DNA from: Acholeplasmataceae bacterium
GTDB lineage: Bacteria; Bacillota_I; Bacilli_A; Acholeplasmatales; Acholeplasmataceae
DNA length: 64,000 nucleotides
NCBI GenBank assembly: GCA_007692425.1
Contig: RECG01000014.1
Location: 9,654 to 73,653, forward strand
Direction of reading: 5' to 3'
A program made the translations under genes and the position numbers. Shown piece by piece: positions 1 through 64,000 of this stretch. Each line of letters opens with the position of its first letter. Within the stretch, counting starts at the first letter, position 1. The notes below the pieces were generated by a model. The model worked only from the letters and a program-made list of their open reading frames with translations. It had not been told where the DNA came from and made no database searches.

Positions 1-1
1 T

Positions 2-439
2 CGTCCACCAATTGAAAACGTCTCGTTTCTGGCCAGCACCGTCAATCCCGACAAGAAGAAGCACGGCCAGGGCTTCTATGCCCGCCTGACCGGTTCCGCC
101 GCGGAAGTGCTGTCGATGTGGCGTCTGATGTTTTTAGGCGCACGCCTCTTTCATGATCAGGAAGGTGTCCTCGCTTTCAGTCTCTCACCCAAACTGCCGG
201 CCTCCTTCTTTAAAGACGGCAATGTCGAAACCAGGCTTTTCGGCAATGTCCACATCGTCTATCACAATCCAGACGGGCTTGACACGTTTGAAAAGGATGT
301 CGCCATCCAGACCCTGGTGCTGCACAAGACCGGTGAACAAATCACGATTGACGGCGACAAGGTCGTCGGCCATCTCGCCCGTGACATCCGCGAAGGCTTC
401 GTCAACAAGATTGAAGCCCATATCGGCAAAATCGCATAA
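2..439 (+). CDS. 3-prime end of a CDS that begins upstream of the window; C-terminal tail of a probable glycan-active enzyme, family not assignable
   Basis: The frame is open from nt 2 to TAA 437-439 (listed ORF 107-439 is only its Met-start part). It lies convergent to a GH16 gene. No diagnostic motif recognised in the 145 aa. Confidence 0.5.
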   Translation, partial: RPPIENVSFLASTVNPDKKKHGQGFYARLTGSAAEVLSMWRLMFLGARLFHDQEGVLAFSLSPKLPASFFKDGNVETRLFGNVHIVYHNPDGLDTFEKDVAIQTLVLHKTGEQITIDGDKVVGHLARDIREGFVNKIEAHIGKIA

Positions 440-441
440 AT

Positions 442-459
442 AAAAGCCCTGAGGCTTTT
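442..459. terminator. Short hairpin between convergent genes, possible bidirectional terminator
   Basis: AAAAGCC-ctga-GGCTTTT sits exactly between stop codons at 439 and 461. The stem is weak. Confidence 0.4.
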
Positions 460-460
460 G

Positions 461-1189
461 TCAAACATCGGTCTGCTGATACACTTTGATGGAATCGACC
501 TCCAGCACAAACGGGAAGTCATCATCCACGATCGTACCCCCGAACATCCCACCGACGGCCATGTTGATGATCAGGTAGAACGGTTGGTCGAAAGGCCATT
601 CACGTTCACCGTCACCGTGTTGCCGTTCATAGCGGGCATAGGATTTGCCATCAATTGAAAACACCAGCTGATCTTTCGTCCATTCCATCGCATAGTCATG
701 AAAGGCCGTATCCGCGTCATTGACAAAGGTCTCGGTCGTCCGCTCGGTGTTGGTCCGATGGTTGAAGGCTGCGGTGTGCAGGCTGGCGATGATGCGTCCA
801 GGGTGATTGCCGGCATATTCCATCAGATCGATTTCACCGCACAGCGGCCAACGGATACCGTTGGCATGTCCCTCGCTCAAAAACCAGAAAGCCGGCCAGC
901 TTCCCCTGCCTTTCGGCATCCTGGCACGGATGACGAACCGTCCATATTGCCAATGCAGTCTGCTTCTGGTGTTGATCCGGGCCGAACGGTATTTGCAAGG
1001 TCCTTCCTCATGGAGGGTCGAGATGATGAAAAGCCGGTTGTCGCGAATATGGACATTGGCCGGATCTGCGGTGTAACATTGTTTTTCCTGGTTGGCCCAC
1101 TTGTCACCGACCTCGATATGCCAATGGTCGGAATCCGGCGCGCCGGTGCGTCTGAAATGTTCTTCGAAAACCAATCGATATGCGGACAT
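461..1189 (-). CDS. Glycoside hydrolase family 16 endo-beta-1,3(4)-glucanase (laminarinase-like), no signal peptide, probably cytoplasmic
   Basis: GH16 catalytic strand GEIDLMEY plus the WPAFW motif; length of about 242 aa. Start placed at ATG 1187-1189 (MSAYRL), 6 nt after RBS AAAGGTGG. The listed start at 1264 has no RBS. Confidence 0.85.
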   Translation of the reverse strand: MSAYRLVFEEHFRRTGAPDSDHWHIEVGDKWANQEKQCYTADPANVHIRDNRLFIISTLHEEGPCKYRSARINTRSRLHWQYGRFVIRARMPKGRGSWPAFWFLSEGHANGIRWPLCGEIDLMEYAGNHPGRIIASLHTAAFNHRTNTERTTETFVNDADTAFHDYAMEWTKDQLVFSIDGKSYARYERQHGDGEREWPFDQPFYLIINMAVGGMFGGTIVDDDFPFVLEVDSIKVYQQTDV

Positions 1190-1327
1190 GTTGACCACCT
1201 TTCTTGTCGTCAGAAGGAGTATACAAAACCATTTTACACGATAATGGACGGTCTGGCTAGTCAATTCTCAGGAAAGGTCGTTGACTCGGCTGCCATGTAA
1301 GCGATTTACTTTTTTCAGATAAAAGCC

Positions 1328-1377
1328 TTTACATTTGATGTGAATATGGTTATAATATGTTTAGGAAACCGGTTTCC
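1328..1377 (+). promoter_or_regulatory. Sigma-A-type promoter followed by a perfect 14-bp palindrome (candidate LacI/GalR-type operator)
   Basis: TTTACA (1328-1333), 17-nt spacer, TATAAT (1351-1356). GGAAACCGGTTTCC follows at 1364-1377, just downstream of the -10. The region is divergent between the GH16 gene and the surface-protein gene. Confidence 0.55.
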
Positions 1378-1549
1378 GCATGATGTGGTTTCATAGAAGC
1401 CGGACCTATCATGGATGACAACACAAGATGGCGCTTTTCCTTGAGGAAAAGCATGCGTTGTCATCAGCTGAATTAAAGTTGGACATCAGACAATTTCCGA
1501 CATGGAAATGTCTTTAAAGATAGTGTCAATTAAAAAAGGAGGAAAATAC

Positions 1550-4500
1550 ATGAAAAAACGTTTGTTTAGTGTGTTGTTTGTCTTGTTCTTTACCGTGTTC
1601 ATCGTCGCTTGCGAAGGCGAGATCGAACCGTGGCTGACAAGCATCACGATTGTTGGTGCTGATGACACCACTGTTCCATTTGACGAACCGTTCAATGTCT
1701 TGGAAGGTGTCACAGCCATCGGTAACAACAGCATTGACTATACCGACCAGATGACTTATGCCACGACCGCACCGATTGACGCGGAAGGCAATCTGGACAC
1801 GACTTCGACAGGTGTGCACGCCGTCCGTTATGAAGTGCGCGTCGGCACGATTGTCGTCCAACGCTGGCGTTACATTACAGTTGATCAGCCTGAACGTCCC
1901 GACGGCCTCGTCGTCAATGGCGACTTTGCCCTGGGTACGGTGTTCTGGGATGATCCGGCCAATGGTTTCTTTGTGGCGGATGGCGCATCCTTGTCACTGT
2001 CCATCGATGATGGCGCTTTGAAAGCTGACGCTGTTTCCGGTTCAAATGTCTGGACACCGCGCTTCGGCCAACAGGGCATCCCCTTTGAACAAGGCAAGGC
2101 TTATGAAGTGACCTTCAGGGCCAAGGCAAGTGTTGACAAGACCATCAACCTGCAAGTGGGTGAACTGATTGACTTTGCACCGTGGTTCATCGACTTCAAG
2201 CCCGGTCAGACCGAACATCGCACCATCACCACCGAATGGGCTACCTACACCTATACTTTCTTCATGGGTACTGACAATCCACGTGGCGGCATTTTGTTCG
2301 AGCTGGGTAACATCCCGCCTGAGGGCACGCTTGGTGGCGCACCATTCACCATTTGGTTTGATGACATCGACGTCATCGAAATCGATGATCTGGAAGACAC
2401 CATCGCACCTGTATTCAGCGGTGTGAGAGCCAACATCAACCTGGCGGTCGATGATGACTTCGATCCGCTTGAAGGCGTGACCGCGATGGACAATGTCGAC
2501 GGTGATGTCACCGATCTGATCGATGTGACGATTTATGAAGTGGTTGGCGAGACTGAAACCGAAATTGCCGAAATCGACATGTCGGTCGAAGGCACATACC
2601 GCATCGTTTACACCGTGAGTGATGCCGCCGGCAATGAAGCCATCGCTGAAAGCCATCTTACAGTCATCCTGGTCATCGTCTTTGAATATCCGGGCTGGCG
2701 CACCTTTGTCAACTTCTGGGAAGGCACCGAAAGCGAACTGATTGTTGAAGACGGCGTCTTGACCTTCACGCTGACCACCATCAGCGCCATGAATGAAAAC
2801 TGGAAGGCCCAGGTCATCCAGGATGCCTTCGCTTTAGGTTATGGCGAAGACAACGAGGGCCATATGGCACTGGAAGCCGGCGCCACGTATCGTGTCACCT
2901 TTGATGCCAAAGCGACGGTTGCAGGCGACATCGTGCTTGCAATCGGTTATTCCATCCCCGAATGGAACCCGTATTTTGTTGAAGAAGACATTGCGGTGAC
3001 CACCGAATGGCAGACCATTTCCATCGAATTTACATTGGATGCGGAAGGCGATTACTCGATCCCCGCCCAATTCAAACTCGAAATGGGATTGCTCTTTGAA
3101 GGACTCGACGCCCCGCAAAGCTTCATGCTCGACAATGTCATGATCGAGATCAAGGTGGGCGATGACTTTGTCCCGACCGACTTGATCTTCAATGGCACCA
3201 TGGATGAGGAAGTCATGAATATCTATGCCCTGCCCGAATGGCGTTCATTCGTCAATTTCTGGGAAGGTACCGTGGGCGAAATCAAAGGTGTCAATGGCGA
3301 ACTCGTGCTCAATGTGACCAACATCAGCGCCATGAACGAAAACTGGAAGATCCAGGTCATTCAGGACGCCTTTGCCTTGGGTACAGGCCCGGACAACGCG
3401 GGACACATGCAACTTGAAGCAGACAACACCTACCGCGTGACCTTCCGAGCCAGGGCCTCTGTCGCTGGACAAGTCACCTTGGCCATCGGCCATAGTGAAG
3501 GCGAATGGACACCGTACCACACGGCAACCCTCGATGTCACGACCGAGATGCAGGAGTTTGTCGTCACTTTCACCACCGATCATGCAGAAATAGACTATTC
3601 CGTCTTGGCGCAGTTCAAGCTTGAAATGGGATTGCTCTTCGCGGATGTATCATCAGGCTACTTTGTCCTTGACGATGTCGACATCAGAGTTCTTGATGGT
3701 GAAAACTATGTTTACACCGGTCTGATCAAGAATGGCACGATGGATGCACCGTTCCTTTATGCCCTCGAAGAATGGCGTGCTTTCGTCAACTTCTGGGAAG
3801 GCACCGTCGGCAACATCTATAACGTGGCTGGCGAACTTGTCTTGATGGTCGACAACATCAATGCCATGGATGCAAACTGGAAGATTCAGGTCATCCAGGA
3901 CGCCTTTGCCTTGGGTACCGGTCCGGACAACGCGGGACACATGCAACTTGAAGCAGACAACACCTACCGCGTGACTTTCCGTGCCAGAGCGTCTGTCGCC
4001 GGTGAAATCACCCTGGCCATCGGCCATGCCGGTGGCGGCTGGACGCCATATCACATGGCAACCCTTGATGTCACCACCGACATGCAAACATTTGAAGTCA
4101 TCTTCACCACTGATGATGACGAGATCGACTATACCGTATTGGCGCAGTTCAAACTTGAAATGGGATTGCTCTTCGCGGAAGAATCATCAGGCTACTTTGT
4201 CCTTGATGACGTCATCATCGAAGTGCTTGATGACGAAGACTATGTCGACGCTGAATTGATTGTCAACGGCCACATGAACCTGCCGGCACCTTATGAACTC
4301 AACGAATGGCGTGGCTTCGTCAACTTCTGGGAAGGTACAATCGGCAACATCCACGGCATCGCCGGTGAGTTGATTTTCATGATCGACAACATCAGCGCCA
4401 TGGATGCCAACTGGAAGATCCAAGTCATCCAAGATGCCTATGCACTTGGCACCGGCCCGGACAACGAAGGCCACATGCTCATTGAAGCGGGCAAGACCTA

Positions 4501-5266
4501 CCGCATCACCTTCACTGCCAGAGCGTCTGTTGCTGGTGAAATCACCCTGGCCATCGGCCATGCCGGTGGCGGCTGGACACCTTACCATATGGAAACCATT
4601 GAAGTCACGACCGAGAGACAGACCTTTGTCATCGAGTTTACAGCTGACAATGCAGATCCTGATTATTATTCAGTGCTTGCACAATTCAAGTTTGAAATGG
4701 GCATGCTGTTCGCCGAATCAACATCCGGTATCTTCGCGCTTGACAATGTCATGATCGAAGTGCTTGACGATGAGACCTTCATCGATGCCGAATTGATCGA
4801 AAACGGCACCATGGACAAAGCACCTAATATCGTGGACATTGCCCTTAGCATTGAAGATTTCAGCACCTTGGTTGCCGCACTGATTGAAGCTGAACTCGTT
4901 GCCGCCCTGCAAGGCGAAGGACCGTTCACCGTCTTCGCACCAACCAACGATGCGTTTGCTGCCCTGCTTTTAGAACTCGACATGACCGCTGCGGAACTTC
5001 TGGCACTTGAGACCCTTCCTGAAATTCTGCTCTACCATGTTGTGGCCGGACAGTTTACCGCCGCTGACGTAATCGCCCTGGCCGCTGACGGCCCGGTCGA
5101 AGTTGAAACATTAAATGGTGCAACGATTACAATCTCCGTGGTCGAAGGTAGTGTCTTTATCAATGATATCGAAGTCACCCTGCCTGACGTCATGGCCAGC
5201 AACGGCGTGATTCACGTCATCGACGGCGTGCTCCTGCCACCAGCAGAAGAAACACCAGAAGAATAA
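1550..5266 (+). CDS. Large surface lipoprotein: Ig-like modules, five CBM-like (galactose-binding-like) modules and a C-terminal fasciclin (FAS1) domain
   Basis: RBS AAAGGAGG lies before ATG 1550. Lipobox signal MKKRLFSVLFVLFFTVFIVAC. One NGDFALG..W start typical of CBM4/9-type modules, then four EWRxFVNFWEGT repeat units. FAS1 motifs FTVFAPTNDAF and NGVIHVIDGVLLP. Confidence 0.85.
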   Translation: MKKRLFSVLFVLFFTVFIVACEGEIEPWLTSITIVGADDTTVPFDEPFNVLEGVTAIGNNSIDYTDQMTYATTAPIDAEGNLDTTSTGVHAVRYEVRVGTIVVQRWRYITVDQPERPDGLVVNGDFALGTVFWDDPANGFFVADGASLSLSIDDGALKADAVSGSNVWTPRFGQQGIPFEQGKAYEVTFRAKASVDKTINLQVGELIDFAPWFIDFKPGQTEHRTITTEWATYTYTFFMGTDNPRGGILFELGNIPPEGTLGGAPFTIWFDDIDVIEIDDLEDTIAPVFSGVRANINLAVDDDFDPLEGVTAMDNVDGDVTDLIDVTIYEVVGETETEIAEIDMSVEGTYRIVYTVSDAAGNEAIAESHLTVILVIVFEYPGWRTFVNFWEGTESELIVEDGVLTFTLTTISAMNENWKAQVIQDAFALGYGEDNEGHMALEAGATYRVTFDAKATVAGDIVLAIGYSIPEWNPYFVEEDIAVTTEWQTISIEFTLDAEGDYSIPAQFKLEMGLLFEGLDAPQSFMLDNVMIEIKVGDDFVPTDLIFNGTMDEEVMNIYALPEWRSFVNFWEGTVGEIKGVNGELVLNVTNISAMNENWKIQVIQDAFALGTGPDNAGHMQLEADNTYRVTFRARASVAGQVTLAIGHSEGEWTPYHTATLDVTTEMQEFVVTFTTDHAEIDYSVLAQFKLEMGLLFADVSSGYFVLDDVDIRVLDGENYVYTGLIKNGTMDAPFLYALEEWRAFVNFWEGTVGNIYNVAGELVLMVDNINAMDANWKIQVIQDAFALGTGPDNAGHMQLEADNTYRVTFRARASVAGEITLAIGHAGGGWTPYHMATLDVTTDMQTFEVIFTTDDDEIDYTVLAQFKLEMGLLFAEESSGYFVLDDVIIEVLDDEDYVDAELIVNGHMNLPAPYELNEWRGFVNFWEGTIGNIHGIAGELIFMIDNISAMDANWKIQVIQDAYALGTGPDNEGHMLIEAGKTYRITFTARASVAGEITLAIGHAGGGWTPYHMETIEVTTERQTFVIEFTADNADPDYYSVLAQFKFEMGMLFAESTSGIFALDNVMIEVLDDETFIDAELIENGTMDKAPNIVDIALSIEDFSTLVAALIEAELVAALQGEGPFTVFAPTNDAFAALLLELDMTAAELLALETLPEILLYHVVAGQFTAADVIALAADGPVEVETLNGATITISVVEGSVFINDIEVTLPDVMASNGVIHVIDGVLLPPAEETPEE
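2684..4815 (+). repeat. Four tandem in-frame repeat units inside the surface lipoprotein gene (543, 534 and 534 bp spacing)
   Basis: The conserved Trp codon of the WRxFVNFWEGT motif falls at 2696, 3239, 3773 and 4307. An identical 53-bp run occurs at 3389-3441 and 3923-3975. Near-identity starts at 3983 and at 4517. Confidence 0.9.
4820..5245 (+). other. Segment encoding the FAS1/fasciclin domain of the surface lipoprotein
   Basis: IVDIA..DFSTLVAAL..GPFTVFAPTNDAF..LLYHVV..NGVIHVIDGVLLPP matches the conserved H1/H2/YH blocks of fasciclin domains. Confidence 0.7.
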
Positions 5267-5342
5267 TATTATAAATGTGATGGCGCATGGGCATGCTTGT
5301 CCATGCGCCAATCCACACCAAGTTATCAAATAGGAGGAGAAT

Positions 5343-6776
5343 ATGAAAAAATTACTGTTATTCACCACGGTCATTCTCTTTGTCTTCGCCCTGCACGCCT
5401 GTAATGGCCAAAACGGCGGTAATGGCGGACAGCAAGGCATCGAACTGACCTATGCTGACTGGGGCAACCAAGAGTTCAACCAGTTATTGATTGACGCGTT
5501 CATGGAAGAATATCCTGACATCCGCGTGACCTTGCGAGGCGACATTGATGGCGCCGGTGATATCTTCACAGGCAACCTTGTCACTGCCGCACAAGCCGGC
5601 TTGCTCCCTGATGTCTATGCGATCGACAATGTCCCCACGGCCATCAATGCCGGCTTGACATTGGATGTCGCCCCATACTGGGATGCAGACCCGGAAACAG
5701 CCTTGATCTATGAGAACATCGCCAACACGGCGGTCTATCAAGGCCAACGTCTGGCCATGCCGTCTTACCAGTTCTTCAAAGGTATTTATATCAACCTTGA
5801 CATCTTTGACGATGCCAACCTGACCACGACCGATGATTACCGCGTCGATTTGGACGGTTATCCGGTCAAGGACTGGACCTTTGATGAATTCATCGCCATC
5901 ATCAAGGCCGTCACCAACTATACACCTGAGAATCCGGAAACCTTGGTCATTGGCATGGCGAACTGGTTCGGCGCACCTGATTTCCAACAAGTCTGGCCAA
6001 CCATGTTTGATGCCGACGTCCTCTATGACACCTATGACGGCACCGCATTCCACTACACTTCACCGGAATGGATTGATGCCATGACCGAAAAAGTCGACTT
6101 GCACCGTGCCCAGAATGGTTGGACCACCAACCTTTCCTTGGACGATCTGGAAGAGTACGAAGTCTTGAGCCAATTCTTGACGACCGCCGGCTATGTCGCC
6201 CTTGACATCGACGGTTCCTGGATGTTCTGGATGATCAACGAAGCTGTTGAAAATGGTTTCAATCTCGGTTTCTGGCCCTATCCTCAAGGACCGGCCGGCT
6301 TTTTCCCGCCGACCATCCTTGACTACATCTGTGTCTCCAGCCAGACCGACCATCCTGAAGAAGCCTATCTTCTGGCCAAATGGATGACCTGGGGCAGACA
6401 AGGCTGGGAAGCCAGACTAGACATCTACGAGGCTGACAAGGCCGCTGCCTTGGCAGCAGGCGAAGTCCCGACCTGGCTCGACCGTTTTCCGGTTGCCGAC
6501 TATCCGGATGTCTGGGACCGCGTCTTTGACCTGGTCGATGGCATCGAAGGCATTGAATACACGATCGATCACATCGCAAACGCGAAACCAGACCTTGACA
6601 AGTGGCTCCCGGGCTACAAGGATTTCTGGGCATGGGTTTTCGATGGTGAGAATCCCTACAACTGGATGAATCTGGTTGAGGCCGGACCGGCTGCTGTCGG
6701 CACTTACGCCGTGCAGTGGAACAACAGGATCAATGACATTGTCACCCAGGAGAAAGACCGCTTAGGCAACGAATAA
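5343..6776 (+). CDS. ABC transporter (CUT1-type) extracellular sugar-binding lipoprotein
   Basis: RBS AGGAGG. Lipobox FVFALHAC followed by a Gly/Asn/Gln-rich linker. Family-1 SBP length (477 aa). Lies upstream of the permease genes. Confidence 0.85.
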   Translation: MKKLLLFTTVILFVFALHACNGQNGGNGGQQGIELTYADWGNQEFNQLLIDAFMEEYPDIRVTLRGDIDGAGDIFTGNLVTAAQAGLLPDVYAIDNVPTAINAGLTLDVAPYWDADPETALIYENIANTAVYQGQRLAMPSYQFFKGIYINLDIFDDANLTTTDDYRVDLDGYPVKDWTFDEFIAIIKAVTNYTPENPETLVIGMANWFGAPDFQQVWPTMFDADVLYDTYDGTAFHYTSPEWIDAMTEKVDLHRAQNGWTTNLSLDDLEEYEVLSQFLTTAGYVALDIDGSWMFWMINEAVENGFNLGFWPYPQGPAGFFPPTILDYICVSSQTDHPEEAYLLAKWMTWGRQGWEARLDIYEADKAAALAAGEVPTWLDRFPVADYPDVWDRVFDLVDGIEGIEYTIDHIANAKPDLDKWLPGYKDFWAWVFDGENPYNWMNLVEAGPAAVGTYAVQWNNRINDIVTQEKDRLGNE

Positions 6777-6854
6777 GTCAACGTTTACATTTCATGATAT
6801 AATCGGGAGAGAAGGTTCACCTTCTCTCCCGCATCATCATGTCCGGAGGTTCGC

Positions 6855-9800
6855 ATGAAAGCCAAGAGCCACGAATGGGTCGCTTATTTAAAACAACTCA
6901 ATCCCAAAATCATCATCATCACCATCTTGTCGGTGGTCATGGTTTTATTATTGAGTTTGTCGTTTTTACGCAAGTCAAGTGACGATCGTTTTTTCGATGC
7001 GATGCCTTTGGCACACGATTATGAAGACGTACGGCTGACCGCCGTTTACAATGTGCCCCTCTACACCGCCATCTTTGCTGGGTACCGTGAACTTGGACTC
7101 GAACCGGCCGGTGAAGATCATGAGATCAGCACGGCTGACATGACCGGTCAACGCATCGACCGTGATCATCCTGATTTCGGCCATCATGTCGCTGATTATC
7201 TTGATGCACAAGGTTTGCCGATCATGGATGTCTTGCTGGTGGACCGCGACCAGACCGTCTCATTCGTCCATCCCGGCACCACCAACGGCCTTTATTACCT
7301 TGAAATCGATTATCTGGAACTCGACCAGAGCATCGACAACACGCAAATCGCCATCACGATCAACGGTGAAAGTCCGTTTTATGAAAGCCAGACAATCGTC
7401 TTGCCTTCACGCTGGCTCCTGGCCAGCGACACCTTTACTTTGGACCGCTACCAAAACGAAATCCAACCCAATTCGCTCAAGGTCCAAGATTGGTTTTCCC
7501 ATGCGATTCATGACTATAGGGGTATGCATCCCGGTCTGTTCGCGTTTCATTTGAACGAGGGTGACACCATCACCATTTCCCATGTCAACGGTCGTCTCTT
7601 GATCGGTAACATCCGTTATGTCGAGCCACGCACGCTACCGACCTATGCCGAATACCTGGCCGACAAAGGCAGCCATCCCGTCGCATCTGACAAACTCGTG
7701 GTGGCCGCCCGTGACATGCTTTTCCGCAACGATCCTTCGATCCGTCTGCGTCCGGAAATGGATCCCTCGAACCTTTATTATGATACGCAGTTTCTCAGAC
7801 TCAATGTCATCTTCGGAGATTCCTGGCAAAATGCCGGCCAAGCCGTCACCTATGCGGTGGAAGTCACAGAACCAGGTTACTATCAATTGTCCTTCAAATA
7901 TCGTCAGTACATCATGAGGGACATGACGGTCTTCCGCAAGATCAAGGTCAACGGTGAAGTACCGTATGACCTTTTGGAACATGTTGCATTCCCGTATACG
8001 ACCTCATTCATGCACCGCACGTTGAAAGATGCCGATGGCCAGCCGCTTTATGTCTATCTGGAAGCCGGCACTCATGAAATCACGCTCGAGGCGGTCAGCT
8101 ATCCTTACCGGCAGGCCATCGAAACCATCCAATATGTCATGCGTCAGATCCAAAACATGGCGCTCGATGTCAAACGCTATACCAGCGGGGGCACCGATCT
8201 TTACCGCGACTGGGACATTGAAGCCTATTTTCCACAGGCCGCCGGCCAAATCAGGGACTGGGCCGATTTGCTTGATGATTTGCACCAAGCCTTATTGGCG
8301 TTGTCCACGAACAACAACCCTTCCGAGATCAGCCAGTTGAAAGTCGCGTCCGCACGGCTGAGAAACATCGCCTCTGACATCAACCGCCTGCCCAGCCGCA
8401 TGGTCCAGTTTTCCGATGGTGACTCCTCGGTCAACCAGATTCTGGGCAATCTCATGCAAAACCTGTTACGCCCCAATCTCGAACTTGAACGTCTCATCGT
8501 CCATGGCGATGTCAACATCGGCCGCCCCCACGCCAATGTCTTTATCAATTTCTGGGAAGGCCTTAAACGTCTTGTCTTGTCGTTTGTCAACAATCCCTAC
8601 AGCGCATCGGCGCGACGACAGGACAACGAACTGATGGTCTGGGTCAACTACCCCCGTCAATACATCGAAATCATGCAGACCATGATCGACCAGTATTACG
8701 ACGGCACGATGAATGTGACCCTCTCACAAATGCCTGACCAGAACAAGCTCATCCTCGCCAATGCCAGTGGCAGGGCACCGGATGTGGCGATCGGTGTCAA
8801 TCACTGGATTCCTTATGAATTCGCCATCCGGGATGCCTCTTTGGACTTGCGTCAGTTTCCCGGTTATGCCGACCTTGTGAGCAACTTCACACCAGGGGCG
8901 ATCATCCCCTATGTCTTTGAAGAAGGCGTCTATGGCCTGCCCAGCACCCAAAACTTCTGGGTGACTTTTTACCGCCGCGACATTTTAGACAGCATCGGCA
9001 TCCATGACATTCCGCAAACCTGGGACGAAATCATCGAAATCCTGCCGATCCTACAAAGTTACGGCATGAATTATTTCGTCCCGTTGGCCCAGTTTTCCGG
9101 ACTGAAACCATTTGTCGCCACCCTGCCGTTCATTTATCAGTTCGGGGGTGACCTTTATACCGAAGACGGCATGCAGACCGCCATCAACAGCGAACAGACA
9201 CTCAAAGGCATCCGCCTCATGTCCGAACTCTACACGCTTTACAACCTACCTAAATTCGTCGGTAGTTTCTTCAACCATTTCCGCTATGGCATGTTGCCAA
9301 TCGGCATCGGTGACTTATCAACCTATATCCTGCTTCAAACCGCGGCTGTCGAGCTTGACGGTCTTTGGGGCATGGACCTGCATCCCGGTGTCTATCATGA
9401 AGACCTGGATACCATCGTCCGCTATTCCGCCGTCGGTGCCCAAGGCGACATGATTTTGAGTTCGACGCTCCATCCGGACGAGTCATGGCGCTTTCTGTCA
9501 TGGTGGATGTCCACACCAATCCAGTCGGAGTTCGCCTTCCTGCTGCAAAGCACCTACGGCAAGGCTTATTTCTGGAACAGCGCCAACATCGAAGCCTTCA
9601 AGACCGTCTCGATGCCTGACGAATACAAGCAAATCGTCCTGGCTCAGTGGGAGTGGGGCATCGAAGCCTCCCGTATCCCGGGCAACTATATGGTCGAACG
9701 CGAGATCAGCAACGCCTGGACCCGGATTGTCTTTGAAGGTGCCAACCCGAGACAAGCCCTCGATGAGGCGGTGCGCATCTCCAACCGCGAGATCATCTAC

Positions 9801-9908
9801 AAGATGGCCGAGTTCGGTTATGCTTTCCAGGGACAACCCTTGAAACCTTATCCGGTGCCGAGCATCTACAACATCCATGAATGGCTGACGGAGGTGTCCG
9901 ATGATTAG
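6855..9908 (+). CDS. Membrane-anchored 1017-aa fusion: about 550 aa of unknown extracellular region plus a C-terminal family-1 solute-binding-protein-like fold
   Basis: RBS GGAGG. One N-terminal TM helix ([19 protein letters not shown]) and no lipobox. The C-terminal part from about nt 8625 looks like a sugar SBP. Its stop overlaps the start of the next permease gene. Confidence 0.7.
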
Positions 9909-10785
9909 ACACATGAACCGTCCGGCCTGGTTCATCGTTCCTTATTGGTCGTTGTTCGCTCTATTTGTCATCATTCCCGTATTGGCCGCGATTGCCTTGT
10001 CTTTCACGTATTTCAACGCCATTCAGGCACCACGTTTCATCGGGATCACCAATTACATCGAACTGATCACGATGGACACGGTGTTCATGCAGTTCGTCTT
10101 GTCCAATACCTTGCGTTTCGCCCTGATCGTCGGACCTGTCGGTTATTTCCTGGCTTTCATGCTGGCTTGGACCCTGGCCCAGATCTCGGCCAAACCACGC
10201 ATGGTGCTGGCCATCATCCTTTACTCACCGTCGCTGACGCTCGGTGTCGCGATGGCCGCCATGTGGCGCATCATCTTCTCAGATGACTCGCAAGGCTATC
10301 TCAACAGCCTGCTCATCAACTGGGGTGTCATCTTGGAACCGATCGCCTTCCTGCAATCACCGCAATACCTGATGAGCATCATGATCATTGTTTCCTTGTG
10401 GAGCAGCATGGGCGTCGGCTTCCTGGCGATGCTCGCCGGTGTCCTCAATATTGACCAGACCCTTTATGAGGCCGCCTATATGGATGGTATCCGCAACCGC
10501 GCCCAGGAGATATTCTATATCACCATCCCTTCCATGAAACCGCAGATGCTGTTCGGTGCGGTCATGGCGGTGGTGACCACCTTCCAGGCCGGCGGTATCG
10601 GCGTGATGCTCTCAGGCACCAATCCGACCCCGCAATATGCCGGCCAGCTGATCGTCAACCACATCGAAGATTTCGGTTTCATCCGTTACATGATGGGGTA
10701 TGCCGCAGCGGTCAGCGTCGTCCTGCTTTTGATGGTGTACTTCATTTCGAAGGTCACCTGGGGCATTCTTGGAGAAAAGGAGTGA
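9901..10785 (+). CDS. Sugar ABC transporter permease (MalF/LplB-like)
   Basis: Six predicted TM segments. EAA loop [36 protein letters not shown] 5 nt before the ATG. Confidence 0.9.
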
Positions 10786-10786
10786 G

Positions 10787-11671
10787 ATGATGGCCAAATC
10801 CTCGTTCCAAGGTACCAAAATCAATCCGATCCGCTTTCATCGCAGCCAGTTGAAGTTCTATGCCTTCCTGGTGCCTTTTTCGACGTTGATGATCCTGCCG
10901 ATCATCTTCATCATCAACCATGCTTTCAAACCACAAAGCGAACTATTCGCCTTTCCGCCCCGTTTTTTCGTGCGCCAACCGACCTTTGACAACTTTCTTG
11001 AACTGTCACGTATCGCCTCGGCGTCGGGCGTGCCTTTCTCACGTTACATCATCAACAGTTTGTTCGTGACGGGCGCAGGTGTCTTCCTGGCGATTTTCAT
11101 CACCGCTTTTTCCGCTTATGCCTTGTCCAAACTGAAGTTCAAAGGCAAGCGTTTCCTCTTCGAGGTCAACACGCTCGCCCTCATGTTCGTGCCGATCGCG
11201 GTCCAGATTCCGCGTTACCTGATCATCGCCCAGACGGGCATGATCGATTCCTACGTGGCGCACATCCTGCCCATGGTCGTCATGCCAGTCGCGATGTTTT
11301 TGATCAAACAGTTCATCGACCAGACACCCGATGAACTGATTGAATCGGCCAAGATTGACGGCGCTTCGGAAATGGAGATTTTCCTCAAGATCATCTTCCC
11401 GATCGTGCTGCCGGCAATCGCGACGGTCGGCATTCTCGCCTTTCAAGTGTTATGGAATGACGTCACGACGTCCATTCTTTATATTGATGACGAAAGCAAA
11501 CGGACTTTGGCCTTCTACATGATGAGCCTGACGTCCATTCAAGGTAACATCGTGGCCGGCCAGGGGATGGCAGCGGCCGCCGGTCTGATCATGTTCCTGC
11601 CGAACCTGATCCTCTTCATCATCCTGCAAAGCAAGGTCATGAACACCATGGCCCACTCGGGGATCAAATGA
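10787..11671 (+). CDS. Sugar ABC transporter permease (MalG/LplC-like)
   Basis: EAA loop ESAKIDGASEMEIFLKIIFPIVLP. Start moved to ATG 10787, after RBS AAAGGAG. The listed TTG start at 10769 overlaps the previous gene. Confidence 0.9.
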   Translation: MMAKSSFQGTKINPIRFHRSQLKFYAFLVPFSTLMILPIIFIINHAFKPQSELFAFPPRFFVRQPTFDNFLELSRIASASGVPFSRYIINSLFVTGAGVFLAIFITAFSAYALSKLKFKGKRFLFEVNTLALMFVPIAVQIPRYLIIAQTGMIDSYVAHILPMVVMPVAMFLIKQFIDQTPDELIESAKIDGASEMEIFLKIIFPIVLPAIATVGILAFQVLWNDVTTSILYIDDESKRTLAFYMMSLTSIQGNIVAGQGMAAAAGLIMFLPNLILFIILQSKVMNTMAHSGIK

Positions 11672-13713
11672 TGAAGAAGAAGTTGCTGATCCTCCTTTTA
11701 GGTCTCCTGATGCTTGTGGCGTTCGTCCCATCCCCGGACCCACAAGCAAACGGGTTACCCTACAACACGTTCACCTACAGCAGCGCCGCCCGCCGTTTTG
11801 TCTTCACGCAGGATGCCTACCTGCCGCTTTCCATCAGTTATGAGCTGGCAGGCTTGCGTCTCAACAACCCGCAAGACCTGACGATCGATGCGGAAGACAA
11901 CATCTATATCGCTGATTACGGCAACAGCCGCGTCATCAAGTACAGCCTTCAAGATGACGAGGTCTTCATCATCGGCGAAGGCGTCTTGAACCAGCCCAGC
12001 GGTGTCCACGTCGGACGGGACGGCCATCTTTATGTCGCCGATTTCGGCAACAAGGCCGGTTATCAGTTCCTCTATGACCGAGACACCAGGACCTACAGTC
12101 TCGGTGCCACTTATGAAAGACCGGTCGGCACGCCGTTCTTCCAACCAGGTGACGCCTTCGATCCGACCAAGATCGTCACCGACATGGGCAATAATGTCTA
12201 CCTGCTGCTCGCCGGCAACATCAACGGCATGGCCGAGTATGAGAACAACGGCAGCTTTTTCGGCTTTTTCGGCGGCAACCGCCTGCCGAACACCTGGGAC
12301 AACGTCCTGCGTTTCATCCTCTTCGATGAAACACAGCGACGCAACTGGTTCCAGATGATTCCCAAACCGGTCTATAACGTCGCCGTCGACCGCGACGGCC
12401 TGATCCTGACGACGACCAAGGGTGACATGGGCTATGTCAAGCTCAACATCGCCAATTTCGTCTACAGCAGTTCCGTCTGGGGACACACCAATGTCGAAGA
12501 CATCTTCGTCGGCCCCTACAACACCATCTTCACCGTTTCCGAAAACGGGTTCATCACCGAATATGGTCCGGACGGATCGGTCCTCTTTGTCTTCTCCGGA
12601 CCCGATCGCTTCAACCAGAAGGGCCTGTTCAAGGCGCCGACCGGCATTGCCGTCGACTCAAAAAACAACCTTTATGTCGTCGACCGCACGACCAACGCCC
12701 TGCAGGTTTTCATTCCGACCGAATTTGCCAACCTGGTCCATTACGCCATCAGCCTGTATCAGGACGGCCGATATATAGAGTCGCTTGAACCCTGGCAGGA
12801 AGTGCTCAAGATGAACAGTTTGTTCGATCTGGCCAACAAAGGCATCGCTGATGCCTATTTCGCACAAATGGAATATGATCTGGCGATGGCCTATTATGAA
12901 GTGGCCAGGGACACCGACGGTTACTCCAACGCCTTCTGGGAAGTCAGGAACACCTTCCTGCTAGGTAGCGGGGCCTTCCTCGTCATCCTTATGATCAGCA
13001 TGGTCGTGCTCTTTGCCGTCAACCGTCTGACCCATTTCATGGTCCATGTTAAAAAACCGGTGGCCCGCTTGAAAACTTGGCTCGGTCAATACAAACTTTA
13101 TCAGGAACTGGTTTTCCCCTTTTACATCTTCAGACAACCGGCCGATGGCTACTACGGCATCAAACGTGAGCAGAAGGGCTCCAATCTGTCGGCGACAATC
13201 TACCTGCTCTTGTTTTTCAGCATGTACATCCTGTTCATTTACCGGACGAGTTTCCTCTTCAACCCATACATTCCAAGTGAAATCAACATGTTCCAGCAGA
13301 TCATCACCGTCTTTTTGCCTTTCTTCCTCTTCGTCATCGCCAATTACCTGGTGTGCAGCATCCGTGACGGCGAAGGTAGGCTCAGGGATGTTTATCAGGC
13401 TTCGGCCTACACCTTGCTGCCGTTGATCATCACCTTGCCGTTGGTGACATTGGTCTCGAACGGCCTGACCTATAATGAAGCCTTCATCTACCATACCATC
13501 CTCTTTGTCGGCATCTTCGTCACCGTGCTTTATTTTGTCATCATGATCAAGGAAATTCATTTCTACGACATGAAGCCGACCCTCTACAACCTCTTCATCA
13601 CCTTGTTCACCGCCCTCATGATCCTGGCGGTCGTCTTCATCGTCTACTTGTTGTTAAATGAGGTTGTCACCCTCTTTTCAGACATCATCAGGGAGGTGGT
13701 CAGTCGTGGTTAA
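11668..13713 (+). CDS. Secreted six-bladed NHL-repeat beta-propeller and TPR-like segment fused to a C-terminal multi-TM Yip1-like domain
   Basis: Signal peptide MMKKKLLILLLGLLMLVAF. Six NHL-like blades (for example DNIYIADYGNSRVIKY, GHLYVADFGN, NNLYVVDRTTNALQVF). A helical pair YFAQMEYDLAMAYYEVA. About 6 TM helices follow. ATGA overlap with the upstream permease gene. Confidence 0.7.
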   Translation: MMKKKLLILLLGLLMLVAFVPSPDPQANGLPYNTFTYSSAARRFVFTQDAYLPLSISYELAGLRLNNPQDLTIDAEDNIYIADYGNSRVIKYSLQDDEVFIIGEGVLNQPSGVHVGRDGHLYVADFGNKAGYQFLYDRDTRTYSLGATYERPVGTPFFQPGDAFDPTKIVTDMGNNVYLLLAGNINGMAEYENNGSFFGFFGGNRLPNTWDNVLRFILFDETQRRNWFQMIPKPVYNVAVDRDGLILTTTKGDMGYVKLNIANFVYSSSVWGHTNVEDIFVGPYNTIFTVSENGFITEYGPDGSVLFVFSGPDRFNQKGLFKAPTGIAVDSKNNLYVVDRTTNALQVFIPTEFANLVHYAISLYQDGRYIESLEPWQEVLKMNSLFDLANKGIADAYFAQMEYDLAMAYYEVARDTDGYSNAFWEVRNTFLLGSGAFLVILMISMVVLFAVNRLTHFMVHVKKPVARLKTWLGQYKLYQELVFPFYIFRQPADGYYGIKREQKGSNLSATIYLLLFFSMYILFIYRTSFLFNPYIPSEINMFQQIITVFLPFFLFVIANYLVCSIRDGEGRLRDVYQASAYTLLPLIITLPLVTLVSNGLTYNEAFIYHTILFVGIFVTVLYFVIMIKEIHFYDMKPTLYNLFITLFTALMILAVVFIVYLLLNEVVTLFSDIIREVVSRG

Positions 13714-16096
13714 ACTCATGCGTTACATGGTCGTTTTCGCCCTCTTTTTCATGCTGATCAGTGTCATCACCTATGGTCGCGGTCACCACCATGCCGGCGA
13801 CATCGACGACATCATCCAAAACTATCCTTACATCAACCAGATGCTTCTGGAAAGTTCACGTTATACCCAGACCGATGACGTCGATCCGGCCCGGATGGAC
13901 GCCTATCTGGACACTTATCGTCTTAAATGGGACGATGACCAGCTCGAAACGATGGGCTTTCTTCCCATGATCGAAAACGACACACTCAAAGTCTGGTTTG
14001 AAAAGGATTCATTCTCGCTGATTGTCCATAACAAGACGACAGACTATTTCTGGTCTTCAAGACCGGAGTTCCAAGGAATCAGCGGCACCCAGGAAGCCAA
14101 CCAAGCCACCCGCCGGTTGATGAATTCCGGTCTTTGGGTCGAATATGTCAGGGCCGCCAATGTCTCTTCGAGCACAATCACGACGGCATCGCTTTATACG
14201 ATCGCCGATGTCCAGTTCCAAAACGACGGATCGATCACCATCGAACATGATGATCCGATCCGGCCCTACCAGATCCAAGACGGATCTTACAACACCAACC
14301 GGGCCGAGACAACCATCACCGGACAAACGGGGACGGGCTTCAGCGTCGATGTCAACCTCAAGCAGATCAATGTCCGCTTCACGGTCACCATCGCCCTCGT
14401 TGACAACCAGATCGAGGTCTTCATCCCACAGGAAAGCATCCTTGAGACCGGCGACATCTTCCGCCTGATCGGCATCCAGGTCTTCCCCTATTTCGGGGCG
14501 GCCCGCGAAGACAAAATCCCGGGCTATATCGTCATCCCTGACGGTCTTGGCGCCCTGGTCCGCATGCATCACCCCTGGAATACGAGTTTCCAAGCCCGCT
14601 TTTACGGTCCGGATGCCGGCTATGCCACGACCACCCTGCCCAGGTTATCGGTACCAATCTACGGCATGGTCCACCAAGCCGGCGCTGATGCCTTTTACGT
14701 CCATGTCGCCGAAGGCGCCGAGACAAGCCAGCTGCGTGCCACCTTCTGGGGTACGAGCACCCGCTATCACCGCATCACCGCCCGTTACAGCGTGCGCCAG
14801 ATCTACCGGAGCGTCATCAACCGGGCCGGTGAAGGCCGCGAGGCTGTCAGACCGGATCTGACAGCCAGCGATTATCGTCTGATTTTCAATATCCTTGACG
14901 GTGACCAGGCCCATTATGTCGGCATGGCCACCGATTACCGTGACCGTCTGATCGAACAAGGCATCCTGACCAGTCGTGAGAAAAACAGCCAGGACGGCAT
15001 CCCCCTGCATCTGAGTTACATCATGAGCGACCGCGAACCCTCCTTCATCGGTACCGCCAAGGTTGTCATGACGACCACCGACGATGTCATGCACAGTTAC
15101 CAATCCTTCCGCGAGGCAGGCATCCTCAACCAGCAGGTCAACCTATACGGCTGGAGCAACGACGGGTTTTTCAATCGCGCACCCTACCGCTTCCGCATCA
15201 GCGGCAAAAGCGGCTTTGACGACATGACCGATCTGATCACGGCCGACGGCAACACCCTTTATCTGCATAATGATTATGTCGTCTCGAGTGAACTGTCATC
15301 ACGGGTGTCTTATAACCGGGATGTCGCCCGCAATCTCTCGCGTCTCAAGATGACCATGACCAGGCGGTTGTTGAACGACCGCACGGTCGAACTCTACTTT
15401 GTCACCCCTGAAAGCAGCGACCGTCTGGCCGCTGCCGACCTGCGGCACCTCGAGGGTCTCGGTGTCTCAGGACTGATGATGACGGATTTGGGCAATACCT
15501 TGTTCAGCCATTTTGACGGCGGCTTGTATGAACGCAGTGACGCCATTGGTTATTATCAAGACATCGCCGCCCGCTATGACCATCTTTTGCTGGACATGCC
15601 CAACGATTACCTGTTCGCCTATATCGACGGCTATACCGCCTTGCCGATCACGAACAGCCAATACGATTACTACACCGACCTGATTCCGCTTTTGCCCATC
15701 ATCCTGAAGGGCAGCGTCTCCTATTACACGCCTTATCTCAATTTCAACGCCCTGGCCGAAGACCGCTTGCTGACAATGGTCGATTTCGCCGTCAACCCGA
15801 GCTATGTGCTGACCGAACAACCGACCTATGAAATGCGGTTCACGATGGCCAACCGTTTCTACACGACGACAAGAAGCGATTATGAAGCGGAGATCATTGA
15901 GGTCTATCATTATCTCAACGACGCCCTCAGCCATGTCATGGACGCCTACATTGTCCATCGTCAGGTCATCGAGACCGGCCTGGTCGCCGTGACCTATTCA
16001 AACGATGTCGTCATCTACGTCAATTACAGTTATCAGTCGAAGACGGCGGACGGTCATCTGATCGCGGCCCGCGACTACAAGGTGGTGACGCCATGA
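13706..16096 (+). CDS. N-terminally anchored extracellular protein of about 800 aa, DUF5696-like (uncharacterised; glycosidase-like size)
   Basis: The long ORF has one N-terminal TM helix (YMVVFALFFMLISVITY). A GTG at 13706 lies 6 nt after GGAGGTGG; the alternative ATG is at 13718. Blocks such as GYIVIPDGLGALVRM and YGWSNDGFF recall the DUF5696 family from memory only. Confidence 0.55.
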   Translation: MVKLMRYMVVFALFFMLISVITYGRGHHHAGDIDDIIQNYPYINQMLLESSRYTQTDDVDPARMDAYLDTYRLKWDDDQLETMGFLPMIENDTLKVWFEKDSFSLIVHNKTTDYFWSSRPEFQGISGTQEANQATRRLMNSGLWVEYVRAANVSSSTITTASLYTIADVQFQNDGSITIEHDDPIRPYQIQDGSYNTNRAETTITGQTGTGFSVDVNLKQINVRFTVTIALVDNQIEVFIPQESILETGDIFRLIGIQVFPYFGAAREDKIPGYIVIPDGLGALVRMHHPWNTSFQARFYGPDAGYATTTLPRLSVPIYGMVHQAGADAFYVHVAEGAETSQLRATFWGTSTRYHRITARYSVRQIYRSVINRAGEGREAVRPDLTASDYRLIFNILDGDQAHYVGMATDYRDRLIEQGILTSREKNSQDGIPLHLSYIMSDREPSFIGTAKVVMTTTDDVMHSYQSFREAGILNQQVNLYGWSNDGFFNRAPYRFRISGKSGFDDMTDLITADGNTLYLHNDYVVSSELSSRVSYNRDVARNLSRLKMTMTRRLLNDRTVELYFVTPESSDRLAAADLRHLEGLGVSGLMMTDLGNTLFSHFDGGLYERSDAIGYYQDIAARYDHLLLDMPNDYLFAYIDGYTALPITNSQYDYYTDLIPLLPIILKGSVSYYTPYLNFNALAEDRLLTMVDFAVNPSYVLTEQPTYEMRFTMANRFYTTTRSDYEAEIIEVYHYLNDALSHVMDAYIVHRQVIETGLVAVTYSNDVVIYVNYSYQSKTADGHLIAARDYKVVTP

Positions 16097-17169
16097 AGAA
16101 CGTGCTGAACCATGTCAAAGGCTTTTTCGCCGGCATCAAGAACGGATTTGTCCGTGCCTGGCGTGCCGCCGCTGATTATCATTACCACAAGATTTCCCCT
16201 TCTTACGATAAAATCAAACATGCCTTGAAGAACAATGTCATCGTCCGTATCGAGGGACAGCAATTGACCTTGTTCAGCTTCTTAAACATCACCATCACCC
16301 GGCGTCGGCGTGAAGGCTTTTATGGCTATGTCTTCATCTTGCTTTGGCTGCTTGGTTTCCTGGTCTTCACCCTTTATCCGATGTTTTATTCGCTTTACCT
16401 GAGTTTCAATCATGCCTATTATTCGGCTCAGACGGGCGTCGTTTCGACCTTCATCGGTTTTGAAAACTATTTGTCCATCTTCAGAAGCCAGGTGCTTTTA
16501 CCTTTATTCGCCACCTATCTGGGCAAGATGGTCCTGTCGGTGCCGCTCATCATCGTCTTCTCGATTTTGATTGCTGTCCTGATCAACAACCCCATCAAAC
16601 TCAAAGGCTTCTGGCGGACTGTCTTTTTCCTGCCGGTCGTCATCGCCACCGGTCCGGTCATCGGCGAACTGGCCAACCAGGATGCCACCTCACTACCTGC
16701 CCTGCAAGATTCGGAAGTCTTGCTCTTCATCACCGAAAATCTTGGTGATTGGCTGGCCAATCCGTTGGAAATCATCTTGACATCAATGCTCTTGATCCTC
16801 TGGTATGCCGGCATTCCGATTTTGATTTTTTTGGCCGGTCTGCAAAAAATCGATACCGCCATTTATGAGGCGGCCTCGATCGATGGTGCATCGCCCTGGG
16901 ACCGTTTTTGGAAAATCACGCTGCCGTCGATCAAGCCGCTCATCAGCGTCGCCATCATTTATGTCGTCGTCACCATGTCGCTCTTTGTCGAACCGGGCGG
17001 CATCCTTGACCTGGCCAGGATCCACATGCTGGTCGGCGCACCGGATTCAGCCTTTTTCCACGGCTACGGCTACGCTGCCGCGATTGCTTGGATCTATTTC
17101 ATCCTGATGGTGATCCTGATGGTCATCTTTGTCGGTATGATGTCGATCAGAAGGAGGGAAGAGGCATGA
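16093..17169 (+). CDS. Sugar ABC transporter permease (MalF-like) with an N-terminal extension of about 70 aa
   Basis: EAA loop YEAASIDGASPWDRFWKITLPSIKP. ATGA overlap with the upstream gene. Confidence 0.9.
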   Translation: MKNVLNHVKGFFAGIKNGFVRAWRAAADYHYHKISPSYDKIKHALKNNVIVRIEGQQLTLFSFLNITITRRRREGFYGYVFILLWLLGFLVFTLYPMFYSLYLSFNHAYYSAQTGVVSTFIGFENYLSIFRSQVLLPLFATYLGKMVLSVPLIIVFSILIAVLINNPIKLKGFWRTVFFLPVVIATGPVIGELANQDATSLPALQDSEVLLFITENLGDWLANPLEIILTSMLLILWYAGIPILIFLAGLQKIDTAIYEAASIDGASPWDRFWKITLPSIKPLISVAIIYVVVTMSLFVEPGGILDLARIHMLVGAPDSAFFHGYGYAAAIAWIYFILMVILMVIFVGMMSIRRREEA

Positions 17170-18095
17170 AACAAGACAAAACCGTGTTGAAACAAAAAAT
17201 CCGCCGAATCTTCCTTGGCATGAATGTCGTCGACGGCTTGATCTACAAAGTGATCATTTATACGCTGTTGATCAGTTTCAGCTACATCTATCTCTATCCG
17301 ATCTTGTTCATGGTCGTCAACAGCCTGATGACGGTCGATGATCTGATCAATCCCGGCATCAAATGGGTACCCACAGCGCTTGAGTTTTCGAACTACCAAC
17401 GGGCCACCCAGGTGCTGAAGTTCCCGGATTCGGTTTTCGAGACCACGTCTTACGTGCTCAAGGTCAGCATCGCCGCGACCTTGTCTTCAGCCATCATCGG
17501 TTTCGGCTTCGCCCGCTTCAACTTCCCGCTTAAGAACATCCTCTTCGCCTTGATGCTCGCGACCTTCATCCTGCCTTCGCAGGTGACGATGGTCGCCAAC
17601 ATGCTCATCTTCAGCAACCTCGGACTGATGAGCACGCAACGGGCCATGATCTTGCCGGCCATTTTCGGCCAAGGGGTCAACGCCGCCATCTTCATTCTGA
17701 TTTTTTACCAGTTTTTCAAAACCATTCCCCAAGTCTTGATGGAATCGGCCGAAATCGACGGCGCCTCACCTTTCAAGGTCTTCACCCGCATCGCTGTACC
17801 GTTGGCCGTGCCGTCGTTCATCATCGTCTTTTTGTTCAGTTTTGTCTGGTATTGGAACGAGACCTTCATCACCGGCCTCTATGTTGGTGGTCGAATCACG
17901 ATGCCTTTGAAACTAGGGGCTTTCAGAGACAGTTATATCACACTGTTTCCACCGGGTTCACCGGGTTCGGAACTCAATGAAGCCATCTTGCTTGCTGGCA
18001 ACATGATCACGATCCTGCCGTTGTTGTTGTTATACTTCGTGGCCCAGCGCTACTTTGTCGAAAGCATCGACCGGACCGGCATCACCGGCGAATAG
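17166..18095 (+). CDS. Sugar ABC transporter permease (MalG-like)
   Basis: EAA loop ESAEIDGASPFKVFTRIAVPLAVP. Start at ATG 17166 (ATGA overlap, RBS GAAGGAGGG). The listed start at 17088 lies inside the previous gene. Confidence 0.9.
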   Translation: MKQDKTVLKQKIRRIFLGMNVVDGLIYKVIIYTLLISFSYIYLYPILFMVVNSLMTVDDLINPGIKWVPTALEFSNYQRATQVLKFPDSVFETTSYVLKVSIAATLSSAIIGFGFARFNFPLKNILFALMLATFILPSQVTMVANMLIFSNLGLMSTQRAMILPAIFGQGVNAAIFILIFYQFFKTIPQVLMESAEIDGASPFKVFTRIAVPLAVPSFIIVFLFSFVWYWNETFITGLYVGGRITMPLKLGAFRDSYITLFPPGSPGSELNEAILLAGNMITILPLLLLYFVAQRYFVESIDRTGITGE

Positions 18096-18109
18096 AAAAG
18101 GAGCACACC

Positions 18110-19240
18110 ATGAAAAAATTACTTTTAATGTTCATCATCTTGTCCTTGCCGGTGCTGGCATCATGCCAACAGGGCGTTCCCAACGGTTTGTTGCCGTTGT
18201 CACCGGTCGAAGATTGCGCGGTCGGCACGCTGGAAGGCGGCTGGGTCTGCATCTGGGCTGATGAGTTTGACGGCGACGAGATCGACAGTGAAAAATGGAA
18301 CTTCCAGACCGGTGGCGGTGGCTGGGGCAACAATGAGCTGCAATATTACCGTCCTGAGAATGCCACTGTCTCAGATGGACGCTTGATCATCACCGCTAAA
18401 AAAGAAAGTCATATGGGCAGACAATACACCTCGGCCCGGATGACCACCAAATACCGTGGTGACTGGCAATACATGCGCATCCAGGTCAGTGCCAAGATGC
18501 CAGGCGGACGTGGCACCTGGCCGGCCATCTGGATGATGCCGACCATGAATGTCTATGGTGGATGGCCCAACAGCGGTGAGATTGACATCTTAGAATATGT
18601 CGGTTACGACCCTGACAAGATTCACACCGCCATCCACACCCAGAAGTTCAATCACAAGATCGGCACGCATCTCTTCTATACGAAGACATTGGCCGATGTC
18701 GAGACGACCTTTCATGTCTATGAGATGATCTGGTCGCCGGGCCGGTTGGAAATGCGCGTCAATGATGAACTGTTTGGCGTGTTCGCCTATACCCCCGTGT
18801 TCAACCAGGAAGTCCCTTATCACGCCGCGTTCCCCTTTGATCAACTCTTTTATCTGATATTGAATGTGGCCATCGGTGGCGACTGGGGCGGAAGAGAAGG
18901 CGTCGATGACAACATGTTTCCGACATCCATGGAAGTCGAATATGTCCGTGTCTACCAACTTGATTACGCGACTTTGGACAAGGAAACCCCGTCGACACCC
19001 GCCAACATCCAACTCGCCCAACTGCCCAACACCTTGTTCTGGACACCATCAACCGATGATGTCGGCGTTGAAAAATATGCTATATATGTGGACGGTGATT
19101 TCCGTCAATATGCCAGTTTGAACCAGGCACGCTTGATCGGTTTGAATGTCGGTCAGACCTATTCAATCCAGATCCAGGCGGTTGATTTTGTCGGTCGCCG
19201 CTCGGGCAAGAGCGACAGTTTCCTGCTCACCATTGTCTGA
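18110..19240 (+). CDS. Secreted lipoprotein GH16 endo-beta-1,3-glucanase with a C-terminal FN3-like domain
   Basis: Lipobox LPVLASC. GH16 motifs WPAIWMM and GEIDILEY. The C-terminal ~90 aa (PSTPANIQL..YAIYVDG..YSIQIQAVD) resemble FN3. Confidence 0.85.
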   Translation: MKKLLLMFIILSLPVLASCQQGVPNGLLPLSPVEDCAVGTLEGGWVCIWADEFDGDEIDSEKWNFQTGGGGWGNNELQYYRPENATVSDGRLIITAKKESHMGRQYTSARMTTKYRGDWQYMRIQVSAKMPGGRGTWPAIWMMPTMNVYGGWPNSGEIDILEYVGYDPDKIHTAIHTQKFNHKIGTHLFYTKTLADVETTFHVYEMIWSPGRLEMRVNDELFGVFAYTPVFNQEVPYHAAFPFDQLFYLILNVAIGGDWGGREGVDDNMFPTSMEVEYVRVYQLDYATLDKETPSTPANIQLAQLPNTLFWTPSTDDVGVEKYAIYVDGDFRQYASLNQARLIGLNVGQTYSIQIQAVDFVGRRSGKSDSFLLTIV

Positions 19241-19263
19241 CCACCAAGTTCATCACGTCTTAA

Positions 19264-19290
19264 GAGCGGCTGATTCTCAGCCGCTTTTTC
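19264..19290 (+). terminator. Rho-independent terminator ending the glucan locus
   Basis: GCGGCTGA-ttc-TCAGCCGC followed by TTTTT. Confidence 0.75.
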
Positions 19291-19356
19291 ATGAGTATCA
19301 AGCATGTTAAAACGGGAAAGAATATGATATACTTTAACGTGTGAGAAGGGAAGCCC

Positions 19357-20097
19357 ATGAAAACCTATCGCATGGCAAGTTTCAATCTTCGTCTCGATCT
19401 CGAGATCGACGGCAGACACCGCTGGCAGCATCGCCTGCCGCACGTGTTGTCTTTTTTGAAACGCAGACGTCATGACATCATCGGCTTCCAGGAAGTCACA
19501 CCCAACATGTATGAGACGCTCAAGGAAGAACTCAAAGGTTATGATTATGTCGGTGATTACCGTTACTACCTTGACGAGGCCACACCCGTTTTCTACCGCA
19601 AGGACAAACTGACCCTGCTTGAGGACAAGACCTTCTGGCTATCTGATACACCGGATGAGATTTCCATCTACGAAGGCAGTTTTTTCTATCGGATCTGCAC
19701 GTACGGCATCTTTCAAACCAAAACGGGTGTCATCGCTTTTTTCAACACCCATCTCGACTATCATACCGACGACTTGAGTCTCAAGCAACTGAAAGTCATC
19801 CTCAAGGTCATTGATGATGTCCGGACGCGTTATCCGCAAGCCGGCATCGTCCTGTGCGGCGACTTCAACCAGCCACCGGGTTCACGGACGGTCGAATACG
19901 CCTCATCCAAACTGATCAAGACCTTTGATGAAGCACAACCGACGTATCATGGCTTTGGCAAGTCAGACCCGGGCGTGCTCCTTGATTATTGTTTTTATGA
20001 CCGGATACCGTACGTGAAACTCGATAGGGTCACCAAACAACCCAAGGGGACATACTTATCCGACCATTATCCGCTTGAACTGACCATCAAACAATGA
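19357..20097 (+). CDS. Endonuclease/exonuclease/phosphatase (EEP) family hydrolase
   Basis: SFNLR near the N-terminus, GFQEV, CGDFN and SDHYPL blocks typical of the EEP fold. Confidence 0.75.
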   Translation: MKTYRMASFNLRLDLEIDGRHRWQHRLPHVLSFLKRRRHDIIGFQEVTPNMYETLKEELKGYDYVGDYRYYLDEATPVFYRKDKLTLLEDKTFWLSDTPDEISIYEGSFFYRICTYGIFQTKTGVIAFFNTHLDYHTDDLSLKQLKVILKVIDDVRTRYPQAGIVLCGDFNQPPGSRTVEYASSKLIKTFDEAQPTYHGFGKSDPGVLLDYCFYDRIPYVKLDRVTKQPKGTYLSDHYPLELTIKQ

Positions 20098-20140
20098 TTT
20101 CACATGATGTTGACACCATTAAGACAAGGAAGACCTCCCC

Positions 20141-20800
20141 ATGATTTCTGATGTCATCAAGATATATAGCGAGCGATCCGCTGATTTCGTCCAATATTTT
20201 CTCCAACATCTGACACTGGTCATGACCGCCGTCCTGTTCATCACCATCATCGGACTGACGCTCGGCATCATCATGACCTACAACCGCCAGTTGGCCAACG
20301 TCGTGTTGGCCGTCACCGGTTTTTTGTATACCATCCCTTCGATTGCCATGTTCGGCTTCCTGGTCTTCATCACCGGCATCGGCAACACCAGCGCGATCAT
20401 CGCCATCGCCATTTACGGCATCCTGCCACTCGTCCGCAACACCTATGTCGGCATTAAAGAAGTCAGTCCGAACGTGATTGAAGCCGCTACCGGCATGGGT
20501 AGCACGCCCGTCCAGCTGCTGTTTCGGATCCAACTCCCGTTGGCAGCTCCGGTCATCATGGCCGGTTTCAGGACCACCGTGGTCATGACCATCGCCTTGG
20601 GCGGCATCGCCTCGTTCATCGGGGCTGGCGGCCTTGGTGTGCCGATCTGGCGCGGCATCGCCGTCAACAACCGCGCCCTGACGGTCGCGGGCAGCCTTCT
20701 GATCGCCTTGTTGGCGGTCACCGTCGACGCACTCCTCAACCTGGTTGAGAAATATATGCGAAAAAAATTATATGGAAAGCAAGAGAGGAAGAACATATGA
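20141..20800 (+). CDS. Osmoprotectant (glycine betaine/choline/carnitine type) ABC transporter permease
   Basis: A 219-aa polytopic protein with the OpuBB/OpuCB-like pattern. Followed by an Opu-type SBP and an ATPase. Confidence 0.8.
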   Translation: MISDVIKIYSERSADFVQYFLQHLTLVMTAVLFITIIGLTLGIIMTYNRQLANVVLAVTGFLYTIPSIAMFGFLVFITGIGNTSAIIAIAIYGILPLVRNTYVGIKEVSPNVIEAATGMGSTPVQLLFRIQLPLAAPVIMAGFRTTVVMTIALGGIASFIGAGGLGVPIWRGIAVNNRALTVAGSLLIALLAVTVDALLNLVEKYMRKKLYGKQERKNI

Positions 20801-21684
20801 AAAACAAACTATTGATGGTCTTGTTATTATTGTTTGCCGGCCTGATGATATCAGGTTGCCGGCAACGGGCCGACATTGTCATCGCCAGCAAGCCGATGAC
20901 CGAGCAATTCATTTTGGCTGAAATGTTGATCGCCTTGATTGAAACCCATACCGATTTATCGGTCGAGCACCGCTCAGGCATAGGTGGCGGCACCACCAAC
21001 ATCCACCCCGCCATGATCAGTGGTGACATCGACCTTTATCCCGAATACACGGGCACCGGCTGGATGCAGGTCCTACAACTGGAGTTCATCGCCGATCCGA
21101 CCGCGCTTTATCTGGCCGTCAAAGAAGCCTATGACGAGGAATTCGATATCACCTGGACCGGACTTTACGGTTTTAACAACGGCTTTGGCATTGCCATGAA
21201 GCGTTCGTTGGCCGAAAGTATGGGCATCAGCACCTACAGCGACCTCTTTGAAAAAGGTCTGGCCTTGCGTTTCGCCGCCAACTATGACTTCTATGAGCGC
21301 GAAGATGGTTATCCCGGTTTGACCGCCACCTATGGTGCCGCTTTTGATGAGACATTCGAAATGCAAATCGGACTGGTCTATACGGCCATCGGTGCCGACC
21401 AGGTCGACGTGGCCATCATCTTCACGACCGATGGACGGCTTGAACAATACGACTTGGTCGTGCTAGAAGACGACCTCAATTATTTCACGTCTTATGATGC
21501 CGCCACGCTCGTCCGCAATGAAACACTTGAAAAATTCCCGGAACTGCTCGCCGTCCTTGAGATGCTCACCGGACAAATCAGTGACGCCGAGATGACCAAC
21601 CTGAACTACCAAGTCGAAATCGAAGGCCTTGATCCCAAAGTCGTCGCGTTGAATTTCTTGAACAGCAAGGGACTGCTTGACTAG
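20797..21684 (+). CDS. Osmoprotectant ABC transporter substrate-binding lipoprotein (OpuBC/OpuCC-like)
   Basis: Lipobox LMISGC. EYTGTGW motif typical of glycine-betaine-type SBPs. ATGA overlap with the permease gene. Confidence 0.8.
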   Translation: MKNKLLMVLLLLFAGLMISGCRQRADIVIASKPMTEQFILAEMLIALIETHTDLSVEHRSGIGGGTTNIHPAMISGDIDLYPEYTGTGWMQVLQLEFIADPTALYLAVKEAYDEEFDITWTGLYGFNNGFGIAMKRSLAESMGISTYSDLFEKGLALRFAANYDFYEREDGYPGLTATYGAAFDETFEMQIGLVYTAIGADQVDVAIIFTTDGRLEQYDLVVLEDDLNYFTSYDAATLVRNETLEKFPELLAVLEMLTGQISDAEMTNLNYQVEIEGLDPKVVALNFLNSKGLLD

Positions 21685-22518
21685 ATGAACATCATCGAGA
21701 TCCGTAACCTCGACAAATCCTATGACGGCATCAATCCCGTTTTAACTGACATCACGCTTGACATCAAGGAAGGCGAGTTCGCCGTCCTTGTCGGGCCGTC
21801 CGGTTGTGGCAAGACCACGTTGCTCAAGATGATCAACAAACTCATCCCGCTGAGCGACGGGTTCATCCGCATCCACGGCAAGTTGTTATCAGAATGGGAT
21901 ACCATCGAACTACGTCGCTCAATCGGCTATGTCATCCAGCAGGTCGGTCTTTTTCCGCATCTCACCGTCCGTGCCAACATCGGCTATGTGCCATCCATCA
22001 GCGGACAAAAGCGCGACCAAACCATGACACGAATCGAAGACTTGATCCGTCTGGTCGGACTGTTGGAGACGGATCTCGACCGTTATCCGCATGAACTGTC
22101 CGGCGGGCAGGCCCAACGCATCGGCGTCGCCCGGGCGCTGGCCGCCGATCCCGCCATCATCCTGATGGACGAACCGTTCGGTGCGGTCGACGAGATCACC
22201 CGCCGGAAATTGCAAGACGAGCTCAAACACATCCACCGGACCTTGAAAAAAACCATCCTCTTCGTCACCCATGACATCGGTGAAGCCATCCGTCTGGCTG
22301 ACAAGATCGTCTTGTTCAACGAAGGCCGGATCGAACAGGCCGGCACCCCTGAAGACATGGTGTTCAAACCTGTCAACGATTATGTCCGTTCCTTCTTTGG
22401 CGTCAAAGGATTTAAGGAAAGTCTCGATGAAAATGAATTGAAGACCCTTTATGAAGCCATTTTAAATGGTACGATGACGATGACTGAAGTGCTGGAGCGA
22501 TGCCAGGCACCCAAGTAG
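21685..22518 (+). CDS. ABC transporter ATP-binding protein of the Opu-type system (short form, no CBS tandem)
   Basis: Walker A GPSGCGKTT, signature LSGGQAQR, Walker B ILMDEPF. Confidence 0.9.
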   Translation: MNIIEIRNLDKSYDGINPVLTDITLDIKEGEFAVLVGPSGCGKTTLLKMINKLIPLSDGFIRIHGKLLSEWDTIELRRSIGYVIQQVGLFPHLTVRANIGYVPSISGQKRDQTMTRIEDLIRLVGLLETDLDRYPHELSGGQAQRIGVARALAADPAIILMDEPFGAVDEITRRKLQDELKHIHRTLKKTILFVTHDIGEAIRLADKIVLFNEGRIEQAGTPEDMVFKPVNDYVRSFFGVKGFKESLDENELKTLYEAILNGTMTMTEVLERCQAPK

Positions 22519-22547
22519 GTAGTCATGGACCGGCCATGACCGAGGCG

Positions 22548-22576
22548 AAAAAAAAACACAATCATTAAAGATTGTG
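22548..22576 (-). terminator. Rho-independent terminator downstream of tRNA-Lys
   Basis: On the minus strand, CACAATC-ctttaat-GATTGTG is followed by a run of 9 T. Confidence 0.65.
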
Positions 22577-22586
22577 CGGGTTTTCA

Positions 22587-22662
22587 TGGTACCCCCTGTA
22601 GGGCTCGAACCTACGACCCACTGATTAAGAGTCAGTTGCTCTGCCAGCTGAGCTAAGGAGGC
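22587..22662 (-). tRNA. tRNA-Lys (anticodon CUU), with encoded CCA end
   Basis: The reverse complement GCCTCCTTAGCTCAGCTGGCAGAGCAACTGACTCTTAATCAGTGGGTCGTAGGTTCGAGCCCTACAGGGGGTACCA folds as a cloverleaf. The anticodon loop is CT-CTT-AA and the T-loop is GGTTCGAGCC. Confidence 0.9.
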
Positions 22663-22681
22663 GTGTATTCATTGCAAAAAT

Positions 22682-22710
22682 ATGATAACACAGCCCCCTG
22701 AAAAAGACAA
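22682..22710 (-). promoter_or_regulatory. Candidate promoter of tRNA-Lys
   Basis: Minus strand TTGTCT, 17-nt spacer, TATCAT. The -10 lies about 20 nt upstream of the mature tRNA 5' end. Confidence 0.5.
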
Positions 22711-22843
22711 GCCTTTTTCACCGGCAAACCGGCAAATCGTCATGAATGCCTGAAAACCTTCAAAACACCGTCATGGTGTTTTTTTCATCACTCATGTGTG
22801 TTATAATGACGATGAGCAAATTCATGCAAAGGGGCAGGCCCGC

Positions 22844-23332
22844 ATGTACCATTACACACTCGGTTTCATCAAACGGCAAGACCACATCCTCATGATCAAC
22901 CGCGACCATCAACCGTGGAAAGGCGCCTGGAACGGTCTAGGCGGCAAAATCAAACCCGGTGAAACACCTTTTCAAGGCATGGTTCGTGAAATCAAAGAGG
23001 AAACAGGCATTGCCATCGAAGCAACACAAATCCAAGACAAGGGCTTGTTGACCTGGAACGTCTTCAACGCCGAGGGACGTGGCCTGTATCTTTTTTTAAT
23101 CGAGGTTGCTAAAGACTTTGACTATCCGACACCAAGGCGGACGGAGGAAGGCATCCTCGAATGGAAACATGTCGACTGGATCAATGACTATGACAATGTC
23201 GGCATGGCTGCCAACATCCCTTATTTCCTGCCGACATTGTTGGTGGAAGAAGGACGCTATCACTATGATTGCCTTTTCGAGCAAGGCTTACTCAAATCCG
23301 TGTCAAAGGAGAAGATGACCGCATGTACCTAG
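22844..23332 (+). CDS. NUDIX hydrolase (MutT-like)
   Basis: Nudix box GGKIKPGETPFQGMVREIKEETG. Start moved to ATG 22844 because the listed start at 22796 overlaps the extended -10 TGTGTTATAAT (22797-22807). Confidence 0.85.
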   Translation: MYHYTLGFIKRQDHILMINRDHQPWKGAWNGLGGKIKPGETPFQGMVREIKEETGIAIEATQIQDKGLLTWNVFNAEGRGLYLFLIEVAKDFDYPTPRRTEEGILEWKHVDWINDYDNVGMAANIPYFLPTLLVEEGRYHYDCLFEQGLLKSVSKEKMTACT

Positions 23333-23787
23333 AAATCATCCTGATCAGCATGGCCATCATCCTGAGTCTGTATGTCTTCCTGCAGGCCAAGAATAAACAA
23401 AAGAAAGCACGCGTCCAGCAAGAGGCCGTGGCGCTTCTCAAATCGTTCGGGTCGGTCATCGAAGAAGCGGGGCGTACCCTGTTTGAAACCAAGCGTGGTA
23501 TTTACAAGGTCTTGTTTTACCACATTCCGCTGAATGCCGAGCTGACCATCAACAGCAAGATCAAATGGGAAATCCGTCTGATGGGCAGGTCGACTTTGGT
23601 CGACATGAGCCGTTTTTTGTCAGGACCGGAAGCCAAACTGGTCATCGTCTTTCCCATCACACAACCGATCAAACGCTATATCAATGAAAACGAAATGACC
23701 TTTGTCAAGGCCGAAGACCGCTTCCACAACATGCACGTCGTCCGTCTCTTCGAACTCAGATCGATGTTGGAGGAACACGTCTTATGA
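23323..23787 (+). CDS. Hypothetical membrane-anchored protein (one N-terminal TM helix)
   Basis: RBS AAAGGAG lies before ATG 23323. It overlaps the NUDIX stop by 10 nt. Begins MYLEIILISMAIILSLYVF. No family recognised. Confidence 0.55.
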   Translation: MYLEIILISMAIILSLYVFLQAKNKQKKARVQQEAVALLKSFGSVIEEAGRTLFETKRGIYKVLFYHIPLNAELTINSKIKWEIRLMGRSTLVDMSRFLSGPEAKLVIVFPITQPIKRYINENEMTFVKAEDRFHNMHVVRLFELRSMLEEHVL

Positions 23788-24731
23788 AAAAAGTCATCCT
23801 GTCGCTGTTGCTGGTCTTGCTTTTGGCCGGGCTCGGTGCTTGCCATCGCCCGGCTGTTGTTTATACCGACAACGAACCGTTTGTTTTGGACATCGAAGGC
23901 GACACATTGAAGATTTTACAGTTGACCGATTTTCATCTGACATTCGGCATTGACTACAACGACCAGAAAACGTTTAGGTTAATCGAAAAACTGGCCGCCC
24001 ATGACACATACGATTTGATCGTCATCACCGGTGACCTGACGATGTCCCCATCGGCCTTACGGCTCTTTCGTCAGACCATCCGCCGGATGGAAGCCATCGG
24101 CATCCCTTGGACATTTGTCTTCGGCAACCATGAGAATGACTTTCATCGTCATGAGCAGTTCATCAGGCACATCGGCCAGACCGAACATCTCTTGTTCAAG
24201 GTCGGCCCTGAACTTGAAGAAGGTGGGTTCGGTAATTTCAAGATCACGTTTACCAAGGACGGCAATCCCTTTTATCATGCCTATTTCCTTGATTCGCATA
24301 GCGAGGTCGAGGATTACACACCTGAACAAGGCAAATACGGCTATTTCAGCACCGCCCAGGTCGCATGGTATCGCGACCTGGTCAAGGATGATGCCGAGGA
24401 TTCGGTTGTGTTTACACATATTCCGCTTCGCCAGTTCATCGATCCTGTCGATTATGACGGCATCTTCAACGAAGACCAGGTCTACGCCCAAGGCATCGAT
24501 ACCGGCTTTTTTGACGCCATGCTTGAGTTTGACCGTTCCCGGGCCGTGTTTGTCGGCCATGACCACCTCAACGATTTTTCGTTCTTCCGGGAGGGGATCC
24601 TGCTGGCCTATGGACGGATCACCGGCTACAACGCCTATGGCAACCTTGAACGGGGCGGCCGTGTCATCGAGATTGATGATGCGGGCACGCTTACGACCTA
24701 TATCCTGTTGGAAAGCGAGGTCTGGTCATGA
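23784..24731 (+). CDS. Metallophosphoesterase lipoprotein (calcineurin-like phosphoesterase)
   Basis: Lipobox LAGLGAC. Motifs QLTDFH, GDLT, GNHEND and GHDHLND. Confidence 0.85.
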   Translation: MKKVILSLLLVLLLAGLGACHRPAVVYTDNEPFVLDIEGDTLKILQLTDFHLTFGIDYNDQKTFRLIEKLAAHDTYDLIVITGDLTMSPSALRLFRQTIRRMEAIGIPWTFVFGNHENDFHRHEQFIRHIGQTEHLLFKVGPELEEGGFGNFKITFTKDGNPFYHAYFLDSHSEVEDYTPEQGKYGYFSTAQVAWYRDLVKDDAEDSVVFTHIPLRQFIDPVDYDGIFNEDQVYAQGIDTGFFDAMLEFDRSRAVFVGHDHLNDFSFFREGILLAYGRITGYNAYGNLERGGRVIEIDDAGTLTTYILLESEVWS

Positions 24732-24874
24732 ACCTCAAACAACGTCTGCTCATCACCGCCGCCCTCTATTTCTGGGCGATTGTGGGTCTGTTTTTCACCG
24801 GCTCGTTTCTCCTTTTCATGCTGCCTTTGGGCGGTCTCGTCTATGTGCTGATCGGAGGGAAGAAACATGTTTGA
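24728..24874 (+). CDS. Small (48 aa) two-TM membrane protein, not in the supplied ORF track
   Basis: ATG 24728 overlaps the previous stop (ATGA). Translation MNLKQRLLITAALYFWAIVGLFFTGSFLLFMLPLGGLVYVLIGGKKHV. Its stop at 24872-24874 overlaps the next ORF's start at 24867. Confidence 0.45.
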   Translation: MNLKQRLLITAALYFWAIVGLFFTGSFLLFMLPLGGLVYVLIGGKKHV

Positions 24875-25163
24875 ACTCATGGTCGGCATCATTGTCATCA
24901 GTTTCTGGCTGGGCTTCATCGGTGGTCCTCTGGCCTTGTTCGCCCTGAGGACATACCGGGTCATCCAAGACCGTCTGGTGCTTAAAAAAGCCGTTTTTGT
25001 CTTGCTTGTCCCTTGTTCGATCGGTTACTTCCTGACCTACCGTGATGAACAAAGCCGTTTCACACGACTTTACGCAGTCGTGATGACCGTCGCTTTTGTC
25101 TTGATTGTCATCGGTGGCCTGTTATCCATCTACATGCATCTTGATCTTCATTTTATCTATTAG
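24867..25163 (+). CDS. Small (98 aa) three-TM membrane protein
   Basis: Hydrophobic ORF, translationally coupled to the preceding small ORF. No family recognised. Confidence 0.5.
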   Translation: MFELMVGIIVISFWLGFIGGPLALFALRTYRVIQDRLVLKKAVFVLLVPCSIGYFLTYRDEQSRFTRLYAVVMTVAFVLIVIGGLLSIYMHLDLHFIY

Positions 25164-25172
25164 GAGTCTGAC

Positions 25173-25685
25173 ATGTTAGTGCATATCGTCAACAAACAAC
25201 CCAACGCCCGCATGTGCTTTGTCTGCGGCACCCATAACGACCTGGGATTGAAAGCCCGTTTCTACGAACTCGAAAACGCGCAACTCCTGGGTGTCTTTAA
25301 AGGACTTGATGCCCATCAGGGCTATCCGGCCCACATGCATGGTGGCATCATCGTCGCCCTTTTGGACGAGGTCATCGCCCGTGCCATCCAAATCCATGAA
25401 CCTGACAACTGGGGCATCACCTCTGATTTGTCGGTCCGGTATGTCAAACCGGTCCCGCTCGACCAGACCTTGATGGTCGTCGGCAAGGTCACCAGAAACC
25501 GGCGTCGTCTTTTCGAGGGCGAAGCCTACATGATCGATGAATCACAAAACATCCTGGCGATGGTGACCGCCCGTTACATCAAGCGGAAAGCCGACGAGGT
25601 CTTCGCGGACGCGGCCAAGGTGGATGAACATTGGTTGTCTTTGGCGGATGACGATGATCTAAAGTCCGTCGAACTGCCGTTATGA
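25173..25685 (+). CDS. PaaI/hotdog-fold acyl-CoA thioesterase
   Basis: RBS TAGGAG. HMHGGIIVALLDEV motif typical of PaaI-family thioesterases. Confidence 0.75.
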   Translation: MLVHIVNKQPNARMCFVCGTHNDLGLKARFYELENAQLLGVFKGLDAHQGYPAHMHGGIIVALLDEVIARAIQIHEPDNWGITSDLSVRYVKPVPLDQTLMVVGKVTRNRRRLFEGEAYMIDESQNILAMVTARYIKRKADEVFADAAKVDEHWLSLADDDDLKSVELPL

Positions 25686-27226
25686 GCATCCTCGATGTCA
25701 AGGACATCACGTTCAGTTATGGTGATGAAGAACTCTACCAGAAGGCTTGCATGCGCCTGTTCGAAGGGGAACATGCCGTCCTGGTGGGACCGAACGGCAC
25801 CGGCAAGACGACGCTTTTAAAACTGCTTGACCGGTCGCTCAAACCTGATACAGGTACGATTCGTTGGCTGCCCGGCAAGCGCGTCGGCTATCTCGACCAA
25901 CATGCCAGCATCGATGGCTCACGCCTCGTCAAGGACTACCTTCACGAGGTCTTTTTGCCGCTCTTTGAAAAAGAAAAAGAGATGGAGGCGCTGTATGAAA
26001 GTCTCGTTCATCTGCCAGAAGCAGACCACGCGCGCATCCTGGTCCGGGCCTCCGCGATCGGTGATGCGTTGATCGAAGCCGATTTTTACGCCTTGACATC
26101 GAAAGTCGGTAACATCATCCACGGACTCGGCCTGACGATGGACGTTTTAGAGATGCCAATCCGGCATTTGTCAGGAGGCATGCGCGCCAAGATCATTTTA
26201 GGCAAACTGTTACTCGAAGAAGCAGACGTTTTGCTTTTGGACGAGCCGACCAATTTCCTGGATGTCCGTCACATCGAATGGCTGACCAGGTTTCTAAACA
26301 CCTATCCCAAGGCCTTCATCGTCGTCAGTCACCAAGAAGATTTCCTGGCCGCCATCGCCAATACCGTCTTCGCCCTGGAAAGCGGCCAGGTCACCCGCTA
26401 CAAAGGTGATTTCGCCTTCTATCTCAAAGAACGCGCCCTCAGACATGAACAACATGAAAAGGCGTATGAGTCGCAACAGCGCATGATTGTCGAAACCGAG
26501 GATTTCATCAAGCGTAACATTGTCCGCCAGTCAACGACGAAACGGGCCCAGAGCCGCCGCAAGATGCTTGAAAAGGTCGTTCGCCTGGCCCCACCCGTGA
26601 AAAGCAGGACCTATCATTTTCATTTTCCCATCGGCCGGTCGACCGGACGCGATGTGCTCGTGACAAACCATCTTGAAATCGGCTACGGCGACTCCTTGGT
26701 CGACCCGTTGACGCTGACCATTATGAAGCAGGAAAAAGTCGTCATCACCGGCAAGAACGGCATCGGCAAATCGACCTTTGTCAAGACCATCATGGGTGTC
26801 ATGCCAGAAATGGCGGGCACGTTCCATTGGATCGATACCGCCCAGATCGCCTATTTCGCCCAGGAGGCAGACCTTGATTCCGTGTTGACACCTTTTCAGG
26901 TCATCCATCATCATTATCCGCAGTTCACCAAGAAGGATGTCATGTCGCTTTTAGGCAACCACGGCATCGATTATGACATGGCCCATCGCCCCTTTTCAAC
27001 GCTATCAGGCGGTGAGTCGACCAAGGTCAGACTGGCCTTGCTTCGTCATCAGAAAGGCAATGTTCTGATCTTGGACGAACCGACCAACCATCTTGACGTT
27101 GAAGCGAAAGAAGCGCTCAAAGAAGCGCTCATTCAATATACAGGCACACTCATCCTAGTCTCTCATGAAAAAGAGTTCTATGACCAGATTTGTGATGTTG
27201 AGATCGCTCTTTATACCAATGACTAG
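25682..27226 (+). CDS. ABC-F family ATPase (two ABC domains, no TM domain)
   Basis: Two Walker A motifs (GPNGTGKTT, GKNGIGKST), two signatures (LSGGMRAK, LSGGESTK) and a charged linker between the domains. Confidence 0.9.
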   Translation: MSILDVKDITFSYGDEELYQKACMRLFEGEHAVLVGPNGTGKTTLLKLLDRSLKPDTGTIRWLPGKRVGYLDQHASIDGSRLVKDYLHEVFLPLFEKEKEMEALYESLVHLPEADHARILVRASAIGDALIEADFYALTSKVGNIIHGLGLTMDVLEMPIRHLSGGMRAKIILGKLLLEEADVLLLDEPTNFLDVRHIEWLTRFLNTYPKAFIVVSHQEDFLAAIANTVFALESGQVTRYKGDFAFYLKERALRHEQHEKAYESQQRMIVETEDFIKRNIVRQSTTKRAQSRRKMLEKVVRLAPPVKSRTYHFHFPIGRSTGRDVLVTNHLEIGYGDSLVDPLTLTIMKQEKVVITGKNGIGKSTFVKTIMGVMPEMAGTFHWIDTAQIAYFAQEADLDSVLTPFQVIHHHYPQFTKKDVMSLLGNHGIDYDMAHRPFSTLSGGESTKVRLALLRHQKGNVLILDEPTNHLDVEAKEALKEALIQYTGTLILVSHEKEFYDQICDVEIALYTND

Positions 27227-27249
27227 ACGAATCAAAGCGATGGATTTGT

Positions 27250-27279
27250 AGACGCATTCACAAGAATGTGTCTTTTTTT
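27250..27279 (+). terminator. Rho-independent terminator after the ABC-F gene
   Basis: AGACGCATTC-acaa-GAATGTGTCT followed by T7. Confidence 0.75.
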
Positions 27280-27441
27280 ATCAACAAGTGACAACATCAA
27301 CGGGATTGATAAGCGTTTGTGCAATGGCAGGACAGCCGTGATGGTCTGATGAGTTCACAGGTTTTCATTGACGAACTGGTCTTCGAATGTGGTAAAATGA
27401 AGATACTGGGACCGACTTTGTCAGATTGAGGTGCACATGGC

Positions 27442-28596
27442 ATGAAAGACATCTTTGATCAGATTTTCGACACTCACAAAGACACCCGTGTCTTTTTTTC
27501 ACCTGGCCGGGTCAACTTGATCGGCGAGCATATCGATTATAACGGCGGTCATGTTTTTCCAGCCGCCATCAATCTCGGCACCTATGGCATGGTCGCACCG
27601 CGTGAAGATGACCGTTTTCGTTTTTACTCGACCGGATTTTCCGGTCAAGGTGTGGTCGAACGGACACGTGACGACCTGGCCTTTCGCGAAGAAGACGGCT
27701 GGGCCAATTATGCCAAAGGCATCTTGTCCGCCCTGATTCAGGAAGGACATGCCCTCACACATGGCTTCGACCTGCTCGTCACAGGCGACCTGCCCAAAGC
27801 CTCGGGGCTTTCGAGCAGCGCGTCGCTCGAAGTGCTGGTGGCGTATATCGCCAACACCATGTATGACCTCGGGTTGTCACGTCAGGCCATCGCCTTGCTT
27901 GCTCAAGCCGTCGAAAATGACTACATGGGGATGCACTGTGGCATCATGGACCAGCTGATCATCGCCAGCGGGCAAAAGGATATGGCCTTGTTGATGAACA
28001 CGGCGACACTTGAAACCAAGGCCGTGCCAGCCCGTTTCAAAGGGTTTCAGTGGGTCATCATGGACACACGCTACCCACGCAAGACGACCGAATCGAAGTA
28101 CAACGAACGACGCCGTGAATGCGAAGCCGCGCTTCGTACCATCCAGGCTGTCAAACCTGTCAACCATTTATGCGAACTGGACCCGAACACATTTCATGAC
28201 ATCCAACACGTCATCAAAGACCCCATCTTGTTAAAACGTGCCCGCCATGCCGTCTTTGAAGAAGCCAGGACGTTGGCGGCCCAGGAAGCACTTGAAAGGC
28301 AAGATGCCATCGCTTTCGGCAAATTGCTCGACGCGTCCCATCTATCACTGAAAGAAGATTATGAGGTCACCGGCTTTCATCTTGACACGCTTGTGGCGGC
28401 AGCCCGCCAGCATGGTGCCATCGGCGCCCGTGTGACCGGTGCCGGTTTCGGCGGTTGCGCCATCGCGCTTGTATCTGATCAGGCTTTACCCGACTTTCAA
28501 GACAAGGTCGGATATGATTATCATGACATCACCGGTTTGAAGGCGGCCTTTTACCAGGTCACCTTTGAAGACGGTGTGGGAGAGATCACCATATGA
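27442..28596 (+). CDS. galK: Galactokinase
   Basis: GRVNLIGEHIDYNGG signature and the GHMP kinase motif PKASGLSSSASL. Confidence 0.95.
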   Translation: MKDIFDQIFDTHKDTRVFFSPGRVNLIGEHIDYNGGHVFPAAINLGTYGMVAPREDDRFRFYSTGFSGQGVVERTRDDLAFREEDGWANYAKGILSALIQEGHALTHGFDLLVTGDLPKASGLSSSASLEVLVAYIANTMYDLGLSRQAIALLAQAVENDYMGMHCGIMDQLIIASGQKDMALLMNTATLETKAVPARFKGFQWVIMDTRYPRKTTESKYNERRRECEAALRTIQAVKPVNHLCELDPNTFHDIQHVIKDPILLKRARHAVFEEARTLAAQEALERQDAIAFGKLLDASHLSLKEDYEVTGFHLDTLVAAARQHGAIGARVTGAGFGGCAIALVSDQALPDFQDKVGYDYHDITGLKAAFYQVTFEDGVGEITI

Positions 28597-29648
28597 AACT
28601 AAAAATTGTCAACCAGTCAACCAAGGTCGGTGACGTCGATATCGTCGTCATTGACAACCAAAAAGGACTCAGGGTCAGACTGACCTCTTATGGGGCTGCC
28701 ATTCACCGCATCCAGATGAAAAACGGCAATGGCCATCATGATGATGTCGTCGTCGCCCCCATTGATGTCAATGATTTTTTAGTCTCCGATTTTTACTATG
28801 GCAAGTTGGTCGGCCGCACCAGCGGAAGGTTGCATGCCCCGAGTTATCAAATTGCCGATAAACAATATCCGGTCACGCCTTTCGGCGGTAAGACCAGCAA
28901 GCTCCATGGTGGCGAAAAAGGATTTTCCTTCCAGCATTTCACCATCGAGGAGCAGGTCGTCGAGTCTGACCATGCCTCGGTCACGTTCCGCTATTTCAGT
29001 CAACATCTCGAAGAAGGTTATCCCGGCAATCTCGAGGTGCTCGCCACCTACACTTTAGATGTCCATGACCGTCTGACCTTGGATATCAAGGCTAAAAGCG
29101 ACCGGGACACCTTGTGCAACATCACCAACCACGCCTATTTCAACATGGGACTGCCCAAAAACAAGATTTACGACCATGAACTGATGATCAAGGCCTCACG
29201 CTTTTTAGACATCAAGCCGGACTTCACACTCAAGGCCGTCAGGCCGGTCGAAGGCACGCCTTGGGATTTCAGGACACCGGTCCGCCTGGGCACGGCCATG
29301 GAGAAGATGCTCGATACGCCTTTTGGTGGTTTTGACCACAACTGGCTTTTCGATGACCATGGTCCTGAGACACCGGTCATCGACCTCTATGAACCGGAAA
29401 CCGACCGGGGGCTGCAAATGTTCACGACCTATCCAAGTGTCGTCGTCTATACGCACAACCGTCTTTCGTCCGCCTATCTCAGACAGGTGCCAGGTGAAAG
29501 CCATCATGCCAGCCTGGCAATCGAATGCCAATATGAACCGGGTGGTATCCACCATCCGGAGCTTTCCTCCGCGATTTTGCCGGAAGGAAAGCCATATCAT
29601 CACCAGATCGTTTATCAGTTTTACCGTAGGAAACATCATGAAGCTTGA
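28593..29648 (+). CDS. galM: Aldose 1-epimerase (galactose mutarotase)
   Basis: Typical HGG..GF and NITNHAYFN blocks. ATGA overlap with galK. Confidence 0.9.
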   Translation: MKLKIVNQSTKVGDVDIVVIDNQKGLRVRLTSYGAAIHRIQMKNGNGHHDDVVVAPIDVNDFLVSDFYYGKLVGRTSGRLHAPSYQIADKQYPVTPFGGKTSKLHGGEKGFSFQHFTIEEQVVESDHASVTFRYFSQHLEEGYPGNLEVLATYTLDVHDRLTLDIKAKSDRDTLCNITNHAYFNMGLPKNKIYDHELMIKASRFLDIKPDFTLKAVRPVEGTPWDFRTPVRLGTAMEKMLDTPFGGFDHNWLFDDHGPETPVIDLYEPETDRGLQMFTTYPSVVVYTHNRLSSAYLRQVPGESHHASLAIECQYEPGGIHHPELSSAILPEGKPYHHQIVYQFYRRKHHEA

Positions 29649-31116
29649 ACACTACGTCAACATCCTGGTCACCTATGGCCTTGATCATCATCTGTTTTCA
29701 ATGTCTGAAACAGACAAGGTCGTCAAAAAATTGGCCAAGGTGCTCGGCCTCAAACCATGGACATTCCAACCGGACCGTCCGGGCTATAATCTTGAAACCA
29801 TCGTCAACCCCTTGCTTGACCATGCTTTCAAAAGGGGTCTTTTCAGCGTGGACACCATCCATGAACGCGACGCATTTGAAGCCCTCATCATGGATGCCAT
29901 GATGCCTTCACCAAAGGTCGTCAAAGACCGTTTCAAAGTCCTTCACGACCGTGACCCTGAAAAGGTTACCCGCTATCTATATGACATGTCTGTCGCGGTC
30001 AACTATATCAAGGCTGACCGGCTCAGACAAAACATCAAATGGATCCACCCAAGCCCTTATGGTGACCTGCAGATGACCATCAACCTGGCCAAACCGGAAA
30101 AAGATCCCAGGGATATCGCGGCCGCCAAACAGACAGAAGCCGTCAAGCAAGACGACATCCCTTTGTGTGTCCTTTGCAAGGAAAACGAGCAAAACTACCA
30201 CAATGCCAGGATGAACCTGCGCATCGTGCCCGTCACCTTGGGCGAGGAACGCTGGCATTTCCAGTTTTCACCTTATTTGTATTACAACGAACATGCCATC
30301 ATCCTGCATGACGTGCACAAGCCAATGCAGATCAAACCAAAGACTTTTACCTATCTTTTGGATTTCCTGGACTTGTTTCCCGGTTATTTCATCGGTTCCA
30401 ACGCCGATCTGCCGATTGTCGGCGGTTCGATTTTGAACCATGACCATTTCCAGGCCGGACGCCATGTCTTTCCCATTGAAGAAGCGACCATCGACAAAGC
30501 GTTCGACACCAATCTTGACATCAACATCGAGGCGGTCAACTGGCCGATGTCGACCGTCCGCCTGCAAAGCCAGGACCGTGGCCTGCTTGCCCGCACCGCC
30601 ACCCGCTTTTGGGAAGCCTGGCAGACTTATGAGCATCAAGCCTTGGATATCATCGCCAAGACCCATGGTGAACCCCACAATACCGTGACGCCGATCGCCA
30701 GATTGAAAGACGGTGTTTATACGCTCGATCTCATCTTGCGCAACAACCGCACCTCTGAGGCACATCCCTTGGGCATTTTTCATCCTCATGCCGATGTGCA
30801 GCACATCAAAAAAGAAAACATCGGCCTGATCGAGGCGATGGGTCTTGCCATCCTGCCCGGCAGGCTGAAAGAAGAACTGGGCTTGATCCTGGAAGCGCTC
30901 AAGCAACGCGCACCCACTTTGCCAGAGACACTTAAGCATCACCAGGACTGGTATGAGACGCTTGAGAGACAAGACATCCGTGAAGAGGATGGTCTCTTCA
31001 ACGCGGTCGGAACCAGATTCGAACGGGTGCTTGAAGACGCTGGTGTTTTCAAGCGCGACCAGGCAGGACAAGAGGCTTTCCATCATTTCATTGAAACGGT
31101 CATCCATCCTGAATAA
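29638..31116 (+). CDS. galT: UDP-glucose--hexose-1-phosphate uridylyltransferase (type 2, Gram-positive GalT)
   Basis: 492 aa, typical type-2 GalT length. Start at ATG 29638, overlapping the galM stop. The listed start at 29323 lies inside galM in another frame. Confidence 0.85.
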   Translation: MKLEHYVNILVTYGLDHHLFSMSETDKVVKKLAKVLGLKPWTFQPDRPGYNLETIVNPLLDHAFKRGLFSVDTIHERDAFEALIMDAMMPSPKVVKDRFKVLHDRDPEKVTRYLYDMSVAVNYIKADRLRQNIKWIHPSPYGDLQMTINLAKPEKDPRDIAAAKQTEAVKQDDIPLCVLCKENEQNYHNARMNLRIVPVTLGEERWHFQFSPYLYYNEHAIILHDVHKPMQIKPKTFTYLLDFLDLFPGYFIGSNADLPIVGGSILNHDHFQAGRHVFPIEEATIDKAFDTNLDINIEAVNWPMSTVRLQSQDRGLLARTATRFWEAWQTYEHQALDIIAKTHGEPHNTVTPIARLKDGVYTLDLILRNNRTSEAHPLGIFHPHADVQHIKKENIGLIEAMGLAILPGRLKEELGLILEALKQRAPTLPETLKHHQDWYETLERQDIREEDGLFNAVGTRFERVLEDAGVFKRDQAGQEAFHHFIETVIHPE

Positions 31117-31267
31117 TCGATAAAATCTTGACGCCATGCCATAAGCATGGTATCATTTTTTTAAGAAAGCAATACCGTTTGACATGATCCCTGGGACCAT
31201 GCTTTTGATATTGACCGCACGGGGGACTCATCTGAATCAAACCAAAAAGAGAAATGGAGACACGTTC

Positions 31268-33439
31268 ATGAAAAAATTGACATGGCTGGCTGTTTTTGTT
31301 TTAATGTTGATGGTGCTTGCCGCCTGTAGGGGAGATGGTCTAGAAGAAGTCGAAGCAGTTTTGTCAATTGACGATATTATCTTGGTCGAGGGCCAAAGTC
31401 ACATCATCACATATACGATTACACCCAGTTATCTCCTTTCCCATGATGTGGACATCACTTATTTGATTATGGATCAGTCACCACGCGGATATGGTGTCAT
31501 ATACTTTTCTGGCCACCATCTGGGCGATCTGCTGGAAGCGCAAGAAGCCGGCACAGCGACAATCAAAGCTGTCGCTGTAAATACGCTAGGATCTGACTAT
31601 GTTTTTCATGCCGAAACGACTTTCACGGTCACCGTACTTCCACTAGAAGATTTAGGCGATGAATATGTCAAAAACGGCAGTTTTGAAGATGGCTTGCAAG
31701 ACTGGACCGTTTCATCCTCACATGAGTCTGTTTCCTACTATGCCGCCCCTGTTTCTACCCCACACACCGGGCACTTCGGGTTTGAGATGAATTTTCGCGA
31801 TGAAGGCATCGAGGAACCGATGACCATCACTTTAAGTCAGTCGATCACCTATGTGCCCGCGGGATCCTATCGTTTCTCGCTCTGGTACCAAGGCATGGTG
31901 TTCGCATTGACCATGACGGTCCGCATTGGTTCCGAGGTGGTAGCCACTGAGACATTCAGTGGTGTTGGTTATGATGAAATTCCAGAACATGAGTATTATG
32001 CCAATTTCGGGATCGACGTGTTCGTCCCGACTGATTCTGATCTGACCATCGAGATTCATGTCATCGGCAATAATTTGGAAGATCCCAAAACAAGTTACTG
32101 GGGAATCGTGGACACGGTCAGTTTCCAAAGCGTGCAACTTGTTCATGGCCATGAATTTGTCAAAAATGGTATGTTTGATGACAGTCTGGCCTATTGGCAC
32201 GTCACTTCCTCCGACCCGTCTATCTTGTTTGGTCCCGATGAGTATTATGAGATGCATAGCGGAGACGCGGCATTAATGCTGCATTTTCCTTTCAGTCATG
32301 ATGCTCTGACCTTCACCTTGAGCCAGTTGATCACCGATGTGCCCGCAGGTGTCTATTGGTTCTCATCATGGTACATGGGCAATGTCTTTTCACTGACCAT
32401 GACGGTCTACATCGATGATCAGATTGTAGGCACCGAAACATTCAGTGGTGAAGCATACGATGCTGTTCCCGGACACCATGGATATGCCAATTTCGGGATT
32501 GAAGTGGAAATCGAGGCCGACTCTGACCTGACCATCGAGATTCACATCATCGGCAATCATCTTGAACACTTGTTGGATTTCACCTGGGCTTTTGTAGACA
32601 CCATCAGTTTCAGGGCGTTGCATCTGCCGTATGAACCGGTTTTATCGATTGATGACATCACCTTGGTCGAGGGCGATACACATGTCATCGACTATCAGCT
32701 TTTCCCGGACATCTTTGAAGATGTGCACATCACTTATGAGATCTTGGAACAGACACCGGCTGGCGTGATCTCCATCTCTTCATCGACCCTGTATGCGGAT
32801 GCGGCCGGTACGGCGCTGATCAAGGCGGTCGCTGTCAATGCGCCTGGCGCCGATAGGATTTTCCAGGCTGAAACGACATTTACGGTCACCGTGCTTCCAG
32901 GCGAGGATGAAAACGGCGAACTTGTCAAAAATGGCCGTTTTGATGACGAATTGGCCCACTGGACCATTACAGCCTCGCATGCAGACGTTGATTATGGTCT
33001 CGTCCATATTGAAGAATATACACACAGTGGTCAACATGCTTTATACGTGTATTTCTTCGATGCCGATCAGGCAGAAGAACCGATGACCCTTACCTTGAGC
33101 CAATTGCTTTCTGGTGTCCCCCCCGGTACCTATCTGTTCTCTTTTTGGTACAAAGGGACGGCGTTCTCGTTATCCATGACCGCCTGGATTGATAATTGGA
33201 TTGTCGAAAGCATGTCATTCAGTGGTCAATACTATGATGACAGGCCGTTTGAGAACGGTTATGCTCAGTTTGTCATCGAGGTTTACATCGAAGTGGAATC
33301 TGATCTGACCATCGAAATCCAACTCATCGGTAACAACTCCGAGTATCAGGAGGAGTCTGAGGTCTGGGTCCAGCTCGATACGATCAGTTTCAAAGAAGGC
33401 TATATCGATGACTGGATCATTCCCATGGTTGGGAAGTAA
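31268..33439 (+). CDS. Surface lipoprotein with architecture Big2-like / CBM-like / CBM-like / Big2-like / CBM-like
   Basis: Lipobox LMVLAAC, after RBS TGGAGA. Three units begin E(Y/F/L)VKNG.F.D.L..W and end VDT(V/I)SF. Two Ig-like units contain LSIDDI.LVEG...TFTVTVLP. Confidence 0.8.
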   Translation: MKKLTWLAVFVLMLMVLAACRGDGLEEVEAVLSIDDIILVEGQSHIITYTITPSYLLSHDVDITYLIMDQSPRGYGVIYFSGHHLGDLLEAQEAGTATIKAVAVNTLGSDYVFHAETTFTVTVLPLEDLGDEYVKNGSFEDGLQDWTVSSSHESVSYYAAPVSTPHTGHFGFEMNFRDEGIEEPMTITLSQSITYVPAGSYRFSLWYQGMVFALTMTVRIGSEVVATETFSGVGYDEIPEHEYYANFGIDVFVPTDSDLTIEIHVIGNNLEDPKTSYWGIVDTVSFQSVQLVHGHEFVKNGMFDDSLAYWHVTSSDPSILFGPDEYYEMHSGDAALMLHFPFSHDALTFTLSQLITDVPAGVYWFSSWYMGNVFSLTMTVYIDDQIVGTETFSGEAYDAVPGHHGYANFGIEVEIEADSDLTIEIHIIGNHLEHLLDFTWAFVDTISFRALHLPYEPVLSIDDITLVEGDTHVIDYQLFPDIFEDVHITYEILEQTPAGVISISSSTLYADAAGTALIKAVAVNAPGADRIFQAETTFTVTVLPGEDENGELVKNGRFDDELAHWTITASHADVDYGLVHIEEYTHSGQHALYVYFFDADQAEEPMTLTLSQLLSGVPPGTYLFSFWYKGTAFSLSMTAWIDNWIVESMSFSGQYYDDRPFENGYAQFVIEVYIEVESDLTIEIQLIGNNSEYQEESEVWVQLDTISFKEGYIDDWIIPMVGK
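31360..33400 (+). repeat. Internal domain repeats of the second lipoprotein gene
   Basis: CBM-like units start at 31661, 32153 and 32918. Related DNA runs ctgaccatcgagattca(t/c)(g/a)tcatcggcaat occur near 32041 and 32527. Confidence 0.75.
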
Positions 33440-33505
33440 GATGCTTTCGATGTCTATTTGACGACACCACTTGCTCAGACTGACGCATACCTTGTTACGA
33501 ATCTT

Positions 33506-33540
33506 ATCAAAAAAGCGATCCTCATTCAGGATCGCTTTCT
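33506..33540. terminator. Bidirectional terminator hairpin between the lipoprotein gene and ispG
   Basis: AAAGCGATCCT-cattc-AGGATCGCTTT, flanked by an A-run on one side and T-rich sequence on the other. It overlaps the last codons of ispG. Confidence 0.6.
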
Positions 33541-34589
33541 ATGTGTTCATCATCAAATTGGTCGATTTCCGCCACCAGGACATCATAGACCTCGTCTTCC
33601 CTGATCTTCCTGATGATCTTGCCACGCCTGAACAAGAGCGCTTCGCCCTTGCCACCGGCGATGCCGATGTCGGCATGCGAAGCCTCACCCGGTCCGTTGA
33701 CCGCGCAGCCCATGATGGCGACATTGATGGTCTTGTTGACCTTGAGCAGATACTGCTCGATGCGTTTCGCAATCTCAATCATGTCATACTGGATGCGTCC
33801 GCAGGTCGGGCAGGAAATCAGATTGGGGACTTTGTCCTTCAAGCCGAGATTCTTCAAGATTTCCTTGGCGGCCTGGATTTCCAAAACCGGATTATCTGTT
33901 AAAGAAACCCGGATGGTGTTACCGATACCTTCAGCCAGCAAAATACCGATGCCCATCGCGCTCTTGATCGCGCCACTAAAAGCCGTACCGGCTTCGGTGA
34001 CACCGAGATGAAGCGGATAAGGAAAGGTCTTCGCCGCCAGCCGGTTGGCCTCGACCATCATCGTCATGTCGGTCGCTTTCAGCGACAAGGCAATGTCATG
34101 AAAATCAAGCGATTCCAAAATTTCGATGTGGCCCTTGGCGGTCTTGACCATGTTTTCCGGAGTCGGTTTCATCCGGCCCGGCAGTGACCCGCTGTTAACG
34201 CCGATCCGAATCGGAATGCCTTTCGCCTTGCAGGCTTCGACAACCTCGGCGACATGTTCCCTTTTAGGAATGTTGCCGGGGTTCAAACGGATTTTGTCAA
34301 CACCCTGGTGGATGGCCTCGAGCGCCAGACGGTAGTCAAAATGAATGTCAGCGACCAAAGGGATGCTGATTTGCTTTTTGATGTCGCCCAAGGCATAAGC
34401 GTCTTCCTTGTCCAACACGGCGACACGAACGATATCACAACCGGCCTCCGTCAAGGTCTTGATCTGCTTGACGGTCGCCGCCACGTCCTTGGTATAGGTA
34501 TTGGTCATGCTTTGGATATAAACTTTGTTGTTGCCGCCAAGCTGGTGCGGACCCACCTTGATGGCACGTGTCTCTGTACGATGCATCAA
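33522..34589 (-). CDS. ispG: 4-hydroxy-3-methylbut-2-en-1-yl diphosphate synthase (MEP pathway)
   Basis: Full-length GcpE pattern: IQSMTNT, RVAV, HLGVTEAG and CPTCGR...MGCAVNGPGE. Confidence 0.95.
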   Translation of the reverse strand: MMHRTETRAIKVGPHQLGGNNKVYIQSMTNTYTKDVAATVKQIKTLTEAGCDIVRVAVLDKEDAYALGDIKKQISIPLVADIHFDYRLALEAIHQGVDKIRLNPGNIPKREHVAEVVEACKAKGIPIRIGVNSGSLPGRMKPTPENMVKTAKGHIEILESLDFHDIALSLKATDMTMMVEANRLAAKTFPYPLHLGVTEAGTAFSGAIKSAMGIGILLAEGIGNTIRVSLTDNPVLEIQAAKEILKNLGLKDKVPNLISCPTCGRIQYDMIEIAKRIEQYLLKVNKTINVAIMGCAVNGPGEASHADIGIAGGKGEALLFRRGKIIRKIREDEVYDVLVAEIDQFDDEHIESDPE

Positions 34590-34767
34590 ACCACCTCAAA
34601 TCCCATTATAAACCATCTTCGGCCAAAAGTGATGCATGAGACCTTGTCTTCTTGACCGTATTTCCGTCATTTAGGCATCAAAATGGTAAAATGACACCTC
34701 ACCAGGTTTACTTTCTTGACAAAATCGTTTAAAATAGAACTAACCCATCATCAGGAGGAAACCACAC

Positions 34768-34935
34768 ATGCCAAGAAGAATCACAGACGTTTGTATCGCA
34801 TGCGGTGCCTGCGCGGCCGAATGTCCGGTCGACTGCATTTCCGAAGGCGACATCTACGTCATTGATGAAGATGTCTGCATCGATTGCGGCGCCTGCGAAC
34901 CGGTTTGCCCGGTCGAGGCCATTATCGAAGTCTGA
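34768..34935 (+). CDS. 2x[4Fe-4S] ferredoxin (55 aa), not in the supplied ORF track
   Basis: RBS AGGAGG. Translation contains CIACGACAAECP and CIDCGACEPVCP. Confidence 0.85.
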   Translation: MPRRITDVCIACGACAAECPVDCISEGDIYVIDEDVCIDCGACEPVCPVEAIIEV

Positions 34936-35084
34936 TTATTTTTACTGCTTTCAATCCAATAAAGTGGTCTTTTGACAAGGCCATTTTATTGATGTCTTGC
35001 CGATGCTTGGCAAAATGAGTGAAAATGATTGAAATCAAGCATCGCATTTGCTATACTATATCCGTATGTCTGGAGGGATGAATC

Positions 35085-35234
35085 ATGCGTGACCTGGTTA
35101 AACTGGTATGCACGGAGTGCGGCGACGAAAATTATCACACCACCAAGAACAAGAAGACGACACCCGAGCGTCTCGAAATGAAGAAATATTGCCCGCGCTT
35201 GAGAAAGCACACCATTCACAGAGAAAAGAAATAA
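35085..35234 (+). CDS. rpmG: 50S ribosomal protein L33 (49 aa), not in the supplied ORF track
   Basis: RBS GGAGGG. Translation [49 protein letters not shown]. Terminator CTATTCG..CGAATAG plus T7 follows at 35236-35258. Confidence 0.9.
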
Positions 35235-35265
35235 GCTATTCGGTCGAATAGTTTTTTTCTATCCC

Positions 35266-35883
35266 ATGCCCATTACATTCACCTCACACACCGAGGCGGC
35301 CCACACCTACCTTGTCTGCCGCTTCGACACGTGTTATCTGATCGATCCCTCCGATCACGATGAAGCCATCAAAGAAGCACTTGCCGGACGCAGATTGGCT
35401 GGCATCCTGCTGACCCATGCCCACAGCGACCATGTGCATCTGATTGGTGAGTTTGACGCCCCTGTCTTCATACACAAGGCAGACGCTCATCTCCTTTTCG
35501 AAGATGCCCACAATGGTTATGCCCCCGGCAAACATCCTTATAAAAAACGTCTGCTCGACCTGCGTTATGTCGATGACGGTCAACGGTTACCTCTGGCAGA
35601 CCACGCCATCGAGGTGCTTCACACGCCCGGGCATACCAAGGGAAGCGTCTCTTACTTGTATGATCGCGACCTTTTTACAGGCGACACCCTTTTTCAAGGT
35701 TCTGTCGGTCGTCATGATCTCTATTCAGGATCGCTGCCTGAACTGAAGAAAAGCATCATCAGGCTCTTATCACTCCCTGGCGGCACCTGTATCCATCCCG
35801 GTCATGACGCCCCCACAACCATTCGTCACGAACACAAAAACAACCCGTTTTACCAAAAATGGCATCGGCAGATCAAACGATGA
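35266..35883 (+). CDS. MBL-fold metallo-hydrolase (glyoxalase II-like)
   Basis: THAHSDH motif, with downstream HTPGHT and HPGH. Confidence 0.85.
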   Translation: MPITFTSHTEAAHTYLVCRFDTCYLIDPSDHDEAIKEALAGRRLAGILLTHAHSDHVHLIGEFDAPVFIHKADAHLLFEDAHNGYAPGKHPYKKRLLDLRYVDDGQRLPLADHAIEVLHTPGHTKGSVSYLYDRDLFTGDTLFQGSVGRHDLYSGSLPELKKSIIRLLSLPGGTCIHPGHDAPTTIRHEHKNNPFYQKWHRQIKR

Positions 35884-35915
35884 GACGCGCAAGCGTCTTT
35901 TCTTTTCATGTAAAA

Positions 35916-35989
35916 ATAGCACATTATCCTTGACAGTGCCAATTCAATTCGTTACAATAGAGTTGGCACACAATGAAAAAGAGTGCTAA
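35916..35989 (+). promoter_or_regulatory. hrcA-dnaK operon promoter flanked by two CIRCE-like inverted repeats
   Basis: TTGACA (35930-35935), 17-nt spacer, TACAAT (35953-35958). CIRCE-like ATAGCACAT-N9-CAGTGCCAA at 35916-35942 and TTGGCACAC-N9-GAGTGCTAA at 35963-35989. The consensus is TTAGCACTC-N9-GAGTGCTAA. Confidence 0.8.
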
Positions 35990-35996
35990 AAGGGTG

Positions 35997-37016
35997 ATGC
36001 ATGTGCTCAGCAACAGACAAAAACTGATTCTCAAAGCCATCATCGAGGCCTACGTCAAAGATGCCCAGCCGGTCGGTTCCAAAACACTGACCCAGATGCC
36101 TTATCTTGGTTTCTCCAGTGCGACGCTGCGCTATGACATGGCACAGCTCGAAGAACTGGGTTTTTTAGAAAAGACCCACACCTCGAGTGGTCGCGTGCCT
36201 TCGGAAAAAGGTTATCGCTACTATGTCGAACACTTGGTCACCCGCGACCAGGATGTGATCGACTCATTTCCCTTGATCGATGAAGTATTCAGCAAAAACA
36301 AGCTGGTCCGCGAACATGCGGTCGAAGAAGCCATCCATCTATTAAGCGAACTGACCAATTACACCGCCATGGCCATCGGTCCGAGCGGACAAGGCAGCAT
36401 CATTAAAAAGATTGACTTCATCCCCCTGACCGAGGAACAGGCGGTCATCCTGATCGTCACCGACAAAGGTCATGTCCAGCACCAGAGCATCGGCATTCCT
36501 GAAGAAATGGGCATCAATGATCTCAAAGAGGTCATCAAAACCCTTGATGAGCTTTTGAGGGACCGTCCCATCGAACAAGCGAGCCAGATTCTGAAAGCGG
36601 CCTTCGCCAAACGTGAAATCGCCGCCTTCCTGGAATATCAGTCACAACTCATGCACTCGTTCATCAACGCATTCGCCAAATTCGCCCAAGAGAATTTCTA
36701 TCTCTCCGGCATGACCAATGTGTTTGACCAACCCGAGTTCCATGATGTCAAACATGTGAAAAACTTCGTCGACATGCTTGACCGGCGCGAACTGGTCAAA
36801 CTGATCGCCGACAAGAACGGCCTGTCCATCCGTTTCGGCAGCGACCTGCAGCTCATTCCGATGGAAAACTGCACCGTCATTTCGATTCCCTACCGTATCA
36901 GTGACGATGAACATGGGACCATTGCAGTCGTCGGACCGACCCGCATGGCCTACAGCAAGGTCATCCCGCTGGTCGAATACATTGCCAGCAACCTTGGTAA
37001 ACTTTACAACAAATAA
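35997..37016 (+). CDS. hrcA: Heat-inducible transcription repressor HrcA
   Basis: First gene of the hrcA-grpE-dnaK-dnaJ order, with an N-terminal winged-helix pattern. Start moved to ATG 35997 because the listed ATG 35973 lies inside the CIRCE element. Confidence 0.9.
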   Translation: MHVLSNRQKLILKAIIEAYVKDAQPVGSKTLTQMPYLGFSSATLRYDMAQLEELGFLEKTHTSSGRVPSEKGYRYYVEHLVTRDQDVIDSFPLIDEVFSKNKLVREHAVEEAIHLLSELTNYTAMAIGPSGQGSIIKKIDFIPLTEEQAVILIVTDKGHVQHQSIGIPEEMGINDLKEVIKTLDELLRDRPIEQASQILKAAFAKREIAAFLEYQSQLMHSFINAFAKFAQENFYLSGMTNVFDQPEFHDVKHVKNFVDMLDRRELVKLIADKNGLSIRFGSDLQLIPMENCTVISIPYRISDDEHGTIAVVGPTRMAYSKVIPLVEYIASNLGKLYNK

Positions 37017-37022
37017 AGGAAG

Positions 37023-39453
<2,431 letters not shown>

Positions 39454-39500
39454 ACACACGCTAACGACGGCCTCCGCCGTCGTTCGATGGAGTTGAAGCC

Positions 39501-40613
39501 ATGGCCAGCAAACGCGACTACTACGAGGTGCTGGGACTTAAAAAAGGCGCGACTGATGATGACATCAAACGTGCCTACAGGGTCCTGGCCAAAAAATACC
39601 ATCCTGACGTGTCAAGCGAACCGGATGCTGAAACCAAATTTAAGGAAGTCCAGGAAGCTTATGATGTCTTAAGTGATTCAGGCAAACGTGCGACCTATGA
39701 CCAGTTCGGTCATCAGGGCAGTCCTTTCGGTGACTTCGGCGGTGCCGGTTTCGAAGGGTTCGGTGGCTTCAGCGATATTTTCAGCCAGTTTTTCGGCGGT
39801 GGCGCACGCCAACAACGCCAATATGACACCGGTCCGCAACGCGGTGACGATCTTGAACGGGTCATGACCATCGACTTCATGGAAGCCGTCCGCGGCACCA
39901 AGAAGACCGTCAAGGTCGACATCGACGACGCATGTCCCACCTGTCATGGCAGTGGTGCCGAATCCAGTGCGGATGTTGAAACATGTGGCCGTTGCCACGG
40001 CGACGGACACGTCAACGTCGAGCAACGCACGATGTTTGGCACGATGCGCACCCAACAGGTCTGTCCGGTGTGTGGCGGCGCCGGTAAAACGATCAAGAAA
40101 CGCTGTCAGACATGCAACGGCCGCGGCCGTGTCAAGAACACCAAAACGGTCGATGTCAACATTCCGGCCGGCGTGGACAACAACATGTCCCTGAAAGTCG
40201 CCGGTTACGGCAATGGCGGCACCAAGGGCGGTCCACAGGGCGACCTGTACCTGAGTTTCAGGGTGCGTCCCCACAAGGTGTTCAAACGCCAGGCTGACGA
40301 CATCGTGCTCGAAGTGCCCATCACCGTGATCCAAGCGGTCTTGGGCGCCAACGTTGAAATTCCGACCATCTATGGCGATGTCAATCTCAAGATTCCGGCC
40401 GGTGTCCAGCACGGCACGGTCCTACGTATGCGGGATAAAGGCGTGGCGAATGTCCGCACCGGACGCAAAGGCGACCAGCACGTGGTGGTCCAGCTGACGA
40501 CACCGAAAAACGTTTCCTCGCAAGAAAAGAAGTTATACGAGCAACTTGAAAAGCTCGAAATCAAGGAAAAGACATCCAACTGGGAAAAATTCAAAAACCT
40601 GTTCAAGAATTAG
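39501..40613 (+). CDS. dnaJ: Molecular chaperone DnaJ
   Basis: J domain with HPD, a G/F-rich region and four CxxCxGxG zinc-finger repeats. Confidence 0.97.
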   Translation: MASKRDYYEVLGLKKGATDDDIKRAYRVLAKKYHPDVSSEPDAETKFKEVQEAYDVLSDSGKRATYDQFGHQGSPFGDFGGAGFEGFGGFSDIFSQFFGGGARQQRQYDTGPQRGDDLERVMTIDFMEAVRGTKKTVKVDIDDACPTCHGSGAESSADVETCGRCHGDGHVNVEQRTMFGTMRTQQVCPVCGGAGKTIKKRCQTCNGRGRVKNTKTVDVNIPAGVDNNMSLKVAGYGNGGTKGGPQGDLYLSFRVRPHKVFKRQADDIVLEVPITVIQAVLGANVEIPTIYGDVNLKIPAGVQHGTVLRMRDKGVANVRTGRKGDQHVVVQLTTPKNVSSQEKKLYEQLEKLEIKEKTSNWEKFKNLFKN

Positions 40614-40643
40614 CGCTTGCCAAGGCAATCGCTTTTTCTTTTT
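40612..40643 (+). terminator. Rho-independent terminator after dnaJ
   Basis: AGCGCTTGC-caag-GCAATCGCT followed by TTTTTCTTTTT. Confidence 0.7.
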
Positions 40644-40694
40644 AAAGAAAACATGTTATAATTTTTACAGATAATTCAAACGGGAGTGAGAAAA

Positions 40695-41684
40695 ATGATC
40701 CTGATCCGCCATCACAACGAAGGCAATCTGAAACCATATTTCTATTTCGCCCTTGAGGAATATGTCCTGACGAGGTTGCTCAAGGAAGGTGAAAGTTATT
40801 TTTTCACCTGGGAGATCAACGGCGTCGTCGTCGGTAAGAACCAGGTCATCGAAAACGAAGTCAACCTCCGCTATCTCAATGCAAACCAGATCGATGTCTA
40901 TCGTCGCCCCACCGGTGGCGGTTGCGTCTATGCCGATCACCGCAACACGATGTTTTCCATCATCACGAAGAGAACCAACAAGGATTTCACCTTCAAAACC
41001 TATTTGTCCAAAATCATCGATGCCATGAAAAAACTTGGCGTCGAGATCGAATTCAGTGGTCGAAACGACCTTTTGTTCGAGGGTAAAAAGATGTCAGGCA
41101 ACGCCTTTCTGCAAAACAAATACGGCATGCTCATGCATGGGACGCTCCTTTATGACTGTGATTTGGAAACGATGGTGCGCGCCATCACGCCCAATGATGA
41201 AAAACTGGTGTCAAAAGGCATTGACTCGGTGCGCTCACGCGTGGTCAATCTCAAACCATATTTGAATGGCATGACCCAGGAGGAACTGATCGGTCATTTA
41301 GAAAAGACGATGACCGACCAGGTCTATGAAATCAGTCCTGAGGAAGTCGACATCATCACAGAAATGTCAGAAACATACGCATCTAGAACATGGATATTCA
41401 AAAAACAGCCCCCTTATACCAAGATTTTAAAGAAACGGATGTCTGGTGGCATGTTCGAAGTCAGGCTCGATCTGACCGAAGGCGAAATCAAATCCTTGAC
41501 CTTGCGGGGCGACTTTTTCGACAAGAAACCGCTACGTCCGTTTGAAACGGCGTTCAACGGTGTCCTTTATGGCAAAAAAGAGGTTGAAAACGTGTTGGCC
41601 GAGAACGATATCGGTGATTATATCCTCGATGCCAAAAACGAGGAACTGAAAGCGTTGTTGTTCGAAGGCATAATAGGCGATTAA
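40695..41684 (+). CDS. lplA: Lipoate--protein ligase
   Basis: RR.TGGG.VY.D and GKK.SG.A blocks typical of LplA/LplJ. ATG 40695 follows RBS GGGAGTGAG. Confidence 0.8.
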   Translation: MILIRHHNEGNLKPYFYFALEEYVLTRLLKEGESYFFTWEINGVVVGKNQVIENEVNLRYLNANQIDVYRRPTGGGCVYADHRNTMFSIITKRTNKDFTFKTYLSKIIDAMKKLGVEIEFSGRNDLLFEGKKMSGNAFLQNKYGMLMHGTLLYDCDLETMVRAITPNDEKLVSKGIDSVRSRVVNLKPYLNGMTQEELIGHLEKTMTDQVYEISPEEVDIITEMSETYASRTWIFKKQPPYTKILKKRMSGGMFEVRLDLTEGEIKSLTLRGDFFDKKPLRPFETAFNGVLYGKKEVENVLAENDIGDYILDAKNEELKALLFEGIIGD

Positions 41685-41756
41685 AGCGCTTGATTGATTT
41701 GACTAACCGGGGTCAGATTTGATAAAATATAAATTAGAACGAAAGGTGGTGTTGTC

Positions 41757-42368
41757 ATGAAAAAAGACAAAAAAATCCGTAAGCGTCAACGCTGGATGAA
41801 GAAGTATTTCAAGAAGTTGTCAGGGCGTGAGAAGAAAGATTTCGACCAAATGACACATGATGATCACGACAAAGTGATCGAACGTGCCCAGAAACTGCTC
41901 CGCATCAACGATGATGACTATCCGGATGTCGCGCCAATCATGATCACCGTCCCCGACGCGTTCACCAAATATGACAAGGTCACCTACCGTCTTGACATCC
42001 GTGAAGACGGCAGCAAAACCCTGCATTACGATCAAGCACTCATCACCACCTTGTTTTTCGGTCCCGAGATGCTCTTTTACCACCAGGTCAATGTCGATCA
42101 CCGCGACGGTCGCTTTGCCGAGGATCATGTCGGCGAATTCCGCTACGCGGATGTCGTGCTGGTCGAGACCTCGCTCAAGTATGACAATCCCGACCGGCCG
42201 AAATACATCATCCTGGATCTGGAAGTCAAACTGGCCAGCGGTACCGCCGTCCTCTTCCACTTGCGCAACCACCGCCTTCATGAAGACTATGACATGCCAG
42301 AACTGCTGACCGACCAGGAACAACACATCCTCGATCAGTTCCAGTATCGTATCCGCGACAAACGCTGA
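41757..42368 (+). CDS. Hypothetical protein with a strongly basic N-terminus
   Basis: Own promoter (TTGACT, 18-nt spacer, TAAAAT) and RBS AAAGGTGG. Begins MKKDKKIRKRQRWMKKYFKK. No family recognised. Confidence 0.6.
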   Translation: MKKDKKIRKRQRWMKKYFKKLSGREKKDFDQMTHDDHDKVIERAQKLLRINDDDYPDVAPIMITVPDAFTKYDKVTYRLDIREDGSKTLHYDQALITTLFFGPEMLFYHQVNVDHRDGRFAEDHVGEFRYADVVLVETSLKYDNPDRPKYIILDLEVKLASGTAVLFHLRNHRLHEDYDMPELLTDQEQHILDQFQYRIRDKR

Positions 42369-42464
42369 TTCAAACGAACCCCGGACAGGGTTTCGCTTGT
42401 TGTTTGCTTTTCATTGACATTTGCATCCATATTTTGTATAATACGTTCGTTGAGGTGATGGAAG

Positions 42465-42896
42465 ATGAAATACCTGTTGCATGATCTGAAAGAAACCACC
42501 TCGATCGATGTGACCTGCGACTACCGTCAGTACATCGGGCATGTCGATGATATGCTTGACATCGAGCCCGCCCGGATCCAGGGTGACCTGGTCCCGTCCG
42601 ACGGACGCATCACCGCACATCTGACCGTTGATGTCAGGCTCGTCCTGGCATGTGCCAAGACACTCAAACCCGTCCCCCATGATTTACATTTCACGGCCGA
42701 GATTGTCTTTGGTGACGACCTTGATGTCGATTACCGGCTCGAGGACCCGCTTGACCTGACCGATGTCATATTCGGCTACATCGTCTCGGAAAAGCCTTAC
42801 AATGTCTATCATCCAGATGCCAAGGACGTCAGTTTCGACCAAGAGAAAAAACCACATCCCGCATTTGCTGATTTAGAGAAACTCATCAAAGGATAA
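42465..42896 (+). CDS. yceD: YceD/DUF177 family protein (large ribosomal subunit accumulation protein)
   Basis: Acidic ~140-aa protein immediately upstream of rpmF, the conserved yceD-rpmF arrangement. Promoter TTGACA, 17-nt spacer, TATAAT upstream. Confidence 0.75.
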   Translation: MKYLLHDLKETTSIDVTCDYRQYIGHVDDMLDIEPARIQGDLVPSDGRITAHLTVDVRLVLACAKTLKPVPHDLHFTAEIVFGDDLDVDYRLEDPLDLTDVIFGYIVSEKPYNVYHPDAKDVSFDQEKKPHPAFADLEKLIKG

Positions 42897-42908
42897 GGAG
42901 GTGAACAG

Positions 42909-43100
42909 ATGGCTGTTCCATTTCGTAGAAAGGGCAAAACCGCCAAAAGAAAGCGCCGCACGCACTACAAGCTGACCGCGCCGACCCTGGTTGTCTGCCC
43001 GCAAACCGGTGAATTCACACTGCCACACCGTGTGACACCGAACAGTGGATACTACAAGGGACAACAAGTGTTGACCAAAAAGGAATCCAAAGAGGATTGA
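42909..43100 (+). CDS. rpmF: 50S ribosomal protein L32
   Basis: [23 protein letters not shown]-terminus. RBS AAGGAGGTG. Confidence 0.95.
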
Positions 43101-43102
43101 GG

Positions 43103-43130
43103 AAGGGTGCCCGGAGGCACCTTTTTCTTT
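43103..43130 (+). terminator. Rho-independent terminator after rpmF
   Basis: AAGGGTGCC-cgga-GGCACCTTT followed by TTCTTT. Confidence 0.7.
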
Positions 43131-43194
43131 GCCGGATTGACAAACCACCCGGCATCATATATAGTGATGATGAACACCTGTGAAAGGAATGCCC

Positions 43195-44100
43195 ATGACA
43201 ACCCACGAAACCGTCCTTAAAAACGAAGCCATCGACCTTCTGGCCATCAAGCCGGACGGCATCTATGTCGACGGCACCCTGGGTGGCGGCGGACACGCCC
43301 AAGCCATCCTCGCCAAGCTCGACAAGGGCTTTCTTTATGCATTTGACCGTGACCAATATGCCATCAGGCAGGCCAGCGAGACCCTTCGTTCGTTTTCAAA
43401 CAAAACCATCATCCAGAGCAATTTCAAAGACATCAAGCATCACTTGCAGACGCAAGGCGTCACGAAGATTGACGGCTTGTTGCTCGATCTCGGACTCTCC
43501 TCGTTTCAAATTGATGATGCAGACCGTGGTTTCACCTATCTGCAGGATACCCGTTTGGACATGCGGATGGACGATCGCCAGACCTTGACCGCGGCCGACA
43601 TCGTCAACACCTGGTCCAAAGAAGAACTGGCCCGGATCTTCTTTTCGTACGGCGAAGAAAGAAACAGTTTCAAGATTGCCGACCAGATCATCAAGCACAG
43701 GCCCTTGCAGTCCACGGCCGCCCTGGTGGCGATCACCGACCGCATCAACAAAGACGTCAAGGGGCATAGCGCCAAGCGTGTGTTCCAGGCGCTGCGTATC
43801 GCGGTCAACGATGAACTGTCCGCCTTGGAGATGGTGCTTGCTGACGCCGTCGACCTGCTCAAGCCGGGTGGCAGGCTCGTTGTTATCACTTTCCATTCGC
43901 TTGAAGACCGGATTGTCAAACATTTCTTCAAAGCTGAAAGTGAGCACCACATCCCGAAAAATCTGCCCATCATCCATCTGCCTAAGACGAGACTATCCGT
44001 CATCACCCGTAAACCCATCTACCCTTCTGAATTTGAATTACAACACAACCCGCGAAGCCGTTCGGCCAAACTGCGTGCAGCGGAAAGGAATGAACCATGA
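43195..44100 (+). CDS. rsmH: 16S rRNA (cytosine1402-N4)-methyltransferase RsmH/MraW
   Basis: H.PVL-type start (HETVLKNE), [17 protein letters not shown] and ITFHSLEDR motifs. Promoter TTGACA, 17-nt spacer, TATAGT at 43137-43165. Confidence 0.95.
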
Positions 44101-44462
44101 ACATCGCCTTGATCGCCCATGACAAGAAAAAAGACGACATGGTGGCCTTCATCAAACGCCATGAAGCCGTCTTTGCCCGTCACACGTTGTATGCGACCGG
44201 CACGACCGGCTCGTTGTTGATGCAGGAGACGGCTCTGAAAATCAAACTGAAAAAATCAGGACCGCTCGGTGGTGACCAGGAAATCGGTTCGATGGTGGCC
44301 AACGGCCACATCGACATGATCATCTTTTTCCGCGACCCTTTGACCGCCCAACCGCATGAACCCGATGTATCAGCCTTGTTAAGACTTTCTGATGTGTACA
44401 AGGTGCCGCTTGCCACCCATGAGCAGACAGCTGAGCTGTTTGTCAAAGTCTTGACCAAATAG
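44097..44462 (+). CDS. mgsA: Methylglyoxal synthase
   Basis: IALIAHD.KK start, TGTTG and the DP....PH.PD block. ATGA overlap with rsmH. Confidence 0.9.
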
Positions 44463-44467
44463 TGATT

Positions 44468-44502
44468 AAAAAAAAGAAAACTCGTCATGAGTTTTCTTTT
44501 TT
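44468..44502. terminator. Bidirectional Rho-independent terminator between mgsA and the Fur-family gene
   Basis: AAAAGAAAACTC-gtcat-GAGTTTTCTTTT, with A-run and T-run flanks. Confidence 0.8.
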
Positions 44503-44511
44503 GTGTGGTCG

Positions 44512-44934
44512 TTATTTCTTTTTGCGCTGACCTGAAATCGTAATCCTGATATAATCAAGGTCAAGATCCTTGAGTTCTGGATGGTTTTGCAAAAACTCGA
44601 AAATGTCAGGACCGTTGATTTCCACGATCTGGTTGGTGTCCCGCATCATGATATGGATATGGCTATCGGCACTATGCATGGGATTGCCGAGCGCCAAATC
44701 ATAATATTTGGTGTCATTGATATAGAGTTCAACCACGATTTTCTGGCTGATCAAGAATTCCAGGTTGTTATAAATGGTCGAGACATTGTAAAAACCACGG
44801 GCGGCCAGCGCCTTTTGGATTTCCTTGAAAGTCAGATGCTGGTTTTCCAAAATCTCGATCATGGCCTTACGGCTCTTGGTCAGGCGCATGTTCTGACTTC
44901 TGATTTTTTTGAAATAACGTTCTTTGAGGTCCAT
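44512..44934 (-). CDS. Fur-family transcriptional regulator (cysteine-free)
   Basis: The pattern RLT..R..ILE...H.T..EI....VS..T.YN.L is typical of the Fur/Zur/PerR winged helix. H-rich HSADSHIH block. Start at ATG 44934, after RBS AAGGGGTGA. Confidence 0.75.
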   Translation of the reverse strand: MDLKERYFKKIRSQNMRLTKSRKAMIEILENQHLTFKEIQKALAARGFYNVSTIYNNLEFLISQKIVVELYINDTKYYDLALGNPMHSADSHIHIMMRDTNQIVEINGPDIFEFLQNHPELKDLDLDYIRITISGQRKKK

Positions 44935-45112
44935 CAAATCACCCCTTGCCAGACACTGGTATGATAAGCGATATGCCGGCACTTACATTATATCAATATT
45001 TATAATCACTTTAAAGAAAAACGCTCATGGTCGTCACGAGAAAAAGTTTGCGAAGGCTTAAGAATTAAGCCTATGATTTCCCAAAAAATGTTATAATGGA
45101 CATGGTGATGTC

Positions 45113-45676
45113 ATGGTTATCGTCTTCGGCGGTTCATTCAACCCGCCAACGAAAGCACATCAAAGCATCATGGTAACTGTCAAACGTGTGTATCCTGAAG
45201 CGCACATTTTATTGTTACCGGTCGGCAATGACTATCATAAACCCGACCTCGTGGACATCAAGCACCGTCTGGCCATGCTTGAACTTTTGGTGGAAGACAT
45301 GCCGGATGTGACCGTCTCCGACCTTGAAGCGCAAGGCGAATATGGCGGGACGCTTGCCAGTCTGGACATCTTGTCCAAGACCCATGATGACATCCACTTT
45401 CTAATCGGTGCTGACCAACTGCCTTATTTAACCACCTGGATCCGTTATACCGAGTTACTCAAACGTTATCCGTTGATTGTCATGACACGTCGCAACGCCC
45501 CGGACCGGACACTTGCCGAAGCGTTGTTCAAACATGTCGAGCACACCTTTCATTTCATTGATTTTGATGTGCCGATATCTTCCAGCGACATCCGCAAGGA
45601 ACCGTCCATGCGCGATCAGTGGCTCACGGAGCCCGTGCTTGACTATATTCGCAAAAACCACTTGTACGAGGAGTAG
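45113..45676 (+). CDS. nadD: Nicotinate-nucleotide adenylyltransferase
   Basis: FGGSFNPPTKAH (HxGH-type motif) and the C-terminal SSSDIR motif. Confidence 0.9.
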   Translation: MVIVFGGSFNPPTKAHQSIMVTVKRVYPEAHILLLPVGNDYHKPDLVDIKHRLAMLELLVEDMPDVTVSDLEAQGEYGGTLASLDILSKTHDDIHFLIGADQLPYLTTWIRYTELLKRYPLIVMTRRNAPDRTLAEALFKHVEHTFHFIDFDVPISSSDIRKEPSMRDQWLTEPVLDYIRKNHLYEE

Positions 45677-45681
45677 ACGCC

Positions 45682-47538
45682 ATGTATCATCAAGGCTTTC
45701 TCAAAGTCGAGGCCGCAACCCCCGACATTGTCGTCGGCGACATCGATCATAACAAGCAGGCCATCCTGCGCATCTTGAAGGAAACACGGGCCAGCATGGT
45801 CGTCTTTCCCGAACTTTCGCTTTCCGGCTATTCGGCCAGCGACCTTTTTTTCCAGGAATCCTTCATCGAACATGTGCTGAGCGCACTCAAAGACATCATC
45901 AGGGAGACGTCCTATCAAGGTGTGTTCATCCTGGGCGCGCCTTTGGATGTGAACGGCATCTTGTATAATTGCGCCGTCGTCGTCCATCACAAGACCATCC
46001 TCGGGGTCGTGCCGAAACACTATTTGCCCAACCATCATGAATTTTATGAAAAACGGTGGTTCAACGCCGGTTTCAAATCAACCATTAAACAGATCCGCTT
46101 ATTCAATCAAGAGGTGCCTTTTGGTCATTTGTTATTTGAAGATGAGGATAAGCATCTCCGTTTTGGCGTCGAGATCTGCCAGGATGTCTGGGCCACATAC
46201 AGTCCTAGCGATGACATGAGCCTGGCGGGTGCGAACCTGATTTTTAATCTTTCCGCCTCGACCGAATTCATCGGCAAGGCCGATTTCCGCCGGCATCTCA
46301 TCCTTGATCATTCACGCAAACAGATGACGGCTTACGTGTATACGAGCTGTGGTCAGTTCGAATCGACCTCCGAGGTCGTCTTTTCGCCTCACAAGCTGAT
46401 TGCCAGTCAAGGCAGGATGTTGGCCGAGGATGACCGTTTCAGCCTGGAATCCTCGGTTTTGACCGCCGATCTCGATTTGATGGCAATCAATTACCAGAAG
46501 CGTCAGGACAGCACCTATCGCGACATGCATATGTCTCATCAATACAAATACCAGACCATTCCGTTCGTCCTTGATGAACGTGCTGACTTCCTGTTTGAAC
46601 ACAAAGTCGATCCGCTTCCCTTCTTACCGGCCAAAGATGATGTCAAGACCATCATCAAAGCCAACGAACTGCAGGTCATCGCCTTGCTCAAACGCATCGA
46701 ATCGATGCCGCCCGCCTCACAAAAAATCGTCATCGGCGTGTCCGGCGGTCTTGACTCCACGCTCGCCCTCCTGGTCGCCCATCAGGCCATGAAACGCCTG
46801 GGACGCAAACCTGAGGATGTCATCGCCGTCACGATGCCTGCCAAAGTGACCGGCAAGAAGAGTCTGGCGACCGCCCGCGACCTGATGGACGCCCTCAAGG
46901 TCACCAAGTTTGAAATTCCGATCGACAAGATGCTTGATGTCCACCTTGACGATCTTGAACACCAGGAAGAAGATGTCATGTACGAAAACGCCCAGGCCCG
47001 GATCAGGACGCTCATCCTGATGGATCTGGCCAACAAATATGGCGGATTTGTCCTCGGCACGGGCGATATGTCAGAAATCGCCCTTGGCTGGATGACATAT
47101 AGCGGTGACCAGATGAGCATGTATGCCATCAATGCCGGTCTGCCGAAAACGTGGATCCGCCTGTTGATCGCCCATCACCTTGAACATACCTACACGTCGA
47201 TCAAGCCCTTGCTTCAAACGGTGCTTGAACAGCCCGTGTCACCAGAGCTGCTCGAAGCCCAGGAAACCGAAACCATCATCGGTCCCTATGACATCAACGA
47301 TTTCATTCTTTATCATCACCTGGTCCTTGGTGGTGACGAAGCCAGGATCGCCTGGTTGCTGACACACGCCTATGCACTCGACATCGAAGAAGCGCACGAA
47401 CACGTGACCCGTTTCTTCACCCGTTTTTATAGCCAGCAGTTTAAACGTCAGACGCTCCCGGAAGGACCCAAGATTCTCGGCATCAGCTTGTCTCCCCGCG
47501 GTGAATACCGCATGCCAAGCGATGTCAAAAGAAAGTGA
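45682..47538 (+). CDS. nadE: Glutamine-dependent NAD+ synthetase (CN-hydrolase plus NAD synthetase domains)
   Basis: N-terminal nitrilase-like domain (FPEL.L.GY, E.C.D). C-terminal PP-loop GVSGGLDS. Confidence 0.9.
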   Translation: MYHQGFLKVEAATPDIVVGDIDHNKQAILRILKETRASMVVFPELSLSGYSASDLFFQESFIEHVLSALKDIIRETSYQGVFILGAPLDVNGILYNCAVVVHHKTILGVVPKHYLPNHHEFYEKRWFNAGFKSTIKQIRLFNQEVPFGHLLFEDEDKHLRFGVEICQDVWATYSPSDDMSLAGANLIFNLSASTEFIGKADFRRHLILDHSRKQMTAYVYTSCGQFESTSEVVFSPHKLIASQGRMLAEDDRFSLESSVLTADLDLMAINYQKRQDSTYRDMHMSHQYKYQTIPFVLDERADFLFEHKVDPLPFLPAKDDVKTIIKANELQVIALLKRIESMPPASQKIVIGVSGGLDSTLALLVAHQAMKRLGRKPEDVIAVTMPAKVTGKKSLATARDLMDALKVTKFEIPIDKMLDVHLDDLEHQEEDVMYENAQARIRTLILMDLANKYGGFVLGTGDMSEIALGWMTYSGDQMSMYAINAGLPKTWIRLLIAHHLEHTYTSIKPLLQTVLEQPVSPELLEAQETETIIGPYDINDFILYHHLVLGGDEARIAWLLTHAYALDIEEAHEHVTRFFTRFYSQQFKRQTLPEGPKILGISLSPRGEYRMPSDVKRK

Positions 47539-47543
47539 GTCGC

Positions 47544-48671
47544 ATGCCCAAGAAAGTCATCATCGGTCTCAGCGGCGGTGTCGATAGCAGCGTCGCCGCC
47601 TATCTCTTGCTTCAAGACGGCTACGATGTGGAAGCCGTTTTTATGCGTAACTGGGACAGCGTGACCAACCGTGATCTCAAAGGCAATCCGACCTTGGATG
47701 ACGACCTTTGTGAACAGGAAGCGGATTATCAAGACGCCAAACGTGTGGCTGAAGCCTTGGGCATCAAGCTCCACCGGGTCGATTTCATCCAGGATTACTG
47801 GGACCGTGTGTTTACTTACTTTCTGGATGAATACAAGAAGAACCGCACCCCCAATCCAGACGTCTTGTGCAACAACGAAATCAAATTCAAAGCCTTCATC
47901 GACCATGCCATGGGCATGGATGCCGATGCCGTGGCGATGGGGCATTATGCCCGTGTCGACAAGCAAGGCGGACAGGCAAGGTTGTTGCGGGCGGCCGACG
48001 AAGGCAAGGACCAGACCTATTTCCTCTCCCAACTTCAAAACAAACAGCTCGATCATGTCCTTTTTCCAATCGGACACCTGCAAAAAAAGGAAGTCCGCGA
48101 TATCGCGCAAGCACAAGGCTTTGTCACGGCCGCTAAAAAGGATTCAACCGGCATTTGTTTCATCGGTGAACGTCATTTCAGTGATTTTCTGAGCAACTAT
48201 CTGCCCGCCCGACCAGGCCCTGTCAAGCGCTTGGACGGCACGTACATCAAAGACCATCAAGGCTTGATGCACTATACCATCGGCCAACGCAAAGGTCTTG
48301 GCATCGGCGGTGCCAAGGATGCGGATGGTGCCTGGTATGTCGTCGGCAAGGACCTCAAGACCAAAACCTTGTATGTCGAACCGGATTTCAATCACCCGCA
48401 CCTTTTCAGTGACGAGGCCATCATCACCGAAGTCGTCTGGCGCGGTCCACGAACCGAAGGGGCGATGACGGCTAAATTCCGTTATCGTCAACCCGACCAC
48501 GATGTTCATGTCGCCTGGCTTGACGAGACGACCATCCGCGTGACCTTTCCCCAGACCATCTGGGCCGTCACGCCCGGCCAGGTTTGTGCCTTTTATCAAG
48601 GCGAGGTTTGTCTCGGGGCTGGTTTCATCGAGACGGCCTTCTTTCAGAAAAAGCCGAGACAATACACATAA
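47544..48671 (+). CDS. mnmA: tRNA 2-thiouridine(34) synthase MnmA
   Basis: PP-loop GLSGGVDSSVAA, plus the CN..IKF and DQ.YFL motifs. ATG 47544 follows RBS AAAGTGAG. Confidence 0.95.
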   Translation: MPKKVIIGLSGGVDSSVAAYLLLQDGYDVEAVFMRNWDSVTNRDLKGNPTLDDDLCEQEADYQDAKRVAEALGIKLHRVDFIQDYWDRVFTYFLDEYKKNRTPNPDVLCNNEIKFKAFIDHAMGMDADAVAMGHYARVDKQGGQARLLRAADEGKDQTYFLSQLQNKQLDHVLFPIGHLQKKEVRDIAQAQGFVTAAKKDSTGICFIGERHFSDFLSNYLPARPGPVKRLDGTYIKDHQGLMHYTIGQRKGLGIGGAKDADGAWYVVGKDLKTKTLYVEPDFNHPHLFSDEAIITEVVWRGPRTEGAMTAKFRYRQPDHDVHVAWLDETTIRVTFPQTIWAVTPGQVCAFYQGEVCLGAGFIETAFFQKKPRQYT

Positions 48672-48695
48672 AAAGGAACTTTGTTCCTTTTTTTT
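48671..48695 (+). terminator. Rho-independent terminator after mnmA
   Basis: AAAAGGAAC-ttt-GTTCCTTTT continuing into a T-run. Confidence 0.75.
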
Positions 48696-48744
48696 CAGCT
48701 TGTCCGTGATATAATCGAACTGACAAACACGCCAAGGAGACCTT

Positions 48745-50964
48745 ATGATCACCATTCGCGGCAGGGTCAAGAACTACGTCTTTCACAATGAAGAAAACAG
48801 CTATTCAATCGCCAGAATCATTACCGATGACGAAGCCATTGTCACGATTGTCGGTTATTTTCCACTGATCAGCGAAGATGTCGTCTATGATTTTACCGGC
48901 AACTGGGTCAAACACAACACATACGGCGAACAACTCAAAGTCGAAAGTTTCAAGAAAAGCGAAGCGCAAAGTCATGCCGGTCTGGTCAGTTACCTGTCCA
49001 GTCCGTTTTTCAGCGGCATCGGACCCAAGACCGCCGAAAAAATCGTTGACTTGCTGGGCACGGATGCCATCGCCCGCATCATGGCGGACAAGACCGTGCT
49101 CAAACCCGTCGGACTCAGTCCCGTCCGGATTGAGAAGTTTTACCAGCAACTTGTCGAAAACCAAACCAACGAACACATCCTGGTCGCCCTTTATGGCTAC
49201 AACCTGAGTGGTCGGATGGCCATGAAACTATTAAACAAATACCAGATGTCGACGCTTGAAAAACTGGAAGAAAACCCCTATCGCCTGATTGATGACATCG
49301 AAGGCATCGGTTTCATCAAGGCCGATGAAATCGCCGGCAAGCTCGGGGTGCCGAAAGATGACTTGAGACGGATCAAGGCCGCCATCCTTTACGCCATGCA
49401 GCATATCGCCTATCAACAAGGCGACCTTTACCTGCTCAAGACGCAACTCGAACAGCAGGCCCGCCAGGTGCTGGGCCAGGATGCGGACATCGAGCCCGGC
49501 ATCACCGCCTTGCTCGAAGAAAAGAAACTTGTCATCGAAGACGATCGTTTTTATCTGGCCATCGCCTACTTCACGGAAATCGCCTTGGCCGAAAAAATCA
49601 AACTGCTCGCTTCCCGCCAGCAGACAATCCAGGATGTCGATTACCTGGAAACGTTGCTGGACGCTGTCGAAATCCAAAAAGGCGTCAGCTACACCAAGGT
49701 TCAAAAAGAAGCGGTTCTGACCGCCCTGATCCATCCCATCTCCATCATCACCGGTGGTCCCGGTACCGGCAAGACGACCATCATCGATGGCTTGCTTGAA
49801 GTCTACAGACTCTATCACAAACTCAATCTCAAGAGTCCCTACATCGGCGAACGTATCGCCTTGATGGCACCGACCGGTCGGGCCGCCAAACGGATGAAAG
49901 AACTGCTCGACATGGATGCCAAGACGATCCATCGCCACCTCGGATACAACTTTGAAGGCATCTTCATGTATGACGAACGCCATCCCTTGCCTCATGAACT
50001 GGTCATCATCGACGAAGCATCGATGATCGATCTCTTTCTGGCTCGGAAACTGTTTGATGCCATCGGGCCTGAAGCCCAGGTTGTCATCGTCGGCGATGTC
50101 GACCAGTTGCCCAGTGTCGGCCCCGGACAGGTCTTAAGTGATGTGATTGAATCCGCCATGTTGCCAGTCGTCCGGTTGAATGAAATCCACCGCCAGGCGA
50201 AAGACTCCCATATCATCAAACTGGCGGACGCCGTCAACCGGCAAACCGTCACCTTTGACAATTTACGTAGCGATCATGACGTCTTTTTCCACAAAGCCTC
50301 TCCCGAACGCATCAAAGATGTCATCCTGGGTCAGGTCAAAGGGGCGATTGATGAAGGGTATTCGCTGATTGAAGACATCCAGGTACTGGCACCGATGTAC
50401 AAGGGCGATCTCGGCATCGATGCGTTCAACCAATTGATGCAAAACGTTTTCAATCCGGACCAGGAACAAGGCATCACCTATGGCGACAAGACCTATCATG
50501 TCGGCGACAAGGTCATCCAGCTTGTCAACGATCCGGAAAGAATGATCATGAATGGTGACATCGGCGTCGTCAAGGCCATCAAGACCGACAAGGACAACGC
50601 GCCTTTCCTTGTTGTCTCGTTTGACGACAACGACGTCATGTATGAAAAAGGTGATTTGGAAGAACTCAATCTCGCCTATGCCATCAGCATCCACAAATCC
50701 CAAGGCAGCGAATACAAGATCGTCATGATGCCGATGGTGCGGGCGCACATGCACATGCTCAGGAAAGAATTGATCTACACCGCCATCACCCGCGCCAAAC
50801 AATTTTTAATCATCCTGGGTGACATGAACTTGTTGACATACGCCGCCAACAAACTGTCTGAAAAAAGACAGACGACCTTGTCATTGCGTTTGAATGCCGA
50901 ACGGCCGGAGACGGAAGAACCGGATGAACTCGACGATTTGTCGCCTTATGATTTCATGTCATGA
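48745..50964 (+). CDS. recD2: ATP-dependent RecD2-type DNA helicase
   Basis: Walker A GGPGTGKTT, IIDEASM, VGDVDQLPSVGPG, and the mnmA-recD2 adjacency common in Bacillota. Confidence 0.9.
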   Translation: MITIRGRVKNYVFHNEENSYSIARIITDDEAIVTIVGYFPLISEDVVYDFTGNWVKHNTYGEQLKVESFKKSEAQSHAGLVSYLSSPFFSGIGPKTAEKIVDLLGTDAIARIMADKTVLKPVGLSPVRIEKFYQQLVENQTNEHILVALYGYNLSGRMAMKLLNKYQMSTLEKLEENPYRLIDDIEGIGFIKADEIAGKLGVPKDDLRRIKAAILYAMQHIAYQQGDLYLLKTQLEQQARQVLGQDADIEPGITALLEEKKLVIEDDRFYLAIAYFTEIALAEKIKLLASRQQTIQDVDYLETLLDAVEIQKGVSYTKVQKEAVLTALIHPISIITGGPGTGKTTIIDGLLEVYRLYHKLNLKSPYIGERIALMAPTGRAAKRMKELLDMDAKTIHRHLGYNFEGIFMYDERHPLPHELVIIDEASMIDLFLARKLFDAIGPEAQVVIVGDVDQLPSVGPGQVLSDVIESAMLPVVRLNEIHRQAKDSHIIKLADAVNRQTVTFDNLRSDHDVFFHKASPERIKDVILGQVKGAIDEGYSLIEDIQVLAPMYKGDLGIDAFNQLMQNVFNPDQEQGITYGDKTYHVGDKVIQLVNDPERMIMNGDIGVVKAIKTDKDNAPFLVVSFDDNDVMYEKGDLEELNLAYAISIHKSQGSEYKIVMMPMVRAHMHMLRKELIYTAITRAKQFLIILGDMNLLTYAANKLSEKRQTTLSLRLNAERPETEEPDELDDLSPYDFMS

Positions 50965-51050
50965 GAGGACGGTTTTTCGAAGAAAAGCGTCTCATTTAAG
51001 CATATATATGATAAAATAGATGATGAAAACAAGAGAAATCAGGTAACATT

Positions 51051-51869
51051 ATGGCATTCTTGAACCGACTCATGGCGTCATTGAACGGACAAATGAACCG
51101 TCCGGTTCCTTATCAAGGCTTCGCTGAAAGCTGGCTGCATTATCTGGCCCTCGTGCTGGTCGTGCTGGCCACGGTTGTTGCGGTCACCCGTTTGAAGCGC
51201 GACGATGACCGTGCCATCCGTCATTTCGTGCTGGGCGTGGCCCTGGTCATGATCGTCTTTGAGATTTACAAGCAACTCAATTTCAGCTACACCAACAACT
51301 GGAACTACCGTTGGTATGCCTTCCCCTTCCAGTTTTGTTCGACCCCCATGTATGTGGCGTTATTGGCCGGTTTGCTTACAAAAGGCAAGGTCCAGGACGC
51401 ACTCTATGCCTTCCTGGCGACCTTTGGGCTTTTTGCCGGTGTCGCGGTCATGATCCATCCCAATGATGTCTTTGTCACCACGACCGGCATCAATATCCAG
51501 ACCATGGTTCATCATGGTGCCATGGCGGTCATGGGTATCGCACTTCTGGCCAAGCGGGTCAGACTCGAGCATCGTGTCATCCTGGGTGCCACCGTTGTCT
51601 TTGCCATCACCCTGATCATGGCGATGGGCTTGAACACCTGGCATAACACATTTATTCAGGAAGGCACCTTCAACATGTTTTTCATCAATCCGCTTTACGG
51701 CACCCACCTGCCCATCCTGAGCATCATCTACGACCTGGTCCCTTATCCGGCATTCTTGTTCATCTACACCGTTGGCTTCGGATTGGTCGCCTATCTGATG
51801 TTATTAATCGGCATGGGCGTCTCAAAGATCATGGTCAAACGTCCGGCGGAAACCTACGAACTTCAATAA
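51051..51869 (+). CDS. Polytopic membrane protein (about 7-8 TM), tentatively YwaF/TIGR02206-like
   Basis: The hydrophobicity pattern and the FPFQFCS and MVHHG blocks suggest this family. The assignment is from memory only. Confidence 0.6.
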   Translation: MAFLNRLMASLNGQMNRPVPYQGFAESWLHYLALVLVVLATVVAVTRLKRDDDRAIRHFVLGVALVMIVFEIYKQLNFSYTNNWNYRWYAFPFQFCSTPMYVALLAGLLTKGKVQDALYAFLATFGLFAGVAVMIHPNDVFVTTTGINIQTMVHHGAMAVMGIALLAKRVRLEHRVILGATVVFAITLIMAMGLNTWHNTFIQEGTFNMFFINPLYGTHLPILSIIYDLVPYPAFLFIYTVGFGLVAYLMLLIGMGVSKIMVKRPAETYELQ

Positions 51870-51892
51870 ACAGGCTCCGGCCTGTTTTTTTT
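51869..51892 (+). terminator. Rho-independent terminator
   Basis: AACAGGC-tccg-GCCTGTT followed by T8. Confidence 0.8.
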
Positions 51893-51911
51893 GACAAAGG
51901 CCGGGAAGACC

Positions 51912-52186
51912 TTGTCTTTGCAAGGTGATTGTCTTATAATAGAGGTAGTTGAACCGACTAAAGGTGTCTTTGAGACATAACAGGGAATCAAGTGCGAATC
52001 TTGAGCTGTCCCAGCAACCGTGAAACGGACGAAATGCGAAAACCACTGCCAAGGGCGGGAAGGTGCAAAGTAGGATGATGTTGAGCCGGGAGACCTACCT
52101 TGACGGTCGTCAGCTGTCGTCTTCTGGGGCTGGGACGGGCAAAAAACATCGTTTTTTGTCGTCATCACGCCCAGTGCGTGTTTTTT
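51912..52186 (+). promoter_or_regulatory. Promoter plus cobalamin (B12) riboswitch with a terminator-type expression platform
   Basis: TTGTCT, 17-nt spacer, TATAAT (51912-51940). Aptamer blocks are AGGGAA, GTGCGAATC, GCTGTCCCAGCAACCGTGA, CCACTG and GGGAAGG. B12-box-like AGCCGGGAGACCTACC at 52083-52099. Terminator CACGC-ccagt-GCGTG plus T6 at 52166-52186. Confidence 0.85.
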
Positions 52187-52207
52187 ATTGTTTCGAAGGA
52201 GAAAATC

Positions 52208-53407
52208 ATGAAAAGAATCATGTTGTCGGTCGTGGTACTACTGGGCATGGTGCTGCTCACCGGATGTGTCATGGAAGCGCCCTTCCATGGGTTTATCGTG
52301 CAAGTCGTCGACCTCGAAGGAACGGTCTTGTTTGAAGAAGAGGTCATAGTCAACATTGATGACGATCGCACGCTTTACGACATGCTTGAAGAAGCCATCG
52401 ATCTTGATGTCCAAGTCTTTGACGGGCTGGGTGTCTTCATCAATGGTCTGGCCGGTTTTTATCCCCGTGAACATGGCGTGACATTCAATTACTGGTTTGC
52501 CTTGCATGTCGATGGCGCACCAAGCAGCACAGGCATCAGCGACCTGGCATTCACAGATGGCATGGTCATCACTTTTGTCGAGTCGACCATGCTTGACGAG
52601 TTTGACCAGCAGGTCGACCGGGTCATCGGTCTCTTGATGGATGTGCAGCTCGAACGCTATCTTGAAGCCAATGTCATCGATCACCATGTCGCGGCCGCCC
52701 TGGCCTTGCTGGTGACCCATGGTTATGACGTCCCGCCCGCATTCACCGCCCTGACCGGGGCTGTCCCTGACATGCTTGATGCCCTTGGCACCGAAACGAT
52801 CGCGTCTGCCTTCAAAGCTTATGTGATCGGCCAGGCCTTTGGCGTGGACGTCGATGACATCGTCACGGCCATGACGGCGCTGACGGCGACCCATGTCTAT
52901 GATGCGACCGTGTTGTTGATGATGATGGGTCTGACCCATGCCGACCCTTCGCTGACAGCGCCGTTGCTTGACATGTTATTGACGGAACTGCCGGCTTTCA
53001 TGGATGCCGATTACGCCGGCATGCTGATCATGGCGCTCACCTTCTTTGCCGGTGATCCTGACGTCGATGCACGCATCGACGAGATGGTCACCTACATCCT
53101 GGACCGGCAAGAAGCGGAAGGCATCGTTTCCTGGGGTACCGCCAATGCGGCCTCGACCGCCCAGGCGGTCCTGGCTTTGCTGGCACTGGGGCTAGATCCA
53201 CGTGGGGAACATGCCACGGTGGACAATACGGATCTCATCGAAGCCTTGCTTGCCTTTGAAACGGAGGGTGCATTCAGATGGTCGCTTACCTCGGAAGACG
53301 CTGATTTCGCCTTTTCGACCCCGCAGGCTTTCGCCGCTTTGGCAGTTTATAAAATATATCGTGACACCTGGGGAAATCCGGCTGTTCACCTGTTTGTCAA
53401 CGCATAA
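52208..53407 (+). CDS. Surface lipoprotein: N-terminal DUF4430-like beta domain plus an alpha/alpha-toroid (prenyltransferase-like) domain; putative cobalamin-binding protein
   Basis: RBS GAAGGAG. Lipobox VLLTGC. DUF4430-like block FINGL.......NYWF..V.G..S..G......DG..I.F. Ala/Leu-rich helical repeats follow. The listed start at 52100 lies inside the riboswitch. Confidence 0.7.
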   Translation: MKRIMLSVVVLLGMVLLTGCVMEAPFHGFIVQVVDLEGTVLFEEEVIVNIDDDRTLYDMLEEAIDLDVQVFDGLGVFINGLAGFYPREHGVTFNYWFALHVDGAPSSTGISDLAFTDGMVITFVESTMLDEFDQQVDRVIGLLMDVQLERYLEANVIDHHVAAALALLVTHGYDVPPAFTALTGAVPDMLDALGTETIASAFKAYVIGQAFGVDVDDIVTAMTALTATHVYDATVLLMMMGLTHADPSLTAPLLDMLLTELPAFMDADYAGMLIMALTFFAGDPDVDARIDEMVTYILDRQEAEGIVSWGTANAASTAQAVLALLALGLDPRGEHATVDNTDLIEALLAFETEGAFRWSLTSEDADFAFSTPQAFAALAVYKIYRDTWGNPAVHLFVNA

Positions 53408-53431
53408 ACGCCTTAAACAGGAGAGGGTGAC

Positions 53432-53908
53432 ATGAAACATATTTTGGTCAAGATCATCATCACCCTTGTGGTGCTGGCCGCCGCCTTTTTGGTGTTCCGC
53501 CTCTTTTTTGCATCGTTTCAAGCCGATCATGACGGCGTGATTCAACTTGTCATCGTGGATGATGACGGCACGGTCTTGTTTGATGACGAGGTGCCGTTCA
53601 TGACACACGATAGCCTTTTTGATGTTCTTGACCGCACCTTCACGCTGACCTGTGCCGGACCGCAATACCAACCTGACGAGACTTGTTCACACGGCTTTTT
53701 CATCTTTCAAGCAGAAAGCAAGGTCATTCTCGGCATTCAGCATACGTCCTTCGATCTGCAGTCTGACTGGACAGGGTCGTTCCTCTTGTTTGAGATTCAT
53801 GACGGGTCGGACTACCAAACGTCCGCCTATGGTGTCTCTCATCTGCCTTTTACAGATGGCACCATGATCCGGATCCGTAAAACCAGCGTTTCAGGAGGTG
53901 GCGCATGA
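53432..53908 (+). CDS. Membrane-anchored DUF4430-like protein
   Basis: N-terminal TM helix IIITLVVLAAAFLVF, then the same domain pattern as the previous gene (VIVDDDGTVLFDDEV...LPFTDGTMIRI). Confidence 0.65.
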   Translation: MKHILVKIIITLVVLAAAFLVFRLFFASFQADHDGVIQLVIVDDDGTVLFDDEVPFMTHDSLFDVLDRTFTLTCAGPQYQPDETCSHGFFIFQAESKVILGIQHTSFDLQSDWTGSFLLFEIHDGSDYQTSAYGVSHLPFTDGTMIRIRKTSVSGGGA

Positions 53909-54438
53909 CCGCCGTCAGACAGCATCAGATCCGTACGCTTGCCCTCATGGCAGTCTTTACCGCCATCTTGTTCGTGCAACAGCTGGCGCTGTCTTTTTTA
54001 CCTAACATCCAGTTCACGACGTTGTTGATCGTCTTGTATACGAAACTGCTCGGTTTCAAAAAGACAACACTCATCATCACCGTCCATGTCATCGCCATCA
54101 ACCTGTTTTCCCCGCTCGGACCGGTCATCCCCGTGTATCTGCCCGCCATGTGGCTGGGCTGGATGATCATTCCATTTTTCCTCACATGCGTCTTCAAACA
54201 CATCGATCGAGCCTTTCATCTGGCACTATTCGGTCTTGTCCACGGCTTTGTCTATGGTTGGATTTTCGCACCGTTCGCGGCCTTTGTCATCGGTGTCCCG
54301 CTTTGGACCTACCTCTTGATGGACCTGCCGTTTGAAATCATTATGGCCACCAGTAACTTCATCACCATCTACTGGCTGTACGACCTCATGAAAAAAGCGC
54401 TCCATCGACAGCTGGAACGCCTGTACATGACACAATGA
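53905..54438 (+). CDS. Small polytopic membrane protein, ECF-transporter S-component-like (CbrT-like candidate)
   Basis: 177 aa with about 6 TM segments. ATGA overlap with the upstream gene. It is the last gene under the B12 riboswitch. Confidence 0.55.
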   Translation: MTAVRQHQIRTLALMAVFTAILFVQQLALSFLPNIQFTTLLIVLYTKLLGFKKTTLIITVHVIAINLFSPLGPVIPVYLPAMWLGWMIIPFFLTCVFKHIDRAFHLALFGLVHGFVYGWIFAPFAAFVIGVPLWTYLLMDLPFEIIMATSNFITIYWLYDLMKKALHRQLERLYMTQ

Positions 54439-54444
54439 AACGCC

Positions 54445-55317
54445 CTACGGCGTTTTTTCTTCGGCAGGTTTGGCCAACTTCAAGGTCACCATCAGTGTTT
54501 TCAAAGATTTGCGGGTCTCTTCACCCTCATAGAAGAAGCAGGTCATCACGGCACCCAGCGTTCCATAGATGAAAATCGGTAACATCGCCCAGACCAGCGG
54601 CCAATGCATCGGCTCACCCGTTACAGGGTGTGTCAACATGAATCCGGGCACGAACACATAGACATAGGGTTTCAAGAAGGCAATGATATCCGGGATGCCG
54701 AAGACAAAGGCGGTGTTGCGAAAATTGCCGCTTTGATAGTCAAGGAAGGTGGCGTTGACAATACCAAAGGCATTGAGCATCCACTCATTGACCATGACCA
54801 CCACCATTGCCCCATAGACCAATGGGAAAAGTTTGAAAATACGTCTGACATCAATCTTGTGCATCCCTAGCTTCGCCGTCAGGAAAGGGACGGCAAACAC
54901 CACGAAATGGGCATAATAAAACCGGATGATCGCCGCCTCGAACGGTTGTCGTCCGAGACCTTCGGTCGGCACCAGAAAAGCCATCAGACCCGACAAGGTG
55001 CCGACGATCACCAGGTAATCGAGCAGGATGGTCTTCCGGCTGAGAAAGAAGAAAGGAAACACAACCGTGCTGATCGCACAAAGATTTTCCAACGAGGCTA
55101 GCGTCAGGCTTTGGGGCCAGGCGGCCCGGTAGTCGGAGACCAGCACGAGTTTCAAGACATGTAACAAAAAGCCTGACATCAGGATGGTCAAAAGGACATT
55201 GAAACGGAAGCGTTCACCGCGTGGCTTGAGCCACGCATAAAGCAGCCAGGTGAAGGCTACCATCATCAAAAGATAGAGGAAATAGGAACTGTTGCCAAAT
55301 CTGATATCCGGCATCAT
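54445..55317 (-). CDS. Polytopic membrane protein (about 8 TM), tentatively YwaF/TIGR02206-like
   Basis: Hydrophobic 290-aa ORF with RBS GAGGAG. Its topology is similar to the 51051-51869 product. Confidence 0.6.
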   Translation of the reverse strand: MMPDIRFGNSSYFLYLLMMVAFTWLLYAWLKPRGERFRFNVLLTILMSGFLLHVLKLVLVSDYRAAWPQSLTLASLENLCAISTVVFPFFFLSRKTILLDYLVIVGTLSGLMAFLVPTEGLGRQPFEAAIIRFYYAHFVVFAVPFLTAKLGMHKIDVRRIFKLFPLVYGAMVVVMVNEWMLNAFGIVNATFLDYQSGNFRNTAFVFGIPDIIAFLKPYVYVFVPGFMLTHPVTGEPMHWPLVWAMLPIFIYGTLGAVMTCFFYEGEETRKSLKTLMVTLKLAKPAEEKTP

Positions 55318-55437
55318 AAACTCCTCACTTCAACTTTACATGTTGCAAAATCATGATCATCATCTTTATTTCAAACTTAATTCGAATAACGCTCGAAGAT
55401 CATAAATGTCCCTTTTGACTGCATCATAGATAATGCT

Positions 55438-55704
55438 TCATTGAACATTCCCATATTCATGGACGATTCGATTTCTCAACCCATGAATATTGATCCAAGG
55501 TATTTCTTGATGAAGTCTTTTGAATTCGATTGATAACTTCTTGATATGCTCTGAAATCTGAATGAAACGAAACATGATAGAATCCAACAGCACCTCATTC
55601 TTGTCGAATTCTTGTCTACTCAAGTCTTTTGTATGCTTAATCAAAAAATGAATATCATTCAAAATCTTTTCTACATGATATAAATCATCTTTTTTATGTT
55701 TCAT
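55438..55704 (-). CDS. HepT-like (DUF86, HEPN) toxin, truncated just after the catalytic motif by an in-frame TGA
   Basis: The Rx4H motif RNRIVHEY lies 5 codons before the stop. ATG 55704 follows RBS GAAGGTG and overlaps the MNT gene by 11 nt. A further 23 codons stay open after the TGA, down to TAA 55366-55368. Confidence 0.75.
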   Translation of the reverse strand: MKHKKDDLYHVEKILNDIHFLIKHTKDLSRQEFDKNEVLLDSIMFRFIQISEHIKKLSIEFKRLHQEIPWINIHGLRNRIVHEYGNVQ

Positions 55705-56167
55705 ACAGTTTGACACCTTCTTTCAATATGTCATTGACTAAAGAAGGATTGTCTTTAAGCGTATCTGGTGTAATGACTTCCACTTTCTTTTTTAATTCTG
55801 TTCTCAATGCTTCAACAAGCCCATAAAAATTGATTCCTGTGACAGATGTTGAAATCAACAGGTCGATATCACTTGTCTCTGTCGCAAAACCCTTCGCATA
55901 CGATCCGAACAAATAACAATACTCAACATCATAATGCGATAGTACTGATGTTGTGATTGCTTTGATCTTACCTAATGAAAGCAAGCCGTGTTCCTCATCA
56001 ATCAAACCATATTCCTCTAATTTCTCTTTAATATACATATACTTGATGGAATCTTTCTTCGATGCGTCATTTTCATAATTCACATAAGTTCTCAAAGGAA
56101 TTTTTACCAGTTCAGAAGCTTCTTTTTGAGTCAATTCCAATGACTTTCGCAGTGTCTTGATAGACAT
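55694..56167 (-). CDS. HTH (XRE-type) domain fused to an MNT-type nucleotidyltransferase antitoxin
   Basis: N-terminal LRKSLELTQKEASELVKIPLRTYVNYE. NTase motif GSYAKGFATETSDIDLL. Start at ATG 56167, after RBS AGGGGGTGA. Confidence 0.8.
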   Translation of the reverse strand: MSIKTLRKSLELTQKEASELVKIPLRTYVNYENDASKKDSIKYMYIKEKLEEYGLIDEEHGLLSLGKIKAITTSVLSHYDVEYCYLFGSYAKGFATETSDIDLLISTSVTGINFYGLVEALRTELKKKVEVITPDTLKDNPSLVNDILKEGVKLYET

Positions 56168-56173
56168 GGGATC

Positions 56174-56269
56174 ACCCCCTATCTCTATCATACATCAAAT
56201 GACACGTTATGACAATAGAAAAACGCAATTATTGCATATTACAAAAATCAAATAATGCAATTATTGCAT
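56174..56269 (-). promoter_or_regulatory. Promoter of the MNT/HepT operon with two upstream copies of a 13-bp near-palindromic box
   Basis: Minus strand TTGTCA, 17-nt spacer, TATGAT just upstream of the RBS. GCAATTATTGCAT occurs at 56225-56237 and 56257-56269, with 32-bp centre-to-centre spacing. Confidence 0.55.
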
Positions 56270-56395
56270 TGTAGGCTTTGATGGTGATTCAAATACATAC
56301 CATCAAACCGCTTTTTTGACGATTTTGACAAAACGATTGAAAAGATGCCAGTAGTCTGACGTCCACTGACACCTTATCCTGGCATACGTGCAATT

Positions 56396-57622
56396 TCACT
56401 TCAAGGTCGAACCGCTTTTGATGATCTTCGATGGGAAGTCTGCACTTCTGAAAATCCGGCAGTTGCGGCCGATATAGATGTCGGCCGGCACCATCGTGCC
56501 TTTTTCAATCACCGTGATGCCGGATGACAACAAGTCCGGTTTTTCCTTGTTGGCGGTAAAGTCGTCACCAAACCCGATGAACGCATGGCGGCCGATCACG
56601 CAACGCTTGTCGATGATGCTGCGTTGGACGGTCACGTTGTCACTGATCAGGACACTGTTCAACACAACACTGTCTTTCACCACCGAACCCTTGCCGACAC
56701 GCACGCCGGGACTGAGCACGGAATTGATGACGGTGCCTTCGATCACACAACCGTTTGACACGAGGCTGTTATGAATCGAGGCGTTGCTGCCTGCTTTGAC
56801 CGGCGGCAGGTCCTCGCTCTTGGTGAAGACCTTCCAGGTCGGGTCGTACAAGTCCAGGTCGACGTGATCCTTGGTCAACGCCAGATTGGTCTCCATATAA
56901 GCGTCATAAGTGCCGACATCCTGCCAATAATCGGTAAAACGGTAGGCACGGACATCGTGATCGGTCTCACGGATGATGTGAGGGATGATGTGATGACCGA
57001 AATCGAGATCATCACGTTTCACGTTCAACAACTCTTCCTTGAGCAGGTCCAAATCAAACAGATAGATGCCCATCGACGCGAGATTTGAAGAGGATGTTTT
57101 CGGCTTTTCCTTGAAATCGACGATGACGTCTTGATCATCGACGGACATGATGCCGAAACGCGACACCTCTTCAAAAGGCACCGGCTGGGTGGCAATCGTC
57201 AGTCGCGCACCGGTTTCCTTGTGTTGTTTGATCATTTTGCGGTAATCCATCTTGTAAATATGATCTCCGGAAAGAATCAAGACATAACGCGGTTTGCGCC
57301 GTTCGATGAACTCCAGATTCTTGAGCACGGCATCCGCCGTCCCCAGATACCAGTAGTTGTGTGGTTGCAACAACGTCACGCTTGAATCACGGCGGTCCAG
57401 ATCCCAAGGCTTGCCGCTGCCGATGTGCTCATTCAATGACAAAGGCAGATACTGCGTCAAAATGCCGATATCATAAATATTGGACTGGGTGCAGTTGCTC
57501 AAGGTGAAATCGATGATGCGGAACTTACCAGCAAACGGCATGGCCGGTTTGCTGCGACGCATGGATAAGATATCCAAACGTGAGCCTTTGCCACCGGCAA
57601 GAATCAAGGCTAATACTTCCAT
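56396..57622 (-). CDS. glgC: Glucose-1-phosphate adenylyltransferase
   Basis: [22 protein letters not shown] and a C-terminal left-handed beta-helix region. Confidence 0.92.
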
Positions 57623-57626
57623 CAGG

Positions 57627-59054
57627 TCACACTCCTAACATGGTTTGATAGAGTTCTTCATAGGACAAGGCCATCCGATCGAGGCTGAAATCCTGTTTCA
57701 TGGCTTGACGTACAATGCGGTCCCATACGTCTTTTTGCTCATGATAGACCGACAACGCCTCGAACAACTTTTCTTTAAAATCATAAGGATCATAATTGGC
57801 GAAACTAAAACCGGTGCCATCGCCGGAGAATTGATTGTAGGGCGACACGGTATCTTTCAAACCACCGGTTTCACGGACAACAGGCAATGCCCCATACTTC
57901 ATGGCAATCAGCTGACCCAGTCCGCAAGGTTCAAAACGGCTCGGCATCAGGAAAATGTCAGCCGCGGCATAAAGCTTATGGGCGATTGCCTCGTTGAAAC
58001 CGATGTAATGGGCGACCTTTTTGGGATATTTATAGGCCAGATAGCGGAAGAAGTCTTGATAATGATCATTGCCGGACCCCATCAAAATGAAGCGGGCATT
58101 GCCATATTCGACCACCTCTTCAAGTGCACGTGACATCAAATTGATGCCTTTTTGGCTGACAAGCCGGCCGATATAGACGACCAGCGGCATCGCCATGTCG
58201 ACATCTAGGTCGAAATGATGCAAAATCCATTCCTTGTTCAAGCGCTTGCCGCTCTTGACATCGCGTACACCGTACTGTTTTTCCAGATGATGGTCGGTCT
58301 TCGGATTGAAAACCGATTCATCGATCCCGTTTAAAATGCCGATAAAGTCATCCTTGCGCCCTTCAAGCGCACCGTCAAGACTGAAACCATGTTCCAAGGT
58401 CATGACTTCTTGTTGATAGGTCGGACTGACCGTGTTGATCTTGGTCGCCCGTTCAATGCCGGCCTTGAGGAAGTTGACGCGGTCGAAATGAACATAGGTA
58501 TAATTGAAATCGGTATTAAAGAAACGACTGACATAAGGATCAAACGACCCCTGGTATTCCAGATTGTGAATGGTCAACAACGTATGAATGCTGAAGTAAC
58601 CATCGTTGCGATGACGGTAATGCTCATCGAGCAAATACGGGATCATCGCGGTCTGCCAATCATTGAGATGGAGGATTTGCGGATAATCCTCCATGGCCCG
58701 CATGCCTTCGAGCACGGCATAACTGAAACAGGCGAAACGTTCGGCATCATCGTTATAGCCGTAAAGCTGGTCCCGTTCGAAGTAATGCATGTTTTGCACA
58801 AAAATATAGGGAATCCCGTCGTGTTCGAGCATGAAGTAATGGACAATCGTTTGCAAACCGCCAAATGTGATGGTCGCGCTTCCCAGTTTTTTCATCGCCT
58901 CGTGATGCTTGGCGATGCCTGGATAATACGGCGTGATGATCCGCACCTCGTGACCAAGTTTCTTCAAAGATTTAGGTAAAAAGGCCGCCATATCGGCCAG
59001 CCCGCCCGTTTTACTGAAAGGAAACGCCTCCGAGCTGCAAAACAAGATTTTCAC
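57627..59054 (-). CDS. glgA: Glycogen synthase (ADP-glucose type, GT5)
   Basis: MKILF..SE..PF.KTGGLAD start. PSRFEPCGL and GGL.DTV motifs. GTG start after a GGAAAGG/GGCGGGG RBS. Confidence 0.92.
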
Positions 59055-59244
59055 GCCAACCCCGCCTTTCCTTATCCGATGTTTCCCTTATAAGGGAAGT
59101 CTTCATTCCCATTATACATGATGAAAACGCTTTTATCAACCAGGACAAGTGTAAAAATCATCGTCTGATCCGATGTGTCCAAATAGAGAAAACCAACGAA
59201 TTATGATATACTTGTCATAAGTCAGGAAAAGGGGTAACACCACC

Positions 59245-59664
59245 ATGTTTGATGAAAAATCGTGCGGTGCCGTCGTCTATTACCGCAAGCATGACGATTT
59301 TCGCTATGTCGTGATCCAGCAACGTCACGGCAGACACTTCGGTTTTCCCAAAGGACACATGGAAGGCCATGAAACAGAAGCCATGACGGCTTACCGCGAA
59401 GTCAAGGAAGAAACCGGACTTGATGTGCTGGTCATTCCCAATGTCAAGGCCGAGACCACCTACTCTCCCCGTTTCGGTGTGAAGAAACAGGTTGTCTATT
59501 TTTTGGCTGAAGCAAAGTCAATGACAAGTGAACATCACGATGATGAAATCCTCCATGTCTTGTGGCTGGACGAGGAAGAAACACTCAAAAAACTCACGCA
59601 TCAAAACGACCGCGACATTTTCAGTCTGCTGGTCGGACATCTCAAGGATGAACGCAGCCTATGA
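59245..59664 (+). CDS. NUDIX hydrolase
   Basis: Nudix box GFPKGHMEGHETEAMTAYREVKEETG. Confidence 0.85.
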   Translation: MFDEKSCGAVVYYRKHDDFRYVVIQQRHGRHFGFPKGHMEGHETEAMTAYREVKEETGLDVLVIPNVKAETTYSPRFGVKKQVVYFLAEAKSMTSEHHDDEILHVLWLDEEETLKKLTHQNDRDIFSLLVGHLKDERSL

Positions 59665-60287
59665 AACCGGCATTGCTGACCTATTTGCACGAGGTCATCA
59701 TCCCCCGCTACAAAGCTTATGACGCCGCCCATCAACCCGATCATGTCGAGACCATCATCAAGAACGCCATGGCCATCGCCAAAGACCTTCCGGTCGACCT
59801 TGAGATGGTCTACGTCATCGCTGCTTATCATGACATCGGCATGCAGCACGGACGCGAGACCCACCATCTGACCGGTGCCCGCATCCTCATGGAAGACACG
59901 GTGCTCGACCAATGGTTTGACAAGGCTCAAAAACAAATCATGAAAGAGGCCGTCGAAGATCATCGTGCCTCACAGGAAAACCCGCCCCGGTCCCTTTACG
60001 GCGCCATCATTGCCGAAGCAGACCGCGATCTGGATCCGGATACCGTCATCCGGCGCACCGTCCAGTTCGGACTCTCGCATTATCCCGATCTGACCTTTGA
60101 AGAACATTACCGGCGACTGGTCGAACATGTCAAGACCAAGTATGGACACGATGGTTATTTGAAACTGTGGCTGGACACCGATCTCAATCGGCAAAGGCTG
60201 TCTGACATCCGGGCATTGCTTGTCCGACACAGGCAAATGAAAGCCAAAGTCCGACATTATTACGAGACCTTTTCAAAAAAGGTCTGA
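59661..60287 (+). CDS. HD-domain phosphohydrolase
   Basis: H...HD pattern (HVETII...AAYHDIG). ATGA overlap with the NUDIX gene. Confidence 0.75.
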   Translation: MKPALLTYLHEVIIPRYKAYDAAHQPDHVETIIKNAMAIAKDLPVDLEMVYVIAAYHDIGMQHGRETHHLTGARILMEDTVLDQWFDKAQKQIMKEAVEDHRASQENPPRSLYGAIIAEADRDLDPDTVIRRTVQFGLSHYPDLTFEEHYRRLVEHVKTKYGHDGYLKLWLDTDLNRQRLSDIRALLVRHRQMKAKVRHYYETFSKKV

Positions 60288-60368
60288 TTTCTTTTTTATG
60301 CTGTCATTCTCCTTCTTTTTTATGTTACAATAGACGTATAAAATACGATACGAAAAAAGGAGACAAAC

Positions 60369-61481
60369 ATGATTATCGGAACAGTCAAGGAAGTCAAGAA
60401 AAAGGAGTACCGTGTCGGACTGACACCGTCAAGCGTCAGTGAGTATGTCGGGCATGGCCATACGGTCTATGTCGAGTCGGATGCAGGCATCAATTCAGGC
60501 TTTGACAATGCAGATTATGTCAAAGCCGGTGCCAAGATTCTCAAGACCGCCAAAGAGGTGTGGGACAGCGTCGACATGATCGTCAAAGTCAAGGAACCGT
60601 TGGCAGAAGAATTCGGTCACTTGCGTGACAATCTGATTTTATACACCTATTTGCACCTGGCCGCCTGTGAAGACCTGACCAAGGCCCTCATGAAAGCCAA
60701 GACCGACTCCGTGGCGTATGAGACCATCACCTTGCCGGACGGCTCGCTACCGTGTCTCAAGCCGATGAGCGAAGTGGCCGGACGCATCGGTGCGATCGAA
60801 GGTGCCAAACACCTTGAAAAGCCTTTCGGCGGCAGTGGTATCCTCATTTCCGGCGTGCCCGGCACAGAACGTGCCAACGTCTGCATCATCGGTGCAGGTG
60901 TCGTCGGTGTCAATGCCCTCAAGATGATTGCCGGCATGGAAGCCAATGTCACCGTGTTGGATATCAATCTCGATAAGCTGACCTATCTCGATGAGCTTTA
61001 TGGCAATCGCATCACCACGCTCTACAGCAGTGAAGCCAACATTGAAAAAGCGGTCAAGCAAGCCGATCTTATCATTAGTGGCGTGTTGTTGCCAGGTGGT
61101 GCCAAAGCACCAAAACTGATCAAGCGTGCCTATTACAAGGACATGCGTCCCGGCAGTGTCATCGTTGACATCGCCATCGACCAGGGTGGCTCCACCGAAG
61201 TGTCCAAGATGACCTACCATGACGATCCGACCTACGTCGTCGACGGCATCGTCCATTATTGTGTCGCCAACATGCCAGGTGCGGTCCCGCGCACATCGAC
61301 CGTCGCCTTGAACAATGCGACACTCAAATATGGGTTGATGATCGCCGATTATGGCTTGGATGCCGCCATCAAGATCTCCGAACCTTTACGGATGGGTGTC
61401 AACACCTATCATGGTCAATGCACCTGTGAGGGTGTCTGTCAAGCCTTTGACATGCCTTATAAACCGCTTCGTCAGGATTGA
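60369..61481 (+). CDS. ald: Alanine dehydrogenase
   Basis: MIIGTVKE.K..E.RV.LTP start, Rossmann motif IIGAGVVG and the CVANMPG block. Confidence 0.93.
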   Translation: MIIGTVKEVKKKEYRVGLTPSSVSEYVGHGHTVYVESDAGINSGFDNADYVKAGAKILKTAKEVWDSVDMIVKVKEPLAEEFGHLRDNLILYTYLHLAACEDLTKALMKAKTDSVAYETITLPDGSLPCLKPMSEVAGRIGAIEGAKHLEKPFGGSGILISGVPGTERANVCIIGAGVVGVNALKMIAGMEANVTVLDINLDKLTYLDELYGNRITTLYSSEANIEKAVKQADLIISGVLLPGGAKAPKLIKRAYYKDMRPGSVIVDIAIDQGGSTEVSKMTYHDDPTYVVDGIVHYCVANMPGAVPRTSTVALNNATLKYGLMIADYGLDAAIKISEPLRMGVNTYHGQCTCEGVCQAFDMPYKPLRQD

Positions 61482-61487
61482 TGACAT

Positions 61488-61520
61488 CAGAGGGCAACTG
61501 TGGTTGCCCTCTTTTTTTTT
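61488..61520 (+). terminator. Rho-independent terminator after ald
   Basis: AGAGGGCAAC-tgtg-GTTGCCCTCT followed by T10. Confidence 0.85.
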
Positions 61521-61588
61521 TAAAAGAAATGGTAAAATCATTGGAATATCAAAATACTACGTAGTATAATGGTGAAAAGGAGAGCACT

Positions 61589-62713
61589 ATGAAACCGATC
61601 CAAGAAACTGGCCGACTGATCCTGCGTCTGTTCTTCTATTTCACTTTTCGTTTCAACTTCACTTATACTGATTTCAACCGCAAACGGAAAGAACCATACT
61701 TATTGATCGCCAACCACACCACGGCGTTGGACGCGCTCTATATCGGCATGAACCTGATCCGTTATCCTTATCCGATCGCCAACGCTTTTGTCTACACCAA
61801 CCGGATGTTGAATATCCTTTTGACCAAATTCATCACTTCCATTCCCAAACGAAAAGGCCAAAGCGACATCATGACCATCAAAAGCATTCTCGAAGCTTTT
61901 AAGAAGGACAAGCGAGGTGTCATGCTGTTTCCGGAAGGCAACGCCTCGTACTTTGGCGCCCATACCAAGGTCGATTACACCAGCACGGCCAAATTGATCA
62001 AAAAACTGCGTCAAGAAGTCATCATTGTCAAGATCAACGGTGGTTATCTGGCCTATCCCCGTTGGGGAAAGAAAGCAAAAAGGCCACCTTATCATGCCCA
62101 TTACCATCCCTTGCTCAAACCTGACCAGATCGATAAGATGACCCTTGAAGACATCACCTCGCTGCTGGAAGAGTCCATGGCCTTCAATGATTATGATTGG
62201 AACCGCGTCAAGCAACTCAAATTCCGCACCAGACACCGGGCTGAAGGTCTTGAACATTACATTTATGTCTGTCCCACCTGTGGCGGGGTCCAGACGATCC
62301 GGACGAAAGGCAACGACGTGTCATGCACGACCTGTGGCAAACTCGCGACCTTCAACGTCTACGGCTTGCTCGAAGGATTGCCTTTTGACAATTTGTTGCC
62401 ATGGGATGACCTGCAAAAAGACAAAATCCCCGAGATTGCCAAAGGCCCCATCACCAGCCGGGGTGAACTCTTTGAAATTGATTTCACCAGAAACCGGCGG
62501 ATGTCGAAAGGCATGATGGAGATCCGCTTGGCGGATGGCCTGCTCACCATGAAAGGCAAGCACCAATATGACTTACATATTGACGACATAAAAGGACAGG
62601 TCATCACCCAGAAAAACTTCCTGTCTTTCGATCATCATGATCAAACGTATTACATCGCCATCAAGGATCCGATGCTCTTCCTTGATGTCATCAATCACCT
62701 CAAAGGAGAATAA
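61589..62713 (+). CDS. PlsC-family (lysophospholipid) acyltransferase with a C-terminal zinc-ribbon-containing extension
   Basis: HX4D motif NHTTALD and the FPEGN block. CPTCGG...CTTCGK in the C-terminal half. Confidence 0.75.
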   Translation: MKPIQETGRLILRLFFYFTFRFNFTYTDFNRKRKEPYLLIANHTTALDALYIGMNLIRYPYPIANAFVYTNRMLNILLTKFITSIPKRKGQSDIMTIKSILEAFKKDKRGVMLFPEGNASYFGAHTKVDYTSTAKLIKKLRQEVIIVKINGGYLAYPRWGKKAKRPPYHAHYHPLLKPDQIDKMTLEDITSLLEESMAFNDYDWNRVKQLKFRTRHRAEGLEHYIYVCPTCGGVQTIRTKGNDVSCTTCGKLATFNVYGLLEGLPFDNLLPWDDLQKDKIPEIAKGPITSRGELFEIDFTRNRRMSKGMMEIRLADGLLTMKGKHQYDLHIDDIKGQVITQKNFLSFDHHDQTYYIAIKDPMLFLDVINHLKGE

Positions 62714-62716
62714 GAC

Positions 62717-64000
62717 ATGCAAGAATGGGGAATCATCCTGAATTTCATATTAATCGGCGTTTTGATGTTTGTTGCCAAACTCATGAAGACCAAACTGCCG
62801 GTCTTGAACAAGGTCGTCATTCCGACCGCCTTGCTGGCCGGTGTCATCGGCCTGTTCATCATCCTTGCCTTGCCCGCCACCTTCATGGACAAGGATGCCT
62901 TCAGAGGCCAGATGGGCAACATCGTCTATCACGCCCTGGCCATCGGCTTCATCGCGCTCGCGCTCAAGCGCGAGCCTGGCAAGATCAAGAAAAAGATCTG
63001 GTCGACCGGCATGTTGATCACCAGCACCTATGCCCTTCAGGCCGTGATCGGCATCTTGGTCGTCTTCCTGTTTTTCAGCGACCGTTTCATCGGCTCTGGC
63101 ATGCTCGTCGCGCTTGGCTTCGGCCAAGGGCCGGGACTGGCTTGGTCGATTGGCAACACCTGGAATGATTTTCTCGAAGGTTTCGGCGGGACGATCGGCA
63201 TCGCCTATTCTTTTCTAGGCTTTGTCTTTGGTGGGACGATCGGCGTCACCCTGATCAATATCGTCAGCCGCCGTCGCGGTCAGGCCAAGCCCAAATCGTA
63301 TGAGGAGGAGTCTGTCGGCAAGACCATGGTCGAAATCGATACGGTCAAGGAAATCAGCATTCTGGACGGCATCACCATGCAGGCCATCATCATTTCCCTC
63401 ATCTACGGTCTGGTCTATTTGATTTTGCTCGGATCAAATGCCTTGCTTGGCGATGACGGTGTGGGCGGTACCGTCTTCGGCCTGATCAAGGGTTTCAATT
63501 TCATTATCGGTATTCTACTCGCCCTTGGTTACAAGCGAATCCTCTTGCTTTTTGAAAGAAAAGGCAAAAATGTCCGCTTTGTCACCAACAATTATGTGCT
63601 GTCCAACATTGCTTCGACCGCTTTCAATGTCATGATTGCCGGTGCGGTGCTCGCCATCGAGCCCGGGTTCATCCGTGAATACGGTCTTCAACTTTTGATC
63701 ACCGCCATATTGGCCGGCTCCATCACCATGCTATATCTCTTCCACATGACCAAACGGATTTACAAGCAATATCAGGAAGAATACTTTATCGGCTTGTTCG
63801 GCATGCTCACGGGTGTTGCCTCAACCGGTCTGGCCCTGCTCAAGGGGATCGACCCCAATCTTGAATCACCTGTCGCCGAAGAAATGGTGCTCGGATCCGG
63901 TACCGCCATCACGATGGCGCTGCCCCTCTTTGCCATCCTTTTCATTCCATCGTTGACAGTCGGAGGGCCGAATGAAACGATGTGGAACTGGATCAGCCTG
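62717..64000 (+). CDS. gltS: Sodium/glutamate symporter (GltS/ESS family), 3-prime end outside the window
   Basis: RBS AAAGGAG lies before ATG 62717. The frame stays open for 428 codons to the window end. It is highly hydrophobic with GltS-like blocks (IPTALLAG.IG, GFGQGPG, GLFGMLTGVASTGLALL). It is absent from the ORF track because no stop is reached. Confidence 0.8.
   Translation, partial: MQEWGIILNFILIGVLMFVAKLMKTKLPVLNKVVIPTALLAGVIGLFIILALPATFMDKDAFRGQMGNIVYHALAIGFIALALKREPGKIKKKIWSTGMLITSTYALQAVIGILVVFLFFSDRFIGSGMLVALGFGQGPGLAWSIGNTWNDFLEGFGGTIGIAYSFLGFVFGGTIGVTLINIVSRRRGQAKPKSYEEESVGKTMVEIDTVKEISILDGITMQAIIISLIYGLVYLILLGSNALLGDDGVGGTVFGLIKGFNFIIGILLALGYKRILLLFERKGKNVRFVTNNYVLSNIASTAFNVMIAGAVLAIEPGFIREYGLQLLITAILAGSITMLYLFHMTKRIYKQYQEEYFIGLFGMLTGVASTGLALLKGIDPNLESPVAEEMVLGSGTAITMALPLFAILFIPSLTVGGPNETMWNWISL

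What the first reader, a model, noticed from the sequence alone, without database searches (positions are those of the whole stretch)
6855..18095. Best candidate for an undescribed system: a giant anchored SBP fusion, an NHL/TPR/Yip1 protein and a DUF5696-like protein wired into a double ABC importer operon
Seen in sequence:
- The genes from 6855 to 18095 run on one strand with start/stop overlaps at 9901/9908, 11668/11671, 16093/16096 and 17166/17169. They therefore form one translationally coupled unit.
- It contains two complete MalF/MalG-type permease pairs with four EAA loops.
- Between the two pairs sit two large non-transporter proteins. One is a signal-peptide, six-bladed NHL propeller, TPR-like, multi-TM Yip1-like fusion (681 aa). 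The other is an N-terminally anchored protein of about 800 aa that I can only relate, from memory, to the uncharacterised DUF5696 family.
- The operon opens with a 1017-aa binding-protein fusion anchored by a TM helix rather than a lipobox.

Established knowledge: canonical CUT1 importers consist of an SBP, two permeases and an ATPase, and need no such partners. One Yip1-family protein, B. subtilis YknW, is a membrane partner of the ABC transporter YknXYZ.

Inference: the three proteins form a surface and membrane accessory machine that feeds a polymeric glycan to two importers. The propeller would handle capture or scaffolding, the DUF5696-like protein processing, and the giant SBP delivery. 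I know of no characterised example.
Basis: partly seen in the sequence, partly recalled or inferred. Interest (0 to 1): 0.8.

Follow-up and report, generated by a model that had tools for sequence, protein, structure and literature searches.

The report
Conserved eight-gene beta-glucan import module
This stretch encodes a sugar-uptake operon in which two ABC importers are always accompanied by the same three unusual membrane-anchored proteins; the eight genes keep the same order in all 160 related loci examined across distant bacterial groups, and no paper in the searched library describes it.

Summary
Genes from 6855 to 18095 lie on one strand with junction gaps of -8, +1, -4, +4, -4 and -4 nt. 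They encode:
- a TM-anchored 1017-aa SBP fusion;
- two MalF/MalG-type permease pairs;
- a 681-aa NHL-TPR-Yip1 protein;
- a true DUF5696 protein (Pfam E=9.5e-134).

The real unit also includes an upstream 477-aa lipoprotein SBP, so it has two SBPs and two translocators.

In 160 of 160 related loci the order sbp, giant SBP, F, G, NHL-TPR-Yip1, DUF5696, F, G is invariant wherever the contig allows. These loci come from Acholeplasmataceae, Izemoplasmatales, Bacillaceae, Paenibacillaceae, Haloplasmataceae, Chloroflexota and diverse metagenomes, with DUF5696 identity down to 26%.

DUF5696 is a remote GH129 homolog by fold (E=3e-25) and by profile (E=4e-7). The GH129 catalytic-Asp position is not conserved in it. 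The giant SBP carries two CBM35-like beta-sandwiches and a helical stalk.

Flanking enzymes are laminarinases (beta-1,3-glucan) here, and GH144, GH94 and GH35-SGT (beta-1,2-glucan) in Bacilli and Chloroflexota.

No paper in the library mentions DUF5696. I read it as an undescribed but widespread beta-glucan capture-and-import module: a new variant of CUT1 importers and Gram-positive PULs. That the proteins form a physical complex, and what each accessory protein does, remain inference.

The parts
1328..1356 (+). Best sigma-70-like promoter match (TTTACA-17-TATAAT, 11/12), upstream of the locus
   Evidence: This is a consensus match only, and the total number of sites is not above the shuffle expectation.
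461..1264 (-). GH16 glycoside hydrolase, divergently oriented (locus periphery)
   Evidence: Pfam Glyco_hydro_16, E=1e-22.
1502..5266 (+). 1254-aa surface protein with 5 CBM_4_9 domains, an Ig-like domain and a C-terminal fasciclin domain; a candidate polymer-binding surface protein
   Evidence: Pfam. A cysteine follows the N-terminal hydrophobic stretch (FIVAC). A homolog occupies the same position in Mollicutes-type loci.
5281..5310 (+). Intergenic 13-bp stem-loop without a T-run
   Evidence: Fold energy -28.4 kcal/mol, z=-5.4.
5343..6776 (+). Module gene 1: 477-aa lipoprotein, a family-1 solute-binding protein not detected by Pfam
   Evidence: LHAC lipobox. PDB 22hh 'Extracellular solute-binding protein family 1', E=2e-18. 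An SBP-like ortholog precedes the giant SBP in nearly every locus long enough to include that position.
6804..6831 (+). Intergenic 12-bp stem-loop without a T-run, between the two SBP genes
   Evidence: Fold energy -24.2 kcal/mol, z=-4.0.
6855..9908 (+). Module gene 2: 1017-aa TM-anchored SBP fusion. TM helix 19-37; two CBM35/22/6-like beta-sandwiches (~125-256 and ~280-414); helical bundle 416-540; family-1 SBP domain 543-1017
   Evidence: Pfam SBP_bac_1 at residues 630-887. AF2 model with pLDDT 72, about 90 for the N-terminal domains. Foldseek: 9xf5 and 7bvt for the SBP part; 2vzp, 2w1w and 4xup (CBM35/CBM22) for the sandwiches. PDB sequence hits 9xf5 and Lin1841 5ysb.
9901..10785 (+). Module gene 3: MalF-type permease 1, the most conserved component
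   Evidence: BPD_transp_1 at 23 bits, below the cut-off. EAA loop visible. 61-88% median identity across groups.
10787..11671 (+). Module gene 4: MalG-type permease 2
   Evidence: BPD_transp_1, E=1.6e-12; similar to UgpE, GlcU and MalG.
11668..13713 (+). Module gene 5: signal peptide, NHL beta-propeller (~28-350), TPR (~360-425) and a Yip1 polytopic membrane domain (~430-681)
   Evidence: Pfam NHL, TPR_16 and Yip1. Matches to Pizza and PknD NHL propellers and to consensus TPR. Loop 452-506 has K+R 10 against D+E 3, so it is cytoplasmic and the propeller and TPR lie outside.
13718..16096 (+). Module gene 6: TM-anchored DUF5696 protein with N-terminal beta-sandwich, (beta/alpha)8-like barrel and C-terminal beta-sandwich; a remote GH129 homolog
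   Evidence: Pfam PF18952, E=9.5e-134. AF2 model with pLDDT 74. Foldseek: GH129 5opq E=3.4e-25, then GH101, GH36 and GH31. Profile against PDB sequences: 8rzk E=4.3e-7.
16093..17169 (+). Module gene 7: MalF-type permease 3, with an N-terminal extension of about 75 aa
   Evidence: BPD_transp_1, E=4.3e-7; sequence.
17166..18095 (+). Module gene 8: MalG-type permease 4
   Evidence: BPD_transp_1, E=3.4e-15.
18110..19240 (+). GH16 lipoprotein, a laminarinase-type endo-beta-1,3-glucanase with a C-terminal extension
   Evidence: Pfam GH16. PDB 3iln laminarinase, E=7.9e-73. LASC lipobox. Follows the module in Mollicutes-type loci and many metagenome loci.
19262..19288 (+). Terminator-like hairpin with a U-run; probable end of the transcription unit
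   Evidence: Fold energy -18.3 kcal/mol, z=-4.1; sequence.

Best explanation
This is an eight-gene, co-translated beta-glucan capture-and-import module embedded in a Gram-positive-type polysaccharide utilisation locus.

Shown:
- It has two complete CUT1-type translocators (F1G1 and F2G2) and two family-1 SBPs. One SBP is an ordinary lipoprotein. The other is TM-tethered and carries two CBM-like beta-sandwiches on a helical stalk.
- It has a TM-tethered extracytoplasmic GH129-like protein (DUF5696).
- It has a polytopic Yip1 membrane protein that displays an NHL propeller and TPRs outside the cell.
- All eight genes keep an invariant order in 160 loci.

Inferred mechanism:
1. Surface CBM4_9 protein and GH16 lipoprotein laminarinases bind and nick beta-1,3-glucan outside the cell.
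2. The tethered CBM-SBP captures long oligosaccharides close to the membrane and hands them to the strongly conserved F1G1 translocator.
3. DUF5696 trims, debranches or holds the chain at the membrane surface.
4. The shorter products go through the lipoprotein SBP and F2G2.
5. The NHL-TPR-Yip1 protein acts as the membrane scaffold holding the two translocators and the tethered proteins together.
6. ATP hydrolysis is supplied in trans by a shared MsmX/UgpC-type ATPase encoded elsewhere.

In other lineages the same chassis is coupled to beta-1,2-glucan enzymes.
For: - Junction gaps of -8, +1, -4, +4, -4 and -4 nt.
- Invariant gene order in 80 species-representative genomes and in 80 metagenome loci of the most divergent DUF5696 subgroup.
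- Domain calls.
- DUF5696 fold and profile homology to GH129. Its N-terminal anchor or signal is near-universal in the family.
- CBM35/22-like sandwiches and an oligosaccharide-SBP fold in the giant SBP.
- The 477-aa protein is an SBP.
- Flanks are laminarinase and CBM4_9 in this window. In Bacilli and Chloroflexota they are GH144, IaSGT-like GH35, GH94, GH3 and LacI, the published beta-1,2-glucan cluster signature (PMC8861115).
- Graded conservation: F1G1 is highest and DUF5696 lowest. That fits a conserved core with a specificity-bearing periphery.
- Positive-inside analysis puts the NHL and TPR regions outside.
- No ATPase lies inside any module.
Against: - There is no direct evidence of physical association, of which SBP pairs with which permease pair, or of any enzymatic activity.
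- The GH129 catalytic-Asp-equivalent position is acidic in only 183 of 281 DUF5696 proteins, and in 6 of 33 in this window's own clade. DUF5696 may therefore be non-catalytic or use other residues (conserved D275, D/E438, D654, D/E689).
- GH129, GH101, GH36 and GH31 are alpha-glycosidase families, whereas the flanking genes point to beta-glucans.
- Both AF2 models are of moderate confidence (pLDDT 72-74). The SBP lobe at residues 650-860 is poorly modelled.
- The 160 loci were picked through sequence motifs and ranked by similarity, so remoter DUF5696 members (3,569 clusters at 50% identity) were not sampled.
Confidence: 0.6

Rival explanations
1. These are two ordinary, independent CUT1 sugar importers that share an operon with unrelated surface proteins. 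There is no functional or physical coupling, and the accessory genes are passengers of a polysaccharide utilisation locus.
For: Each translocator has its own SBP and EAA loops and could work alone. Gram-positive PULs often mix transporters and surface enzymes.
Against: The order of all eight genes is invariant in 160 of 160 loci, across phyla and down to 26% DUF5696 identity, while the flanking enzymes change completely. Start and stop codons overlap. DUF5696 was never seen outside the module in the samples.
Confidence: 0.12
2. Same module, but DUF5696 is a non-catalytic pseudo-glycosidase. It would act as a glycan-binding platform, chaperone or lid, and all cleavage would be done by the flanking GH16 or GH144 enzymes.
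For: The position aligned with the catalytic Asp486 of ZgGH129 lacks an acidic residue in 27 of 33 Acholeplasmataceae-clade proteins and in about a third of the family. DUF5696 is the fastest-evolving component. Its structural relatives are alpha-glycosidases, whereas the context is beta-glucan.
Against: Four acidic positions and the PGY..IPDG.GAL.R motif are 96-100% conserved across 281 diverse sequences, as expected for an active site. The alignment around the GH129 Asp is of low confidence and could be shifted; the window protein has D590 one residue away.
Confidence: 0.2
3. The module is mainly a sensing or envelope-maintenance device rather than a nutrient importer. For example, it could recycle the cell's own surface or periplasmic glucan, or sense glucan through the PknD-like propeller.
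For: The propeller's nearest natural solved relative is the extracellular sensor domain of the kinase PknD. Beta-1,2-glucans are bacterial products (PMC8861115). No regulator is adjacent in this window.
Against: BPD_transp_1 permeases with SBPs are importers (established knowledge of type I ABC importers). The flanks are catabolic: secreted laminarinases, GH94 phosphorylase, GH3 and LacI. There is no kinase, HTH or other output domain in the NHL-TPR-Yip1 protein. Wall-less Mollicutes carry the module too.
Confidence: 0.08

Closest known systems
CUT1-family (MalEFGK2-type) ABC oligosaccharide importers, e.g. the Listeria innocua sophoro-oligosaccharide system with SBP Lin1841, and importers of cyclic oligosaccharides (SBPs 9xf5, 7bvt)
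   Same: MalF/MalG-type permeases with EAA loops and family-1 SBPs. The giant SBP's C-terminal domain matches 9xf5, Lin1841 (5ysb) and 7bvt. As in many Bacillota, the ATPase is not in the operon.
   Different: There are two translocators and two SBPs in one fixed unit. One SBP is TM-anchored and extended by about 500 residues (two CBM-like sandwiches and a helical stalk). Three obligatory extra membrane-anchored proteins are present. Canonical systems need none of these.
Glycoside hydrolase family 129 (Bifidobacterium bifidum NagBb alpha-N-acetylgalactosaminidase; Zobellia galactanivorans 3,6-anhydro-D-galactosidase), with related GH101
   Same: The same three-domain architecture. Best Foldseek matches have E=3e-25 and TM 0.55/0.65. 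Profile-level sequence homology has E=4e-7.
   Different: About 10% identity. The catalytic-Asp position is not conserved. DUF5696 is TM-anchored and always encoded inside an ABC importer operon. The context is beta-glucan rather than alpha-linked substrates.
Bacillus YknWXYZ, in which the Yip1-family membrane protein YknW partners an ABC transporter
   Same: A bacterial Yip1-domain membrane protein encoded with, and acting with, an ABC transporter (PMC4887032).
   Different: YknYZ is a MacB-type exporter with a membrane-fusion protein, working in toxin resistance. YknW has no propeller or TPR ectodomain. Here the partners are type I importers.
Mycobacterium tuberculosis PknD extracellular NHL beta-propeller sensor domain
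   Same: A six-bladed NHL propeller displayed outside the membrane; sequence match 1rwi E=4.7e-16 and derived Pizza designs E=1e-42.
   Different: PknD links the propeller through one TM helix to a cytoplasmic kinase. Here it is fused through TPRs to a polytopic Yip1 domain with no signalling output.
Bacteroidota SusCD 'utilisome' and Gram-positive PULs (functional analogues)
   Same: Co-encoded surface glycan-binding proteins, surface endo-glycanase and a dedicated transporter. The substrate-specific enzymes swap around a conserved transport core.
   Different: No outer membrane and no TonB-dependent transporter. The core is a double ABC importer with Yip1-propeller and GH129-like partners. 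This analogy is an inference from my own knowledge and was not tested.

Membership tests
CUT1-type ABC carbohydrate importer (type I, MalFGK2-like) | Two BPD_transp_1 membrane subunits (MalF-like and MalG-like), each with an EAA loop | tested here: met
   Four permeases forming two F/G pairs. EAA-x-x-DG motifs are visible in all four translations. Perm1 scores 23 bits, below the 26.4-bit cut-off.
CUT1-type ABC carbohydrate importer (type I, MalFGK2-like) | Extracytoplasmic family-1 solute-binding protein | tested here: met
   SBP_bac_1 in the 1017-aa protein. The 477-aa lipoprotein matches PDB 22hh at E=2e-18.
CUT1-type ABC carbohydrate importer (type I, MalFGK2-like) | Cognate MalK/MsmX-type ATPase | tested here: not met
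   No such gene in the operon or in the 64-kb window; the only ABC ATPases are an OpuA-type and an ABC-F. None lies inside any of the 160 modules. It is presumably supplied in trans, as for MsmX in Bacillota (my own knowledge).
Pfam DUF5696 (PF18952) | Score above the gathering threshold over the full model | tested here: met
   447.6 bits against a 25.6-bit cut-off; model positions 8-612 of 612.
Glycoside hydrolase family 129 | Three-domain fold: N-terminal beta-sandwich, (beta/alpha)8 barrel, C-terminal beta-sandwich | tested here: met
   AF2 model. Foldseek top hits 5opq, 8rzk and 5wzn, E=1e-19 to 3e-25.
Glycoside hydrolase family 129 | Detectable sequence homology to family members | tested here: met
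   The 129-sequence profile hits 8rzk at E=4.3e-7, 5opq at 1.4e-6 and NagBb at 5e-5. A single sequence finds nothing. This is remote homology, not family-level similarity.
Glycoside hydrolase family 129 | Conserved catalytic Asp (Asp486 in ZgGH129) and its partner acid | tested here: inconclusive
   The aligned position (~589-593) is acidic in 183 of 281 proteins, and in 6 of 33 in this clade. The window protein has D590.
Glycoside hydrolase family 129 | Glycosidase activity | not testable with these tools
   Needs an enzyme assay.
Yip1 domain family (PF04893) | Pfam score above threshold, and a polytopic membrane domain | tested here: met
   34.2 bits against a 28.6-bit cut-off at residues 486-655. 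About 6 hydrophobic segments at 433-662.
NHL-repeat six-bladed beta-propeller | Multiple NHL repeats sufficient for a closed propeller | tested here: met
   Pfam NHL E=1.7e-20 with 3 stretches. Six matched stretches against Pizza7H, and a match to the PknD sensor 1rwi. The blade count was not confirmed by a structure model.
Gram-positive polysaccharide utilisation locus | Co-localised transporter, glycoside hydrolase(s) and a regulator | tested here: inconclusive
   Transporter and GH16 enzymes are present. No regulator gene is adjacent in this window. LacI or a response regulator lies nearby in L001 and L079.

The most novel reading that the evidence does not exclude
The eight proteins assemble into one membrane supercomplex, a 'utilisome' for bacteria that lack an outer membrane (Gram-positive and wall-less). 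A Yip1-propeller scaffold would join two ABC translocators to a tethered CBM-SBP and a GH129-like enzyme. This would allow processive, 'selfish' capture, trimming and import of long beta-glucan chains, with DUF5696 founding a new glycoside hydrolase family.
Probability: 0.3. Interest if true: 0.85.

Novelty: new variant of a known kind. Interest (0 to 1): 0.7.

Why it matters
ABC sugar importers are thought to need only an SBP, two permeases and an ATPase. Here a fixed set of three additional membrane-anchored proteins and a second translocator has been kept together across Mollicutes, Bacilli, Chloroflexota and many uncultured lineages. That implies an obligatory and so far unstudied mode of glycan uptake.

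It would also provide:
- a function and context for the large DUF5696 family (at least 3,569 clusters at 50% identity), as a candidate new glycoside hydrolase family related to GH129;
- a first role for prokaryotic Yip1-propeller fusions;
- an explanation of how bacteria that are wall-less or lack an outer membrane harvest laminarin and beta-1,2-glucans, which matters for marine carbon turnover and for gut and digester ecology.

Several carriers are cultivated, so the hypotheses can be tested directly.

Tried and rejected
- The single-sequence PDB search with DUF5696 found nothing. Only profiles reached GH129.
- NCBIfam has no model for the giant SBP, DUF5696 or the 477-aa SBP.
The narrower A3 worked.
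- Literature searches for DUF5696, PF18952, and Yip1 combined with ABC, SBP, permease, NHL or glycoside hydrolase returned nothing relevant.
- The Paenibacillus JDR-2 beta-glucan regulon turned out to be a plain three-gene ABC cassette, not this module.
- PMC5898192 discusses archaeal Yip1 cassettes with small membrane proteins, which are unrelated in context.
- PMC12102758, on the new beta-1,2-glucanase families, contains none of the five terms searched in it, including 'ABC transporter' and 'DUF'.
- I looked for an ABC ATPase inside the modules and found none.
- I could not map the 3D clustering of the conserved DUF5696 acids, because the tools do not return model coordinates.
- I rejected 'chance adjacency of two importers' because the gene order is invariant in 160 of 160 loci.
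- The promoter and terminator consensus scan was not above the shuffle expectation overall. It missed the hairpin after GH16, which I found by eye and confirmed by folding.

Full report
**1. The observation**

With the most plausible start codons, the junction gaps from the 1017-aa protein to the last permease are -8, +1, -4, +4, -4 and -4 nt. A further 14 nt leads to a GH16 gene.

- SBP_bac_1 covers only residues 630-887 of the 1017-aa protein.
- BPD_transp_1 is found in four permeases.
- NHL (E=1.7e-20), weak TPR_16 and Yip1 (34.2 bits, cut-off 28.6) are found in the 681-aa protein.
- DUF5696/PF18952 is found at E=9.5e-134 in the roughly 800-aa protein.

EAA loops can be read in all four permeases. 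The giant SBP and DUF5696 each have one N-terminal TM helix and no lipobox.

Two corrections are needed. First, the 477-aa lipoprotein just upstream (5343-6776) has no Pfam hit but is a family-1 SBP (PDB 22hh, E=2e-18). The unit therefore has two SBPs for two permease pairs. Second, no ABC ATPase of the MalK/MsmX type is encoded in the operon or anywhere in the window.

**2. Locus boundaries and organism**

Upstream on the same strand lies a 1254-aa surface protein with five CBM_4_9 domains and a fasciclin domain. A GH16 gene lies on the opposite strand.

The best promoter-like site (11/12) is at 1328-1356. Strong hairpins without T-runs sit in the two 76-78-nt gaps after the CBM gene and after the first SBP gene. 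A hairpin with a U-run follows GH16 at 19262-19288. The likely transcription unit is therefore about 1.4-19.3 kb, with the tightly coupled core at 6855-18095.

The closest homologs are from Acholeplasmataceae and 'Tenericutes'. The rest of the window holds housekeeping genes.

**3. Conservation of the module**

Mariniplasma anaerobium, and a Bacillota MAG with only 43% DUF5696 identity, show the same gene order.

I scanned one genome per species (185,579 species) with a DUF5696 alignment and kept 80 loci with 10-kb flanks. I annotated them with HMMs built iteratively from each domain of the window's proteins.

Wherever the contig is long enough, every locus has this order: sbp (~480 aa), CBM-stalk-SBP (~1000), MalF-type, MalG-type, NHL-TPR-Yip1 (~677), DUF5696 (~780), MalF-type, MalG-type. 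The loci include Izemoplasmatales, Bacillus, Pseudalkalibacillus, Paenibacillus, Cohnella, Lederbergia, Haloplasmataceae and Chloroflexota, with DUF5696 identity down to 26%.

I then scanned metagenome contigs with the most divergent DUF5696 subgroup. All 80 of those loci show the same order. No ATPase gene lies inside any module.

The exhaustive HMMER search counts 3,569 DUF5696 clusters at 50% identity. Nearly all of the listed representatives examined have an N-terminal anchor or signal peptide.

Conservation is graded. Median identities to the window protein, across four groups of increasing distance, are:
- first permease pair: 88 down to 61% and 82 down to 55%;
- SBP domain and TPR: about 77 down to 40%;
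- Yip1, NHL and the second permease pair: about 70 down to 31-39%;
- DUF5696: 54 down to 27%.

**4. What the accessory proteins are**

*DUF5696.* An AF2 model (pLDDT 74, pTM 0.71) shows an N-terminal beta-sandwich, an alpha/beta barrel and a C-terminal beta-sandwich. Foldseek against the PDB ranks GH129 first (5opq, E=3.4e-25, TM 0.55/0.65; NagBb 5wzn), followed by GH101, GH36 and GH31.

A 129-sequence profile also finds GH129 by sequence alone: 8rzk E=4.3e-7, 5opq E=1.4e-6, NagBb E=5e-5. DUF5696 is therefore a remote GH129 homolog.

The alignment reaches the residue mutated in the ZgGH129 D486N complex. The corresponding DUF5696 position (~589-593) is acidic in 183 of 281 family members, but in only 6 of 33 in the Acholeplasmataceae clade. 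The window protein has D590.

Four other acidic positions (D275, D/E438, D654, D/E689) and the PGY..IPDG.GAL.R motif are 96-100% conserved. Catalysis is therefore plausible but unproven, and its residues may differ from those of GH129.

*Giant SBP.* The AF2 model (pLDDT 72) shows a TM helix, two confident beta-sandwiches (about 125-256 and 280-414), a helical bundle (416-540) and the SBP fold. The sandwiches resemble CBM35, CBM22 and CBM6-type modules (2vzp, 2w1w, 4xup). The SBP lobe best matches binding proteins for cycloisomalto-oligosaccharides and cyclic maltosyl-maltose, and by sequence also the sophoro-oligosaccharide binder Lin1841.

*NHL-TPR-Yip1.* Six blade-like stretches match PknD-derived propellers, and residues 362-424 match consensus TPRs. 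Charge distribution puts the propeller and TPRs outside the cell and the 452-506 loop inside.

**5. Substrate context**

The window's GH16 is a laminarinase homolog (3iln, E=8e-73). GH16 genes follow the module in the Mollicutes-type loci and in many of the metagenome loci.

In Bacillaceae, Paenibacillaceae and Chloroflexota loci there is no GH16. Instead the flanks hold:
- a GH144 endo-beta-1,2-glucanase homolog (5gzh, E=7e-45);
- a homolog of the GH35 beta-1,2-glucosyltransferase IaSGT (7vkw, E=1e-108);
- GH94, GH3 and LacI genes.

That combination is the published signature of beta-1,2-glucan clusters (PMC8861115). The module is therefore a conserved chassis used with different beta-glucans.

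**6. Mechanism**

Shown: a co-translated, invariant eight-gene set encoding two importers plus three extracytoplasmic, membrane-tethered proteins whose folds relate to carbohydrate handling.

Inferred:
- Surface enzymes nick the polymer.
- The tethered CBM-SBP captures long chains for the highly conserved first translocator.
- DUF5696 trims or holds them.
- The lipoprotein SBP and the second translocator take shorter products.
- The Yip1-propeller protein scaffolds the assembly.
- An MsmX-type ATPase acts in trans.

I give this overall reading about 0.6. The sub-variant in which DUF5696 is non-catalytic gets 0.2, independent importers 0.12, and a sensing or recycling role 0.08.

**7. Comparison with known systems, and novelty**

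The transport core passes the CUT1 membership tests, except for the missing ATPase gene. DUF5696 passes the GH129 tests for fold and remote homology, but the catalytic-residue test is inconclusive, so I do not file it as GH129.

The only characterised bacterial Yip1 partner of an ABC transporter that I found is YknW, which works with a MacB-type exporter (PMC4887032). That is a different kind of system.

No paper in the library mentions DUF5696 or PF18952, and none describes this combination. NCBIfam has no model for the three accessory proteins.

I classify the finding as a new variant of a known kind: an ABC-importer-based glycan utilisation system with an unprecedented and strictly conserved set of accessories.

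**8. Verdict**

Conserved co-occurrence and carbohydrate-related folds are shown. Complex formation and the role of each protein are not. Interest 0.7.

Noticed in passing
window 1-64000: The window has 51% GC (module 53%), whereas the related Acholeplasmataceae-type loci have a median of 34.5% (range 28-52%). The organism appears to be an unusually GC-rich member of the lineage.
   Followed up: partly
window 1-64000: GC skew is negative in almost every 2-kb bin, and the cumulative skew falls steadily to -2.04, although nearly all long genes are on the + strand. The coding strand is therefore C-rich throughout.
   Followed up: no
window 9901-10785: Permease 1 scores below Pfam's gathering threshold (23 against 26.4 bits), yet it is the most conserved protein of the module (61-88% identity across all groups). 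It is an atypical MalF-like subunit under strong constraint.
   Followed up: partly
window 5281-5310 and 6804-6831: Strong 12-13-bp hairpins without T-runs lie in the two ~77-nt intergenic gaps, after the CBM surface-protein gene and after the first SBP gene. They may be mRNA-stability or attenuation elements that set the SBP-to-permease expression ratio.
   Followed up: partly
L132:~16000-22331: A second copy of the module (sbp, giant SBP, permease) starts directly after the first one and its GH16 gene. This is a tandem paralogous module in a termite-gut-type metagenome contig.
   Followed up: no
L160 and L161 (module region): The DUF5696 proteins here are about 1000-1050 aa and the NHL-TPR-Yip1 proteins 730-814 aa, so some lineages add extra domains.
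   Followed up: no
L058:14038-19721, L067:82-1203: In Bacillaceae and Paenibacillaceae loci the module is also flanked by a GFO/IDH/MocA oxidoreductase, a xylose-isomerase-like TIM-barrel protein (AP_endonuc_2) and a DUF624 membrane protein. From my own knowledge, this set is reminiscent of 3-keto-glycoside pathways.
   Followed up: no
window 31184-33439 and 52100-53407: Two long ORFs (751 aa and 435 aa) have no Pfam hit at E<=1e-5.
   Followed up: no
window 27442-31116: A galactose (Leloir) gene set lies here: galactokinase, aldose 1-epimerase and galactose-1-phosphate uridylyltransferase. The listed galT ORF (from 29323) overlaps the epimerase gene, and its Pfam match starts at residue 166, so the true start is probably later.
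   Followed up: no
DUF5696 residues ~585-595 (window 15470-15502) and orthologs: The motif at the GH129 catalytic-Asp-equivalent position differs by clade. It is GLSMSNLG (no acid) in most Acholeplasmataceae, and VLFESLG or SIEDTG (acidic) in Izemoplasma and Bacilli types. This may mark a functional split within the family.
   Followed up: partly

Follow-up and report, generated by a model that had tools for sequence, protein, structure and literature searches.

An uncharacterised NHL-Yip1 membrane protein is a constant part of a conserved seven-gene sugar-uptake module across Bacillota

Introduction

Surface glycan-binding proteins and the SusCD utilisome of the Bacteroidota are non-catalytic surface accessories in glycan loci and are thought to couple the capture and hydrolysis of glycans to the importer. 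Compared with these Sus-like systems, the coupling of surface polysaccharide breakdown to ABC import in monoderm and wall-less bacteria is poorly understood. In Mycobacterium tuberculosis PknD, a six-bladed NHL propeller (1rwi/1rwl), for which ligand sensing has been proposed, sits outside the membrane and is joined through one transmembrane (TM) helix to a cytoplasmic kinase. The eukaryotic Yip1/Yif1 Golgi proteins, the founders of Pfam family PF04893, keep their N-terminal region in the cytosol and function in Rab-dependent vesicle traffic. A bacterial member of the Yip1 family, YknW of Bacillus subtilis, is reported to be the fourth subunit of an ABC system and to influence how its partners YknXYZ assemble (PMC4338810). 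It is a small protein, described as having four TM domains and lacking a large ectodomain (PMC4338810), and it works with a MacB-type exporter (YknYZ) and a membrane fusion protein (YknX). At the level of gene clusters, the GH94/GH161 β-1,3-glucan clusters of Acholeplasma laidlawii, which belongs to the same clade as the DNA studied here, bring together a GH3, a GH16 laminarinase and ABC permeases that lack an NBD gene (Kuhaudomlarp et al. 2019, PMC6484121).

Here we analyse a gene at 11668..13713 of a 64,000-nucleotide stretch of Acholeplasmataceae DNA (the window; all features below lie on the + strand). Its 681-aa product, which we call the NHL-Yip1 protein, is uncharacterised but invariably present in a seven-gene sugar-uptake module that is conserved across Bacillota. 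Like YknW, it is a bacterial polytopic membrane protein with a Yip1 domain, encoded inside an ABC transporter operon, but it carries a 400-aa propeller-TPR ectodomain and its neighbours are EAA-motif type I importer permeases (BPD_transp_1) and solute-binding proteins (SBPs), with no MFP or MacB-like gene present among them. The precedent is therefore a loose one, as YknW serves a MacB-type exporter and not a type I importer. The likeness to PknD lies in a six-bladed NHL propeller placed (here by prediction) outside the membrane on a TM tether, whereas the NHL-Yip1 protein has six TM helices and a TPR stalk and lacks an output domain. With the eukaryotic Yip1 proteins it shares the Pfam multi-TM domain, but it differs from them in its predicted extracellular N-terminal domain, its extra TM helix and the apparent absence of such partners. 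The comparison with the Bacteroidota utilisome is one of functional analogy only, without homology: those systems are outer-membrane, TonB-dependent and diderm, whereas the NHL-Yip1 module is built around ABC importers of the cytoplasmic membrane and belongs to Bacillota that are monoderm or wall-less. The orthologous cassette of Haploplasma modicum ends in GH16-GH3, the two enzyme families also present in the A. laidlawii clusters. NHL-Yip1 and DUF5696 genes are not mentioned in the passages of that paper that were searched (PMC6484121). The β-glucan regulon of Paenibacillus sp. JDR-2 (PMC4765114) was considered as an NHL-Yip1 module and rejected, as it has ordinary three-gene ABC cassettes.

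A literature search for a bacterial protein with NHL and Yip1 domains returned nothing relevant, only unrelated human proteomics papers, and no paper on the seven-gene module was found. An earlier note on this DNA had been aware of no described function for such a fusion in a carbohydrate operon, and the search brought none to light. With the present data, a bacterial Yip1-domain protein other than YknW gains a first genomic context, although its function is still to be assigned.

Domain architecture and topology

The NHL-Yip1 protein consists, in order, of a signal peptide, a six-bladed NHL propeller, a two-TPR helical stalk, a TM helix and a five-TM Yip1 domain. The AlphaFold2 model (pLDDT 81.9) shows six four-stranded blades (aa ~34-350), four TPR-like helices and six long membrane helices. 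Domain, charge and conservation tallies were made over 65 diverse relatives, 62-65 of which keep this architecture (by Pfam, NHL in 62 and Yip1 in all 65), and the domain matches are far beyond chance. No Pfam or NCBIfam domain other than those assigned was detected in the protein, and its cytoplasmic parts are loops of 50 aa or fewer.

The signal peptide, or N-terminal h-region, occupies 11668..11745 (aa 1-26, by hydropathy) and contains no lipobox cysteine. A signal-like h-region is found at the N-terminus of every one of the 65 relatives, with AxA-type cleavage sites in many. What the earlier note described as a cleavable-looking signal peptide is real as an h-region and is likely cleaved, with cleavage itself not shown. 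A hydropathy scan places six TM segments after it. The 399-aa ectodomain is acidic (28 K/R vs 48 D/E) and the loop of about 45 aa that follows the first TM helix (TM1) contains 9 K/R; averaged over the relatives, the net charge is -20 for the ectodomain and +7 for the loop. Taken together with the h-region, this charge bias predicts, from sequence alone, that the propeller faces the outside of the cell. A cytoplasmic propeller would have refuted the earlier note, and the topology check (hydropathy and charge bias, 65 relatives) did not place it there. The cytosolic N-terminal region of the eukaryotic type is likewise not matched, as the N-terminal 400 aa follow the signal peptide and are predicted to be extracellular.

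The NHL propeller

The predicted extracellular propeller (11755..12717; aa ~30-350) is supported by Pfam, a profile search of the PDB, AlphaFold2 and Foldseek. The match to the Pfam NHL family (PF01436) scores 72.4 bits (cut-off 20; E 1.7e-20), three repeats being individually significant, and the modelled fold is closed and six-bladed, with a blade pLDDT of mostly 80-95. The six blades proposed from the first inspection of the DNA are thus present in the model, but the accompanying claim of a YIAD-like strand in every blade does not hold, since sequence inspection finds the canonical ...YIAD/YVAD/YVVD motif in three blades and degenerate versions in the remaining three. Foldseek matched NHL propellers at E 1e-14 to 1e-10, among them TRIM71, PknD (at 6.6e-11) and the Pizza6 designs, with TM-scores of 0.74-0.81 per target. 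The PDB profile search also matched Pizza designs over the propeller, and the best natural solved sequence relative is M. tuberculosis PknD (1rwi, E 2e-25). A two-helix insert (aa 210-228) lies within the propeller, as does a conserved Gly/aromatic loop, FFGFFGGN (aa 196-204).

The propeller could be an enzyme, such as a lactonase, a lyase or another six-bladed catalyst acting on a glycan or an oxidised sugar product. Weak matches to Pfam SGL (PF08450, SMP-30/gluconolactonase) occur in 33/65 relatives, virginiamycin B lyase is among the Foldseek matches, and some sources label relatives ‘sugar lactone lactonase YvrE.’ These labels are automatic annotations, however, and the NHL-Yip1 protein itself remains below the SGL threshold (13.6 vs 26.3 bits). 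As the six-bladed propellers of the NHL and SGL families are related, cross-matches to SGL are to be expected. The propeller positions conserved in at least 80 % of the 65 relatives are mostly Gly, Pro, Asp and aromatic residues of the repeat motif, and His, Glu, Cys, Ser and Arg are absent from them, which counts against catalysis, although conservation was read from the alignment only and not mapped on the three-dimensional model. We see only a very slim chance that the propeller is catalytic.

Mean column conservation of the ectodomain is 0.45, equal to or above that of the TM part, a value that fits glycan binding equally well as protein binding. The propeller might itself be a lectin-like surface glycan-binding protein, comparable to the SusE/F-type proteins of Bacteroidota, which would catch polymer or oligosaccharide and present it to the SBPs, with the Yip1 domain merely as its membrane anchor. 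Such a role would suit its predicted outward orientation and the strong conservation of the FFGFFGGN loop; family groups also diverge in step with the flanking CAZymes, and the surface proteins of wall-less Acholeplasmatales all need a membrane anchor. On the other hand, many propeller positions are conserved across cassettes of differing substrates, a dedicated CBM4_9 surface protein is already present in the cassette, and a single helix or a lipid anchor suffices for the other cassette proteins. The membrane domain, described below, weighs further against a mere anchor, and we consider this explanation unlikely.

Stalk and membrane domain

A TPR-like four-helix stalk (12721..12906; aa 352-413) leads from the propeller to the membrane, as judged from Pfam, the family profile and AlphaFold2. 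The NHL-Yip1 protein alone gives a weak TPR_16 match (aa 360-417; 20.2 bits vs a cut-off of 32.7); a profile of 34 relatives matches designed consensus TPR proteins over aa 360-420 at E 1.6e-24 to 1e-14, and Pfam TPR_2 is matched by 39 of the 65 relatives, in agreement with the TPR-like helices first suggested to follow the propeller. A conserved juxtamembrane motif, GYSxAFWExRN, and the ensuing TM1 (12913..13032; aa 416-455) are modelled as one continuous helix, with TM1 at aa ~431-453 by hydropathy. The basic cytoplasmic loop (13033..13182; aa 456-505) carries a conserved HPxDxFYxIK motif. The Pfam Yip1 match (PF04893; 13123..13632, aa 486-655) reaches 34.2 bits against a cut-off of 28.6 and covers 171/173 profile positions, while the C-terminal fragment alone scores 35.7 bits; the five TM helices of this domain span aa ~506-665, and the hydropathy scan has five hydrophobic segments within aa 505-675. 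One TM helix plus a five-TM Yip1 domain, as found by hydropathy, Pfam and AlphaFold2, corresponds well to the earlier estimate of about six TM helices in a Yip1-like layout. A solved homologue of the membrane domain was not found when 19 diverse C-terminal domains were profiled against the PDB, where the only match was a chance one to a GPCR (E 0.12). The full-length profile retrieved NHL and TPR chains only, and propeller matches prevailed when Foldseek was run with the complete model. The Yip1 membrane domain thus lacks a structure, or a homologue of understood mechanism, on which a role in an importer could be based.

Two motifs are conserved in the five-TM region, NYLVxxIxDGEG in a cytoplasmic loop and LTxNE in an outer loop. 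The retention of a six-TM domain with invariant DGEG and LTxNE motifs implies that it does more than anchor the propeller. Conserved motifs in cytoplasmic loops, together with the kinship to the extracellular NHL sensor of PknD, might instead point to an extracellular sensor or gate, in which a ligand of the propeller would regulate permease activity via the membrane domain. This idea is weakened by the lack of a cytoplasmic output domain, there being only the 45-aa loop, and by the ordinary regulators encoded next to the cassette. The cassette of Paenibacillus castaneae is adjoined by an ordinary histidine kinase, an AraC-type response regulator and a LacI regulator, and standard regulators also flank the cassette in Lachnospiraceae contigs. 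A sensory role therefore has, in our opinion, little chance of being correct.

The conserved seven-gene core

Relatives of the C-terminal module, clustered at 50 % identity, amount to 339 representatives at E<=1e-30. In a genome-locus search based on a 13-sequence alignment, with the juxtamembrane motif as the pattern, at least 594 species genomes carry a relative, among the Acholeplasmataceae, Izemoplasmatales, Paenibacillus and Bacillus; Lachnospiraceae and other Clostridia were added by protein and contig searches. The gene is inherited together with its surroundings as a fixed core in the order giant SBP, permA, permB, NHL-Yip1, DUF5696, permC, permD, accompanied by a smaller SBP. The order is kept down to ~30 % identity and is shared across Bacilli, including the wall-less Acholeplasmatales and Izemoplasmatales, and Clostridia. 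A DUF5696 gene lies immediately downstream of the NHL-Yip1 gene in 80/80 loci and a permease gene immediately upstream in 72/73. The earlier interpretation would have fallen had the fusion been unique to this genome and had its neighbours varied randomly, and neither is the case. The proposed sugar-transport operon is also confirmed, as the gene lies between two ABC importer permease pairs with two SBP genes upstream.

On both sides the NHL-Yip1 gene either overlaps the next gene or abuts it. Its start codon shares the sequence ATGA with the stop codon of permB (4 nt), and in relatives the overlap with DUF5696 is 8-32 nt. A naturally split form also exists, in which the halves are adjacent and in unchanged order. 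One NHL-Yip1 copy is strictly inherited per cassette. The YknW precedent (PMC4338810), the abutting genes and the TPR motifs, which are typical protein-protein interaction or chaperone modules, could all be accommodated by a YknW-like chaperone, an assembly or stability factor that would control the oligomeric state or the membrane insertion of the permease pairs and anchored ectoproteins without being a stoichiometric subunit. However, overlapping genes and strict one-copy inheritance suit a stoichiometric subunit at least equally, and a 340-aa propeller seems oversized for a chaperone, so that we find this account rather improbable. It should be borne in mind that a conserved order of genes proves that they share a function but not that their products form a complex.

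Next to the core, the CAZymes vary with the substrate, being GH16 in the window and GH36/GH31, NAGPA or GH43/GH51/AraA elsewhere. DUF5696, in contrast to these a fixed partner, is encoded at 13658..16096, with a likely start at ATG 13718, five bases past the NHL-Yip1 stop, and has an N-terminal membrane anchor. Its predicted fold is a GH129/GH101/GH31-like (β/α)8 (model fold comparison). Single-sequence and profile searches of the PDB gave no match, leaving the fold comparison as the only informative evidence, and the literature search returned nothing on DUF5696 (PF18952, IPR043751). Across 14 diverse cassettes, only D275 and D438 (792-aa form numbering) are acidic positions kept as D/E. The protein is a candidate new glycoside hydrolase family, with catalysis not established. 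Identity with the GH161 of the A. laidlawii cluster was rejected, because GH161 belongs to clan GH-Q alongside GH94 and GH149 (PMC6484121), and DUF5696 models as a GH129/GH31-like (β/α)8 fold.

The window cassette and a proposed role in import

The first gene of the operon in the window (1502..5266) encodes a surface lipoprotein with three CBM4_9 domains, an Ig-like domain and a fasciclin domain, which likely captures glucan. It is followed by a 477-aa lipoprotein SBP (5343..6776), which itself has no Pfam match but whose orthologues carry SBP_bac_1, and by the giant membrane-anchored SBP (6855..9908; 1017 aa), with SBP_bac_1 at aa 630-887. The N-terminal ~600-620 aa of the giant SBP matched no family. 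A relationship of these 620 aa to DUF5696 was dismissed (hhalign probability 0.2), and a Pfam GH129 match in the same part (E 0.036) was treated as chance. The permease pairs, permA (9901-10785) with permB (10769-11671) at 9901..11671 and permC (16093-17169) with permD (17088-18095) at 16093..18095, all contain the EAA motif. The gene at 18110..19240 encodes a GH16 endo-β-glucanase with a lipoprotein signal, the substrate-specific accessory enzyme of the window version; no GH94, GH161 or GH3 gene occurs between 1502 and 19240. With four permeases bearing EAA-like motifs and two SBPs, the operon has the TMD subunits and extracellular SBPs of a CUT1-type importer. A cognate ATPase gene is absent between 1502 and 19240 and from every related cassette. 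Importers of Bacillota usually share an MsmX/MsmK-type ATPase whose gene lies elsewhere. The work on A. laidlawii makes a comparable point (PMC6484121).

Every cassette protein is membrane-embedded, lipid-anchored or signal-anchored, a layout that would favour a complex. We propose, at a probability of roughly 0.45, that the NHL-Yip1 protein belongs to a twin CUT1-type ABC importer complex, as a subunit that is not catalytic but serves as an extracellular scaffold or adaptor. In the membrane, its Yip1 bundle would dock beside the permease pairs, and the TPR stalk and propeller would hold the DUF5696 ectodomain, the giant SBP or the oligosaccharide over the translocation pores. What is released by hydrolysis at the surface, here from β-glucan cut by the GH16 lipoprotein, could then pass straight to the SBPs instead of being lost by diffusion. 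The window module would be a β-1,3/1,4-glucan version, energised by an ATPase encoded elsewhere. The earlier note had pictured an outside-facing platform tethered to the membrane next to the permeases; the topology, family and neighbour results support that placement, while binding by the platform and its physical contact with the permeases remain an inference, with no direct evidence of contact and the ligand unknown. If true, the scaffold would represent a new kind of ABC importer supercomplex.

A broader and somewhat doubtful extension is that the seven-gene block serves Bacillota as a hitherto unrecognised chassis for taking up glycans, in which the substrate can be swapped and which would be the monoderm equivalent of the Bacteroidota utilisome, with the NHL-Yip1 protein as the hub that physically joins two ABC importers, DUF5696 and the giant SBP. 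DUF5696 would then be a new GH129-like family of ectoenzymes, and all these parts, the tethered giant SBP included, would form one surface machine. The window version would be such a machine on the bare membrane of a wall-less member of the Acholeplasmataceae, and arabinan-type versions would occur in Lachnospiraceae. The NHL-Yip1 protein and its fixed partner DUF5696 mark a conserved uptake module, with two SBPs and two pairs of permeases, that had escaped notice. Hundreds of species carry it, and they range from environmental members of the Acholeplasmatales and Izemoplasmatales to Paenibacillus and Lachnospiraceae. In the window, the ten-gene cassette is preceded by a promoter-like site (1328..1356; TTTACA, 17 nt, TATAAT), identified by consensus match only, with 11/12 positions matching.

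Gene neighborhood and its conservation

The gene for NHL-Yip1 (11668-13713, + strand, 681 aa) is the sixth of ten tightly packed genes at 1502-19240 on the + strand. This cassette encodes, in order, a CBM4_9/fasciclin surface protein, a solute-binding protein (SBP) of 477 aa, a giant SBP of 1017 aa, the ABC importer permeases permA and permB, NHL-Yip1, DUF5696, the second permease pair permC and permD, and a GH16 protein. Overlaps occur at six of the nine junctions, among them both that involve NHL-Yip1. A promoter-like site with 11 of 12 consensus matches lies ahead of the run (1328-1356), and no convincing terminators were found inside it. Window positions 2-424 hold the 3' end of a gene for a conserved protein (about 1015 aa, no Pfam match); in relatives this gene directly adjoins the CBM gene. 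In the window the two genes are separated by about 1 kb without annotated function (425-1500), holding, besides the promoter-like site, only two overlapping opposite-strand ORFs; the + strand ORF gave no match in a Pfam scan that did not include the - strand ORF.

ORFs were called in each fetched locus carrying an NHL-Yip1 relative and scored against the ten window proteins. DUF5696 is encoded directly downstream of NHL-Yip1 in every locus with sufficient flank (80/80), and the gene directly upstream encodes a permease in 72 of 73. Gene order and orientation are kept from Acholeplasmatales through Paenibacillus and Bacillus at 37 % identity, and members at about 30 % identity retain a core block of giant SBP, permA, permB, NHL-Yip1, DUF5696, permC and permD. 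The earlier note would have been undermined by a fusion unique to this genome with random neighbors; what emerged is a large family in a fixed setting. The enzymes flanking the core block vary, with melibiase (GH36)/GH31 in one locus type, NAGPA in another (two such loci carry an extra gene of about 920 aa ahead of permC), and GH43, GH51 arabinofuranosidase and arabinose isomerase in Lachnospiraceae-type contigs. In the Paenibacillus castaneae locus (L074), a histidine kinase, an AraC-type response regulator and a LacI-type regulator precede the cassette (31-3468), and GH16 and GH2 genes come after it (15922-18938).

The locus is of the ABC-importer glycan-utilization type, with two uncharacterized, invariant accessory components. 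Literature searches found nothing on DUF5696 and its accessions, on an NHL+Yip1 protein in bacteria, or on the seven-gene module. The Paenibacillus JDR-2 beta-glucan regulon is an ordinary cassette and differs from the NHL-Yip1/DUF5696 module. The GH94/GH161 clusters of A. laidlawii form a related neighborhood, and term searches of the paper describing them turned up neither an NHL-Yip1 nor a DUF5696 gene (PMC6484121).

Architecture and topology of NHL-Yip1

Pfam recognized the NHL repeats at E 1.7e-20, with a score of 72.4 bits (cut-off 20) and three stretches that are individually significant. Residues 486-655 match the Yip1 domain with 34.2 bits (cut-off 28.6), and residues 360-417 match TPR_16 below threshold. 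The NCBIfam scan gave no equivalog and only weak NHL cross-matches to ScyF/ScyE. A profile built from 34 full-length relatives and run against PDB chains matched the extracellular sensor propeller of PknD and the PknD-derived Pizza designs (E 2e-25 to 2e-62); consensus TPR proteins were the second class of solved chain matched (residues 360-420). The AlphaFold2 model (mean pLDDT 81.9) starts with an N-terminal helix and six four-stranded blades (residues about 34-350), followed by four TPR-like helices (352-413) and one long helix (416-455) that continues straight into TM1, after which come a basic loop with three short helices and five more membrane helices. Foldseek confirmed the NHL propeller fold (per-target TM-scores of 0.74-0.81). 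Residues 196-228 (window 12253-12351), between blades 3 and 4, comprise a Gly/aromatic loop, FFGFFGGN, that is highly conserved and specific to the family, and after it a two-helix insert modeled at low confidence (pLDDT 56-64); loop and insert are a candidate interaction or ligand site.

In a hydropathy scan, residues 1-26 form an N-terminal h-region, and six TM segments lie further along the protein. The 399-aa segment between the h-region and TM1 is acidic (28 K/R vs 48 D/E), and the 45-aa loop following TM1 contains 9 K/R. Over 65 diverse relatives, the mean net charge is -20 for the ectodomain and +7 for the post-TM1 loop; the h-region is present in all 65, and in many of them an AxA-type signal peptidase site lies just ahead of the conserved propeller start PYxTYT. 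Since this charge distribution obeys the positive-inside rule, the propeller and TPR stalk are predicted to be extracellular. Cleavage of the leader in the window protein (...VPSPDPQA/NG) has not been demonstrated. The earlier proposal of an outward NHL propeller on a Yip1-type membrane domain holds for the exact ORF coordinates and every part of the domain layout, and the cytoplasmic placement that would have refuted it was not predicted for the window protein or its 65 relatives.

Partner proteins

All four window permeases retain the EAA coupling motif. No ATPase gene accompanies the four permeases and two SBPs of the window cassette, nor is there one in related cassettes; among the scanned window ORFs, the ATPase genes are limited to that of a glycine-betaine transporter at 21685-22518 and that of an ABC-F protein at 25682-27226. 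Bacillota sugar importers usually rely on an ATPase encoded elsewhere, and such an ATPase should therefore serve the cassette permeases. PMC6484121 argues likewise for Acholeplasma clusters. The CBM protein, small SBP and GH16 carry lipoprotein signals, and the giant SBP and DUF5696 carry N-terminal signal anchors, so that every cassette protein is membrane-fixed, which is relevant to a wall-less organism.

The DUF5696 gene (13658-16096, likely start 13718, + strand) matches its Pfam model at E 9.5e-134. No solved sequence relative was found, and the structural model (pLDDT 76.5) resembles GH129, GH101, GH31 and GH36 enzymes, the best fold matches being 5opq at E 5e-27 and NagBb with TM-scores of 0.68-0.72 per target. 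Because of these matches, the protein is assigned, at the level of a model, as a glycoside-hydrolase-like ectoprotein and is a candidate new glycoside hydrolase family, with catalysis undetermined. Across 14 diverse cassettes, only two acidic positions, D275 and D438 (792-aa numbering), retain D/E.

The giant SBP (6855-9908, + strand) has the sugar-binding SBP_bac_1 fold only at residues about 610-900, and for the N-terminal 600 aa past the signal-anchor helix neither Pfam families nor PDB sequences gave a match. In an hhalign comparison this region showed no relationship to DUF5696. A giant SBP of 990-1100 aa occurs in every listed cassette with upstream flank.

Proposed role of NHL-Yip1

At the sequence level, the propeller residues conserved family-wide are mainly the Gly, Pro, Asp and aromatic positions of the repeat motif, and not one His, Glu, Cys, Ser or Arg is among them. 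A catalytic site common to the family is thereby disfavored, and it is very unlikely that NHL-Yip1 is an enzyme. The propeller might instead be a lectin-like glycan binder for which the Yip1 part is a mere anchor. However, invariant motifs occupy both membrane faces: on the outer side GYSxAFWExRN (outer end of TM1) and LTxNE (a loop), and in cytoplasmic loops HPxDxFYxIK and NYLVxxIxDGEG. The membrane domain therefore exceeds the needs of a simple anchor, and the lectin-like alternative is unlikely, though conceivable. A sensor or gate seems distinctly improbable, as an output domain is absent and ordinary regulators adjoin the cassette in Paenibacillus castaneae and in Lachnospiraceae contigs.

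The only functionally studied bacterial Yip1 protein found in the literature search is YknW, which serves the YknXYZ ABC transporter as a fourth subunit and influences its assembly (PMC4338810). NHL-Yip1 is encoded among ABC importer permeases, and a role confined to that of an assembly factor is unlikely. Co-inheritance with two importer permease pairs, the GH-like ectoprotein and the giant SBP is obligate, irrespective of substrate. Taken together, the outward propeller, the obligate co-inheritance, the lack of conserved His, Glu, Cys, Ser or Arg in the propeller, the invariant membrane motifs and YknW favor a non-catalytic scaffold or adaptor subunit, to which we assign a probability of about 0.45 in the absence of physical interaction data. 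Such a scaffold would hold the ectoenzyme and/or SBPs, or oligosaccharide, above the two translocators.

Family spread and variants

The full-length search returned 1,227 clusters. Nearly all of the 120 best measure about 630-710 aa and have an identical domain set; the sources name them merely 'YIP1 family protein', 'TPR repeat protein', 'YvrE' or 'YncE'. The closest match (93 % identity) comes from metagenome assemblies only. Counted as representatives of 50 % clusters, an exhaustive HMMER search with the C-terminal 337 aa gave 339 matches at E<=1e-30, and relaxing the threshold to E<=1e-10 raised the number to 1,227; the best 150 matches are mostly 660-850 aa and aligned in their C-terminal half. 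Yip1 was detected in all 65 representatives (24-51 % identity), NHL in 62 and TPR models in about 40; longer forms are NHL-like too, or lack another domain match. A motif scan (one genome per species) placed a relative in at least 594 genomes, including Acholeplasmataceae, Mariniplasma, Peloplasma, Haploplasma modicum, Izemoplasmatales, Paenibacillus and Bacillus, and an additional branch occurs in Clostridia, including Lachnospiraceae and Acetatifactor. Beyond the best 80 genome loci, taxonomic breadth is read from the source names of the proteins.

Two independent samples carry a split variant of identical layout (L087 6829-8916 and L088 3273-5360), in which an NHL gene (286 aa) and a TPR-Yip1 gene (344 aa) lie adjacent with a gap of about 190 nt, in the same order and within the usual cassette. 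The frame is interrupted into two ORFs in L049, L072 and H. modicum ATCC 29102 (L032) and intact in another H. modicum assembly (L001); the broken frames could be sequencing error or recent pseudogenization. Three MAG contigs labeled 'Staphylococcus epidermidis' or 'uncultured Staphylococcus' (L031, L036, L037) hold the cassette in full, with 56-58 % identity to the window protein, and are very near 'Bacilli bacterium' contigs; the labels are probably wrong. Two contigs of one MAG (ERP125879_co1_83; L035 and L043) each carry a full GH16-type cassette, and some genomes therefore have paralogous module copies. The window has a G+C content of about 51 % vs 29-41 % in the cassette loci of five Acholeplasmataceae-type relatives checked; for its clade, the organism looks unusually GC-rich.
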